Both the position numbers and the translations under genes were made by a program. A stretch of DNA of 32,000 nt from Candidatus Pelagibacter sp. HTCC7211 (GTDB taxonomy: Bacteria; Pseudomonadota; Alphaproteobacteria; Pelagibacterales; Pelagibacteraceae). Below the pieces are notes generated by a model, which saw only the letters and a program-made list of their open reading frames with translations, did not search any database and was not told where the DNA came from. Where the stretch lies: assembly GCF_000155895.1 (NCBI RefSeq), contig NZ_DS995298.1, positions 720,001-752,000 on the forward strand. Reading direction: 5' to 3'. This document shows positions 1-32,000 of the stretch, one piece after another (within the stretch, counting starts at the first letter, position 1; every line of letters begins with the position of its first letter).

Positions 1-691
1 TAAAATTATCTTGATCAGGATTATTTTCGTTATTTACCTCTTGAATTTTATAATATGGTAATTCTAAGTTAAAAGGATCTTTCAATAAATTAATTTTTCT
101 GTGTTGACCAGTTGAAATTTCTTTATTTAAATTTACACTTTCATAATTGTTAAAAGCAAAATACTTACAATTTGAATTCTTTAAATTTGTTAAAATTTTT
201 TTAATCATTGGAAGAGGTAAGTGTATAAAGAAATCCCTCATTAATATAAAATCATAATTATTAAATTTATTATATTCCGTTAAATCTTTGCAATAAAATT
301 CAATATTTGAATTTGAATTAAATGTAACTTTATTTTGATTTATTAAATCCTCCACAACATCAATTCCAGTATATTTAATATCTGTTTGAAAAATTTTTTT
401 AATCCAGGCACAATCACCACAAGGGGCATCTAAAATATTTTTAATATTGTTTTCTTTAAAAAATTTTTGAAACTCAAAAATTAAATTATTTGTTTGAATT
501 GAATTGGCTGCTGAACCAGGACCAGAGTAAGATTGATTTGAATCAAATTTTTGGTTTTTATTCCAATGATTTGATTTGTAAATTGAATTAAAGACAATTT
601 TGTTTAATGCTTTTTGACTTACAAATTTTGAAAAAAAATTATTAACAAATATTTTTCTAATCCAATAATATTTGTTTAAATACTTGCTCAA
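1..691 (-). CDS. class I SAM-dependent methyltransferase (partial; the 3' end runs off the window)
   Basis: My own translation of the minus strand gives one uninterrupted frame. It reads ...YYWIRKIFVNNFFSKFVSQKALNKIVFNSIYKSNHWNKNQKFDSNQSYSGPGSAANSIQTNNLIFEFQKFFKENNIKNILDAPCGDCAWIKKIFQTDIKYTGIDVVEDLINQNK... LDAPCGDCAW is a motif-I-like SAM-binding segment. There is no in-frame ATG near the 5' end; the probable start is TTG (complement of 689-691), downstream of an in-frame TAA. The ORF is missing from the supplied track because it is open at the window edge. Confidence 0.55.
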   Translation of the reverse strand, partial: MSKYLNKYYWIRKIFVNNFFSKFVSQKALNKIVFNSIYKSNHWNKNQKFDSNQSYSGPGSAANSIQTNNLIFEFQKFFKENNIKNILDAPCGDCAWIKKIFQTDIKYTGIDVVEDLINQNKVTFNSNSNIEFYCKDLTEYNKFNNYDFILMRDFFIHLPLPMIKKILTNLKNSNCKYFAFNNYESVNLNKEISTGQHRKINLLKDPFNLELPYYKIQEVNNENNPDQDNF

Positions 692-730
692 AATATGAAA
701 TTTTAAAAATTTTAATAAATTAATAGTATA

Positions 731-758
731 TTGAATTAAAATTTAAAAATAGTATAAA
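731..758 (+). promoter_or_regulatory. candidate sigma70-type promoter for the tRNA gene
   Basis: TTGAAT (731-736), a 16-nt spacer, then TATAAA (753-758), about 15 nt upstream of the mature tRNA 5' end. Such hexamers are common by chance in DNA this AT-rich. Confidence 0.25.
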
Positions 759-773
759 ACTCATGTATTATAT

Positions 774-850
774 GGCGGGGTAGCTCAGTTGGTTAGAGCG
801 CAGGACTCATAAGCCTGAGGTCAGTGGTTCGATCCCACTTCCCGCTACCA
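774..850 (+). tRNA. tRNA with CAT anticodon (Met; a lysidine-modified Ile2 cannot be excluded)
   Basis: The sequence is GGCGGGGTAGCTCAGTTGGTTAGAGCGCAGGACTCATAAGCCTGAGGTCAGTGGTTCGATCCCACTTCCCGCTACCA. It folds as a cloverleaf: acceptor stem GGCGGGG/TCCCGCT, D-arm GCTC..GAGC, anticodon loop CTCATAA, T-arm AGTGG-TTCGATC-CCACT, and an encoded CCA. It is a GC-rich island in AT-rich DNA. G1-U72 pairs and there is no GGG/CCC anticodon stem, which argues against an initiator tRNA. Confidence 0.9.
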
Positions 851-851
851 A

Positions 852-1379
852 TTAGTGTCCAGGAAAATTAATTAAATTTTCAACTTCATAGCTTTTTTTA
901 ATTAAATTTTCAGAACCGCCTAAATCAAATAAATTTATAACAAAAACAAAAGCCGCGACCTTTCCTCCTGATATTTCAATTAGTTTAGCTGCAGCTTCAG
1001 CTGTTCCACCAGTTGCTATTAAATCGTCAATAATCAAAACAGTATCTTTTTGATGAATAGAGTCTTTGTGAACCTCTATTGTTGCTGTGCCGTACTCTAA
1101 TTCGAAATCTATAGAATGAACATCCGCTGGTAATTTATTTTTTTTTCTTAACATTATGAATGGTTTTTTTAGTATATAGGAAACAGCTGACGCAAACACA
1201 AAACCTCTAGATTCTATCGCTGCAACTTTTGTAAAACTATATTTTTTTGATCTTTCTACAATTTGATTAATAGTTTCAGCAAAAGCATTTTCATCTTTAA
1301 TTAAAGTCGTGATATCTCTAAATAATATGCCTTTTTTTGGATAATCAGGAATTGAACGAATATAATTTTTTAAATTCAT
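852..1379 (-). CDS. apt: adenine phosphoribosyltransferase
   Basis: 175 aa. It carries the type I PRTase PRPP-binding loop VLIIDDLIATGGTAEAA and the N-terminal IRSIPDYPKKGILFRDIT motif typical of Apt. Confidence 0.93.
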   Translation of the reverse strand: MNLKNYIRSIPDYPKKGILFRDITTLIKDENAFAETINQIVERSKKYSFTKVAAIESRGFVFASAVSYILKKPFIMLRKKNKLPADVHSIDFELEYGTATIEVHKDSIHQKDTVLIIDDLIATGGTAEAAAKLIEISGGKVAAFVFVINLFDLGGSENLIKKSYEVENLINFPGH

Positions 1380-1420
1380 AATTGTAAAATATAAAAGTAT
1401 AAATAATTAAATTTTTAACT

Positions 1421-2293
1421 ATGACAACAAATAAATTAGCAATAATTGGTGGAAGTGGTTTATATGATATTGTAGAATTTAAAGAAAGAGAATTACTTGA
1501 TTTAAATACTCCATGGGGAAAACCATCTGATCAAATTTTAAAGACAATTTATAAGAATAAAGAAGTTTATTTTTTGCCTAGACATGGAAGAGGGCATTAT
1601 GTTTCACCAACAAATATAAATTTTAGAGCAAACATAGATGCACTTAAACAATTAGGTGTTACAGATATTGTTTCAGTATCTGCAGTTGGATCATTGCGAG
1701 AGGATTTACCACCAGGAAAATTTGTAATTGTAGATCAATTTATCGATAGAACATTTTCTAGAATAAAAACTTTCTTTGATGATGAAATTGTTGCTCATGT
1801 TTCTATGGCCCATCCAACTTCAAACGGATTAATGAATGCATGCGAAGAAGCTATAAAAAAATCCAATATAGATTATCAGAAAAATGGCACTTACGTTGTA
1901 ATGGAAGGTCCTCAATTTTCAACCTTGGCTGAGTCTAATTTATATAGGTCGTGGAAGGCAGATGTGATCGGAATGACTAATATGCCAGAGGCAAAATTAG
2001 CAAGAGAAGCAGAAATTAGATACGCATCAGTCTCTATGGTTACAGATTATGATTGCTGGCACCCTGATCACACAAATGTTGATGTTCAGCAAGTGATTAA
2101 AGTTTTATTGAGTAATGCAGAAAAGGCAAAAGATATGATTAAAAATTTAATAAATAATTTTGAAAATTATATTGATCCAAATGATCCAGCTATTAATTGT
2201 TTAGATGTAGCAATTATTACAGCACCAGAAAAAAGAACTCAGAAAACTATAGATAAACTTAAAACAGTTGCTGGAAGAGTTTTAAACAAATGA
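1421..2293 (+). CDS. mtnP: S-methyl-5'-thioadenosine phosphorylase
   Basis: 290 aa. It has the MTAP/PNP-family motifs AIIGGSGLYD, PWGKPSD, FLPRHGRGH and DVIGMTNMPEAKLAREAEI. It overlaps mtnA by 4 bp (ATGA). Confidence 0.9.
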   Translation: MTTNKLAIIGGSGLYDIVEFKERELLDLNTPWGKPSDQILKTIYKNKEVYFLPRHGRGHYVSPTNINFRANIDALKQLGVTDIVSVSAVGSLREDLPPGKFVIVDQFIDRTFSRIKTFFDDEIVAHVSMAHPTSNGLMNACEEAIKKSNIDYQKNGTYVVMEGPQFSTLAESNLYRSWKADVIGMTNMPEAKLAREAEIRYASVSMVTDYDCWHPDHTNVDVQQVIKVLLSNAEKAKDMIKNLINNFENYIDPNDPAINCLDVAIITAPEKRTQKTIDKLKTVAGRVLNK

Positions 2294-3360
2294 AAATTGC
2301 AGGTAAAGAATATAAAACAATTTGGTATGAAAAAAATGTTGTTAAAATAATTGACCAAACCAAACTTCCACATCACTTTAAAATTACAGAACTCAAAACA
2401 GTTAAAGACTCAATTAATGCAATAAAAGAAATGAAGGTAAGAGGGGCTCCTTTAATAGGTGCAACAGCAGCTTATGGAATAGCTTTGGCAATTCAAGAAA
2501 ATAATGACCTTGATTTTATAAAAAAAAGTGCAGAAGAATTAATTCAATCAAGACCTACAGCAATAAATTTAAAATGGGCAGTTGATCGTACGATGAAAAA
2601 TTTATCAGGAATTAATAGTGATCAACTTTTAAATATTACTTTAAATGAAGCTAAAGAAATTTGTGATGAAGATGAAAAATTTTGTGAAAATATAGGTATT
2701 AATGGATTAAAAATAGTTGAGGAAATTTATAACAAAAAAAAAGATACAGTTAATATTTTAACTCATTGTAATGCAGGTTGGCTTGCAACTATTAATTGGG
2801 GCACAGCAACGTCACCAATATATCATGCTCATAAAAAAGGAATTCCAGTTCATATATGGGTTGACGAAACAAGACCAAGGAATCAAGGTGCAAATTTAAC
2901 TTCATATGAATTAAACGAAGAAGAAATTCCAAATACCATAATTGCTGATAACACAGGTGGAATTTTAATGCAAAGAGGTGAGGTGGATATGTGTATTGTT
3001 GGAACTGATAGAACTTTATTTAATGGCGATGTTTGTAATAAAATAGGCACCTATTTAAAAGCATTAGCTGCTTATGATAACAATGTGCCTTTTTATGTTG
3101 CGCTACCAAGTTCAACAATTGATTGGGATATTAAGGATGCAAAAAATATCCCCATTGAAGAGAGAAATTCCGAAGAGTTATCCCACATAGAGGGCATTGA
3201 TGAAAATAATCAAATTAAAAAAGTTTTGATATATCCAAACAAAAGCAGAGCAATGAATTTAGCATTTGATGTAACACCTGCAAAATATGTAACTGGCTTA
3301 ATTACTGAGAGAGGAATTTGTGAAGCTTCTCGTGATGGTTTAAAAAAATTATTTAAATGA
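2290..3360 (+). CDS. mtnA: S-methyl-5-thioribose-1-phosphate isomerase
   Basis: 356 aa of the eIF-2B alpha/beta/delta-like family. Motifs: IIDQTKLPH, VRGAPLIGATAAYG, THCNAG, VDETRPRNQG, GTDR. It overlaps both neighbouring genes by 4 bp. Confidence 0.9.
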   Translation: MKIAGKEYKTIWYEKNVVKIIDQTKLPHHFKITELKTVKDSINAIKEMKVRGAPLIGATAAYGIALAIQENNDLDFIKKSAEELIQSRPTAINLKWAVDRTMKNLSGINSDQLLNITLNEAKEICDEDEKFCENIGINGLKIVEEIYNKKKDTVNILTHCNAGWLATINWGTATSPIYHAHKKGIPVHIWVDETRPRNQGANLTSYELNEEEIPNTIIADNTGGILMQRGEVDMCIVGTDRTLFNGDVCNKIGTYLKALAAYDNNVPFYVALPSSTIDWDIKDAKNIPIEERNSEELSHIEGIDENNQIKKVLIYPNKSRAMNLAFDVTPAKYVTGLITERGICEASRDGLKKLFK

Positions 3361-3989
3361 AAAAATTTAAATCTGAAATAATTAAATATTCAAAGATGCT
3401 GAATAAAAAAAAACTTTCAGCATTAAGATCTGGTAATATTTCTCTTAGATATAAGGAAGGTTTTTTAATAACTCCATCAGGAAAAAAATACTCATCTTTA
3501 AAAGATAAGGATATTGTTTTTGTTTCGCTGGATGGAATTTATGATAAAAAAAAAGGCACTCCATCGTCTGAATGGAAGTTTCATCAAGATATTTATATTA
3601 ACAAAAAAGAAGCAAAAGCAATTGTTCATGCACATTCAACAAATGCTACCGCGGTTTCTACTCACAAGAGAGGCATACCGCCTTTCCATTACATGGTAGC
3701 AATGGCAGGAGGCCACAATATCAAATGTGCAAAATATGCAACCTTTGGAACCAGAAAATTGTCAAATAATATTTTAAAAGCTTTAAAAGACCGTAAAGCT
3801 TGTTTAATTGCAAATCACGGACAGATTGCATTTGAAGAAAATTTATCAAAAGCTTTTGAGTTAGCGGAAGAGGTTGAAAATATATCGCTTCAGTATATAA
3901 CGAGCCTAAAATTGGGTATACCTAAAATTCTTTCAGTTAAAGAAATGAAAAAAGTTTTATCCAAGGCAAAGAATTATAAAAAAGGATAA
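3357..3989 (+). CDS. class II (zinc) aldolase/adducin-family protein, FucA-like; candidate 5-methylthioribulose-1-phosphate aldolase (Ald2-type) rather than the MtnB dehydratase
   Basis: 210 aa. From memory of E. coli FucA, it is near-collinear: SGNISLR, PSSEWKFH (Glu73 position), VHAHS (two zinc-binding His), PPFHYM (Tyr113 position), YATFGTRKLS, NHGQIA (third His). It is the third gene of an overlapping mtnP-mtnA-X operon. Confidence 0.8.
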   Translation: MKKFKSEIIKYSKMLNKKKLSALRSGNISLRYKEGFLITPSGKKYSSLKDKDIVFVSLDGIYDKKKGTPSSEWKFHQDIYINKKEAKAIVHAHSTNATAVSTHKRGIPPFHYMVAMAGGHNIKCAKYATFGTRKLSNNILKALKDRKACLIANHGQIAFEENLSKAFELAEEVENISLQYITSLKLGIPKILSVKEMKKVLSKAKNYKKG

Positions 3990-3993
3990 AAAA

Positions 3994-5034
3994 ATGACTA
4001 AAGTTGGAGAGCATATAACTCTTGACATTATTGGCACAACTAAAGAGTACGATCCTTCCGTATTTGAAAAAGTTATTCATGATATTGCAAAAGCTGCAGA
4101 TGTTACAATTCTAAATATTTCAAAATATAAATTTGAACCTCAAGGTTTTACAATTCTTGCTTTGTTAGCTGAAAGCCATATTAGTTTTCATACTTTTCCA
4201 GAAAAAGGAATTATTAGTTTTGATTTCTTTACATGTGGCAAGGTTAACCCATCAATTGCAATTGAAATTATAAAAAAAGAATTTGAACATACAAGAATAG
4301 TTAAAAAAGAATTTAATAGGGACACTAAATCTCTTTATCATGATATCTATAGTTCACCAGGATTACAAAAATCATATGTTGTTAATGATGTGCTTGAAGA
4401 TTTTAAGTCAAAAGTTGGTCAACACATTGAAATTTTAGATTTAGAGCAATTTGGAAAATCTTTATTTATTGATGGAGAAATTCAAGTAGCCGCCACTGAT
4501 GAACATTTGTATAGCTCAACTTTTGTAGGTGCAGGATTAGAATTAAATAAACAAAGTGAAAGAGCAGCTATTATTGGTGGTGGAGACGGTGGTGTCGCAA
4601 GAGAATGTATATCAAAAGATTTTAGTTTTATAGATTGGTATGAATTAGATCCTGAAGTTGTTGATGTTTGTAATAAACATCTTGGAGATATTGGAAAAAA
4701 AGCTACTGAAAAAAATTCTGTTAAATGTGTGTGGGGTGATGCTTTTGAAAGTATAAAGTCAGTGGAAGATGATACATACGATCATATTTTTGTAGATCTT
4801 AATGATGATCAGTTTTGCATTGATCTTGCAGCCAAAAATATGGACTCAATGATTAGAATTTTAAAACCTAAAGGGGTAATCACTGCTCAGGTTGGAAGCC
4901 AGGATAAAAAACCTAAACAAGTTGATAGTTGGTTGAATGTATTTAACCATCACTTTGGAAACACTAAATTATCAAGAGTTTATATCCCTAGTTTTGATTG
5001 CTCTTGGAATTTTTCATCATCAATAAATCATTAA
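3994..5034 (+). CDS. fusion protein: N-terminal pyruvoyl-dependent S-adenosylmethionine decarboxylase (SpeH/SpeD class 1B), C-terminal spermidine-synthase-like aminopropyltransferase
   Basis: 346 aa. Residues about 1-110 contain LLAESHISFHTFPEKGIISFDFFTCG, with the ES self-cleavage site and proenzyme core. Residues about 115-346 contain FGKSLFIDGEIQVAATDEHLY, IIGGGDGGVAREC and YELDPEVVDV, the aminopropyltransferase/dcSAM-binding motifs. The gene starts 4 bp after the preceding stop codon. Confidence 0.8.
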   Translation: MTKVGEHITLDIIGTTKEYDPSVFEKVIHDIAKAADVTILNISKYKFEPQGFTILALLAESHISFHTFPEKGIISFDFFTCGKVNPSIAIEIIKKEFEHTRIVKKEFNRDTKSLYHDIYSSPGLQKSYVVNDVLEDFKSKVGQHIEILDLEQFGKSLFIDGEIQVAATDEHLYSSTFVGAGLELNKQSERAAIIGGGDGGVARECISKDFSFIDWYELDPEVVDVCNKHLGDIGKKATEKNSVKCVWGDAFESIKSVEDDTYDHIFVDLNDDQFCIDLAAKNMDSMIRILKPKGVITAQVGSQDKKPKQVDSWLNVFNHHFGNTKLSRVYIPSFDCSWNFSSSINH

Positions 5035-5093
5035 TTTTTCTTTTTTAATTATTAAATTTGTGAAATAATCACTCCAATTTAAAGGAGAAAATA

Positions 5094-5945
5094 ATGAATA
5101 TATTCAAAAAAACTATTTTAACAGTTCTTGCTTCTTTATTAGTCATCGGAAATGTTTACGCTGATAAAATAAAGATTGGAACTGAAGGTGCTTATCCTCC
5201 ATGGAACTCTAAAGATGCTTCTGGCAATCTTATTGGTTTTGAGGTTGAGCTAGCTCAAGAACTTTGTGCAATCATGAAAGCTGAGTGTACTATCGTTGAG
5301 CAAGACTGGGATGGAATGATTCCAGCTTTATTAATGAGAAAGTTTGATGCGATTATGGCTGGAATGTCAATTACAGCTGAAAGACAAAAAACAATTACAT
5401 TTTCACAAGGTTATGCAGATGAAGTTGCATCACTTGCAGTTATGAAAGGGTCAAGCTTAGAAGGAATGGATACACCAGAAGGTGTAAACCTAACTTTAGG
5501 TGGATCTTCAGTAAAAAAAGCTTTGAAAACTATCACAGGAGCACTTGCGGGAAAAACTGTTTGTACTCAAACAGGAACAATTCACCAAAACTTTTTAGAA
5601 TCTGGTGATGTTGGTAAAGTGAATGTTAGAACTTACAAAACACAAGATGAAGTAAACTTAGATTTAACATCTGGAAGATGTGATGTTGCTTTAGCTGCGG
5701 CGGTTGCATTTACAGACTATGCTGACAAATCAGGTAAACCAGTTGTATTAGTTGGACCAACTTTTTCAGGTGGAGCATTTGGTAATGGTGTTGGAGTTGG
5801 AATTAGACAAGGTGGTGATGATGCGATTGGTAAAAGAGACGCTAAACTTCTAAAAGATTTCAACAAAGCAATTGATAAAGCTAGAAAAAAAGGAATTATT
5901 AGCAAACTTGCTATTAAGCACTTTGGTTTCGATGCTTCTATGTAA
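5094..5945 (+). CDS. ABC transporter periplasmic substrate-binding protein, polar amino acid/opine family (HisJ/ArgT/OccT-like)
   Basis: 283 aa. It has an N-terminal signal peptide (LTVLASLLVIGNVYA/DK) and the family-3 binding-protein motifs GTEGAYPPW, GFEVELAQELC and DAIMAGMSIT.ER. A strong AAGGAG ribosome-binding site lies upstream. Confidence 0.85.
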   Translation: MNIFKKTILTVLASLLVIGNVYADKIKIGTEGAYPPWNSKDASGNLIGFEVELAQELCAIMKAECTIVEQDWDGMIPALLMRKFDAIMAGMSITAERQKTITFSQGYADEVASLAVMKGSSLEGMDTPEGVNLTLGGSSVKKALKTITGALAGKTVCTQTGTIHQNFLESGDVGKVNVRTYKTQDEVNLDLTSGRCDVALAAAVAFTDYADKSGKPVVLVGPTFSGGAFGNGVGVGIRQGGDDAIGKRDAKLLKDFNKAIDKARKKGIISKLAIKHFGFDASM

Positions 5946-5957
5946 TTAATTTCAGAT

Positions 5958-5984
5958 TTGGCGACTATAATATATAGTCGCCAA
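5958..5984 (+). promoter_or_regulatory. perfect 12-bp stem hairpin between the binding-protein gene and the first permease gene
   Basis: TTGGCGACTATA-ATA-TATAGTCGCCAA. There is no following U-tract. The stem ends 5 nt before the permease ATG (5990), which has no visible Shine-Dalgarno sequence. Confidence 0.5.
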
Positions 5985-5989
5985 TCTAT

Positions 5990-6682
5990 ATGGAACTTCT
6001 CGCATTTGGCAAAACAGGTTGGGGTGATGAATTATTTTACGCAACCTTAATGACTATTGCTGTATCTGTTTCAGCAATGTTAGTTGGATTTGTCTTTGCA
6101 TTAATATTTACACCCTTAAAATTATCTAAATATAAATCGTTAAATTTAATCGGAAATTTTTATACGACAGTTATTCGTGGTGTTCCTGAACTTTTAGTAA
6201 TTTACCTTTTCTTTTTTGGAGGAAGTGGAGCAATTATGTATGTGGCCTCAATTTTTGGTTATTATGAATATATTGAAATTAATGCGTTTATTACTGGTTC
6301 ATTAGCAATTGGTATCATTTCTGGCGCTTATTCAACTGAAGTTTTTCGTGGAGCGATACAATCAATAGATAAAGGTCAGTTTGAAGCTGCAAAAGTTCTT
6401 GGTGTCAGTAAATTTGCTCAGTTTTATAAAATAATTTTACCTCAAATGCTAAGACTAGCAATTCCAAATTTGAGTAACGTTTGGCAAATTACTTTAAAAG
6501 ACACATCTCTTATCTCAGTAACAGGATTAGTTGAGATTATGAGACAATCTTATATTGCAGCAGGTTCTACTAGAGATCCATTATTCTTTTACTCATTTGC
6601 TGCTGTTTTATATTTATCGCTAACTTATTTAAGCATGAAACTGATCAATAAATTAGAAGTAAAATATAGTAGGGGTTATTAA
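5990..6682 (+). CDS. ABC transporter permease, polar amino acid family (HisQ/OccQ-like)
   Basis: 230 aa, multi-pass membrane protein. It has an EAA-loop-like segment, DKGQFEAAKVLGVSKFAQFYKIILPQ. It overlaps the next gene by 1 nt (TAATG). Confidence 0.85.
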   Translation: MELLAFGKTGWGDELFYATLMTIAVSVSAMLVGFVFALIFTPLKLSKYKSLNLIGNFYTTVIRGVPELLVIYLFFFGGSGAIMYVASIFGYYEYIEINAFITGSLAIGIISGAYSTEVFRGAIQSIDKGQFEAAKVLGVSKFAQFYKIILPQMLRLAIPNLSNVWQITLKDTSLISVTGLVEIMRQSYIAAGSTRDPLFFYSFAAVLYLSLTYLSMKLINKLEVKYSRGY

Positions 6683-7356
6683 TGGATTTTGATTTAATGG
6701 TTACTAGTTTTCCAAAATTGCTAAGTGCTACTGTAATTACATTAAAACTTTTATCTGTATCTTTAATCGCAGGGATGTTCCTAGGTTTATTTTTTGCTGT
6801 TTTAAGAATGAACAATAATATTTTTATTAATAAATTTGCTTATGGATATTCTTATGTTTTTAGAGGAACACCTCTTTTAGTTCAAATTTTTATTATTTAT
6901 TTTGGTTTAGGACAAATAGAATATCTAAGATCTACATTTATATGGGTAATATTAAAAGAGCCATATTGGTGCGCAATCATAGCTTTTGCTTTAAATACTG
7001 GTGCTTATACATCTGAGATATTAAGGTCAGCATTTCAAACAATTAAACCAGGTATAATAGAAGCAGGCAAAAGTCTGGGAATTTCAAACAAAATTATTTT
7101 TTATAAAATTCAGATACCAATAGCAATTAGACAATCTTTACCCGCTTATGGTAACGAGATAATTTTAATGATGAAAGGAACCTCTTTAGCAAGCACAGTA
7201 ACTTTAATGGACCTAACAGGTGTAGCTAAATATATCATTTCAACAACATTTAAACCAATTGAAGTTTTTATTGTTGCTGGGGGAATTTATTTATTTATGA
7301 CTTTTTTAATTCACAATTTAATTAAATATTTAGAAAAGAAGTATAGTTTTCAATAG
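6682..7356 (+). CDS. ABC transporter permease, polar amino acid family (HisM/OccM-like)
   Basis: 224 aa, multi-pass membrane protein. EAA-loop segment: IEAGKSLGISNKIIFYKIQIPIAIRQSLP. Confidence 0.85.
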   Translation: MDFDLMVTSFPKLLSATVITLKLLSVSLIAGMFLGLFFAVLRMNNNIFINKFAYGYSYVFRGTPLLVQIFIIYFGLGQIEYLRSTFIWVILKEPYWCAIIAFALNTGAYTSEILRSAFQTIKPGIIEAGKSLGISNKIIFYKIQIPIAIRQSLPAYGNEIILMMKGTSLASTVTLMDLTGVAKYIISTTFKPIEVFIVAGGIYLFMTFLIHNLIKYLEKKYSFQ

Positions 7357-7365
7357 AAATTAAAT

Positions 7366-8154
7366 ATGTATCTTTCAAAAAAACAAGTTGATGATTACCA
7401 AAAATTTGGAGTGATTGTTGTTAAAGATGTTTTCAAAAATTGGATAGAACCATTAAAAAAAGGATTTAAAAAAGTTTTAGAAAAACCCAGTAAACATGGA
7501 AGGGAAAATGTTACTGATAATAAAGGAAGATTCTTTGAAGATTATTGTAATTGGGAAAGGGTAGAGGAATTTAAAGATTGTATTTTTAATTCACCTGCTG
7601 CACAAATTTTTACTGAAGCTACATTATCTAATTCATCACAAATATTTCACGATCATATCTTTATTAAAGAGCCAGGTACCACAAAAGAAACCCCATGGCA
7701 TCAAGATATGCCATATTATTGTGTAGATGGAAATGATACAGGTAGTTTTTGGATACCTTTAGATAATGTAGATAGAGAAAATAATCTGAAGTTAATTTTA
7801 GGATCACATAAATGGAAAAAATTAATTAGACCAACAAAATGGTCAAATAATCAATCTTGGTACAAGCAAGATAGCATATTTATGCAATTGCCAAATAATG
7901 TAGAATTCAAAGATGATATATTAATACCAGAATTGAATTTGGGAGATGCTGTGCTATTTAATTTTAAAATCGTTCATGGATCGAGTGGTAATAAAACTTT
8001 AAAATCTAGAAGAGCTTTTTCAATGAGATTTATTGGTGATGATGTAAGATTTATTGATAGAGGTGGGCCCACATCTCCACCATTTGATGGTATCAATTTA
8101 AAAACAGGTGAAATGATGAGAGAGGATTGGTTTCCTAAAGTTTTTAATAACTAG
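7366..8154 (+). CDS. phytanoyl-CoA dioxygenase (PhyH) family Fe(II)/2-oxoglutarate-dependent oxygenase
   Basis: 262 aa. It has an N-terminal YQKFGVIVVKDVF-type motif, an HxD iron ligand pair in PWHQDMPYY, a distal His in FKIVHGSSGN, and an Arg in RRAFSMRF. It starts 9 bp after the permease stop. Confidence 0.75.
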   Translation: MYLSKKQVDDYQKFGVIVVKDVFKNWIEPLKKGFKKVLEKPSKHGRENVTDNKGRFFEDYCNWERVEEFKDCIFNSPAAQIFTEATLSNSSQIFHDHIFIKEPGTTKETPWHQDMPYYCVDGNDTGSFWIPLDNVDRENNLKLILGSHKWKKLIRPTKWSNNQSWYKQDSIFMQLPNNVEFKDDILIPELNLGDAVLFNFKIVHGSSGNKTLKSRRAFSMRFIGDDVRFIDRGGPTSPPFDGINLKTGEMMREDWFPKVFNN

Positions 8155-8533
8155 TGTACTCTTTAATTTCTTTAATCTTTGAACCGGTATGATTATTAAT
8201 CTCAAGTTTAATCTTTGCACGATCATCATTTAAAATATGAACATCTCTTGAAAGTTTGATAAAATTTTCTGTAAAATCTTTCTCTTTTTCACATTTTCTT
8301 TTATCATCTTCAATTGTCCAAAGTCTTGCGTTAATGATCTTTAAAGATTGATACAGTTTGTGTATTTTTGAGTCTGACTTAATATTATTTTTAAATTCTT
8401 CTCTTAATAAAGAAAGCTCGTCCCTAATATATTCTAACTTTTCTGGATCTTTAATTTTTTCTTTTTTTATTTCTAAAATAGAAATCTTGTCTAATAATTC
8501 ACCCACAGATACTTCTACAAGAATTTTATTCAT
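8144..8533 (-). CDS. conserved hypothetical small coiled-coil protein
   Basis: 129 aa and charged/helical. Motifs are GELLDKISILEIKKEKI and LWTIEDDKRKCE. From memory it resembles a small family often annotated as DUF6165 near LPS genes; this is unverified. Its 3' end overlaps the convergent PhyH gene by 11 bp. Confidence 0.55.
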   Translation of the reverse strand: MNKILVEVSVGELLDKISILEIKKEKIKDPEKLEYIRDELSLLREEFKNNIKSDSKIHKLYQSLKIINARLWTIEDDKRKCEKEKDFTENFIKLSRDVHILNDDRAKIKLEINNHTGSKIKEIKEYTSY

Positions 8534-8565
8534 ATTAAATAATACTATGTTAAGTTAGTACAATT

Positions 8566-9507
8566 ATGGCAAAAATATTGATCATAAAACTTGGATCTTT
8601 AGGAGATATTGCGCAGATTTCTGGCGCAATAAAAGATATTTCAGAAAATCATAAAGACGATGAAATTCATGTAATGACTACCAAACCCTATTTTGGTTTA
8701 TTTAAAAAAAATCCCCATATTTCTAATGTGATTTTAGATAAAAGACTGCCAAGATATAATCTGATTTATTTATATTCACTAATGAAAAATATTAAGAAAT
8801 ACAAATTTTCTAAAGTTTACGATCTACAAAACTCAAGCAGAACGTCATTTTATAAAAAAATATTATTTCCCAAAGTCACAAAAGATATTTGGTCATCTAC
8901 CGAAACCACATTACCCACAGGAACTTCAAAAGAAGATTTTGATAAAGATTCAGTTCTATCTAAATTTGATCATCAGTTAAAAAGTTCTGGAATTAATACG
9001 AGACACACTTTGAGCCCTGATTTTTCATGGAGTTTAACAGATATATCTCAAATTAAAAATTACCATCAATTGGAAAAATATATTGTTCTTTTTCCTTTTT
9101 GTTCTCCTCATTTAACTTCTAAGAAATGGCCCTATTATAATGACTTGATCAATTTGATTAACGAAAATTATGACAACAATTACAAGATAGTAATTGCACC
9201 AGGACCTAATGAGATTAAAGAAGCATCAAATATTAATGCACTTTGTATATTAGATAATGGTAAAGCCTTAGCTATATCTCAGTTAGCATCATTAATTAAA
9301 GATAGTTCATTTGTAGTTGCAAATGATACTGGTCCTGCGCATATAACAGCTCACTTAGGATCAAGGGGAGTAGCTTTATTTGGATCTCACACAAGTCCTT
9401 TTAAAGTTAGTATTGAAAGAGAAAACTTTAAAGCAATAGAAGCACCAGAATTATCAAAACTTTCAGCGGAAAAAGTCTTTGAAAGAATGTCTGAGATTAT
9501 TTCTTAA
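8566..9507 (+). CDS. glycosyltransferase family 9 (LPS heptosyltransferase-like)
   Basis: 313 aa. It has the N-terminal ILIIKLGSLGDI motif characteristic of GT9 (RfaC/RfaF-like) and a C-terminal NDTGPAHI motif. Confidence 0.8.
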   Translation: MAKILIIKLGSLGDIAQISGAIKDISENHKDDEIHVMTTKPYFGLFKKNPHISNVILDKRLPRYNLIYLYSLMKNIKKYKFSKVYDLQNSSRTSFYKKILFPKVTKDIWSSTETTLPTGTSKEDFDKDSVLSKFDHQLKSSGINTRHTLSPDFSWSLTDISQIKNYHQLEKYIVLFPFCSPHLTSKKWPYYNDLINLINENYDNNYKIVIAPGPNEIKEASNINALCILDNGKALAISQLASLIKDSSFVVANDTGPAHITAHLGSRGVALFGSHTSPFKVSIERENFKAIEAPELSKLSAEKVFERMSEIIS

Positions 9508-10594
9508 GTTTTTCTAATATTTTTAAAAATATAGGAACAGTAAAAAGTATAAACAGTAATCTTATTATATGATGAAAAGCAACAAAGTCTGGATCTAGAT
9601 CAAACGCAATTGCTATTACAGCTACTTCATAAATGCCACCAGGACTAAAAGATAGAATTAAAGTTAAAATATTTTTATCAACGAAGAATGTTGCGACATA
9701 GGCCGCAACTAAACCTAGAAGAACCAATATAGTTGTTGCAACTACACTATGTAATGAATTATTAGCAATTTCTTTAACAGTTTTTTCAGCAAATCTGCAT
9801 CCGACAGAAGCACCAAGTATTAAAAGACAAAAGTTAATTGATGCATCAGGTAATTTATATGAAGCAATATCTGTAATTTGTAATAATCCACTAGCAAATA
9901 GCGTTCCTGATAATAAAGCTGCTGGAACCCTAATCTTATCAAAAATATAAATAAAAAATAATGATGCAATAATAAGAAAAATTAGATTTAGATGATTTTG
10001 GCCTATGTAATCAAAGTTATCTAGTAGTAATGTTTCTGAAGCAGTATTATTAACAATAATAAATGGAATAACCGTTATGATTATAATTAATCTTATTAAA
10101 TGCGATGTTGCTACTTGAGATAAATCAGTTTTTTCATTTTCTGCCAAAATCATTAATGGACCTAAAGCACCAGGTGCTGCAGAAAATATTGAAGCCTTTT
10201 CACCATAACTTGAAAATTTTTGAAGGTATTTTGAAACAATCAAAATACATATAATAATATAAATTAACATTATTATTGAAGTCCATATCCAATTAATCAT
10301 CTGATTAAATAAGTTTTGATCAATATAATTTCCAATATGCAGCCCGAGGATAATTAAGATCGAACTTAAAGCAATTTTAGGCATTACAACCTTTAATCCA
10401 GCTAGAGCTACAATAGATGTTATAATCATTGGCCCCAACATCCAAGCAAGAGGAATATTAAAATAGTCAGCGATAACAGCGCTAGGAATTGAAATTAAGA
10501 TTACAGAAATAAATTTTTTTGATAGAATTTGTTTGAAACTTGAGTAATGAAAAATAATAAAAGACTTGTTCATAGTCAGATCTTCTATCACCAC
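9497..10594 (-). CDS. AbrB-family (AbrB duplication, 'putative ammonia monooxygenase'-type) integral membrane protein
   Basis: 365 aa with about 10 predicted transmembrane segments. The internal duplication carries two copies of the family motif (SAAPGALGPL and FSPGGIYEV). An alternative start, MNKSF, lies at 10573. Confidence 0.7.
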   Translation of the reverse strand: MVIEDLTMNKSFIIFHYSSFKQILSKKFISVILISIPSAVIADYFNIPLAWMLGPMIITSIVALAGLKVVMPKIALSSILIILGLHIGNYIDQNLFNQMINWIWTSIIMLIYIIICILIVSKYLQKFSSYGEKASIFSAAPGALGPLMILAENEKTDLSQVATSHLIRLIIIITVIPFIIVNNTASETLLLDNFDYIGQNHLNLIFLIIASLFFIYIFDKIRVPAALLSGTLFASGLLQITDIASYKLPDASINFCLLILGASVGCRFAEKTVKEIANNSLHSVVATTILVLLGLVAAYVATFFVDKNILTLILSFSPGGIYEVAVIAIAFDLDPDFVAFHHIIRLLFILFTVPIFLKILEKLKK

Positions 10595-10700
10595 TTTGAA
10601 AAAAAATAACAGAAAAGAAATTAACCAATAAAGTGAATCTTAATTTTTTAATAAAAATTTTTTAATAATTAATATTAAGTTTTTAACCCAATAATTATAA

Positions 10701-10715
10701 TCAACTATTAGTTGA
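10701..10715. promoter_or_regulatory. 15-bp perfect palindrome upstream of tctC (candidate operator)
   Basis: TCAACTA-T-TAGTTGA, 74 nt upstream of the tctC ATG, inside the longest non-coding stretch of the window (10595-10788). Confidence 0.25.
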
Positions 10716-10788
10716 ATTAAAACATTATATGTTGCATTAAACCACTGAGTGTAATTTACTCAATTTTTTAAATTAGAGAGGAAAAATA

Positions 10789-11769
10789 ATGAAAAACTTA
10801 CAAAAAATAATTTCAGTATTATTTTCTGCAATCCTACTATTCTCAGCAACAACAACTAGTTCAATAGCAATTGATAAATTGCACTTTGTAATTGGTGGTG
10901 GTGCTGGTGGTGGTTGGGATGGAACTGCTAGAGGTACTGGAGAAGCTTTAACAAAAGCTGGAATGTTAAAAAGTGCATCATTTGAAAATATGTCAGGTGG
11001 TGGTGGTGGAAAAGCATTAGCTTTCATGATTAATACAAAACCTGCAAACACAGTTTTAGTTCAATCTACACCATTAGTATTAAGATCAATTACTAGACAT
11101 AAAGGATATGTGAGTGGAAGTGGTACTTTATCTTATAAAGATGTTGTACCAATCGCTGGTGTAATAGGTGACTATGGTGCAATTGCTGTTGCAAAAAACT
11201 CACCATATAAAAACTTTAAAGATGTAGTTGATGCGTATAAAAAGGATCCAAGCTCAATTAAAATGGCTGGTGGATCAGTAAGAGGAAGTATGGACCATTT
11301 AATTGGTGCATTAGCTTTCCAAGCTGCGGGTGCTAATCCAAATGATGTAGCTTACATTCCTTATGATGCTGGTGGAAAAGCGTTAGCAGGACTTTTATCT
11401 GGAGAGACTCAAATTATCTCTACAGGTTTAGGTGAACTGATGGGTGCAAGAGATCAAGTAACAATTATTGGTATTACTGCTCCTTCAAGAGTTTCTGATG
11501 CTCCAGATGCACCAACTCTTAAAGAACAAGGTTATGATGTACAATTCGTTAACTGGAGAGGGTTTTTTGGTCCTCCAGGTATGAGCAGTGCAGATAAAAA
11601 TGCAATTGCTAAAATGTTAGGTGATGTACAAAAAACTTCTGAATGGGAAACTGTCAGAGCAAGAAATGCTTGGGTAAATATATACAATCCAGGTGATAAG
11701 TTTGTTTCTTTCTTAGAAAAACAAACAGAAGAAATGACAGCTCTTATGAAGAAACTAGGAGTTATTTAA
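10789..11769 (+). CDS. tctC: tripartite tricarboxylate transporter substrate-binding protein (TctC/Bug family)
   Basis: 326 aa with a signal peptide and a Gly-rich binding-loop region (GGGAGGGWDG). Its size and its position directly upstream of tctB and tctA fit the family. An AGAGAGGA ribosome-binding site lies upstream. Confidence 0.85.
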   Translation: MKNLQKIISVLFSAILLFSATTTSSIAIDKLHFVIGGGAGGGWDGTARGTGEALTKAGMLKSASFENMSGGGGGKALAFMINTKPANTVLVQSTPLVLRSITRHKGYVSGSGTLSYKDVVPIAGVIGDYGAIAVAKNSPYKNFKDVVDAYKKDPSSIKMAGGSVRGSMDHLIGALAFQAAGANPNDVAYIPYDAGGKALAGLLSGETQIISTGLGELMGARDQVTIIGITAPSRVSDAPDAPTLKEQGYDVQFVNWRGFFGPPGMSSADKNAIAKMLGDVQKTSEWETVRARNAWVNIYNPGDKFVSFLEKQTEEMTALMKKLGVI

Positions 11770-11790
11770 TCCTAAGGATTATAAAAAATT

Positions 11791-11839
11791 AGAGCAGTGA
11801 ATATAAATACTACAAAAATTATATCACTGCTCTTTTTTA
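11791..11839 (+). terminator. terminator-like hairpin after tctC that sequesters the tctB start codon
   Basis: AGAGCAGTGA (11791-11800) pairs perfectly with TCACTGCTCT (11824-11833) across a 23-nt loop, followed by TTTTTTAT. The left arm contains the tctB GTG start (11797-11799). Confidence 0.45.
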
Positions 11840-12267
11840 TATTTTCAGCGTTTTATTTATATACTGCATACCAAATTCAAGTTTTTGCATTTGATGAAAA
11901 TGCACCTTTTAATGCTAGAACATTTCCGATCTACTTAGGTTACGCTGGATTATTTTTTTCTGGATTAAAACTTATTTTACCAGATCAAAATACTATTAAA
12001 GTTGAGCACAAAAATTTAGAGTATAAAAAAACTGGAATACTTATACTTATTGCAATTATTTATGGAGCTACAATTTTAAAAGTTGGTTATTTTTTAACTA
12101 CTTCTTTATTTTTATTTGCTTCTTATTATTTCCTTGGAGAAAGAAGATGGATATTAATGTTTATTCTTTCTTTTCCTTTTGTAGCAGCATTTATGTATCT
12201 ACTTCACGGAGTTCTTAATATTTATTTAAGAGATCCATTCTTACAATCAATTGGAGTGATGGGATGA
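11797..12267 (+). CDS. tctB: tripartite tricarboxylate transporter small membrane subunit (TctB family)
   Basis: 156 aa with 4 predicted transmembrane segments and a GTG start. It lies between tctC and tctA and overlaps tctA by 4 bp. Confidence 0.75.
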   Translation: MNINTTKIISLLFFIFSAFYLYTAYQIQVFAFDENAPFNARTFPIYLGYAGLFFSGLKLILPDQNTIKVEHKNLEYKKTGILILIAIIYGATILKVGYFLTTSLFLFASYYFLGERRWILMFILSFPFVAAFMYLLHGVLNIYLRDPFLQSIGVMG

Positions 12268-13763
12268 TTGAGGGAATATTAATTGGTTTAACGACAGCCC
12301 TTACAATTAAAAATATATTAATGGTTATGGTTGGTTGTTTTTTTGGAACAATTATAGGAATGCTCCCTGGTCTTGGACCAATGACGGCAATTGCTTTAAT
12401 GATACCAATTACTTACGGCTTTGAGCCTGCAACAGGATTAATTTTAATGGCTGGTGTTTATTATGGAGCAGTGTTTGGTGGATCTACTTCGTCAATATTA
12501 TTAAATGCACCAGGTGTACCAGGTACTGTTGCAACTTCATTTGATGGTTATCCAATGGCACAACAAGGTAAAGCTGGAAAAGCTCTAGCTATTGCTGCAT
12601 GGAGTTCATTTGCAGGAGGAACGCTATCTGCGATTTATTTATTATTTATGGCACCAAGTTTATCTAAAGTAAGTTTATCTTTTAGATCACCAGATTATTT
12701 TGCTTTGATGATATTAGGCTTAACAGCAATTGCTGCATTTTCATCTAAAGGTCAATTTTTAAAAGCAATGATGATGGTGGTATTAGGTTTAATGTTAGCC
12801 TCTGTTGGCCAAGATAGTTTGTCTGATATTACCAGATTTACATTCAACAATATGAACTTAACTGATGGCATAAGTTTTGTTCTTGTAGTTATGGCAACAT
12901 TTGCAATGAGTGAAGCATTAACAATTATTTTAAAAAGAAATGATCCAACTAGTGCTGCTAAACAGGTTTCTTTAACTGAATTAGGTTCTATTAAGATTAA
13001 CAAAGAAGAGAGAACCAAAATGTACAAAACAATTCCAAGATCATCAGTGATTGGTTTTTTAATTGGTGTTCTACCAGGTGCTGGTGCAACTATTGCATCC
13101 TTCTTAGCTTACGGTATGGAAAGAAATTTAGTTAGCGATGAAGAAAAAGAAAAATTTGGTAAAGGTAGTGTAAATGGATTATCTGCACCTGAAACGGCAA
13201 ATAATGCAGCTTGTTCTGGATCATTTGTACCAATGCTAACTTTAGGAATTCCAGGAAGTGGAACCACGGCTGTAATGTTGGGTGCTCTTTTAGGATTTGG
13301 TGTTCAACCCGGACCAAGACTTTATATGACAAACCCAGAAATTTTCTGGTCAATAATTATGTCTATGTATATTGGTATGGTAATCTTATTGATATTAAAC
13401 TTACCTCTAATTCCTTATATAGCTAGAATTCTTGCTGTTCCTAAAAATTATTTAATACCTTTAATCTTATTTTTCTCAGTCACAGGGATATACGTGATGT
13501 CGTTTAATAATTTTGATATTTATTTAATGATTGGCATAGCGGTAGTTGCAACTTATTTAAGATTATATGATTTTCCAATGCCACCACTTATTTTAGCTTT
13601 TGTACTTGGTGGTTTAATGGAAGAAAACTTAAGAAGATCATTATTGCTAAGTAATGGATCGTGGGAATTCTTGTGGGATAGGACTTTGACTGCATGCATA
13701 CTTGTAACAACAATTTTGATTGTTGTTTGGCATATTTATAAAACATTTTCTAAAAAAAATTAA
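12264..13763 (+). CDS. tctA: tripartite tricarboxylate transporter large permease (TctA family)
   Basis: 499 aa and polytopic. Family-typical motifs are GMLPGLGP, LNAPGVPGT, GVLPGAGATIASF and LTLGIPGSG. Confidence 0.9.
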   Translation: MIEGILIGLTTALTIKNILMVMVGCFFGTIIGMLPGLGPMTAIALMIPITYGFEPATGLILMAGVYYGAVFGGSTSSILLNAPGVPGTVATSFDGYPMAQQGKAGKALAIAAWSSFAGGTLSAIYLLFMAPSLSKVSLSFRSPDYFALMILGLTAIAAFSSKGQFLKAMMMVVLGLMLASVGQDSLSDITRFTFNNMNLTDGISFVLVVMATFAMSEALTIILKRNDPTSAAKQVSLTELGSIKINKEERTKMYKTIPRSSVIGFLIGVLPGAGATIASFLAYGMERNLVSDEEKEKFGKGSVNGLSAPETANNAACSGSFVPMLTLGIPGSGTTAVMLGALLGFGVQPGPRLYMTNPEIFWSIIMSMYIGMVILLILNLPLIPYIARILAVPKNYLIPLILFFSVTGIYVMSFNNFDIYLMIGIAVVATYLRLYDFPMPPLILAFVLGGLMEENLRRSLLLSNGSWEFLWDRTLTACILVTTILIVVWHIYKTFSKKN

Positions 13764-14647
13764 GATTTTATATCTACTCTTTTTCTAATTATTTCTTTAT
13801 CAAGTTTCATCTCTCTATAAGAAATTATCAATACACCTATAAATATTATTAATGCACCAATCCAAGTATAAAGATCTGGAATTTCACCAAACACAAAATA
13901 TCCAATAATTGAAGCAAAAACTAAATTTAAAAAAGAGTAGGGTTGTGTCATACTTACATCTACTAGTTTAAAAGCATGGTTTAGCGTTAAATGTAATACA
14001 GTTCCACAGATAGCTGCTAAAAATAAATAGATAAATGTTTTTAAACTAGGTGTTTCCCAAAAAAATAAAACAATAATAAAACTAAATAAGCTCATAAAAA
14101 TAGATTGATGAGCTAAAATTGTTATAGCGCTATCATCTTTTGAGATTTTTTTAGTTATGATTATGTTGATTGACCATAATAATGCTGAAAATAAAATCAT
14201 ATATACTCCAATAGATATATCTACATAACCAGGTCTAATGATAATTAGCATTCCACCAAAACCAAGAATTAGGGCTAAAGTTCTATAGATATAAATCTTT
14301 TCCCCTAAAAAAAATACCGCAAGTATTGTAACCATTAAAGGTACAACAAAAGATATTGCTGTAACTTTTTCAATAGGAAGCAATACTAATGAGGAAAAGT
14401 ATAAAAGCATTGCAGGTAAACCAAGCGCCGCTCTTAACAAATGTTTTTTAATATGATTTGTTTTTAAAACAGCAAAATTTGTTTTGATAATATATGGCAT
14501 AATTATTACTAAACCTAAAAAAAATCTAAAAAAACCTGCAACATAAACATTTACATCTTCTTGAGCTATCCTTAAAAATGAGAGCATCACAGTTCCAAAA
14601 AAAACAGAAATAATTATTAAAAAAATAGCTAATTTATTATTAGACAT
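13760..14647 (-). CDS. DMT superfamily (EamA-like) transporter
   Basis: 295 aa with 10 predicted transmembrane segments and a duplicated EamA-type architecture. Its 3' end overlaps tctA by 4 bp (convergent). Confidence 0.8.
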   Translation of the reverse strand: MSNNKLAIFLIIISVFFGTVMLSFLRIAQEDVNVYVAGFFRFFLGLVIIMPYIIKTNFAVLKTNHIKKHLLRAALGLPAMLLYFSSLVLLPIEKVTAISFVVPLMVTILAVFFLGEKIYIYRTLALILGFGGMLIIIRPGYVDISIGVYMILFSALLWSINIIITKKISKDDSAITILAHQSIFMSLFSFIIVLFFWETPSLKTFIYLFLAAICGTVLHLTLNHAFKLVDVSMTQPYSFLNLVFASIIGYFVFGEIPDLYTWIGALIIFIGVLIISYREMKLDKEIIRKRVDIKS

Positions 14648-14686
14648 TAATAAATTACTATAAGTATAACTGAGGTATAAACAATC

Positions 14687-15769
14687 TTAGTTTAGAATAT
14701 CTTTATATTTTTTAACAATATTTGACCAATAGAACTTTGTAACAAACTCTTTTGCATTTTTTCCATACTCTAAATATTTTTTGTTCTCTAAAATTGAATT
14801 TAATGAAAAATAAACTGCATCTAGATTGTTTCCATCACAAATTAACCCTGTCTTTTCATGTTCTATGGCATCTGGGGCACCACCATCTTTACCACCAATT
14901 GAAGGAACGCTATATTGAGCTGCTTCTGTATAAGCTATTCCAAACCCCTCAACTGAGGACTTATGAATAACTGATGGCATTACAAATACATCTGATTTTT
15001 CCACTAAAGCATTTTTTAAATCATCAGTAATATCTTTAAAAAACATTACCTGCGCTTCTAAATCTAATTCTTTAACAAGGTTTTTAATATTTTCCTCTTC
15101 ATCACCATAGCCAACACAAATATATACTATGTCTGGATAGATCTGTTTAAGATTTCTTAAAGCCATTATTACTTTTTCATGATTTTTTCTCTTATCAAAT
15201 CTTGAAACAGTTATTAATCTAGGCGTTTTAACTTTTAGTAAACTTTCAACTTTATCTAATATTTTTTGATCTAAATTTTTCATTGAGTCAATTCCAGGGT
15301 TGATCACAATAATCTTATCTTCATTTACCCCGACTTTTATTGCTAGATTTTTTGTGTATTCAGAATTTGCTACTACTTTTCCAACTTTATCTAACACTTC
15401 TAATAAACGCTTATTAGTTCTTGATCCTTTTTCATGATTAATTTCTTTTCCATGAATTAAACAAATCTTTTTTTTATTAGTTTTTAGATGTTCTAAACTT
15501 TTCCAGTGATCTGCAATAATTGCGTTAACTTTACTCTCTTTAACAAACTCATCAATTAAGTGCGCTTTTCTATATTTTCTAAGAAATTTAGGTCCACCAA
15601 CTCTTTCAATTGAAAAAGATGCTTGTTCATCAAAAGTTTTATGATTTTTAATATAATCTGCAAAAACTTTAATCATAAAGTTTTTAGATAGTTCTTTTGA
15701 AAGTCCCCACATTAAACTTTGCATGCCTCCAAGTTCTGGAGGGAAAGATCTTGTAATAATTAAATACAT
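14687..15769 (-). CDS. glycosyltransferase family 4 (GT-B fold)
   Basis: 360 aa. It has the C-terminal E-x7-E-type motif region, PSVIHKSSVEGFGIAYTEAAQYSVPSIGG. Confidence 0.85.
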   Translation of the reverse strand: MYLIITRSFPPELGGMQSLMWGLSKELSKNFMIKVFADYIKNHKTFDEQASFSIERVGGPKFLRKYRKAHLIDEFVKESKVNAIIADHWKSLEHLKTNKKKICLIHGKEINHEKGSRTNKRLLEVLDKVGKVVANSEYTKNLAIKVGVNEDKIIVINPGIDSMKNLDQKILDKVESLLKVKTPRLITVSRFDKRKNHEKVIMALRNLKQIYPDIVYICVGYGDEEENIKNLVKELDLEAQVMFFKDITDDLKNALVEKSDVFVMPSVIHKSSVEGFGIAYTEAAQYSVPSIGGKDGGAPDAIEHEKTGLICDGNNLDAVYFSLNSILENKKYLEYGKNAKEFVTKFYWSNIVKKYKDILN

Positions 15770-16323
15770 TAATCAAACTTCCATTTAATACCACAACCTG
15801 CACTTGGAAGTTGATTTTCTGGTCCTTTACCAGTTTCTGCTATTTGTCTCATAGCTTTTAACAGATCACTTTCACCATCATTGACTGGTATAAATTTTTT
15901 TAATTCTCTTAATCTACCTCTGTATTGAAGTTCTAAATTTTTATTATAACCAAAAAAATCAGGTGTACATACAGCATCATAAGATTTTGCAATTTCCTGA
16001 GTATCATCATGTAAATATGGAAAACTAAATTGATTATTGTTTGCAAATTTAATCATGTTATCAAATGAATCATCTGGATAATTCACAAAGTCATTTGAAC
16101 ATATTGCTACTGAATTAATTCCTATTTTTTTTAATTCATTACAATCTTCAACAATTTCTTTAGTAACTGCTTTTACATAAGGACAATGATTACAAATAAA
16201 CATTATCAAAGTACCATTTTCACCTTTAATCTTATCTAAAGTAATAATTTTATTTTCTGTAGATTTTAATTCAAATGGTAAAGCTTTTTTACCAAAATCA
16301 CATATTGGAGTTTGTATCGGCAT
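15769..16323 (-). CDS. thioredoxin-fold (redoxin/AhpC-TSA-like) protein
   Basis: 184 aa. A CxxC motif sits in FICNHCPYV on a redoxin-like scaffold. It overlaps the downstream GT4 gene by 1 nt. Confidence 0.7.
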   Translation of the reverse strand: MPIQTPICDFGKKALPFELKSTENKIITLDKIKGENGTLIMFICNHCPYVKAVTKEIVEDCNELKKIGINSVAICSNDFVNYPDDSFDNMIKFANNNQFSFPYLHDDTQEIAKSYDAVCTPDFFGYNKNLELQYRGRLRELKKFIPVNDGESDLLKAMRQIAETGKGPENQLPSAGCGIKWKFD

Positions 16324-16343
16324 ACTGTAATAATATATAAATT

Positions 16344-16856
16344 ATGTTTTATGATTTAAAAGATAAAAAACCAAAAAACTCTGGTGAAAATTGGGTAGCA
16401 CCTAACGCGACTATAATTGGCGATGTAACTTTGGAAAAAAATACCAGTATTTGGTTTAATGCTGTATTGCGAGGAGACCTTGAAAATATTCATATTGGAG
16501 AAGGTTCTAACATTCAAGATGGAAGTGTATTGCATACAGACCCTGGATATCCTTTAAAGGTAGGAAAAAATGTAACTGTTGGTCATTTAGTTATGCTTCA
16601 CGGATGCACCATAGGAGAAAATAGTTTAATTGGTATTGGAGCTGTAATACTAAACAATACTAAAATTGGTAAAAATTGTATTATCGGAGCTAAAACTTTA
16701 ATTGCTGAAAATAAAGAAATACCAGATGACTCTTTAGTAGTTGGTTCTCCAGGTAGAATTATTAGAAAAGTAACTGAAGAAGAGAAAGAAGCTGTTTTAA
16801 AAAATACAAAACATTATCAAGATAATTGGAAAAGATATTCAAAATCAATTTTTTAA
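16344..16856 (+). CDS. gamma-carbonic-anhydrase-like / left-handed beta-helix hexapeptide-repeat protein (YrdA/PaaY-like)
   Basis: 170 aa. It has hexapeptide repeats (IGDV, IGEGSNIQDG, VGHLVMLHGCTIG, IGIGAVI, IGKNCIIGA) and conserved His residues in the LHTD and HGC contexts. Confidence 0.85.
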   Translation: MFYDLKDKKPKNSGENWVAPNATIIGDVTLEKNTSIWFNAVLRGDLENIHIGEGSNIQDGSVLHTDPGYPLKVGKNVTVGHLVMLHGCTIGENSLIGIGAVILNNTKIGKNCIIGAKTLIAENKEIPDDSLVVGSPGRIIRKVTEEEKEAVLKNTKHYQDNWKRYSKSIF

Positions 16857-16868
16857 AGGAGGTATTTA

Positions 16869-17159
16869 ATGTCAGCGGGCTATGTAATTGCACAATTAAA
16901 AGTAACAAATCCAGAAAACTATAAAGAATATGTTGCTAAGGTTAGTGAGGTAGTAAAAAAATTTGGAGGTGAATATCTTGTCAGAAATGGTGAATATCAA
17001 GTTGTTGAGGGTGAAGATAATTTTCCAAGATTAGTAATTATTAAATTTCCAACCTACGAAAAAGCTTTAGAGTGGTATCATTCAGATGAATATAAACCTG
17101 TTAAAGATATACGATTACAAAATTCTGAAGGAAACAATATAATTGTTAAAGGTATATGA
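16869..17159 (+). CDS. DUF1330 domain protein
   Basis: 96 aa. The pattern YVIAQLKVTNPENYKEYVAKV...GGEYLVRNG...IIKFPTYEKALEWYHSDEYKP matches my recollection of DUF1330 proteins (dimeric alpha-beta barrel-like). Confidence 0.7.
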   Translation: MSAGYVIAQLKVTNPENYKEYVAKVSEVVKKFGGEYLVRNGEYQVVEGEDNFPRLVIIKFPTYEKALEWYHSDEYKPVKDIRLQNSEGNNIIVKGI

Positions 17160-17168
17160 AAAAAAAAT

Positions 17169-17768
17169 TTAAGGAACTAACCAGTTTTCTTTATTATTTT
17201 TAAGATCAAATTTAGCTCTACGATGACCTTTGGCGGCTAGATATAGCCACTCCATAGATTGAATTTTACACTGAATCACTGTAAAGTTTTTATATCCTTC
17301 TTCACTTTGTTCCTTAGTGTAATCAAAATTATCAAGTTCAGGTTTCAGCCCAGATGTTGGAATATCAGACTCTGTGCCTGGTCCATTATCAACTAAGTAA
17401 CATTTTCTAGAGATATGTTGTGTTTTTAACCAAGACTCTTTTGTAATTTCATTGTCATGATTAACAATACATTCAACTTTTAATCTTACCTGTATTTTTT
17501 CTTCTTTATCATAAAATAACATTGCTGCATTTTTGTTTAATTTTAATTTGTCAATTTTATCTGATCTTATATCGCTATGATATTGTACAAGGTTATTTGC
17601 TCTATCTGATTTTCTTAGAACTACTATCCTGCCATCAAGATCATTTTCATTACCACAAATAAACACTGGAATTCTAAAAGGAGAATTTCTATCCTTTATG
17701 GCATTATCAAGCATAGACCAAATTTTATTTTTGATCTCATTAAAATCTTCGTAGTACGCAGGATGCAT
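17169..17768 (-). CDS. pyridoxamine 5'-phosphate oxidase-like FMN-binding family protein
   Basis: 199 aa. The split-barrel-like pattern (RIVVLRK, AAMLFYDKEEKIQVRL) is a family-level call only. Confidence 0.55.
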   Translation of the reverse strand: MHPAYYEDFNEIKNKIWSMLDNAIKDRNSPFRIPVFICGNENDLDGRIVVLRKSDRANNLVQYHSDIRSDKIDKLKLNKNAAMLFYDKEEKIQVRLKVECIVNHDNEITKESWLKTQHISRKCYLVDNGPGTESDIPTSGLKPELDNFDYTKEQSEEGYKNFTVIQCKIQSMEWLYLAAKGHRRAKFDLKNNKENWLVP

Positions 17769-17774
17769 CCAAAA

Positions 17775-18644
17775 TTACTTACTTAATCTTTTGATTAAAC
17801 TTGATGTATCCCATCGATTACCGCCCATTTCTTGGACTTCTCCATAATACTTATCAACAACTTCAGTTATAGGAAGCATGGAACCGTTATTTTTTGCCTC
17901 TTCCATTGCAATTTTTAAATCTTTTCTCATCCAATCAACTGCAAAGCCAAATTCAAATTTATCATCAATCATTGTTTTGTATCTATTTTCCATTTGCCAA
18001 GATTGTGCGGCACCTTTGGATATAACCTCAATTACATCTTCCATATTTAAACCTGCTTTCATTCCAAAGTTTATCCCTTCAGATAAACCTTGAACTAATC
18101 CTGCAATGCAAATTTGATTAACCATCTTAGCTAACTGTCCGTTTCCAGCTCCACCTAATAATTTCATCTTTTTGCTATAACAATCTATTTTATCTTTTGC
18201 TTTATCAAAATCAGCTTGATCACCTCCAATCATAACTGTTAATGCACCATTTTCTGCACCAGCTTGACCACCAGATACAGGAGCATCTAATGCACCAAAC
18301 TCATTTTTTTTAGCATATTCATAAATCTCAAGTGCAATAGTTGCTGAAGCAGTTGTATTGTCTATATAGATTGCACCTTTTTTAATTGTTTTAAAAATTC
18401 CATTTTCACCAAAAGTTACCTCTCTCAAATCATTATCATTCCCAACACATGTAAATATATAATCAGCTCCTTCAGCAGCTTTTGCAGGAGTAACTGCTTT
18501 AGTTCCTTTATATTCACTTATCCACTTATCAGCTTTTGCGTCTGTTCTATTATAAACAGTTACATTGTGACCAGCTTTTGATATATAACCAGCCATTGGA
18601 TAACCCATGACACCAAGACCTATGAAAGCAACATTACAAGACAT
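17775..18644 (-). CDS. NAD(P)-dependent oxidoreductase, 3-hydroxyisobutyrate dehydrogenase / 2-hydroxy-3-oxopropionate reductase family
   Basis: 289 aa. It has the N-terminal Rossmann motif VAFIGLGVMGYPMAGY, then DAPVSGG and a catalytic Lys region (GNGQLAKMVNQ). Confidence 0.85.
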   Translation of the reverse strand: MSCNVAFIGLGVMGYPMAGYISKAGHNVTVYNRTDAKADKWISEYKGTKAVTPAKAAEGADYIFTCVGNDNDLREVTFGENGIFKTIKKGAIYIDNTTASATIALEIYEYAKKNEFGALDAPVSGGQAGAENGALTVMIGGDQADFDKAKDKIDCYSKKMKLLGGAGNGQLAKMVNQICIAGLVQGLSEGINFGMKAGLNMEDVIEVISKGAAQSWQMENRYKTMIDDKFEFGFAVDWMRKDLKIAMEEAKNNGSMLPITEVVDKYYGEVQEMGGNRWDTSSLIKRLSK

Positions 18645-18658
18645 AATTTTTATTTCCT

Positions 18659-19864
18659 ATGTTTAACAGTTTGAAGTTTAAAGTAATTTTATTCGGATTT
18701 ATTTTTACATTTTTTTCTAGTTTTGGACAGAGTTATTTTTTAGGATTATTTAATTCTAGTATACGAGAGACTTTATCTATTACTCATGGACAATTTGGTA
18801 CAATTTATGCATCTGCAACTTTATGTAGTAGCTTATTATTAATTTGGGTTGGAAAAAAAATTGACGATGTAAATATTTTTAAATTTGCTTTTTTGGTAAT
18901 TATACTATTATCTTTTGCATGTTTTTTCTTTTCAAAAATTTCATCAGTTTTACTTCTTTTTGTTGCAATATTTTTAATGAGATTTTCTGGTCAAGGATTA
19001 ATGTCTCATACAGCATCAACAACAATTTCAAGATATTTTACTAAAACTAGAGGAAAAGCCTTAAGTATAAGTTGGTTTGGATTATCCTCTGCAGAATTCA
19101 TTATGCCAGTTTTAATGGTATACTTATTAACAATTATTAGTTGGCAAAACTTATGGTTAATATTTTCAATTACAGTTTTAATTTTCCTACCAATAGTTTC
19201 TTTTTCATTAATTAAAAATTTAAATTTAGACTCTAGAGAGTCTAAAGATGAAAATATAAAAGATGAAGAAATAAAACAATGGAAGAGAATAGAGGTTATT
19301 AAAGATTACAGATTTTATATAATTAGCCTTAATATGCTTGCTATGCCATGGATCTTTACTGGCTTTGCTGTATTTCAATCATTTGTACAAACATCAAAAG
19401 GTTGGGGGCCTTACACAATCGCTCAATCATTTATGTCTTACTCAATTTTTTCTGTTTTGACTCTATTCTTGTCTGGATATTTAATTGATAAATTCACAAG
19501 TAGAAAATTATTAATATTTATGAATATCCCGCTTTTACTCTCAGCAATTGTATTATTCTTTTTTGATACACCAATTATAGCTTTTGTTTTCTTAGGTTTG
19601 GTTGGAATTTCTAATGGTTTTTCAAATATTTTAGGGTCTTCTACTTGGGCTGAGCTTTATGGAGTAAAACATATTGGATCGATAAAAGCATTAACAACAG
19701 CATTAATGGTGTTTGCTACAGCATTTGGCACAGCTTTATATGGATTTTTGATTGATATTGGTTTTACAATAGAAGAAATTGTAGCTGTTTCAGGTACATA
19801 TATTTCTATCTCTTTAATCCTTCTTTTTTTGATAAGAAAAAAGCTCAATCCAGTTATTATTTAA
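18659..19864 (+). CDS. MFS transporter
   Basis: 401 aa with 12 predicted transmembrane segments in two halves, separated by a charged central loop (DSRESKDENIKDEEIKQWKR). Confidence 0.8.
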   Translation: MFNSLKFKVILFGFIFTFFSSFGQSYFLGLFNSSIRETLSITHGQFGTIYASATLCSSLLLIWVGKKIDDVNIFKFAFLVIILLSFACFFFSKISSVLLLFVAIFLMRFSGQGLMSHTASTTISRYFTKTRGKALSISWFGLSSAEFIMPVLMVYLLTIISWQNLWLIFSITVLIFLPIVSFSLIKNLNLDSRESKDENIKDEEIKQWKRIEVIKDYRFYIISLNMLAMPWIFTGFAVFQSFVQTSKGWGPYTIAQSFMSYSIFSVLTLFLSGYLIDKFTSRKLLIFMNIPLLLSAIVLFFFDTPIIAFVFLGLVGISNGFSNILGSSTWAELYGVKHIGSIKALTTALMVFATAFGTALYGFLIDIGFTIEEIVAVSGTYISISLILLFLIRKKLNPVII

Positions 19865-19907
19865 AAAAAACTTGCATTTTACAGGTCTCAGGTATAAATA
19901 ATCGCCC

Positions 19908-20423
19908 ATGGCAAGAGTAACAGTTGAAGACTGCATAGACAAAGTAGAAAGCCCTTACGAATTAGTTCTTGTTGCTAAAGAAAGGGCAACTCAATTAAAT
20001 TCAGGTATTGAACCATTACTAGATAGAGATAATGATAAAAATACAGTTATCTCTCTTAGAGAAATAGCAGAAAAAAAAATTAAAGTTTCAGATTTAACCG
20101 AGAGTGCTGTTTACAAACTTAGAAAACACGTTGAACAAGTTGATGATGGTTCAGATGACGATGAAGAAATAGGTGATGATTTTGAAAATATGTATAAGGG
20201 TGAAATTTCAAAAAGTGGTACACCGATCTTACCATCTAAAAGAGCAAGAAAAACTCCTGAAAAAATTCAAGTATCTCAAGAAGACTTAGCTGAAATACAA
20301 AATTCTACAGAAACAAGTTCTGCTGATCCTATAGAAACTGCTGAAGAAGGTGATGCTTCTATCGAAGAAATGCAGGCAGAAGAAATTCAATCTAACGAAG
20401 AAGATACTAATAGCGAAGATTAA
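19908..20423 (+). CDS. rpoZ: DNA-directed RNA polymerase subunit omega with an extended acidic C-terminal tail
   Basis: The N-terminus MARVTVEDCIDKVESPYELVLVAKERATQL is the canonical omega signature. At 171 aa the protein is roughly twice the usual omega length; residues about 80-171 are D/E/S-rich low complexity. Confidence 0.88.
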   Translation: MARVTVEDCIDKVESPYELVLVAKERATQLNSGIEPLLDRDNDKNTVISLREIAEKKIKVSDLTESAVYKLRKHVEQVDDGSDDDEEIGDDFENMYKGEISKSGTPILPSKRARKTPEKIQVSQEDLAEIQNSTETSSADPIETAEEGDASIEEMQAEEIQSNEEDTNSED

Positions 20424-20430
20424 TATTCCC

Positions 20431-20470
20431 AAAAAAAAGGGCTCTGAAAATCAAAGCCCTTTTAATTTTT
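20431..20470. terminator. bidirectional rho-independent terminator between convergent rpoZ and the proX-like gene
   Basis: AAAAAAAA-GGGCT-ctgaaaatcaa-AGCCC-TTTTAATTTTTTT. The GC stem is flanked by an A-run on one side and a T-run on the other. Confidence 0.7.
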
Positions 20471-20485
20471 TTATTTAAATAATAA

Positions 20486-21490
20486 TTATTTTGGAATCCA
20501 ACTACTCCATTTATCAGGATTAGCGTCTTTCCATTCTTTAACTACTTCTTTAAGATCTCTATTTTTTTGTTTAACTTCAACTAGCATTACAGCTTGATCT
20601 GCATTGTCAAACTTCATCTTTGTGAAGAATTCTGCAGCTTTAGCATTTTCTGGTTTAGCGAAAGTTGCTGGGTTACCATAGTTGAACGTATAGTCTTTTG
20701 CCCAACCTGTTGCTGGCCATGCAGCAGTTCCACAATCTTTCCAGTTATTAGCTTCAGTAAAACTATCACAAGTTTTGTGCTCAGGAAGACCTACACCAAC
20801 CATATCGTAAGCACCAAAGAACCAATGCGGTTCCCATAGGTATAATAAGAAAGGCTCTTTTCTTTCATATGCAGCAGAGGCTTCAGCAAGCGCAGCAGCC
20901 TCAGTTCCTAACTCATCAGCTTGGAAATCAATTCCTAAAAGATCAAGTCTTTTTTGATCATGACAGTTCCAACCTGCAACAGGACAAGCAATTAATCTTC
21001 CTCTGTTACCACTTTCAATAGTTGCAAATTTGTCTTTATGTTTATTTAAATCTTTCCATGATTTAATTCCATATTTATCTGCAGCATATTTAGGAATAAA
21101 ATAATCTGAAAGTCCAATTATACCAGATGTACCTAAAAGTTTTACACTTCCATCACCTTCATAATTGAACATAGTCTTACCATCATACACTAGAGGTCCT
21201 TTCATCATGACAGTATCTGCTTCAGCATAACTCGGCCAACTTTCACACGCAAAGTCAATTTCACCTGCAGCTATTGCTTCCCACAATCCTGTTCCTGATG
21301 GAAATACTACCCTTTTTACTTTGTATCCCAACTCTTCTTCCAACATACTGACAGCAACCTGACAAGTAATTTCTCCACCTGTCCAGTCTGCTACAGCTGC
21401 TGTTAATCTTTTAGCATTTGCTTGTGAAAAAGTTCCAAGTAAAAGTACAAAAGATAATACAAAAGCTGAAAAAGTTTTTGTTAATTTCAT
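20486..21490 (-). CDS. ProX/OpuAC-type periplasmic binding protein for quaternary ammonium / tertiary sulfonium compounds
   Basis: 334 aa with a signal peptide (LLLGTFSQANA/K). From memory, it is collinear with E. coli ProX, including the three aromatic-cage Trp contexts (ESWPSY, AGWNCHD with its Cys pair, LYLWEPHWF). A strong AGGAG site lies 5 nt upstream of the ATG. Confidence 0.88.
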   Translation of the reverse strand: MKLTKTFSAFVLSFVLLLGTFSQANAKRLTAAVADWTGGEITCQVAVSMLEEELGYKVKRVVFPSGTGLWEAIAAGEIDFACESWPSYAEADTVMMKGPLVYDGKTMFNYEGDGSVKLLGTSGIIGLSDYFIPKYAADKYGIKSWKDLNKHKDKFATIESGNRGRLIACPVAGWNCHDQKRLDLLGIDFQADELGTEAAALAEASAAYERKEPFLLYLWEPHWFFGAYDMVGVGLPEHKTCDSFTEANNWKDCGTAAWPATGWAKDYTFNYGNPATFAKPENAKAAEFFTKMKFDNADQAVMLVEVKQKNRDLKEVVKEWKDANPDKWSSWIPK

Positions 21491-21538
21491 TGTTTCTCCT
21501 CTTAATTAATTAATTAAAAAAAACATACTAATTCAAAA

Positions 21539-21548
21539 ATTATACCCA
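21539..21548 (-). promoter_or_regulatory. candidate -10 element (TGGGTATAAT) of a dedicated promoter for the binding-protein gene
   Basis: A perfect TATAAT (complement of 21539-21544), preceded by TGGG, lies 48 nt upstream of the ATG. It sits inside a 156-bp spacer that separates this gene from the upstream operon genes. The -35 region is weak. Confidence 0.3.
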
Positions 21549-21646
21549 TGTAAACTGTATTAATAATTATTTAAGCAAGATTTTATGCGAGTATAGGTGT
21601 GGTTTTTTGTCAATGACCCAGAATAGGTTAATTTTTTTTAATATCT

Positions 21647-22825
21647 CTATTTTGTTTGTTTAGGAATACTTCTGTCTATGCCTTTAACAATTTTTTTTTC
21701 AGGATCAAAAAAGGGGAGATTTACAACTTTAGATTTATGATTTTCTCCATTAGGCAATTTTAAAATTAATTCTTTTCCTGGCCAATCTTTTGGTTCATAA
21801 AACCTTACGTAACCTATACCTGTGTTAAGTGTTAAAGAGTGAACACCAGCAGTTATATGACCTACAATTTTATCTTCATCGATTACTTTACTACCAGACA
21901 CTGGCGTTTCAGTTTTACAAGTTAAACCAAACAAACAAGTGCCTTTGTCTTTATTTAATAATGCATCACGACCTATAAAATCCTCTTTATCCATATTTAC
22001 GCAAAATCCTAAACCAGCTTCGAAAGGATTTATTGTAGTATCAATATCAGTTAAATTACCAAATATCCCAGCTTCAATTCTTCTTATAGTCATTGCTCTT
22101 GTTGCTGAAAGTTCCATTCCAAAAGGTTTTCCACAATTCATAAGATGGTCCCATAAAGCTAGATGATCAGTTTTAAATCCATCAGAATAGATTTCAAACC
22201 CAAGCTCGTTAGTAAAACCTGATCTTGAAACATATAAGTTTTGTCCTCCAAGATCAAAGAATCCAGATCTATAGTACTGCATATTTTCATTTATCTTTCC
22301 ATTTGAGGCTGCTTTCATAATATCTATTGAAGCTGGTCCTTGTATTTGTATAACCCTTGATTTTGGATCTAAAATTTTTACATCAAATCCTTTGCTGTGA
22401 GCTAATAACCAATCTTCAAAAGGCCCATCTGCTTGTACATACCAAAATTTATTTTCACTAAATTTAAAAATTACTCCATCCATAAATATTCCACCTTGAG
22501 GAGTACATGCTAATGAATAATAGCCTCGACCTTCTTTAATTGTTGAAACTTTTCTAGTCATAACTTTTTCTAAAAATGCAGCCACATCAGGTCCAGATAT
22601 TTCAATTGGTTTTTCAGGAACATCAAACATTGCTGCCTTTTGTCTTAACAGCCAATATTTTTGAACCGGGTCTTCTCCTAAGGAAATTGCAAAATATCTT
22701 CCAGCATAAACACCTCTAACCATTTCTGGAGAATTAGTTCTTTCTATATAAGGGGATTCTTCAAATCTTCTTGCGCTAATCTTTACAGTTTTTTTTAAGT
22801 CAGATAATTCTTGAAAGTTTCCCAT
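21647..22825 (-). CDS. GcvT/DmdA-family aminomethyltransferase (tetrahydrofolate-dependent methyl/aminomethyl transferase fold)
   Basis: 392 aa. GcvT-fold landmarks are AAMFDV..EISGPDVAAFLEKVMTRKV, TPQGGIFMDGVIF, QIQGPAS, SRSGFTNELGFEIY and IEAGI. An AAGGA site lies 10 bp after the upstream stop. The substrate cannot be assigned from sequence alone. Confidence 0.85.
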   Translation of the reverse strand: MGNFQELSDLKKTVKISARRFEESPYIERTNSPEMVRGVYAGRYFAISLGEDPVQKYWLLRQKAAMFDVPEKPIEISGPDVAAFLEKVMTRKVSTIKEGRGYYSLACTPQGGIFMDGVIFKFSENKFWYVQADGPFEDWLLAHSKGFDVKILDPKSRVIQIQGPASIDIMKAASNGKINENMQYYRSGFFDLGGQNLYVSRSGFTNELGFEIYSDGFKTDHLALWDHLMNCGKPFGMELSATRAMTIRRIEAGIFGNLTDIDTTINPFEAGLGFCVNMDKEDFIGRDALLNKDKGTCLFGLTCKTETPVSGSKVIDEDKIVGHITAGVHSLTLNTGIGYVRFYEPKDWPGKELILKLPNGENHKSKVVNLPFFDPEKKIVKGIDRSIPKQTK

Positions 22826-22835
22826 TAAATTCCTT

Positions 22836-25166
22836 TTAATTAATATTTGTTTTATTTCTTAAAATAGTTGGTGGATCGTATGCAGTAATAGATGGAGGAT
22901 TATCAATAAACTTTTCCATCTCAATAAGACATGAATGTGCAATTGGGCCTTGTCCAAGTTTAGAGGTTCCTTTATCCAGTGTTAAAACATTAGGATTACC
23001 GTGTTTACACATAGAATTAGGTTCATTAGCTTTTTCTGGATCATACCAGGCTCCAGTGCTAATTTGTACAACACCTTCCATTACTTTTTTATTAACTTTA
23101 ACTCCTGCCAAGCAAGCTCCTCTATTATTAAAGAGCTTGACAACATCACCATTTTTTAATCCACGTTTCTTTGCATCATGTGGATTAATTTCTATGGGCT
23201 CTCGGTCATTAATTTTGAAGGATTTACTGTATTTACCATGATCCATTTGGCTGTGTAATTTATTCTTTGGTTGATTTGAAATTAAATGAAGTGGAAAGGT
23301 TTTATTTTTTTTGCCAAGCCACTCACAAGGTTCTAACCAAACAGGATGGCCAGGGCAATCATTATAATTAAAGTCAGCAACAGTTTTGGAATATATTTCA
23401 ATTTTACCGCTAGGAGTGTTTAAAGGATTCTTTAAAGGATCTTCAATGAATTCTTTTAGCATGAGTGTAGGTTCTGAAGGATCTTTAATCTTAAACCATT
23501 TATTCTCTCTAAATTTCTCATAGCTTGGAATTTCAATATTAGCTGCTTCAGCTCGTTTAGAAGTCTCGGAATATATCCATTTTTGCCATTCTTCTTGGGT
23601 TCTACCTTCTGTAAATTCGTCTTTAACACCCATTCTTTTAGCTATATTGGAAAAAATTTCATAATCATCTTTTGCTTGTTTATAAGGTTCAATTATTTTT
23701 GACATAGAAACAACATAAGGATCTCTTGGTGTCATCATAATATCACTTCTTTCAAGAGGTGTTGTGCAAGGTAAAACAATATCTGATCTTTTAGCCAATG
23801 TATTCCAACACCATTCATTTGATATAATAGTATCTGGTTTTTCCCAAGCTTTAATCAAACGATTTAGATCTTGATGATGATGAAAAGGATTTCCACCAGC
23901 CCAATAAACTACTTTTGTATCTGGATATTCATAACTTTTTCCATCAAAATCAAATCTTTCTCCTGGGTGAAGTAAAAGATCACTAATCCGAGCAACAGGA
24001 ATAAAATTTTCTATTTCATTTTTTGTTTGTGGAAAGGCTGCTCCTGGTAAAATAGTAAATTGACCGCCTATAAAATTTGTAGCACTGTATCCAAATCCAA
24101 ATCCACCACCTGGTAATCCAATTTGTCCAATCATAGATGCCAACATTATCGCCATCCAAAACGGTTGCTCTCCATGATCTTGTCTTGTCAAAGACCAACT
24201 TAGAGAAATCATACTTCTCTTAGAGGATAACTTGTGAGCTAATTCTTTTATTTTTTCTGGAGATATATTGCATATTTCAGCAGCCCAGCTTGCATCTTTT
24301 TTAATTCCATCAGTTTCACCTAAAAGATAAGGTAAAAATTTTTCAAACCCTTCTGTATATTTTTTTAAAAACTCTTTATCACTTAAACCTTCTACGTGAA
24401 GTGTGTGTGCTATTCCCAGCATAAGTGCAGTGTCAGTATTTGGTCGTGCAGCTATCCAATCACATTTAACGTCATCAATAAAATCAGATTTTAATGGGCT
24501 TACATTAATAAATTCAATTCCTGATTTTGAAGCCTCTATTAAATTTTCTTGCTGATAATGATTTCCTGTTCCTCCTTGAGAAATTTGACCATTTTTTATT
24601 GGAATTCCTCCAAAGCATAAAAATACTTTAGTATTATCTTTAATTGAACTCCAACTCGTACATGTATCTAGATAAGCTCTATAACTTCCAAGTATATGGG
24701 GAACCATTGCTTCAGCTGCAGCAAAGCTGTAAGTAAATTTTGAACTAGTATAACCACCTATACAATTTAAAAATCTATGAAGTTGACTTTGAGCATGATG
24801 AAATCTTCCAGCGCTTGCCCACCCATATGATCCTCCATAAATAGACGGGTTTCCGAATTTCTCTTTAACTCGATTAAGTTCATCGGCGACTAGCTGTTCA
24901 GCCTTTTCCCAACTAACTTCTACAAATGGCTCACTTCCACGTAATTTATTATTTGTACCTGGTCCACCTTCCAGCCAACTCTTTCTAATCATTGGTGAGT
25001 CTATTCGAGTAGGACCATCAAGTACATCTAAAATTCCTTGCGCAATAGGTGAAGGGTCTTTGTCATGTTCCCACCCTAAAAGTTCCTGAATTTTTCCATC
25101 TTTGACTTTTGCTCTGTATGTACCCCAATGATTACTAGTTAAAGGAAGACCTTTATCTTTGGTCAT
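22836..25166 (-). CDS. cytoplasmic molybdopterin (bis-MGD) oxidoreductase of the BisC/TorZ S-/N-oxide reductase clade
   Basis: From memory, it is collinear with E. coli BisC: LTSNHWGTY, GSYGWASAGRFHHAQSQLHRFLNCIGGYT, YSFAAAEAMVPHILG (aligns with DYSTGAAQAIMP, which I recall carries the Mo-ligand Ser), HPVWLEP, SQMDH. I moved the start to MTKDKG (ATG at 25166-25164), which forms an ATGA overlap with the permease stop. The track start at 25214 would overlap the permease gene by 52 bp. Confidence 0.88.
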   Translation of the reverse strand: MTKDKGLPLTSNHWGTYRAKVKDGKIQELLGWEHDKDPSPIAQGILDVLDGPTRIDSPMIRKSWLEGGPGTNNKLRGSEPFVEVSWEKAEQLVADELNRVKEKFGNPSIYGGSYGWASAGRFHHAQSQLHRFLNCIGGYTSSKFTYSFAAAEAMVPHILGSYRAYLDTCTSWSSIKDNTKVFLCFGGIPIKNGQISQGGTGNHYQQENLIEASKSGIEFINVSPLKSDFIDDVKCDWIAARPNTDTALMLGIAHTLHVEGLSDKEFLKKYTEGFEKFLPYLLGETDGIKKDASWAAEICNISPEKIKELAHKLSSKRSMISLSWSLTRQDHGEQPFWMAIMLASMIGQIGLPGGGFGFGYSATNFIGGQFTILPGAAFPQTKNEIENFIPVARISDLLLHPGERFDFDGKSYEYPDTKVVYWAGGNPFHHHQDLNRLIKAWEKPDTIISNEWCWNTLAKRSDIVLPCTTPLERSDIMMTPRDPYVVSMSKIIEPYKQAKDDYEIFSNIAKRMGVKDEFTEGRTQEEWQKWIYSETSKRAEAANIEIPSYEKFRENKWFKIKDPSEPTLMLKEFIEDPLKNPLNTPSGKIEIYSKTVADFNYNDCPGHPVWLEPCEWLGKKNKTFPLHLISNQPKNKLHSQMDHGKYSKSFKINDREPIEINPHDAKKRGLKNGDVVKLFNNRGACLAGVKVNKKVMEGVVQISTGAWYDPEKANEPNSMCKHGNPNVLTLDKGTSKLGQGPIAHSCLIEMEKFIDNPPSITAYDPPTILRNKTNIN

Positions 25167-27292
25167 ACTTGTTTTTTTTCTAAACCTAAAGCTATTCTTT
25201 GTTTTTTTGTCCAAGCAAGACTTATTCTATCAATAATAATAGCCATCAGAACAATCCCAATTCCTGCAGCCAATCCTCTTCCGGTATCAGATCTTGCTAA
25301 TCCGTTAAACACTTCAAGACCTAAACCTTTACCCCCAATTAAAGGTGTAACAATTTGCATTGCAAACGCCATAATTACAGTTTGATTGAAACCAATTACT
25401 AGACTTGGAACAGCCAATGGAAATTTAACTTTGTTTAATGTTTGAATTAAAGTTCCTCCAAATGATCTTGATACTTCAGAAAAACTTCCAGACACTTGAG
25501 TAAGACCCAAAGATGTTAATCTAATAATTGGAGGTATCGCATAAATTACAGTTGCTAATACAGCAGAAACAATACCGCCCCCAAAAAACATCAAAACAGG
25601 AATTAAATAACAAAAATACGGAAGTGTTTGCATCGCATCTAATATTACATTTTGGATATCTCTAAATCTTTTATTATATGATGCTATTATTCCTAATGGT
25701 ACACCAAGTGCAAAACATAAAGCTACTGATACTAAAACAGATGATAAAGTAACCATTGATTGTGTCCAAATTCCACAAGCAGCAATAAAAAATAACAACA
25801 ACACTGTAATGATTGCAAATCTAAATCCTACAGTAAAGTATCCAATTGCTGCGAATATACTCATAGTGTACCACCAAGGTATATGAGTTAAAAATGTATC
25901 GAGAGGATTTAAAAGGTTCAGATAAACAAATGCTCTCAAACCTTTTGTAAACCCTATAAATGAAGGATTAACTGTAAGAGACTTAACAGTTTCTGCTATT
26001 GGTTGTCTTATAGAAAGTTTCCATTCTGATGGAAATGATCCAATGTTTACAACAAAAGCGTCAATTAAAACGATAATAAAAAAAACTATAAATGATGGAA
26101 TTAAATAATATCTTTTACTTATTAACTCTCCTATTTCATTACCCAAGTCTTTGTTAAAAACAGAAATTAAATATTTAAATAAGTCACCTATTAAAGTGGT
26201 TACTTTTTCACAAATAAATTTAATTATTAAATGAATTAAAGTTAAAGGTCTTTCTAGGATTCTAGCTATTTGATATTTTTCCCAAGTTTGAGGTAGTAAA
26301 TAAAATTTTTGAACATCTGATGGAAGAGTTTCTTCTTGTTTGCTAAACGACATACTAAACCTATCAAATAGAATAGCCATAAAAAGAATACACAATCCAC
26401 CTTCCATTGCCCAACCTACATCAAGATTTCGAATTGCTAACCATACCTGGCCACCTATACCTTCCGCACCAATAAAACACGCTAATACTACTAGTGCCAA
26501 AGCCATCATAATTACCTGGTTAATACCCATCATGATGCTTGGTAATGAAAGTGGAATTTTAATTTTGTAAAGAAGCTGAAGTTTGCTTGAACCAAATGAA
26601 GTAGCAGACTCAATTGTTTCTTTGGAAACTTGTCTTATTCCAGAATTAGTTAACCTTATTACAGGAGGCATTGCATAAATCATTGTTGCCAATATCGCAG
26701 GTGCTCCTCCAATTCCAAAAAAGAATAAAGCTGGAAAAAGATAAACAAATGCTGGCATGACTTGCATTGTATCCAAAACTGGTTTCATGAAATTATCAAA
26801 CCGATTACTTTGAGAACATAAAATTCCGAGAATAACTCCAAAAAACACACATAAGAAAACTGATAATCCCATTAATGCCAAGGTTTGCATTGACTCATCC
26901 CACATTCCTACTGCACCCCAAAAATAAACCACAAATATAGAATACAAGCCTAATTTTAAACCTCCTGCAATTAAGCAAGGCAAAAAGAGAATTGCAGCAA
27001 TCAACAACCATGGAGAGTCTATAAGAAAATCCTCTAAGACATAATATCCTTCTTTAATATAGCTAGCGATTATTTTTGTTATCCATCTATAATTTTTTTT
27101 TAAGTAATCCTCGCCATCATTAACCCATGCAGTAAAAGTAAATTCATCTGTTATTTGCTTTGGAAATTTTGAAGGACCGTCGTTTTGGAAGGAAAGCCAT
27201 AAGGCACCCAGAAACACAGCTAACACAAGAATATATTTAACTAAACTCTTTGACGAGTCTGATTTTTCTAAAACATGACCTTCAGCAGACAT
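25163..27292 (-). CDS. tandem-fused double ProW/OpuAB-type ABC permease
   Basis: 709 aa. It has two homologous transmembrane modules, each with its own EAA loop: SFGSSKLQLLYKIKIPLSLPSIMMGINQ and SFGGTLIQTLNKVKFPLAVPSLVIGFNQ. Both also carry MPPVIRLT / IPPIIRLT motifs. The modules are joined by a linker of about 100 aa. Confidence 0.88.
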   Translation of the reverse strand: MSAEGHVLEKSDSSKSLVKYILVLAVFLGALWLSFQNDGPSKFPKQITDEFTFTAWVNDGEDYLKKNYRWITKIIASYIKEGYYVLEDFLIDSPWLLIAAILFLPCLIAGGLKLGLYSIFVVYFWGAVGMWDESMQTLALMGLSVFLCVFFGVILGILCSQSNRFDNFMKPVLDTMQVMPAFVYLFPALFFFGIGGAPAILATMIYAMPPVIRLTNSGIRQVSKETIESATSFGSSKLQLLYKIKIPLSLPSIMMGINQVIMMALALVVLACFIGAEGIGGQVWLAIRNLDVGWAMEGGLCILFMAILFDRFSMSFSKQEETLPSDVQKFYLLPQTWEKYQIARILERPLTLIHLIIKFICEKVTTLIGDLFKYLISVFNKDLGNEIGELISKRYYLIPSFIVFFIIVLIDAFVVNIGSFPSEWKLSIRQPIAETVKSLTVNPSFIGFTKGLRAFVYLNLLNPLDTFLTHIPWWYTMSIFAAIGYFTVGFRFAIITVLLLFFIAACGIWTQSMVTLSSVLVSVALCFALGVPLGIIASYNKRFRDIQNVILDAMQTLPYFCYLIPVLMFFGGGIVSAVLATVIYAIPPIIRLTSLGLTQVSGSFSEVSRSFGGTLIQTLNKVKFPLAVPSLVIGFNQTVIMAFAMQIVTPLIGGKGLGLEVFNGLARSDTGRGLAAGIGIVLMAIIIDRISLAWTKKQRIALGLEKKQV

Positions 27293-27314
27293 AAATATAG
27301 TAATTTAAATAAAC

Positions 27315-27337
27315 TATTTTACTTTTAAAGTAAAATA
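27315..27337. promoter_or_regulatory. 23-bp perfect palindrome in the divergent promoter region (candidate operator)
   Basis: TATTTTACTTT-T-AAAGTAAAATA has 11-bp arms. It is centred 34 nt from the permease ATG and 45 nt from the ATPase ATG, within the 78-bp divergent spacer. Confidence 0.4.
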
Positions 27338-27370
27338 TTGTCTTATCTCGCTTAAAGTTTTTGAATTATT

Positions 27371-28417
27371 ATGGCTGATAATAATAAAATAGTTTGCACA
27401 AATATCTGGAAATTGTTTGGACCAGATGAAAAAAGAATAAAAGAAAATTTAGATCCAAATCTCTCAATTAAAGAAGTTCAAGAAAAAACTGGGCATGTTG
27501 TGGCTGTTAAAAATGTTAGTTTTTCAATACAAAAAGGTGAAACTTTTGTTGTGATGGGCTTATCAGGAAGTGGAAAATCAACATTAGTAAGATGTATATC
27601 TAGATTAATTGAACCAACCTCAGGTACAGTTAAAATGGACGATATTGATGTAACTAAAATGAGTGGTGGAGAATTATTAGATTTAAGAAGAAACAAAATG
27701 AGTATGGTCTTCCAGCACTTTGGATTATTTCCTCATAGAACAGTTGTTGAAAATATTGCATACGGACTAGAAATTAGAGGCAATAAAAAACAAGAACGAA
27801 CAGACAAAGCTATGGAAGTTTTAAAAATGGTTGGTCTTGATGGTTGGCAAAATAACTACCCAAGAGAATTGTCGGGGGGCATGCAACAAAGAGTAGGACT
27901 TGCAAGAGCATTAGCTGTAGATCCAGAAATTTTAATTTTTGATGAACCATTTTCAGCTCTAGACCCTTTGATAAGACGAGAGATGCAAGATGAATTATTA
28001 AAACTTCAAGAGAAGCTTCAAAAGACAATGGTCTTTATTACTCACGATTTTTTAGAAGCAATTAAAATGGGAGACCATATTGCAATTATGAAAGATGGCG
28101 AAGTTTCTCAAGTTGGGACACCTGAAGAAATAGTCGCAAATCCAAAAGACCAGTATGTAAAAGATTTCTGTGAAGATGTTCCAAAATATAAAGTTCTTAG
28201 TGCAGGAAAAGTCATGAGAAAAGAATGTTGTGATGATACTAAAAAGTTATATGGAGATAAATCACATTGTATACTTGATAATTCTAAAATTGAGACACTT
28301 ATAGATAAGTTAGTCGACTCCGATAAATCGTTTCCGGTAGTGTGTAGCGATACAGGAGATTTGTTAGGCGAAATAGATCGAGCGATAGTAATGAAATCAA
28401 TGAAATCAGCTAGTTAA
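27371..28417 (+). CDS. ProV/OpuAA-type ABC transporter ATP-binding protein with a short CBS-like C-terminal domain
   Basis: 348 aa. Motifs: Walker A GLSGSGKST, Q-loop, signature LSGGMQQRV, Walker B ILIFDEPFSALD, H-loop THD. The C-terminal region of about 90 aa resembles a regulatory CBS module and is shorter than the tandem CBS of classical OpuAA. Confidence 0.92.
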   Translation: MADNNKIVCTNIWKLFGPDEKRIKENLDPNLSIKEVQEKTGHVVAVKNVSFSIQKGETFVVMGLSGSGKSTLVRCISRLIEPTSGTVKMDDIDVTKMSGGELLDLRRNKMSMVFQHFGLFPHRTVVENIAYGLEIRGNKKQERTDKAMEVLKMVGLDGWQNNYPRELSGGMQQRVGLARALAVDPEILIFDEPFSALDPLIRREMQDELLKLQEKLQKTMVFITHDFLEAIKMGDHIAIMKDGEVSQVGTPEEIVANPKDQYVKDFCEDVPKYKVLSAGKVMRKECCDDTKKLYGDKSHCILDNSKIETLIDKLVDSDKSFPVVCSDTGDLLGEIDRAIVMKSMKSAS

Positions 28418-29342
28418 ACTGATTATTTCCTTTAATACTTTTTTGTTTAACTTTATCTCTCCAAATAATTATCATACCAGCTAAAACAATTGCTATCACA
28501 CCTGGAAAAAGTTGTTCCCAAGGTGCTTCTTTAAAAAAAATCCATCCAAGAACAAAAGAGGAGGGTATACCCAAATATTCAAATGAAGCCATTTTACTTG
28601 CTGAGATTAATCTATAGGAATAGATAAATAAAATTGCAGCAGTTCCACCCAATATACCTGTTAAAGTCATCAAAAAGAAATCTTCAATACTTTTTATTTC
28701 AACATGGCCAGTTGTAATAAAATATAAAATTACACCACCTATAACATTAAACATAAGAGTGAATAGTTGTATCTTTGCAGTTGAGTGACCCTCAGGAATA
28801 AATTTAAGTATTATAACTGTTATAGCCCAAGCGATAGCAGTTAAAATAGGGAAGATAGAATAGAAATTGAATATCTCGCTGGTGGGTTTCATAATTAAAA
28901 CAACACCTAAAAAACCTATAAAAATTGCTGACCATCTATAAATACCAATCATGTCTTTTAAAAAAAATATTGAAAATATAACTATAAAAAAAGGGGATGA
29001 AAAAGTAAGAGTCATTGCAGTTGCAAATTCAAGATTTATTACAGAAATAAATATAAAAATATTCATTGCTAAAAATCCCAAACCTCTAAAAAAACTGAGT
29101 GTAATGAATGTCTTATTAAGATTTTTAAATATCGTAAAATGCTCTTTTGTAAATAAAATCAGCAAAATTAGAGGTATAATACCTGCAATATTTCTAAACA
29201 CTGCAAGTTGAATGACAGAATATTCATCTCCTAAAAATTTAATTACTACCATATATAAATCAACACATAGAATTGCCATTAGCATAGTAGTCACTGCAAG
29301 ATAAGTTTTTTTAATATCAATCTTTTCTGAGGAAATTTTCAT
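28410..29342 (-). CDS. DMT superfamily (EamA-like) transporter
   Basis: 310 aa with 10 predicted transmembrane segments. Its 3' end overlaps the ATPase gene by 8 bp (convergent). Confidence 0.8.
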   Translation of the reverse strand: MKISSEKIDIKKTYLAVTTMLMAILCVDLYMVVIKFLGDEYSVIQLAVFRNIAGIIPLILLILFTKEHFTIFKNLNKTFITLSFFRGLGFLAMNIFIFISVINLEFATAMTLTFSSPFFIVIFSIFFLKDMIGIYRWSAIFIGFLGVVLIMKPTSEIFNFYSIFPILTAIAWAITVIILKFIPEGHSTAKIQLFTLMFNVIGGVILYFITTGHVEIKSIEDFFLMTLTGILGGTAAILFIYSYRLISASKMASFEYLGIPSSFVLGWIFFKEAPWEQLFPGVIAIVLAGMIIIWRDKVKQKSIKGNNQFN

Positions 29343-29382
29343 GTATAATTTTTTTTAAAATTGTATAAACCTTACAAATAAA

Positions 29383-30573
29383 ATGAGTAATTTTAAACTA
29401 AATGAATCTGATATCTTGTCTAATCAAGATTGGACATTCCCAACTAACATTGCATATGGTCCTGGTCGTTTAAAAGAAATAGGCACAATGTGTAATAATT
29501 TAGATATCAAGAATCCACTAATAGTAACAGATAAAGGTAGCCCAAAATTACCATTTGTAACAAATTTACAAAGATATTTAGATAACTCAAATGTAAAGTC
29601 AGATATATTTTTTGATATATCGCCTAATCCTCGAGAGGATGAAATATCAGTGGGTTGTAAAAAATATAACGATGGAAAACATGATTCAATAATTGCTATC
29701 GGTGGTGGAAGTGCCATGGATGGAGGTAAATTAATATGCCTCACAGCAAATAATGATGTGCCACTAAGAGATTTTGAATTTGAACTTACACCTCCAATAA
29801 TTAGTAAAGATAACCCTTTTCCAAAAATTATAACTATTCCTACAACAGCAGGCACAGGAGCTGAAACAGAGATAACAGCAATGGTTACCTACTTAAAAGA
29901 AGGTATGAAATTTTGTATGTGGCATCCAGATGTTAGACCGTCTTTAGCATTAATTGACCCCGAGTTAACAATAGGATTACCATCTAATTTAACAGCATGG
30001 ACAGGAGCTGATGCTTTAATACATGCTATAGAGGGATATTGTGTGCCTGGATTTAATCCAATGTGTGATGGGGCAGCACTGGAAGGACTTTCTTTAATTT
30101 CAAAATCATTAATTAAAGCAGTTGAAGAGCCTGAGAATATATTAGCAAGAGGTGGTATGCATGTTGGATCTTGTTTAGCAGGAATATCATTTTTGAAAGG
30201 TTTAGGAAATGTTCATTCTATTTCCCATATGGTAGGAGCAGAATATAATACCCATCATGGACTAACTAACGCAATAGTTTTACCAGTTGTCATGAAATAT
30301 AATTTGCCAGGAATGGAAGAAAAAGTTCAAAGAATGTCAGAAGCAATGCAATACAAAGATCATTCTGTAAACGCATTTATAAAAAATTTAGAGAACCTTT
30401 TAGATAGAATTAAAATTCCAAATAGTTTGAGTGAAATTAATGTTCCAGAGGATTGTGCTGAAAGAATTGCTGAAAAAGCAATGAAAGATCAAGCGTATGC
30501 AACCAATCCTAAAGTAGCTTCATTAGCTGAAATGAAAGAAATGGTTTTGCAAAGTATTAAAAAAGCTCGATAA
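29383..30573 (+). CDS. iron-containing (group III) alcohol dehydrogenase family protein
   Basis: 396 aa. It has the GGGSAMDGGK nucleotide-binding motif, PTTAGTGAE, and the metal-binding His cluster HSISHMVGAEYNTHHG. Confidence 0.88.
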   Translation: MSNFKLNESDILSNQDWTFPTNIAYGPGRLKEIGTMCNNLDIKNPLIVTDKGSPKLPFVTNLQRYLDNSNVKSDIFFDISPNPREDEISVGCKKYNDGKHDSIIAIGGGSAMDGGKLICLTANNDVPLRDFEFELTPPIISKDNPFPKIITIPTTAGTGAETEITAMVTYLKEGMKFCMWHPDVRPSLALIDPELTIGLPSNLTAWTGADALIHAIEGYCVPGFNPMCDGAALEGLSLISKSLIKAVEEPENILARGGMHVGSCLAGISFLKGLGNVHSISHMVGAEYNTHHGLTNAIVLPVVMKYNLPGMEEKVQRMSEAMQYKDHSVNAFIKNLENLLDRIKIPNSLSEINVPEDCAERIAEKAMKDQAYATNPKVASLAEMKEMVLQSIKKAR

Positions 30574-30579
30574 GCTTTT

Positions 30580-32000
30580 ATGCTTGAAAATCAATCAGTT
30601 AAAGAAATACAAAACAATATAAAAAGTCGACAAATCTCAATTAAAGAGGTTGTTGAGTATTATTTAGACAGAATTGAAAAATTTAATCCGGATTTAAACG
30701 CTATTGTTCTTCAAAAAGATCGTGAATTAATCATAAAAGAGGCAATTGAAAAGGATAATATCAAGGAAATTGACAAACCTTTAAATGGATTGCCAATAGC
30801 AATTAAAGATCTGACAGATGTCGTGGGTTTTAAAACTACATACGGATTTCCAGGATCAAAAAATAACCAACCAAAAAAAAACTCATTATTTGTTAATCGA
30901 TTAATTGATAAAGGAACAATTGTTATTGGTAAAACAAACACAGCAGAACTTGGTGTAGGTGGACATACAATTAATAGGCTTTTCGGACCAACATCAAACA
31001 TTTATGATTTATCAAAATCAGCAGCAGGATCAAGTGGAGGTGCAAGTTCAGCTGTTGCTGCTGGATTATTGCCATTTGCTGATGGTACAGATCAAATGGG
31101 ATCATGTCGTGGACCTGCAGCATATGCAAATATTTATGGTTTTAGACCCACACCAGGTCTAATCCCTTCAGATCGCTCAGGACAAAATTTAAATTATCCA
31201 ATACTTACGACGCCAGGATGTTTTGCGAGAAATCCAAGAGATATGTCGATTTTATTAGATGAAATTGTAGGAAGTGACTCAGTTGACAAATTTTCATTTG
31301 ATTTAGATGGCTATTTTAAAAATCAAAATATAAGTGAAAAAGAATTTTCATCTTTTAAAATTGGATGGCTTTCTAATATGAATGGGAATTATATTATAGA
31401 AAAAGATATATTGGAAATTTGTGAGACTAAATTAAAAGATTTAGAAAAAATAAATCTTAGAGTAGAAAATCTTAAACCAAAAATAAATACTGATATTTTG
31501 TGGAAGAGTTGGACAACTTTAAGAGCCAAAAGTATTTATGAAGATACTTTAGCTATGAATATTATAGATATTAGTTCAATGACATATCAAGCAATTTGGG
31601 AATATAACAAAGGCAAAGAAATTAAAGCCGAAGATCTAAAAATAGCCTTAAATCAAAAACAAGAATGTTTAAATCAAATAAATTTAATGTTTGAGAATTT
31701 TGATTTTTTAGTATTACCATCAGCTCAAATTTTTCCCTTTGATAAAAAATTACAATTTCCAAAAAATATTAATGATAAAGAATTAGATACTTATCATCGT
31801 TGGTTAGAAGTTTTTATATTATCCAGCCTTTTAGAACTACCTACAGTTACAATTCCAGCAGGTTTTAACAAAGATGGCATGCCTATGGGTATGCAAATTA
31901 TTGGGAAAAATAAAGATGATTTGAAATTATATTCTTTTGCAAGTAAATATGAAGATATTTTCAATTTTAGTAAAATTAAACCTAAATTAGATAAGTTAAG
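30580..32000 (+). CDS. amidase-signature family amidase (partial; the 3' end runs off the window)
   Basis: My own translation from the ATG at 30580 stays open to position 32000 (473 codons). It shows GLPIAIKD (catalytic Lys), AAGSSGGASSAVAAG (cis-Ser) and GTDQMGSCRGPA (nucleophile Ser). It is missing from the track because it is open-ended. It starts 6 bp after the ADH stop. Confidence 0.85.
   Translation, partial: MLENQSVKEIQNNIKSRQISIKEVVEYYLDRIEKFNPDLNAIVLQKDRELIIKEAIEKDNIKEIDKPLNGLPIAIKDLTDVVGFKTTYGFPGSKNNQPKKNSLFVNRLIDKGTIVIGKTNTAELGVGGHTINRLFGPTSNIYDLSKSAAGSSGGASSAVAAGLLPFADGTDQMGSCRGPAAYANIYGFRPTPGLIPSDRSGQNLNYPILTTPGCFARNPRDMSILLDEIVGSDSVDKFSFDLDGYFKNQNISEKEFSSFKIGWLSNMNGNYIIEKDILEICETKLKDLEKINLRVENLKPKINTDILWKSWTTLRAKSIYEDTLAMNIIDISSMTYQAIWEYNKGKEIKAEDLKIALNQKQECLNQINLMFENFDFLVLPSAQIFPFDKKLQFPKNINDKELDTYHRWLEVFILSSLLELPTVTIPAGFNKDGMPMGMQIIGKNKDDLKLYSFASKYEDIFNFSKIKPKLDKL

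What the first reader, a model, noticed from the sequence alone, without database searches (positions are those of the whole stretch)
3357..3989. The third gene of the MTA operon looks like a FucA-type aldolase, not the MtnB dehydratase: DHAP-shunt rather than canonical methionine salvage
Automatic annotation would probably call this gene mtnB, because it follows mtnP and mtnA. The protein is close to collinear with E. coli L-fuculose-1-phosphate aldolase as I recall it. It keeps the catalytic Glu context (PSSEWKFH), the three zinc-binding His (VHAHS, NHG) and the FHYM Tyr. It shows little of the B. subtilis MtnB pattern. No mtnC, mtnD or mtnW-like genes follow.

The trio of MTA phosphorylase, MTR-1-P isomerase and class II aldolase is exactly the architecture of the DHAP shunt described in Rhodospirillum and in pathogenic E. 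coli. That shunt cleaves methylthioribulose-1-P to DHAP plus 2-(methylthio)acetaldehyde. In an organism that depends on exogenous reduced sulfur, the fate of that volatile organosulfur product matters: excretion as methylthioethanol, or recycling through methanethiol.
Basis: partly seen in the sequence, partly recalled or inferred. Interest (0 to 1): 0.65.

Follow-up and report, generated by a model that had tools for sequence, protein, structure and literature searches.

The report
SAR11 MTA-disposal aldolase (DHAP shunt)
The gene is a real FucA-type metal-dependent aldolase (not the MtnB dehydratase), sitting between MTA-recycling genes and a spermidine-synthesis gene in a SAR11-like marine bacterium, so this abundant ocean microbe most likely splits the sulfur by-product of polyamine synthesis into DHAP and a small organosulfur aldehyde by an already known pathway.

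Summary
ORF 3357-3989 (+) encodes a 210-aa class II aldolase. It is collinear with E. coli FucA (46% identity) and keeps every catalytic residue. Its predicted fold is almost identical to FucA (TM 0.93-0.95). MtnB profiles match weakly and only in the N-terminal half.

The gene is translationally coupled (ATGA overlaps) to mtnP and mtnA. A fused AdoMet-decarboxylase/spermidine-synthase gene follows it, and apt lies divergently upstream.

In 80 SAR11-like metagenome loci, the aldolase is followed by the fusion gene in 53/53 cases. It is preceded by mtnA in 45/55.

Sequence alone cannot separate "Ald2" from "FucA". The experimentally verified E. coli Ald2 is 58% identical to E. coli FucA and only 41% identical to this protein. 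The functional call therefore rests on context:
- The protein fails NCBI's FucA equivalog cut-off.
- There are no fucose genes nearby.
- Four independent related clades are also mtnA-linked, one as an MtnA-aldolase fusion.

Best reading (about 0.75): an MtnP-type DHAP shunt that cleaves methylthioribulose-1-P, and probably 5-deoxyribulose-1-P. That makes it a new member of a known kind.

I could not test genome-wide absence of mtnB/C/D or the fate of the sulfur aldehyde. I found no paper describing this pathway in SAR11.

The parts
852..1379 (-). apt, adenine phosphoribosyltransferase. It would salvage the adenine released by MtnP. It is transcribed divergently from mtnP.
   Evidence: NCBIfam NF002634 213 bits (cut-off 170) and TIGR01090 198.7 bits (cut-off 185.85). 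Present upstream of mtnP in SAR11-like loci wherever the flank allows.
1380..1420 (.). 41-bp AT-rich divergent intergenic region between apt and mtnP. It presumably holds both promoters.
   Evidence: Sequence read. Promoter-like hexamers overlap it on both strands, but not above shuffled expectation. No Rfam riboswitch.
1421..2293 (+). mtnP, 5'-methylthioadenosine phosphorylase (and probably 5'-deoxyadenosine phosphorylase)
   Evidence: NF006492 437.9 bits (cut-off 437) and TIGR01694 308.9 bits (cut-off 274.85). Its stop codon overlaps the mtnA start (ATGA).
2290..3360 (+). mtnA, 5-methylthioribose-1-phosphate isomerase
   Evidence: NF004326 449.7 bits (cut-off 271) and TIGR00512 419.3 bits (cut-off 279). 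Its stop codon overlaps the aldolase start (ATGA).
3357..3989 (+). FucA-like class II (metal-dependent, DHAP-forming) aldolase. Proposed methylthioribulose-1-P / 5-deoxyribulose-1-P aldolase (Ald2/DrdA function).
   Evidence: E72, H91, H93, H154, Y112, S70/S71, N27 and Y207 are invariant or nearly so in 173 SAR11-like sequences.
3994..5034 (+). Fused SpeH-type AdoMet decarboxylase (aa ~4-109) and spermidine synthase (aa ~114-340). This is the MTA-producing enzyme. It starts 4 nt after the aldolase stop codon.
   Evidence: TIGR03330 97.3 bits (cut-off 75.65); Pfam PF02675, PF17284 and PF01564. Immediately downstream of the aldolase in 53/53 SAR11-like loci. The SAR11 SpeE fusion is cited as experimentally characterised (Green et al. 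2011, via PMC8437039).

Best explanation
The five genes form a self-contained module for making spermidine and clearing its by-product.

Proposed route:
1. The fused SpeH-SpeE enzyme decarboxylates SAM and transfers the aminopropyl group to putrescine. This releases 5'-methylthioadenosine (MTA).
2. MtnP phosphorolyses MTA to adenine and methylthioribose-1-P.
3. Apt recaptures the adenine as AMP.
4. MtnA isomerises methylthioribose-1-P to methylthioribulose-1-P.
5. The aldolase cleaves methylthioribulose-1-P into DHAP and 2-(methylthio)acetaldehyde.

The aldolase would work like E. coli FucA. A divalent metal is held by H91/H93/H154, and E72 and Y112 act as acid/base.

This is the MtnP variant of the DHAP shunt. 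By analogy with characterised Ald2 and DrdA enzymes, the same three enzymes probably also clear 5'-deoxyadenosine from radical-SAM enzymes, giving DHAP and acetaldehyde.

What is shown and what is inferred:
- Shown here: gene identities by curated profiles, catalytic-residue conservation, predicted fold, operon-like coupling, and conservation of the gene neighbourhood.
- Inferred: substrate, products, metal, and everything downstream of the aldehyde.
For: 1. FucA-type, not MtnB-type.
- Profiles.
- PDB sequence match.
- Fold: TM 0.93-0.95 to FucA and 0.90-0.92 to DrdA (6BTD/6BTG), against 0.72-0.74 to MtnB-like 2IRP.

2. Not a FucA equivalog.
- The window protein scores 192 bits on TIGR01086, whose cut-off is 400.25.
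- True FucA scores 445. Verified E. coli Ald2 scores 318 and also fails.

3. Translational coupling.
- ATGA overlaps join mtnP/mtnA and mtnA/aldolase.
- A 4-nt spacer precedes speH-speE.

4. Conservation in 80 SAR11-like loci (aldolase 61-88% identical, GC 0.26-0.35).
- speH-speE lies downstream in 53/53.
- mtnA lies upstream in 45/55.

5. Catalytic residues are invariant in 173 sequences.

6. Related aldolases at 42-51% identity are mtnA-linked in four separate clades.
- A marine GC-0.265 lineage carries petABC-mtnP-mtnA-ald.
- P0126.
- A Burkholderiales-like clade, in 3/3 contexts, each with a 4-bp overlap.
- A 566-aa MtnA::aldolase fusion.

7. The architecture matches published DHAP-shunt clusters (PMC13474568; PMC6079011; PMC10986504).

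8. There are no fucose genes in the window. SAR11 genomes are reported to lack annotated fucose/fuculose utilisation genes (PMC6018831).
Against: - There is no biochemical evidence for this protein.
- By similarity it is nearer to genuine E. coli FucA (46%, 184 bits) than to verified E. coli Ald2 (41%, 154 bits) or DrdA (35%).
- The neighbour-joining tree is star-like. The SAR11 clade is isolated, and its closest high-GC relatives (the P0124 group, 48%) sit among sugar kinases and FucU/RbsD. Orthology to a verified Ald2 is therefore not demonstrated.
- In 10 of 55 SAR11-like loci, the aldolase-speHE pair has no adjacent mtnP/mtnA.
- Genome-wide absence of mtnB/C/D was not tested.
- A preprint reports 'methionine salvage' as complete in Pelagibacter.
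Confidence: 0.75

Rival explanations
1. The trio mainly disposes of 5'-deoxyadenosine, the radical-SAM by-product, as in Bacillus thuringiensis DrdK/I/A. The aldolase's main substrate would then be 5-deoxyribulose-1-P (giving DHAP and acetaldehyde), with MTA handling secondary. This is a variant of the best explanation rather than an exclusive alternative.
For: Characterised DHAP-shunt enzymes use MTA- and 5dAdo-derived substrates with similar efficiency (PMC13474568). Beaudoin et al. interpret phosphorylase/kinase-isomerase-aldolase trios as 5-deoxyribose disposal. The predicted fold matches DrdA at TM 0.90-0.92. The low-GC marine relative has the trio without speHE.
Against: In SAR11-like loci the aldolase's most constant neighbour is the MTA-producing speH-speE fusion (53/53). 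No radical-SAM gene is consistently linked. Identity to DrdA is only 35%.
Confidence: 0.12
2. It is a genuine sugar-phosphate aldolase acting on L-fuculose-1-P or another ketose-1-P, as public annotation says. Under this reading its position next to mtnA is incidental.
For: The highest similarity and the top profiles are FucA. The closest Rhodospirillales-like relatives lie with FGGY/PfkB kinases and FucU/RbsD.
Against: It fails all curated FucA cut-offs (209.5 < 264; 192 < 400.25). There is no fucI, fucK, fucP or any sugar kinase in the window or in the 80 related loci. It has start/stop overlap with mtnA. SAR11 is reported to lack fucose/fuculose utilisation genes. The FucA loop N23-Q-G-T26-A27 is replaced by an invariant S-A/P-L-R-S, and F206 is mostly Ala.
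Confidence: 0.06
3. It is the MtnB dehydratase of the canonical methionine salvage pathway, or substitutes for it.
For: It occupies the gene-order slot after mtnP-mtnA. It has weak N-terminal similarity to MtnB models (65 bits). A preprint asserts that 'methionine salvage' is complete in Pelagibacter.
Against: MtnB equivalog scores are 65/137, 63/226 and 42/281 (score/cut-off) and cover only the N-terminal half. The fold is far closer to FucA than to MtnB-like 2IRP. No mtnC, mtnD, mtnW or mtnX is present in the window.
Confidence: 0.02
4. The aldolase-like protein has a different role tied directly to the SpeH-SpeE fusion and not needing MtnP/MtnA. That role could be a different substrate or a structural partnership.
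For: The aldolase-speHE adjacency (53/53) is tighter than the aldolase-mtnA adjacency (45/55). Ten loci carry the pair in unrelated contexts.
Against: The full DHAP-aldolase catalytic set is strictly conserved. Split clusters are common for pathways. mtnP/mtnA may simply lie elsewhere in those genomes. No known chemistry links a FucA-type aldolase to aminopropyl transfer.
Confidence: 0.05

Closest known systems
MtnP-type DHAP shunt of Rhodospirillum rubrum (Rru_A0361-0360-0359) and Rhodopseudomonas palustris (MtnP, MtnA, Ald2)
   Same: Same three enzyme types: MTA phosphorylase, MTR-1-P isomerase and a FucA-like class II aldolase. In R. rubrum the three genes are also consecutive. Both are alphaproteobacterial. 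The predicted products are the same: adenine, DHAP and 2-(methylthio)acetaldehyde.
   Different: Here the cluster also carries the MTA-producing speH-speE fusion and apt. The host is an aerobic, streamlined marine oligotroph without the downstream nitrogenase-like MAR system that those species use anaerobically (my own knowledge, not tested). I could not obtain the R. rubrum or R. palustris Ald2 sequences, so percent identity is unknown.
E. coli ExPEC DHAP shunt (MtnK-MtnA-Ald2; ATCC 25922 type, locus L001)
   Same: A FucA-like aldolase directly downstream of mtnA, with identical catalytic residues. MtnA is 56% identical to the window's MtnA.
   Different: It uses Pfs plus the MtnK kinase instead of MtnP. 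The aldolases are only 41% identical. E. coli Ald2 is a recent sister of E. coli FucA (58%). In E. coli the pathway serves carbon acquisition from exogenous nucleosides (PMC10986504).
Bacillus thuringiensis DrdK-DrdI-DrdA 5-deoxyribose disposal cluster, and its 'drdP' phosphorylase variants (Beaudoin et al. 2018; PDB 6BTD/6BTG)
   Same: A trio of kinase-or-phosphorylase, isomerase and FucA-like aldolase. The fold matches at TM 0.90-0.92 and rmsd 1.4 A.
   Different: 35% identity. DrdA is Mn-dependent and prefers acetaldehyde. There is no link to polyamine genes.
E. coli L-fuculose-1-phosphate aldolase FucA (PDB 1FUA)
   Same: The closest solved structure and the closest sequence: 46% identity, TM 0.93-0.95. 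All metal, phosphate and acid/base residues are shared.
   Different: The window protein fails the FucA equivalog cut-off. It has no fucose-pathway neighbours. The active-site loop 23-27 is replaced (SALRS for NQGTA), and F206 of the aldehyde pocket is Ala.
MtnB methylthioribulose-1-P dehydratase (TIGR03328)
   Same: Same superfamily (PF00596), the same substrate proposed, and the same position after mtnA in many salvage operons.
   Different: Only a weak N-terminal profile match. Different chemistry (dehydration). No partner mtnC/mtnD genes nearby.

Membership tests
Class II aldolase/adducin superfamily (PF00596) | Significant match to the Pfam domain above the gathering score | tested here: met
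   165.9 bits against a gathering score of 22.2, covering aa 7-177
Class II aldolase/adducin superfamily (PF00596) | Characteristic alpha/beta fold | tested here: met
   AlphaFold pLDDT 94.8. Foldseek top 19 hits are all FucA or DrdA, with TM >= 0.90.
FucA-like DHAP-dependent aldolase branch | Three His metal ligands (FucA H92, H94, H155) | tested here: met
   H91, H93 and H154. They are present in 173, 172 and 173 of 173 SAR11-like sequences.
FucA-like DHAP-dependent aldolase branch | Catalytic Glu73 and Tyr113, plus the C-terminal Tyr209 | tested here: met
   E72 (173/173), Y112 (172/173) and Y207 (173/173)
FucA-like DHAP-dependent aldolase branch | Phosphate-binding residues (N29, T43/G44, S71, S72) | tested here: met
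   N27, S41/G42, S70 and S71 are conserved
L-fuculose-1-phosphate aldolase proper (FucA, EC 4.1.2.17) | Score at or above the curated equivalog/subfamily cut-offs | tested here: not met
   TIGR01086: 192.1 < 400.25. NF005984: 209.5 < 264. NF005302: 190.4 < 264. True FucA scores 444.7 and 455.5.
L-fuculose-1-phosphate aldolase proper (FucA, EC 4.1.2.17) | Genomic association with fucose isomerase, kinase or permease | tested here: not met
   None in the 32-kb window. In the 80 related loci only the window's own neighbour proteins were searched for, so absence of fuc genes there was not systematically tested. The rest of the genome was not searchable.
L-fuculose-1-phosphate aldolase proper (FucA, EC 4.1.2.17) | Cleaves L-fuculose-1-P to DHAP and L-lactaldehyde | not testable with these tools
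   An enzyme assay is needed
MtnB methylthioribulose-1-P dehydratase | Score at or above the curated equivalog cut-offs, with a full-length match | tested here: not met
   TIGR03328: 65.4 < 137.05 (aa 15-105 only). NF006672: 62.9 < 226. NF005244: 42.2 < 281.
MtnB methylthioribulose-1-P dehydratase | Co-occurrence with mtnC (or mtnW/mtnX) and mtnD | tested here: inconclusive
   Absent from the window. Genome-wide presence could not be searched. A preprint's claim of a complete 'methionine salvage' module is undefined.
DHAP shunt aldolase (Ald2/DrdA function, EC 4.1.2.62) | FucA-like class II aldolase encoded next to MTR-1-P isomerase (mtnA/drdI) | tested here: met
   4-bp overlap with mtnA in the window. 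mtnA is adjacent or nearby in 45/55 SAR11-like loci.
DHAP shunt aldolase (Ald2/DrdA function, EC 4.1.2.62) | A cluster-encoded entry enzyme: MTA/5dAdo phosphorylase (MtnP) or MTR kinase (MtnK) | tested here: met
   mtnP at 1421-2293 passes curated cut-offs
DHAP shunt aldolase (Ald2/DrdA function, EC 4.1.2.62) | Orthology or clustering with experimentally verified Ald2 or DrdA | tested here: inconclusive
   41% identity to E. coli Ald2 and 35% to DrdA. The neighbour-joining tree is star-like, and verified E. coli Ald2 groups with E. coli FucA. The function appears polyphyletic. The R. rubrum and R. palustris sequences were not obtainable.
DHAP shunt aldolase (Ald2/DrdA function, EC 4.1.2.62) | Cleaves MTRu-1-P or 5-deoxyribulose-1-P to DHAP plus an aldehyde | not testable with these tools
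   An enzyme assay or labelled-MTA feeding is needed

The most novel reading that the evidence does not exclude
SAR11 cannot reduce sulfate, yet it would route the methylthio group of every MTA molecule into 2-(methylthio)acetaldehyde. One possibility is that the cell recovers that sulfur by a still-unknown aerobic route, via methylthioethanol or methylthioacetate to methanethiol to methionine. The other is that it continuously leaks a volatile organosulfur compound. In the second case the ocean's most abundant heterotroph would be a previously unrecognised, DMSP-independent source of methylthioethanol or methanethiol. The strict aldolase-speHE linkage (53/53) and the SAR11-specific active-site loop (an invariant Arg replacing FucA T26; F206 to Ala) could reflect specialisation for the methylthio substrate.
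Probability: 0.2. Interest if true: 0.7.

Novelty: new member of a known kind. Interest (0 to 1): 0.45.

Why it matters
If the assignment is right, SAR11 does not run the oxygen-dependent canonical methionine salvage pathway on MTA. It would harvest adenine and a C3 unit (DHAP), which is useful for a cell with unusual carbon requirements. The sulfur would be expelled or re-routed as a two-carbon thioether.

- The assignment fixes a misleading public annotation ('L-fuculose-phosphate aldolase') that is replicated in thousands of marine metagenome proteins.
- It adds a sulfur sink to SAR11 sulfur budgets.
- It yields cheap, direct experiments in existing cultures: MTA as a sulfur source, methylthioethanol or methanethiol release, and a recombinant enzyme assay.

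The pathway itself is not new. It is reported in about 10% of sequenced bacteria.

Tried and rejected
1. R. rubrum Ald2. I tried to fetch it by scanning genome contigs with a published 19-nt primer core for Rru_A0360.

2. Key papers. The two most relevant distribution papers (North 2020 PMC7237333; North 2017 PMC5715764) and Green 2011 (PMC3196669) are not held. I cannot exclude that SAR11 appears in their surveys.

3. Phylogenetic placement. A neighbour-joining tree of 108 sequences was star-like and not diagnostic. Verified E. coli Ald2 groups with E. coli FucA, so an 'Ald2 clade' does not exist as such.

4. A residue signature shared by mtnA-linked aldolases. None was found. The SALRS loop is specific to SAR11, apart from a partial echo (Arg at the FucA T26 position, motif LSPGRSGN) in relatives such as P0133/P0134 whose gene context was uninformative or not examined.

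5. Genome-wide mtnB/C/D search. This is not possible with the tools. The supplement of the 'Pelagibacter, resolved' preprint lists only relaxed-threshold rescues and was uninformative.

6. Organism name. The cluster look-up returned no names. SAR11 identity is inferred from about 30% GC, a 1,456,888-bp host contig, and ubiquity in Tara and marine metagenomes. From memory, the contig size equals that of strain HTCC7211.

7. Regulation. No riboswitch is present, and promoter or terminator signals do not exceed shuffled expectation.

8. The amino-acid-type ABC transporter downstream of speHE as part of the module. Rejected, because it is present in only 15/27 loci.
Full report
**1. Observation**

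The ORF at 3357-3989 (+) is real and encodes 210 aa.

Pfam places the protein in Aldolase_II (165.9 bits).

Among NCBIfam models the best hits are full-length FucA-type:
- NF005984: 209.5 bits.
- TIGR01086: 192.1 bits.
- NF005302: 190.4 bits.

The three MtnB equivalogs reach only 65.4, 62.9 and 42.2 bits. They align only to about residues 5-105.

Against solved structures:
- E. coli FucA is best (176 bits, aa 13-207).
- B. thuringiensis 6BTD is weaker (128.5 bits). This is the 5-deoxyribulose-1-P aldolase DrdA of PMC6079011.
- The MtnB-like aq_1979 (2IRP) matches only aa 6-106.

BLASTP gives 46% identity to E. coli FucA over 206 residues with two gap positions.

An AlphaFold model built on 29 homologues has pLDDT 94.8. 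Its superpositions:

| Target | TM | rmsd |
|---|---|---|
| E. coli FucA | 0.93-0.95 | 1.0-1.2 A |
| DrdA | 0.90-0.92 | 1.4 A |
| 2IRP | 0.72-0.74 | 3.1 A |

The claim 'FucA-type, not MtnB-type' is therefore confirmed by sequence, profile and predicted fold.

**2. Surroundings**

The neighbours are as follows.
- mtnP (1421-2293) passes curated cut-offs.
- mtnA (2290-3360) passes curated cut-offs.
- apt (852-1379) lies on the minus strand, 41 bp from mtnP.
- Directly after the aldolase, 3994-5034 encodes a fusion of a SpeH-type AdoMet decarboxylase and a spermidine synthase.

The mtnP/mtnA and mtnA/aldolase junctions are ATGA start/stop overlaps. The fusion gene starts 4 nt after the aldolase stop codon.

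The fusion enzyme produces MTA. The five genes therefore cover spermidine synthesis, MTA phosphorolysis, adenine recapture, isomerisation, and whatever the aldolase does.

Noell et al. cite Green et al. 2011 for biochemical characterisation of this SAR11 fusion enzyme (PMC8437039).

The rest of the window holds transporters, glycosyltransferases, a GcvT-family protein, a molybdopterin oxidoreductase, an Fe-alcohol dehydrogenase and similar genes. It holds no fucose genes and no mtnB, mtnC, mtnD or mtnW. Rfam finds only a tRNA-Met.

**3. Organism**

- GC content is about 0.30.
- The identical protein lies on a 1,456,888-bp contig.
- Thousands of 85-99% identical proteins occur in marine metagenomes, including Tara.

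This fits SAR11 (Pelagibacter). From memory, the contig length equals that of strain HTCC7211. No tool returned an organism name.

**4. Conservation across SAR11-like diversity**

A metagenome scan returned 80 loci with aldolase identity of 61-88% and GC of 0.26-0.35.
- The speH-speE fusion follows the aldolase in 53 of 53 loci that have enough downstream sequence.
- mtnA lies upstream in 45 of 55 loci with at least 600 bp upstream. mtnP and apt usually lie beyond it.
- Ten loci carry the aldolase-speHE pair in other contexts, without mtnP or mtnA nearby. One example follows a TrpB-like gene.
- Unrelated genes are sometimes inserted between mtnP, mtnA and the aldolase.

In 173 SAR11-like aldolase sequences the catalytic set is invariant or nearly so: E72, H91, H93, H154, Y112, S70, S71, N27 and Y207.

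The FucA active-site loop N23-Q-G-T26-A27 is replaced by S-(A/P)-L-R-S, with Leu, Arg and Ser invariant. FucA F206 is Ala in 146 of 173 sequences.

**5. Can sequence tell Ald2 from FucA? No.**

I recovered the experimentally verified E. coli Ald2 through the deletion-primer arm published in PMC10986504. It lies in an mtnK-mtnA-ald2 cluster. PGAP calls it 'L-fuculose-phosphate aldolase'.

The identities are:
- E. coli Ald2 and E. coli FucA: 58%.
- E. coli Ald2 and the window protein: 41%.
- The window protein and FucA: 46%.

NCBI's strict FucA equivalog does separate them:

| Protein | TIGR01086 score (cut-off 400.25) |
|---|---|
| True FucA | 444.7 |
| Verified E. coli Ald2 | 317.8 |
| Window protein | 192.1 |

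A search of 1.84 billion cluster representatives found no non-SAR11 relative above about 51% identity.

A neighbour-joining tree is star-like. The SAR11 clade is isolated, and E. coli FucA and Ald2 pair together elsewhere.

The DHAP-shunt aldolase function therefore looks polyphyletic within the FucA-like branch. The assignment has to rest on context.

**6. Context of the nearest relatives**

mtnA-linked:
- The P0125 cluster (51% identical, marine, GC 0.265) sits in petABC-mtnP-mtnA-aldolase.
- P0126 (47%) follows mtnA.
- The Burkholderiales-like P0138 clade follows mtnA with a 4-bp overlap in 3 of 3 contexts.
- P0167 is a 566-aa MtnA::aldolase fusion protein.

Sugar context:
- The Rhodospirillales-like P0124 group (48%) lies with FucU/RbsD, FGGY and PfkB kinases and Dak.

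Uninformative:
- Two further contexts.

At this level of divergence, linkage to mtnA is common and arises in independent lineages. It is not universal.

**7. Literature**

The trio of kinase-or-phosphorylase, isomerase and FucA-like aldolase is a described cluster type found in six phyla (PMC6079011).

The DHAP shunt has two characterised variants, MtnP and MtnN+MtnK. It is said to occur in about 10% of sequenced bacteria. Its role depends on the organism: carbon acquisition, detoxification, or sulfur salvage (PMC13474568; PMC10986504; PMC5893883).

Full-text searches combining SAR11 or Pelagibacter with methylthioribulose, methylthioadenosine+aldolase, acireductone, methylthioribose or fuculose found no description of this pathway in SAR11.

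Henson et al. note that SAR11 genomes lack annotated fucose and fuculose utilisation genes (PMC6018831).

One preprint states that a KEGG 'methionine salvage' module is >=98% complete in 135 Pelagibacter genomes. It does not define the module. This is unresolved, and it bears on the 'instead of canonical salvage' part of the claim.

**8. Mechanism and rivals**

The best-supported reading is the MtnP-type DHAP shunt (confidence about 0.75).
1. SpeH-SpeE makes MTA.
2. MtnP releases adenine, which Apt recaptures, and MTR-1-P.
3. MtnA makes MTRu-1-P.
4. The aldolase cleaves it, FucA-style, to DHAP and 2-(methylthio)acetaldehyde.

5'-Deoxyadenosine is probably processed in parallel to DHAP and acetaldehyde.

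The rivals are:
- A mainly 5dAdo-disposal role (compatible with the above).
- A genuine sugar aldolase.
- MtnB.
- An unknown function tied to SpeHE.

The last is prompted by the 53/53 versus 45/55 asymmetry.

Nothing downstream of the aldehyde can be inferred. An Fe-ADH lies 25 kb away in the window, but it is not linked.

**9. Verdict**

- It is a new member of a known kind, not a new mechanism.
- Interest is moderate (0.45). The organism is ecologically dominant and a reduced-sulfur auxotroph. The public annotation is misleading. The hypothesis is directly testable in culture.

Noticed in passing
window 3994-5034: A single gene fuses a SpeH-type AdoMet decarboxylase to a spermidine synthase. 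The autoprocessing 'AES' site context LLAESHISFHTFPE is present. This gene is the aldolase's most constant neighbour (53/53 SAR11-like loci), more constant than mtnA.
   Followed up: partly
L064-L075, L079 (for example L066) compared with window 852-5034: In a set of SAR11-like loci the flanking genes are 82-91% identical to the window, but the aldolase is only 61-66% identical and carries a small insertion after the SGN motif. This suggests two divergent aldolase alleles, or replacement by recombination within closely related genomes.
   Followed up: partly
L018, L020, L045, L047, L053, L054, L061, L084, L087, L092: Ten of 55 loci have the aldolase-speHE pair in unrelated neighbourhoods with no mtnP or mtnA nearby. 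Some follow a TrpB-like gene. It is unknown whether those genomes keep mtnP/mtnA elsewhere.
   Followed up: partly
L016, L022, L032, L037, L049, L074, L076, L085 (gaps between mtnP, mtnA and the aldolase): The cluster is an insertion hot spot. Unrelated genes of 0.5-1.6 kb are wedged between the pathway genes in some lineages. They include a TPR-like secreted protein, a 306-312-aa protein of unknown function that recurs in three loci, a flavodoxin-like protein and a TrpB-like protein.
   Followed up: no
L097/L098 (GC 0.265, marine): A second very low-GC marine lineage carries mtnP-mtnA-aldolase directly after the cytochrome bc1 genes petABC and before ychF-pth-rplY-prs, without speHE. Its aldolase is only 50% identical to the window's. 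Its MtnP and MtnA are 59% and 56% identical. The organism was not identified.
   Followed up: partly
P0167 (566 aa), P0249: Natural fusion proteins of MtnA (IF-2B domain) and a FucA-like aldolase exist in a high-GC organism. This is a Rosetta-stone link between the two activities. P0249 may be a truncated or miscalled version.
   Followed up: partly
L001 (E. coli NZ_CP023844.1 4979782-4980423): RefSeq/PGAP names the experimentally verified E. coli Ald2 'L-fuculose-phosphate aldolase'. It passes the NF005984 'subfamily' cut-off (361 bits) but not the fucA equivalog. The 3' end of ald2 is present in 1233 of 5426 complete E. coli genomes.
   Followed up: partly
window 774-850: A tRNA-Met (CAT) gene lies immediately next to the 3' end of apt, on the opposite strand.
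   Followed up: yes
window 29383-30573: An iron-containing alcohol dehydrogenase (396 aa) lies about 25 kb downstream. An ADH is the enzyme type presumed to reduce 2-(methylthio)acetaldehyde in other DHAP-shunt organisms. Nothing links this one to the cluster.
   Followed up: no
window 20486-27292: A glycine-betaine-type substrate-binding protein (OpuAC), a GcvT-family aminomethyltransferase (392 aa, the family that includes DMSP demethylase), a 792-aa molybdopterin oxidoreductase and a 709-aa double-permease ABC protein lie together on the minus strand. This may be a methylated-amine or osmolyte catabolic island.
   Followed up: no
bioRxiv 10.64898/2026.04.03.716430: A 2026 preprint scores 'methionine salvage' as >=98% complete in all 135 closed Pelagibacter genomes without listing the KOs used. 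If the module is KEGG M00034, that would conflict with a DHAP-shunt-only reading. Alternatively it may reflect the FucA-like aldolase or other genes being counted.
   Followed up: partly

Follow-up and report, generated by a model that had tools for sequence, protein, structure and literature searches.

The locus described here raises the question of whether one gene of Candidatus Pelagibacter sp. HTCC7211 encodes both an S-adenosylmethionine decarboxylase (AdoMetDC) and an aminopropyltransferase within a single polypeptide and, if so, which amines its product would accept. The gene lies in a window of 32,000 nt (positions 720,001 to 752,000 of contig NZ_DS995298.1), this being the whole stretch of DNA that was analysed, and coordinates are given as positions in the window. 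The HTCC7211 genome is a single contig of 1,456,888 bp with 29.03% GC, in which PhnJ is present; among the seven strains compared by Grote et al. (2012), phnGHIJKLMN (C-P lyase) was found only in HTCC7211. Based on its length and these genome features, the gene product is most probably the HTCC7211 protein WP_008544956 itself. The fusion enzyme is already known and functionally characterised, and is not new.

An unbroken speD-speE reading frame

The speD-speE fusion gene (3994..5034, + strand) runs from ATG to TAA with no internal stops and encodes 346 aa, AdoMetDC being followed by aminopropyltransferase. An AAGGA sequence is present 8 nt 5′ of the ATG, within the final codons of the preceding gene. 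Direct translation places AESH at 4168-4179, GGGDGG at 4576-4593, and DLNDD at 4795-4809, and the junction of the two domains (residues ~110-118, ~4321-4347) is open in frame in HTCC7211. As both domains exceed their Pfam cut-offs within this one unbroken ORF, the proposal made from the sequence-only reading, that the gene encodes a single-polypeptide fusion, is confirmed.

Within the N-terminal part, the class 1B AdoMetDC domain (residues 7-109, 4012..4320, + strand) was identified by AdoMet_dc (PF02675; E 1e-27, 97 bits against a cut-off of 25) and by the equivalog for Bacillus-type class 1B AdoMetDC (TIGR03330; 97.3 against a cut-off of 75.65). The ESH of the Thermotoga maritima AdoMetDC is the known cleavage site, and E60-S61-H62 aligns with it (1tlu/1vr7) and with the ESH of the Aquifex aeolicus enzyme (2iii). 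The alignment to T. maritima AdoMetDC predicts a beta chain of residues 1-60 (3994..4173, + strand), and in the translation AESHISFHT the codon for Ser61, the predicted pyruvoyl precursor at the E60|S61 site, is at 4174..4176 (+ strand). In the alignment to both of these AdoMetDCs, H66 corresponds to the His of HTFPE/HTWPE and C81 to the Cys of FTCG, the catalytic residues numbered His68 and Cys83 in T. maritima. H66 is present in all 33 of the fused homologues aligned and C81 in 31 of them. The N-terminal part had been described as a complete class 1B proenzyme, and the family matches and aligned residues bear this out. No gene of the genome other than the fusion gene exceeds the PF02675 cut-off, and the same is true of PF01564, the catalytic domain of the transferase.

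If speD and speE were two separate genes that a mistake in sequencing or assembly had merged, the appearance would be the same, and a stop codon or frameshift near 4310-4330 in related genomes would then be anticipated. None was seen. The 346-aa frame is intact in 79 of 80 species-level SAR11 loci, the remaining locus being L061, and ESHISFHTFPE, GGGDGG, and DLNDDQ are invariant across these 79. In an order-wide scan of 301 genomes, the fusion was matched in 218 of the 240 genomes of the same family, and all of the matches listed are free of internal stops and extend over residues 1-346, or in a few cases 2-346. About 1,700 database clusters share the architecture, and the published HTCC7211 and HTCC1062 proteins are likewise 346 aa long. 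The artefact is therefore rejected, the chance of it being practically negligible.

Matches to the fusion query were not obtained throughout the order. Within the same family, one genus had none (six genomes, which are 96-99% complete), and of the 60 genomes in a second family just four gave matches, at E ~1e-4, none of which is a real match. A metagenomic relative (P0003), which is 94% identical, was called as 441 aa and has an additional Aldolase_II Pfam match. Such a call would point either to read-through or a wrongly placed start, by which the aldolase was joined to the fusion, or to a rare triple fusion.

When 1.84 billion cluster representatives were searched, full-length fused relatives were returned in dozens of clusters, at 25-52% identity. 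Invariant in 33 fused homologues are S61, H62, H66, E70, D77, R109, G195, G197, D219, and D268. In the sequence-only reading, such fusions were taken to have been reported in only a few bacterial lineages, a view that these clusters do not support; nor does the first report of the fusions, which describes them in diverse phyla, including Delftia and Syntrophus (Green et al., 2011, Mol Microbiol 81:1109). Fused proteins from a delta-proteobacterium and from Ca. Krumholzibacteria have been described since (PMC12803844).

The aminopropyltransferase and its amine acceptors

The remainder of the protein consists of a beta-hairpin (oligomerisation) N-domain at residues 119-165 (4348..4488, + strand), matching Spermine_synt_N (PF17284; E 2.6e-07, 30.9 bits against a cut-off of 22.1), and a catalytic Rossmann-like domain at residues 170-340 (4501..5013, + strand), matching Spermine_synth (PF01564; E 3.3e-23, 82.7 bits against 22.9). 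Together with the alignments and fold matches, these support the earlier assignment of a spermidine-synthase fold with GGGDGG. The SpeE equivalogs were matched well below their cut-offs (TIGR00417, 94.4 against 249.55; NF002010, 120.7 against 260), and because these scores are so far under the cut-offs, the transferase part is a divergent aminopropyltransferase. The closest solved aminopropyltransferases by sequence are the spermidine synthase of Plasmodium falciparum and the thermospermine synthase of Medicago truncatula, both at E ~1e-16.

When the protein was aligned to characterised synthases, GGGDGG (residues 195-200, 4576..4593, + strand), the dcSAM-binding motif, was found to align, together with E217, D219, D249, and D268, with the solved spermidine and thermospermine synthases. 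The D-S/T-S/T-D-P putrescine loop of canonical SpeE is absent and DLNDD is in its place (residues 268-272, 4795..4809, + strand). The aligned counterparts of DLNDD are DSSDP (P. falciparum spermidine synthase) and DLADP (M. truncatula thermospermine synthase), so that D268 is at the position of the catalytic Asp, with D271 at that of the second conserved Asp. That the loop diverges from the canonical one was therefore correctly noted from the sequence alone, but it is not an isolated oddity. A D-L loop is present in 27 of the 33 fused homologues, D-L-T being the commonest form, and for this reason DLNDD is a SAR11 lineage variant of the D-L-T/x-D loop that is usual in fused enzymes.

According to a published motif rule (PMC11107197), hhhhGGGD(G/C)G is of the spermine-synthase type, whereas hhhhGGGEGA with an Asp at motif 3 is of the thermospermine-synthase type. 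The AAIIGGGDGG of the Pelagibacter protein, with E217, has the spermine-synthase pattern and not that of the ACL5-type thermospermine synthases. Its D-L-x-D amine loop, in turn, looks like that of the thermospermine-synthase type. A mixture of a spermine-type dcSAM side and a thermospermine-type loop would fit the dual product activity that has been published.

This activity was demonstrated by Li et al. (2024, JBC; PMC11107197), who expressed the 346-aa fusions of HTCC7211 (WP_008544956) and HTCC1062 (WP_011282223), all of the activity data being from E. coli hosts. Both fusions complement an E. coli speD deletion, with spermidine restored, so that the AdoMetDC domain is functional. In an E. 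coli speE deletion, spermidine is formed first and is followed by spermine together with thermospermine; from 1,3-diaminopropane, the fusions make large amounts of norspermidine (PMC11107197). The proteins were accordingly named Spd/Spm/Tspm synthases fused to functional AdoMetDC (PMC11107197). The amine acceptor, which had seemed not to be obvious, is thus established by the published data as putrescine, spermidine, and 1,3-diaminopropane. Because spermidine, spermine, thermospermine, and norspermidine are all made, the aminopropyltransferase of the fusion is promiscuous.

Neighbouring genes and diamine supply

The fusion gene is the last of four co-directional genes. Upstream are mtnP (1421-2293, + strand), mtnA (2290-3360, + strand), and a FucA-type class II aldolase gene (3357-3989, + strand), all identified with NCBIfam. 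Each of the first two overlaps the next gene by 4 bp, and 4 nt separate the aldolase gene from the fusion gene. Divergent from these is apt (852-1379, − strand), encoding adenine phosphoribosyltransferase (NF002634, 213 bits against a cut-off of 170). The cluster pairs an enzyme that releases MTA with enzymes that dismantle it, and apt recycles the adenine that is freed by MtnP. The product of 3357-3989 scores 209 bits as an L-fuculose-phosphate-aldolase type, the match to the MtnB dehydratase being weak and partial (65 bits, residues 15-105). On these scores, it would fit the aldolase of a DHAP shunt better than canonical methionine salvage; a literature search for a link between a DHAP shunt aldolase and Pelagibacter found none. 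Scans around the cluster revealed no excess of promoters (22 sites, with 26.3 expected from shuffled sequence) or of terminators (4, with 2.2 expected from shuffled sequence), and neither type of site is taken as evidence.

The MTA cassette varies among SAR11. In ~53 of 80 loci it consists of mtnP, mtnA, and the small aldolase gene, as here (1421-3989), and in ~10 of the 80 there is instead of the small aldolase a convergent gene for a 677-aa fusion of Aldolase_II and short-chain dehydrogenase, possibly an aldolase joined to an aldehyde reductase. In some SAR11 loci a separate aldolase occurs with DUF1015, a PLP enzyme, and an SDR, and in seven of the 80 a 174-aa PNP_UDP_1-like ORF is all that lies between apt and the fusion gene. 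Examples of cassette variants are at 3881-5914 (− strand) in locus L007, 1349-5915 in L037, and 5398-5922 in L003.

Downstream, at 5094-8154 (+ strand), is a Lys/Arg/Orn-type ABC unit with genes for a binding protein and two permeases and no ATPase gene, together with the next gene, which is weakly 2OG-Fe(II)-oxygenase-like. Of 80 SAR11 loci, 79-80 have the transporter genes 3′ of the fusion gene, whereas the upstream cassette is variable.

Elsewhere in the genome there are two genes of the ornithine/arginine-decarboxylase fold, two ureohydrolase genes, and one deoxyhypusine-synthase-like gene. One gene of each of these three types is present in a side-by-side group at 358884-361887 (− strand), outside the window, in a probable diamine and homospermidine cluster that is separate from the fusion gene. 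The decarboxylase-fold and ureohydrolase genes could supply diamine, in agreement with a published reconstruction (PMC8437039).

Proposed mechanism, predicted structure and comparison with known systems

The gene product is almost certainly the known SpeD-SpeE fusion of Pelagibacter, which would act as follows. Based on the mechanism of the family, and as implied by the complementation of speD, the class 1B proenzyme would cleave itself at E60|S61, giving an alpha chain of residues 61-346 that begins with the pyruvoyl group formed from S61. What is left of the decarboxylase fold would be part of this chain along with the complete aminopropyltransferase, so that the pyruvoyl group and the transferase would stay joined after cleavage, and by analogy with other members of the family the 60-residue beta chain would remain bound non-covalently. 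The decarboxylase converts SAM to dcSAM, the aminopropyl group of which is moved to an amine by the C-terminal domain; D268 would serve as the catalytic base, and MTA is released. Disposal of the MTA would fall to MtnP, MtnA, and the aldolase, which are encoded directly upstream, and the protein is predicted to form a homodimer through the decarboxylase sheet and the transferase N-domain.

A structure was modelled with AF2 from the 33 fused homologues (mean pLDDT 93.6). The top full-length PDB match of the model is human spermine synthase (3c6k; TM 0.72, ~358 columns), and spermidine synthases match its C-terminal 240 residues with an rmsd of ~2 Å. The predicted homodimer scored 0.65, the best of three controls scoring 0.00; among proteins of solved structure, 20 of 30 same-chain pairs attain this value, as does 1 of 23 single chains, and the score may only mirror likeness, because dimers of class 1B AdoMetDC, of human spermine synthase, and of spermidine synthases have already been solved. 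Between prediction runs, at least 92% of the contacts agree, with a partner pLDDT of at least 87. The predicted interface is formed by the decarboxylase beta-sheet (residues 2-13, 40-81, and 101-109), the junction and hairpin (110-133 and 150-153), and residues 303-304 and 330-337. According to this model, the fusion protein probably works as a symmetric homodimer.

The resemblance to human spermine synthase invites a different reading of the N-domain, as a dead, structural AdoMetDC-like module that serves in dimerisation while dcSAM comes from elsewhere. The human protein on which the model superposes best has lost N-domain decarboxylase function (PMC12803844), and much of the predicted dimer interface is indeed supplied by the N-domain. 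Nevertheless, S61, H62, H66, E70, and C81 are present and conserved in the Pelagibacter protein, which passes the TIGR03330 cut-off, no other AdoMetDC that could supply the dcSAM was found in the genome by the PF02675 search, and a speD deletion is complemented by both of the published Pelagibacter fusions, HTCC7211 and HTCC1062 (PMC11107197). A purely structural N-domain is rejected on these grounds as extremely improbable. The direction of the reaction can also be questioned, since Noell et al. (2021) hypothesised that in SAR11 cells the enzyme is also, or mainly, reversed, breaking down imported spermidine and norspermidine. Putrescine or Dap rises in HTCC7211 that has been fed spermidine or norspermidine, and the canonical spermidine-catabolic genes were not found (PMC8437039). 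The same authors state, however, that reversibility of SpeE is not known from other organisms, and they grant Dys2, which is deoxyhypusine-synthase-like, as an alternative (PMC8437039); a gene of the DS family is present in this genome. As the fused domain generates dcSAM and the adjoining cluster disposes of MTA, both of which point to biosynthesis, reversal is considered to be unlikely.

For the biosynthetic fusion enzyme, two further proposals can be made jointly, and only tentatively, as they are held to be rather unlikely: that the covalent link and the predicted dimer would allow dcSAM to be handed over without passing through the cytoplasm, and that the SAR11-specific DLNDD combined with the spermine-type motif would allow both ends of spermidine to be aminopropylated at a single active site. 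Channelling of dcSAM, which had been suggested from the sequence alone, is a hypothesis only.

SAR11 are among the most abundant bacteria of the ocean and have a minimal genome. One protein of 346 aa stands here for speD, speE, and dedicated spermine and thermospermine synthases, an instance of multifunctionality in a streamlined genome. These points are already in the literature (Green et al., 2011; Li et al., 2024; the 2025 JBC paper, PMC12803844), to which the gene-cluster context, the predicted homodimer, and the fold match to human spermine synthase are added here.

Compared with known systems, the protein has the same length and domain order as the published HTCC7211 (WP_008544956) and HTCC1062 (WP_011282223) fusions, from which there is probably no difference. 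The class 1B AdoMetDCs of T. maritima (1tlu/1vr7) and A. aeolicus (2iii) were matched with E-values of 1e-11 to 1e-14; these are stand-alone proteins of ~130 aa, whereas in Pelagibacter the alpha chain runs on into the transferase. The fusions of other phyla (Delftia, Syntrophus, the delta-proteobacterium, and Ca. Krumholzibacteria) have the same domain order, usually with a D-L-T/x loop, and S61, H62, H66, E70, D219, and D268 are also invariant in those from outside SAR11. In many of the other-phyla fusions, however, the loop is DLTMHPE or DLTDP and the protein is extended at its C-terminus, while the SAR11 fusion has DLNDD and its C-terminus comes directly after the catalytic domain. With the thermospermine synthase of M. 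truncatula (6bq2, ACL5 type; E 2.3e-16), DLADP and DLNDD have D-L-x-D in common, but the ACL5-type enzymes have GGGEGA with an Asp where the Pelagibacter fusion has GGGDGG with E217.

Human spermine synthase (3c6k/3c6m) has the same layout of AdoMetDC-like N-domain, beta-hairpin, and Rossmann-like domain, and dimerises through its N-domain. It is 18% identical to the SAR11 fusion and its N-domain is without decarboxylase function (PMC12803844); in the SAR11 fusion, in contrast, no catalytic residue has been lost, and its products include both thermospermine and spermine. It has been argued that a bacterial fusion of this kind is the ancestor of animal spermine synthase (PMC12803844), and the fold match to 3c6k fits this proposed bacterial-fusion origin.

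Follow-up and report, generated by a model that had tools for sequence, protein, structure and literature searches.

The window analyzed here, a stretch of 32,000 nucleotides from Candidatus Pelagibacter sp. HTCC7211, carries a locus in which two enzymes are set into an ABC importer operon. On the minus strand lie genes for a binding protein (SBP; 20486-21490; PF04069 [OpuAC], 142 bits), a stand-alone, folate-binding GcvT-fold protein (GcvTL; 21647-22825; GCV_T and GCV_T_C domains), a molybdenum enzyme (BisCL; 22836-25166; Molybdopterin_N, Molybdopterin, and Molydop_binding domains), and a fused double ProW/ChoW-type ABC permease (25163-27292), which has two BPD_transp_1 stretches and passes the cut-off of TIGR03416 (432 bits versus 363). 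A ProV-type ABC ATPase (27371-28417) is encoded divergently on the plus strand and passes the cut-off of TIGR01186 (proV; 368.9 bits versus 326.6). Open reading frame calls and a reading of the letters themselves verified the coordinates, strands, and gene junctions that a first-pass annotation had assigned to these five genes. The locus conserved in SAR11 is, however, larger than that annotation supposed. It also includes an EamA/DMT-family membrane transporter (28410-29342, minus strand; PF00892), an Fe-dependent alcohol dehydrogenase (Fe-ADH; 29383-30573, plus strand), and an amidase-signature family gene on the plus strand, a 475-codon open frame that runs from 30580 to beyond the window end at 32000. 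The Fe-ADH was assigned from domain and NCBIfam models, the closest being 4-hydroxybutyrate dehydrogenase, lactaldehyde reductase, and GbsB, all of which it matches below cut-off. For BisCL, the longest reading frame opens with a TTG within the permease gene (25214); the N-termini of homologues instead fit the ATG at 25166 as the probable start.

The permease stop and the BisCL start overlap in GTATGACC (i.e., ATGA), and after the BisCL stop codon TAA come 10 nt, AAGGAATTTA, which include AAGGA, and then the GcvTL ATG. Ahead of the SBP gene is a 156-bp spacer, in which a consensus scan predicts a sigma-70-like promoter (TTTACA-18-TAGTAT; 21554..21525, minus strand); its TTTACAT and -10 region are kept in 12 SAR11 loci. 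What had been described as one minus-strand unit is thus probably two transcripts, since the SBP gene has a predicted promoter of its own, although the junctions are as reported. Upstream of this promoter, the motif ACAAnnnACCnCAC (21596..21611, minus strand) is shared by 10 of the 12 SAR11 spacers in the alignment and is possibly a regulator site; no regulator gene was found at the SAR11 locus. The promoters of the permease operon and of proV presumably sit in the 78-bp divergent region between them (27293..27370), where there are only weak matches to promoter consensus.

BisCL stands directly upstream of GcvTL in all 38 assessable SAR11-type loci and in 15 of the 29 assessable loci from other groups (Rhodobacterales, SAR116, Arenicellales, Poriferihabitaceae, and Halieaceae), with gaps of -3 to 39 nt. 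The pairing is spread over two proteobacterial classes, and its conservation across orders and classes places it beyond chance. Most loci with enough flanking sequence have an OpuAC-type ABC transporter and a Trp-cage binding protein in the same cluster, and junctions and synteny together sustain the earlier claim that the enzymes are embedded in an onium-type importer operon rather than merely adjacent to it. The synteny check proposed at first pass, in which gene order proved to be kept far beyond SAR11, removes the "chance juxtaposition" considered there. A BisCL without any functional link to GcvTL, that is, a housekeeping enzyme for the repair of biotin or methionine sulfoxide caught by chance in the transporter operon of a compact genome, is accordingly contradicted already by the survey, and we regard it as scarcely credible. 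SAR11 genomes are indeed very compact, and one SAR11 subclade has a gene for the biotin transporter BioY at a distance of about 6 kb. Yet the adjacency also occurs in the large genomes of unrelated orders, including chromosomes of 2.3 to 6.3 Mb, the coding sequences overlap or nearly abut, and in Granulosicoccaceae a second clade, sister to BisCL (47% identical), has independently come to stand beside GcvTL, in reversed order. Of the non-SAR11 loci that retain the transporter and GcvTL, about half have no BisCL; the core pathway therefore needs no deoxygenation, and the molybdenum enzyme would be an optional add-on to a wider onium-osmolyte pathway.

Judged from its sequence, BisCL is a cytoplasmic, Ser-ligated bis-MGD reductase of S- or N-oxides, and it forms a distinct clade in a comparison that left out the R. 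sphaeroides BisC group. It is 37 to 42% identical to BisC, TorZ, TorA, and DorA, bears no Tat signal, and has DorA (698 bits) and MtsZ (688 bits) among its matches to solved structures, with DorA the closest. The catalytic residues and the lack of a Tat signal support the cytoplasmic S-/N-oxide reductase described at first pass. The BisC/TorZ-clade label given there was too strong, because identity to E. coli BisC and TorZ is only 37 to 40%, versus 64% between those two, and the TIGR00509 (bisC_fam) score of 970.7 falls under the cut-off of 1017.55. In the alignment (DorA numbering), Y114, W116, Y146, S147, and Y165 are retained, with the catalytic set Y114, W116, and S147 intact. The pocket residues of S-/N-oxide reductases and their roles have been defined previously (PMC8166771), and in BisCL the substrate pocket appears to be remodeled: two of the five conserved hydrophobic residues are replaced (W196Q and Y360A), H359S, T148F, and D145T are further changes, E163 has become Arg, and a Lys is gained at 143. 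Such a pocket would point to an oxide with a charged side chain, which we count in favor of the pathway proposed below.

GcvTL scores below every NCBIfam cut-off, its top match being the C-terminal domain of trimethylamine N-oxide (TMAO) demethylase (Tdm; 186 bits versus 1,100), followed by GcvT (163 versus 300) and DmdA (155 versus 410). Its identity is 27% to DmdA and 30% to B. subtilis GcvT, and in the tree it joins the DmdA-like proteins, apart from GcvT and Tdm, at 92 to 94% bootstrap. In its GGIFMDG motif, Met takes the place of the catalytic Asp, a residue of the GGxxDD motif that is present in T-proteins and Tdm and is Asn in DmdA. Separate in the tree and without the T-protein Asp, GcvTL belongs to none of GcvT, Tdm, and DmdA. 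It forms a new family of its own, sister to DmdA, and falls outside the glycine-cleavage T proteins, as the first-pass annotation had it. We predict that it is a tetrahydrofolate (THF)-dependent methyltransferase; in several loci no oxidase accompanies it, and DmdA is a precedent for direct transfer of a methyl group from a sulfonium to THF (PMC5395565). The match to Tdm would also suit a two-protein demethylase, in which BisCL would use the oxygen of TMAO or another N-oxide to hydroxylate an N-methyl group and GcvTL would capture the formaldehyde as 5,10-methylene-THF. Such a scheme requires no external electron donor and agrees with a molybdenum enzyme that has no redox partner encoded nearby. 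We nevertheless consider it extremely unlikely: GcvTL lacks the Asp found in all Tdm-like and GcvT-like representatives examined and groups with DmdA, it often occurs without BisCL, and SAR11 strain HTCC1062 already has tdm and TmoXWV (PMC8918994).

The SBP is a periplasmic OpuAC-family protein with a Sec signal peptide, of a type found almost exclusively in SAR11. Aligning it to TmoX and DmpX bears out the intact Trp cage noted at first pass (W36, W85, W174, and W219), and other pocket residues (A89, S128/D129, N175, and Y217) are unlike those of TmoX and DmpX. With these differences, and at 26% identity to TmoX and 21% to RnDmpX, the SBP is neither protein; the nearest solved relative, TmoX 4XZ6, is matched at only E 4e-17. 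SAR11-type binding proteins have a DmpX-like Tyr (Y217) and, at the site where DmpX binds the DMSP carboxylate, a Ser-Gly-Thr loop (PMC10030565). Two unrelated Trp-cage OpuAC lineages, about 28% identical, have been recruited to the BisCL-GcvTL pair, which speaks for an onium substrate, and in both the position of TmoX F106 holds a smaller residue (A, V, or I), which implies a ligand larger than TMAO.

These pockets bear on DMSO assimilation, in which a TmoX-like binding protein would import DMSO, BisCL would reduce it to DMS, and GcvTL would pass a methyl group to THF and free methanethiol for sulfur assimilation. HTCC1062 uses DMSO as a sulfur source by enzymes that are not known (PMC10686828), DorA is the solved structure closest to BisCL, and the solved relative nearest to the SBP binds TMAO, a DMSO isostere. 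Some operons (five loci, in Octadecabacter and other Rhodobacterales) also encode a SELENBP1-type methanethiol oxidase homologue with a ferredoxin, although its match to MtoX is weak (153 versus 650). The binding pockets, however, are enlarged rather than reduced relative to TmoX, and the loss of hydrophobic residues and gain of Lys and Arg in BisCL argue against a small neutral substrate. Many loci have GcvTL and the transporter without BisCL, HTCC1062 appears to be without GcvTL (PMC3160333 lists only four genes of the aminomethyltransferase family in this strain), and the alcohol and aldehyde dehydrogenases described below are left unexplained; we find this route quite unlikely. Methionine salvage is in our estimate highly unlikely. 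Here S-methylmethionine and/or methionine sulfoxide would be imported, GcvTL would convert the former to methionine, and BisCL would reduce free methionine sulfoxide, as E. coli BisC and TorZ and H. influenzae MtsZ do (PMC8166771). S-Methylmethionine is a sulfonium that would suit the Trp cage and a DmdA-like enzyme, and SAR11 need reduced sulfur (Tripp 2008, as cited in PMC10030565). But the His (HiMtsZ H182) and Arg of the methionine-sulfoxide-reducing group are both absent from BisCL, this route gives no role to the accessory dehydrogenases, lyases, and BetI, and the module is retained in sulfate-assimilating roseobacters and sponge symbionts.

Missed at first pass, and recurrent with the pair in the synteny survey, are an Fe-ADH or BetA-like dehydrogenase, an aldehyde dehydrogenase (ALDH), BetI, and either a CitE-like lyase or a carnitine-dehydrogenase-like gene with BKACE. 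The Fe-ADH occurs in 40 loci and, in Rhodobacterales, Halieaceae, and related groups, lies directly downstream of GcvTL (60 to 65% identical). The BetI-type regulator passes one of the BetI equivalog cut-offs (126 versus 118), and the GMC (BetA-like) enzyme passes that of the choline dehydrogenase subfamily (731 versus 605). The ALDH is closest to HpaE (444 bits), Rv0768-type (422), and BADH (419; cut-off, 668.6) models, and the 3HCDH protein, which BKACE adjoins, is closest to L-carnitine dehydrogenase (343 versus 414). Together these genes suggest a wider onium-osmolyte pathway, for alcohols and acids that resemble choline or carnitine or for the sulfonium analogues of these. Were the substrates nitrogenous, choline- or carnitine-type quaternary amines would be imported and converted to glycine betaine, by the Fe-ADH or BetA-like enzyme with ALDH in a choline branch and by the carnitine-dehydrogenase-like gene with BKACE, or the CitE-like lyase, in a carnitine branch; GcvTL would be a new THF-dependent glycine betaine demethylase and BisCL an accessory reductase of N-oxides such as TMAO. 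The model matches above, a permease over the choline permease cut-off, and the convergence of all the choline and carnitine routes on glycine betaine speak for such a series. However, sulfonium has an oxide form (sulfoxonium) and quaternary ammonium has none, which favors sulfur and leaves the tight BisCL-GcvTL operon without chemical logic in the nitrogen series. To our knowledge, no GcvT-fold enzyme takes a methyl group from ammonium, the known demethylation routes being BHMT, Rieske oxygenases, and corrinoid proteins. Most accessory enzymes fall short of their equivalog cut-offs, which is what paralogues with analogous substrates should do, and the binding proteins do not resemble ChoX (TIGR03414, 47 to 49 versus 379). 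We judge the nitrogen series unlikely.

Our leading, still tentative, reading is that the module serves the catabolism of methylated onium osmolytes, with import, demethylation, and deoxygenation of zwitterionic dimethylsulfonium or dimethylsulfoxonium compounds and DMSOP as the foremost substrate. The analysis shows which genes are present, that the pairing is conserved, where the families belong, and which active-site residues they carry; from these we infer the substrate, the order of the reactions, and the source of electrons. The Trp-cage binding protein and ProVW-type transporter would import the compound, cytoplasmic GcvTL would move one S-methyl group to THF to give 5-methyl-THF, and BisCL would strip the oxygen from the oxidized form, making oxidized and nonoxidized forms both usable. 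DMSOP could be reduced by BisCL to DMSP, which GcvTL would convert to MMPA, or GcvTL could first yield 3-methylsulfinylpropionate, which BisCL would reduce to MMPA. The former order, proposed at first pass, is still the best single candidate but was drawn too narrowly, given the wider set of accessory genes and the optional BisCL. The two kinds of dehydrogenase (alcohol and aldehyde), together with either the CitE-like lyase or the carnitine-dehydrogenase-like gene and BKACE, would feed sulfonium alcohols and beta-hydroxy acids (e.g., sulfocholine and gonyol-like compounds) into demethylation or, alternatively, process the carbon skeleton. SAR11 and roseobacters already possess DmdA, and a second DMSP demethylase therefore needs a reason; we also know of no precedent for sulfoxonium reduction by an enzyme of the DMSO reductase family. 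The loci without BisCL count against the sulfur reading as well, as does the observation that the accessory genes match choline and carnitine models best, nitrogen compounds fitting at least as well. In its favor, DMSOP and DMSO each serve HTCC1062 as a sulfur source for growth, by downstream steps that are not known, and DMSOP demethylation has been stated as an open question (PMC10686828); Moco genes are present in SAR11 (PMC3160333). The SELENBP1-type homologue and ferredoxin of some Rhodobacterales operons also fit the sulfur reading, although the weak match to MtoX and the small number of loci count against it. The open-access papers searched and NCBIfam (June 2026) hold no description of a BisCL-GcvTL transporter module, in agreement with the earlier remark that no pathway of this architecture had been characterized.

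Two further neighbors accompany the module. EamA genes adjoin it in 33 loci, non-SAR11 taxa carrying a different EamA lineage, and stand next to BetI or GcvTL in loci L042, L059, L071, L078, L076, and L082. The amidase gene, with a PF01425 match in L081, is conserved in SAR11-type loci only, where it directly follows the Fe-ADH and is 63 to 97% identical in 29 loci.

We searched GTDB, represented by one genome per species, with a profile built from a five-sequence alignment of GcvTL, the GcvT-fold protein of the window (21647-22825, minus strand), and its relatives. At least 577 of 600 candidate stretches were confirmed, and the best 80 loci, designated here by L numbers, were kept with 9-kb flanks and surveyed for neighboring genes by tblastn with the window proteins and by all-against-all clustering of open reading frames (ORFs). 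BisCL, the molybdenum enzyme of the S-/N-oxide reductase type (22836-25166, minus strand), is encoded directly upstream of GcvTL at all 38 assessable SAR11-type loci and at 15 of the 29 assessable loci from other lineages, with an intergenic gap of -3 to 39 nt. The 15 loci include Planktomarina, Octadecabacter, Marivita, Albidovulum, other Rhodobacterales/Paracoccaceae, SAR116-like Alphaproteobacteria, Arenicellales, Poriferihabitaceae, and Halieaceae. In the distant non-SAR11 taxa, BisCL and GcvTL are 66 to 74% identical to those of the window, whereas the binding protein and permease are only 26 to 31% identical; there, the enzyme pair has been combined with another transporter lineage from within the superfamily. 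This conservation across lineages, including with another transporter lineage, rules out the chance juxtaposition against which the first-pass annotation had cautioned, and we consider it less likely that the genes have no functional link. Two Granulosicoccaceae loci encode a BisCL sister, 47% identical, on the opposite side of GcvTL. The module is widespread across lineages and abundant; its carriers include one 1.3-Mb JGI genome, and clustering of near-identical sequences groups 351 members with GcvTL and 1238 with the binding protein.

Within the window, ORF reading reproduced the gene positions proposed at first pass, and Pfam and NCBIfam models back each assignment: a fused double ProW-type permease (25163-27292), BisCL, GcvTL, and an OpuAC-family binding protein (20486-21490) on the minus strand and a divergently transcribed ProV ATPase (27371-28417) on the plus strand. 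The junctions described there are likewise present in the sequence, namely, the ATGA overlap between permease and reductase, the 10-nt gap with an AAGGA site between reductase and methyltransferase, and the 156-bp spacer ahead of the binding-protein gene. The most probable start codon of the reductase is the ATG at 25166, not an upstream TTG. The importer is of the ProVW type (permease, TIGR03416, 432 bits against a curated cut-off of 363, in two stretches; ATPase, TIGR01186, 368.9 against 326.6). As for the single minus-strand unit that had been proposed, the gene order stands, but the binding-protein gene is probably carried on its own transcript, from a promoter-like element in the spacer (21525-21554, minus strand). 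This sigma-70-like element (TTTACA, 18 nt, TAGTAT) is conserved in twelve SAR11 loci, as is a motif upstream of it, ACAAnnnACCnCAC (21596-21611, minus strand); no regulator gene is encoded near the SAR11 locus. Across the whole window, Rfam gave a single match, a tRNA (774-847), and no riboswitch was detected in the spacers.

The window has a G+C content of ~30%, and its gene order and sequence are nearly identical to those of SAR11 single-cell genomes, the best locus being that of Pelagibacteraceae AG-325-A21 (L001), with a GcvT-fold gene 98% identical. The conserved SAR11 block extends beyond the ATPase gene, where the first-pass annotation had ended it, to an EamA transporter, an Fe-alcohol dehydrogenase (Fe-ADH), and, after a 6-nt gap, an amidase-signature gene (30580-32000, plus strand) that runs past the window end. 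This amidase is 63 to 97% identical in 29 SAR11-type loci; in Arenicellales and Poriferihabitaceae, the amidases close to the module are all distant ones (~25% identical).

GcvTL scores below every curated NCBIfam cut-off (Tdm, 186 of 1100 bits; GcvT, 163 of 300 and 126 of 236; DmdA, 155 of 410). Its family is small: among 1.84 billion representative proteins, ~15 to 20 clusters exceed ~230 bits, and the next scores are those usual for GcvT, DmdA, and Tdm at large. When GcvTL was aligned with 100 representatives and with reference sequences, a GGxxDD motif was present in all GcvT-like and Tdm-like proteins, the first Asp of which we take to be the catalytic Asp97 of the Escherichia coli T protein, and DmdA-like proteins had NDP. 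All members of the GcvTL family have MDG or a variant with S, V, or C for M, and the window protein reads GGIFMDG. Neighbor-joining with 200 bootstraps recovered the GcvTL family and the DmdA-like clade at 100% each and placed the two together, against GcvT plus Tdm, at 92 to 94%. Given the sub-cut-off scores, the MDG motif, and these bootstraps, we regard GcvTL as a new sister family of DmdA. Of the GcvT/DmdA-family label applied earlier, the relation to DmdA is thus upheld and membership in DmdA is not: the score falls short, the clade is sister rather than nested, and identity is 27% to Pelagibacter ubique DmdA (30% to Bacillus subtilis GcvT). Nor is GcvTL a bona fide glycine-cleavage T protein, a possibility the first pass had raised, as scores, motif, and a position outside the GcvT clade all speak against it.

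Tdm, the trimethylamine N-oxide (TMAO) demethylase, consists of an N-terminal catalytic DUF1989-type domain fused to a GcvT-like domain, ~760 to 800 aa in total. GcvTL has 392 aa and matches only positions 403 to 762 of the Tdm profile, so it is not Tdm itself. A Tdm-like demethylase divided between two proteins would give GcvTL a partner, but we consider it less likely; in several genomes, GcvTL stands beside a transporter with neither an oxidase nor a Mo enzyme. Like DmdA (P. ubique structure 3TFH), GcvTL is a stand-alone three-domain GcvT fold of ~370 to 390 aa that shares the folate-binding domain and has a nonacidic residue at the T-protein catalytic Asp position, although that residue is Asn in DmdA and Met in GcvTL. 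From this residue, the sister relation, and the stand-alone occurrence, we infer that GcvTL would transfer a methyl group from sulfonium directly to tetrahydrofolate (THF), as DmdA does (PMC5395565), rather than capture formaldehyde. The two differ in setting, with GcvTL inside a transporter operon alongside a Mo enzyme and dmdA unclustered with transporters (PMC10030565).

The SAR92 "DmdA" proteins are ordinary peripheral DmdA (35 to 40% identity) and not members of the GcvTL family. The SAR11 strain HTCC1062 probably has no GcvTL, since only four aminomethyltransferase-family genes are listed for it. Contexts of distant GcvTL relatives were uninformative; one (P0124) adjoins EamA, and another (P0127) adjoins a glutathione transferase (GST) gene followed by an NAD-dependent formate dehydrogenase. 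Some non-SAR11 operons also hold a second GcvTL paralogue, 40 to 50% identical and with MDG kept, a few kilobases from the first (L057, L060, L065, and L075, 10650-11800; L045, L046, L064, L068, and L076), and at SAR116-like loci a VOC/glyoxalase-family gene lies between the two. Such paralogues suggest two successive demethylations or two substrates.

BisCL comprises the Pfam domains Molybdopterin_N, Molybdopterin, and Molydop_binding and aligns end to end with mature DorA; it lacks a Tat leader, as does BisC. With DorA, TorA, TorZ/MtsZ, and BisC, the Ser-ligated S-/N-oxide reductases of the type III dimethyl sulfoxide (DMSO) reductase family, it shares the three-domain architecture, the Mo ligand Ser147, and the catalytic Tyr114 and Trp116 (DorA numbering, as elsewhere unless stated), and it also retains Tyr146, Tyr165, and Trp322. 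The earlier placement in the BisC/TorZ clade is not borne out. BisCL reaches 970.7 bits on the bisC_fam model TIGR00509, against a cut-off of 1017.55, and is 37 to 40% identical to BisC and TorZ of E. coli, which are 64% identical to each other. Across the four references compared (E. coli BisC, TorZ, and TorA and Rhodobacter capsulatus DorA), the range is 37 to 42%, and beside these four BisCL forms its own clade with 66 to 82% internal identity. A place in the Rhodobacter sphaeroides BisC group ("group 3" of PMC8166771), which would entail clustering with RsBisC and direct use of NADPH, is conceivable for BisCL.

The residues around the substrate set BisCL apart from DorA, TorZ, and BisC, as does its encoding inside an ABC importer operon beside a folate enzyme. 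Two of the five hydrophobic-pocket residues that accommodate the S-/N-oxide group in DorA, TorA, and MtsZ, W196 and Y360 (PMC8166771), are replaced by Q197 and A362 (BisCL numbering), Y165 being kept; the motif that surrounds the ligand, GDYSTGA, reads KFTYSFAA in BisCL, which also has Arg instead of Glu163. The alignment is validated by its column mapping, which gives the residues reported in PMC8166771 for DorA, TorZ, and BisC at two side-chain-binding positions. Read from these substitutions, the BisCL pocket would be wider and more polar, with two new positive charges, and may be adapted to an oxide with an anionic side chain.

The binding protein belongs to the OpuAC/ProX type (cluster F-III; PF04069, 142 bits) and has an N-terminal hydrophobic signal ending in ANA-K. 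Its best solved relative is TmoX (4XZ6), at only E = 4e-17, followed by RnDmpX (7YLE) at 5e-6. We rebuilt both sequences from the structure-match alignments, and the numbering fits the published pocket residues. The intact Trp cage reported earlier is confirmed, with W36, W85, W174, and W219 falling in the alignment columns of the TmoX and DmpX cage, and all four are kept in 55 of 55 binding proteins linked to the BisCL-GcvTL pair. The module shares this cage with TmoXWV, the TMAO importer of roseobacters and SAR11, together with the fused double-ProW permease and the ProV ATPase, and TmoX is the closest solved relative of both binding-protein lineages, yet at 26 to 31% identity. The window's protein (26%) is not TmoX. 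The SAR11 type has Ala (A89) at TmoX Phe106, Ser-Asp (S128) at Glu131, and Tyr (Y217) at Phe220; in the non-SAR11 type, the Glu is retained and the two Phe are replaced, the first by Val or Ile and the second by Met. In TmoX, Glu131 hydrogen bonds the oxide oxygen and is essential for TMAO binding, and TmoX orthologues are ~51% identical (PMC8918994). HTCC1062 has its TmoX as a separate protein, SAR11_1302, as well as a second OpuAC protein, SAR11_0797, without an identified ligand (PMC11485210).

The DMSP-specific importer DmpXWV likewise combines an OpuAC-family protein with a Trp cage. The key residues of DmpX are W35, T64, W84, E113, W152, Y200, and W202, and dmpXWV, unlike the module's importer, is reportedly unlinked to catabolic genes (PMC10030565). 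The SAR11 type keeps the four Trp and has Tyr at the position of Y200 (TmoX Phe220) and a Ser-Gly-Thr loop at that of the carboxylate-binding T64, which aligns with G66 flanked by S65 and T67; the two proteins are just ~21% identical overall, with S128 in the column of E113. The window's protein has no more than 212 relatives at E ≤ 1e-20, and among the best 120 of these, those with a name come from Pelagibacter. By these residues, neither binding-protein type appears to be TmoX or DmpX. For the module as a whole, a substrate of a kind not yet thought of, such as an organoarsenic analogue, is improbable but has a place among the candidates.

The genes around the pair bear on whether the substrate is a sulfur or a nitrogen compound. 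Among the best 80 loci, the non-SAR11 operons of the pair include a BetI-type repressor (11 loci), Fe-ADH (40 loci when SAR11 is counted too) or a BetA-like GMC dehydrogenase (10 loci, mostly where Fe-ADH is absent), a betaine aldehyde dehydrogenase (BADH)-like enzyme (9 loci), a CitE/RipC-like acyl-CoA lyase (at least 12 loci), and at times a GST, VOC, or AhpD-like protein. A large SAR11 subclade (L016 to L039 and L052, ~10190-12800) has a 3-hydroxybutyrate dehydrogenase-like SDR gene and a BKACE gene between GcvTL and the binding-protein gene, joined in L016 and L017 by an L-carnitine dehydrogenase-like gene and followed by an AMP-ligase, which belongs to the malonyl-CoA synthase family and is not DmdB-like. 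L002, L005, L006, and L009 have the same genes just past the binding-protein gene, with a luciferase-like monooxygenase and an alpha/beta hydrolase. The betIBA/choXWV clusters and the carnitine dehydrogenase/BKACE route share with the module the BetI-type repressor, GMC or Fe-ADH, BADH-like aldehyde dehydrogenase (ALDH), carnitine dehydrogenase-like 3HCDH, and BKACE; the module adds GcvTL and, in most cases, BisCL, neither of which figures in those known pathways.

The main rival to a sulfur substrate is a nitrogen one, in which choline or carnitine would be converted to glycine betaine for a new betaine:THF methyltransferase. This reading better accommodates the BetI, BetA-like, BADH-like, carnitine dehydrogenase-like, and BKACE context, but it gives the Mo enzyme nothing to do and has no known chemical precedent, and we regard it as unlikely. 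Most accessory enzymes score too low to pass the equivalog cut-offs set for true choline and carnitine enzymes. We picture the set as a "shadow" of the choline/carnitine-to-betaine pathways that would act on an onium alcohol or beta-hydroxy acid, with GcvTL as the common downstream step and BisCL as a frequent but dispensable addition.

Five Rhodobacterales loci encode a SELENBP1-type methanethiol oxidase homologue followed by a 2Fe-2S ferredoxin, the former matching the methanethiol oxidase MtoX weakly (153 of 650 bits). In Octadecabacter (L072), permease, BisCL, GcvTL, Fe-ADH, ALDH, CitE-like, SELENBP1-like, and ferredoxin genes form one tight unit. The CitE/RipC-like lyase, cytoplasmic SELENBP1-type protein, and plant-type ferredoxin recur as a trio at the operon end (L072, 7476-10043; L053, L069, L038, and L041). 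On a Paracoccaceae chromosome (L069, 10215-12781), the Fe-ADH after GcvTL matches in two pieces ~1.4 kb apart, as if an insertion had split the gene. In L045, L051, L074, and L040, mainly loci without an intact BisCL, the gene after GcvTL, or after GcvTL and CitE, encodes a GstA-like glutathione transferase, which might replace the reductive step there.

Our preferred reading, held tentatively and at somewhat less than even confidence, is sulfur based. The importer would take up dimethylsulfonium or dimethylsulfoxonium zwitterions, and GcvTL would pass one S-methyl group to THF. BisCL would deoxygenate the oxidized form before demethylation, converting dimethylsulfoxonium propionate (DMSOP) to DMSP, or might act after it, converting 3-methylsulfinylpropionate to methylmercaptopropionate (MMPA). 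We favor sulfur because DmdA, to our knowledge the only precedent for a stand-alone GcvT-fold methyltransferase acting on an onium compound, uses a sulfonium and because, as far as we know, an oxide (sulfoxonium) form exists only for sulfonium compounds. The cationic residues gained in the BisCL pocket, the DmpX-like features of the SAR11 binding pocket, and the co-operonic methanethiol oxidase homologue of some roseobacters point the same way. So does the growth of HTCC1062, which uses DMSOP and DMSO as sulfur sources by downstream steps that are unknown; how SAR11 obtains sulfur from the two compounds and whether DMSOP is demethylated are explicit open questions (PMC10686828). Assimilation of DMSO itself we consider a less likely role for the module, as we do methionine salvage. 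If sulfur is the substrate, the module could be the missing cytoplasmic route from DMSOP and related oxidized methyl-sulfur zwitterions to MMPA or methanethiol plus methyl-THF in SAR11, roseobacters, SAR116, and sponge symbionts, with the first Mo reductase specific for sulfoxonium or sulfinyl carboxylates and a new THF methyltransferase family; we put this fuller proposal forward as rather doubtful.

Every component comes from a known superfamily. NCBIfam release 20 has no name for the GcvTL family, for the BisCL clade, or for their combination with an onium importer in one operon, and the open-access full-text literature, which omits most subscription journals, where an earlier description may exist, yielded no description of the module, including under DMSOP reductase or demethylase, SAR11 molybdoenzymes, and catabolic genes for sulfocholine, DMSA, or gonyol. 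Within that scope, the earlier impression that no characterized pathway has this architecture held up. The dominant bacterioplankton of the surface ocean, SAR11 and roseobacters, are also the drivers of methylated sulfur and nitrogen osmolyte turnover. Current annotations of these genes read "glycine betaine transporter," "aminomethyltransferase," and "TMAO/biotin sulfoxide reductase," and gene-based accounting of the sulfur and methylamine cycles would be led astray by such labels. Some of the Rhodobacterales carriers appear to be culturable.

Elsewhere in the window, four plus-strand genes (1421-5034) encode an MTA phosphorylase-like protein (PNP_UDP_1), an MTR-1-P isomerase-like protein (IF-2B), a class II aldolase, and a single-ORF fusion of S-adenosylmethionine decarboxylase and spermidine synthase. 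The run resembles a cluster for methylthioadenosine salvage, or a "DHAP-shunt," combined with polyamine synthesis, in which the aldolase product would be 2-(methylthio)acetaldehyde, also a small methyl-sulfur compound. Further transporters comprise an amino acid-type ABC system (SBP_bac_3 and two permeases; 5094-7356), a TctCBA tripartite tricarboxylate transporter (10789-13763), and a second EamA gene (13760-14647). A 129-aa ORF (8144-8533), considered as a DddK-type cupin, is instead DUF6165. The RNA polymerase omega subunit gene (19908-20423, plus strand) encodes 171 aa, with the Rpb6 domain at residues 8 to 59 and a long C-terminal tail that is highly acidic, with many Glu, Asp, and Ser residues.
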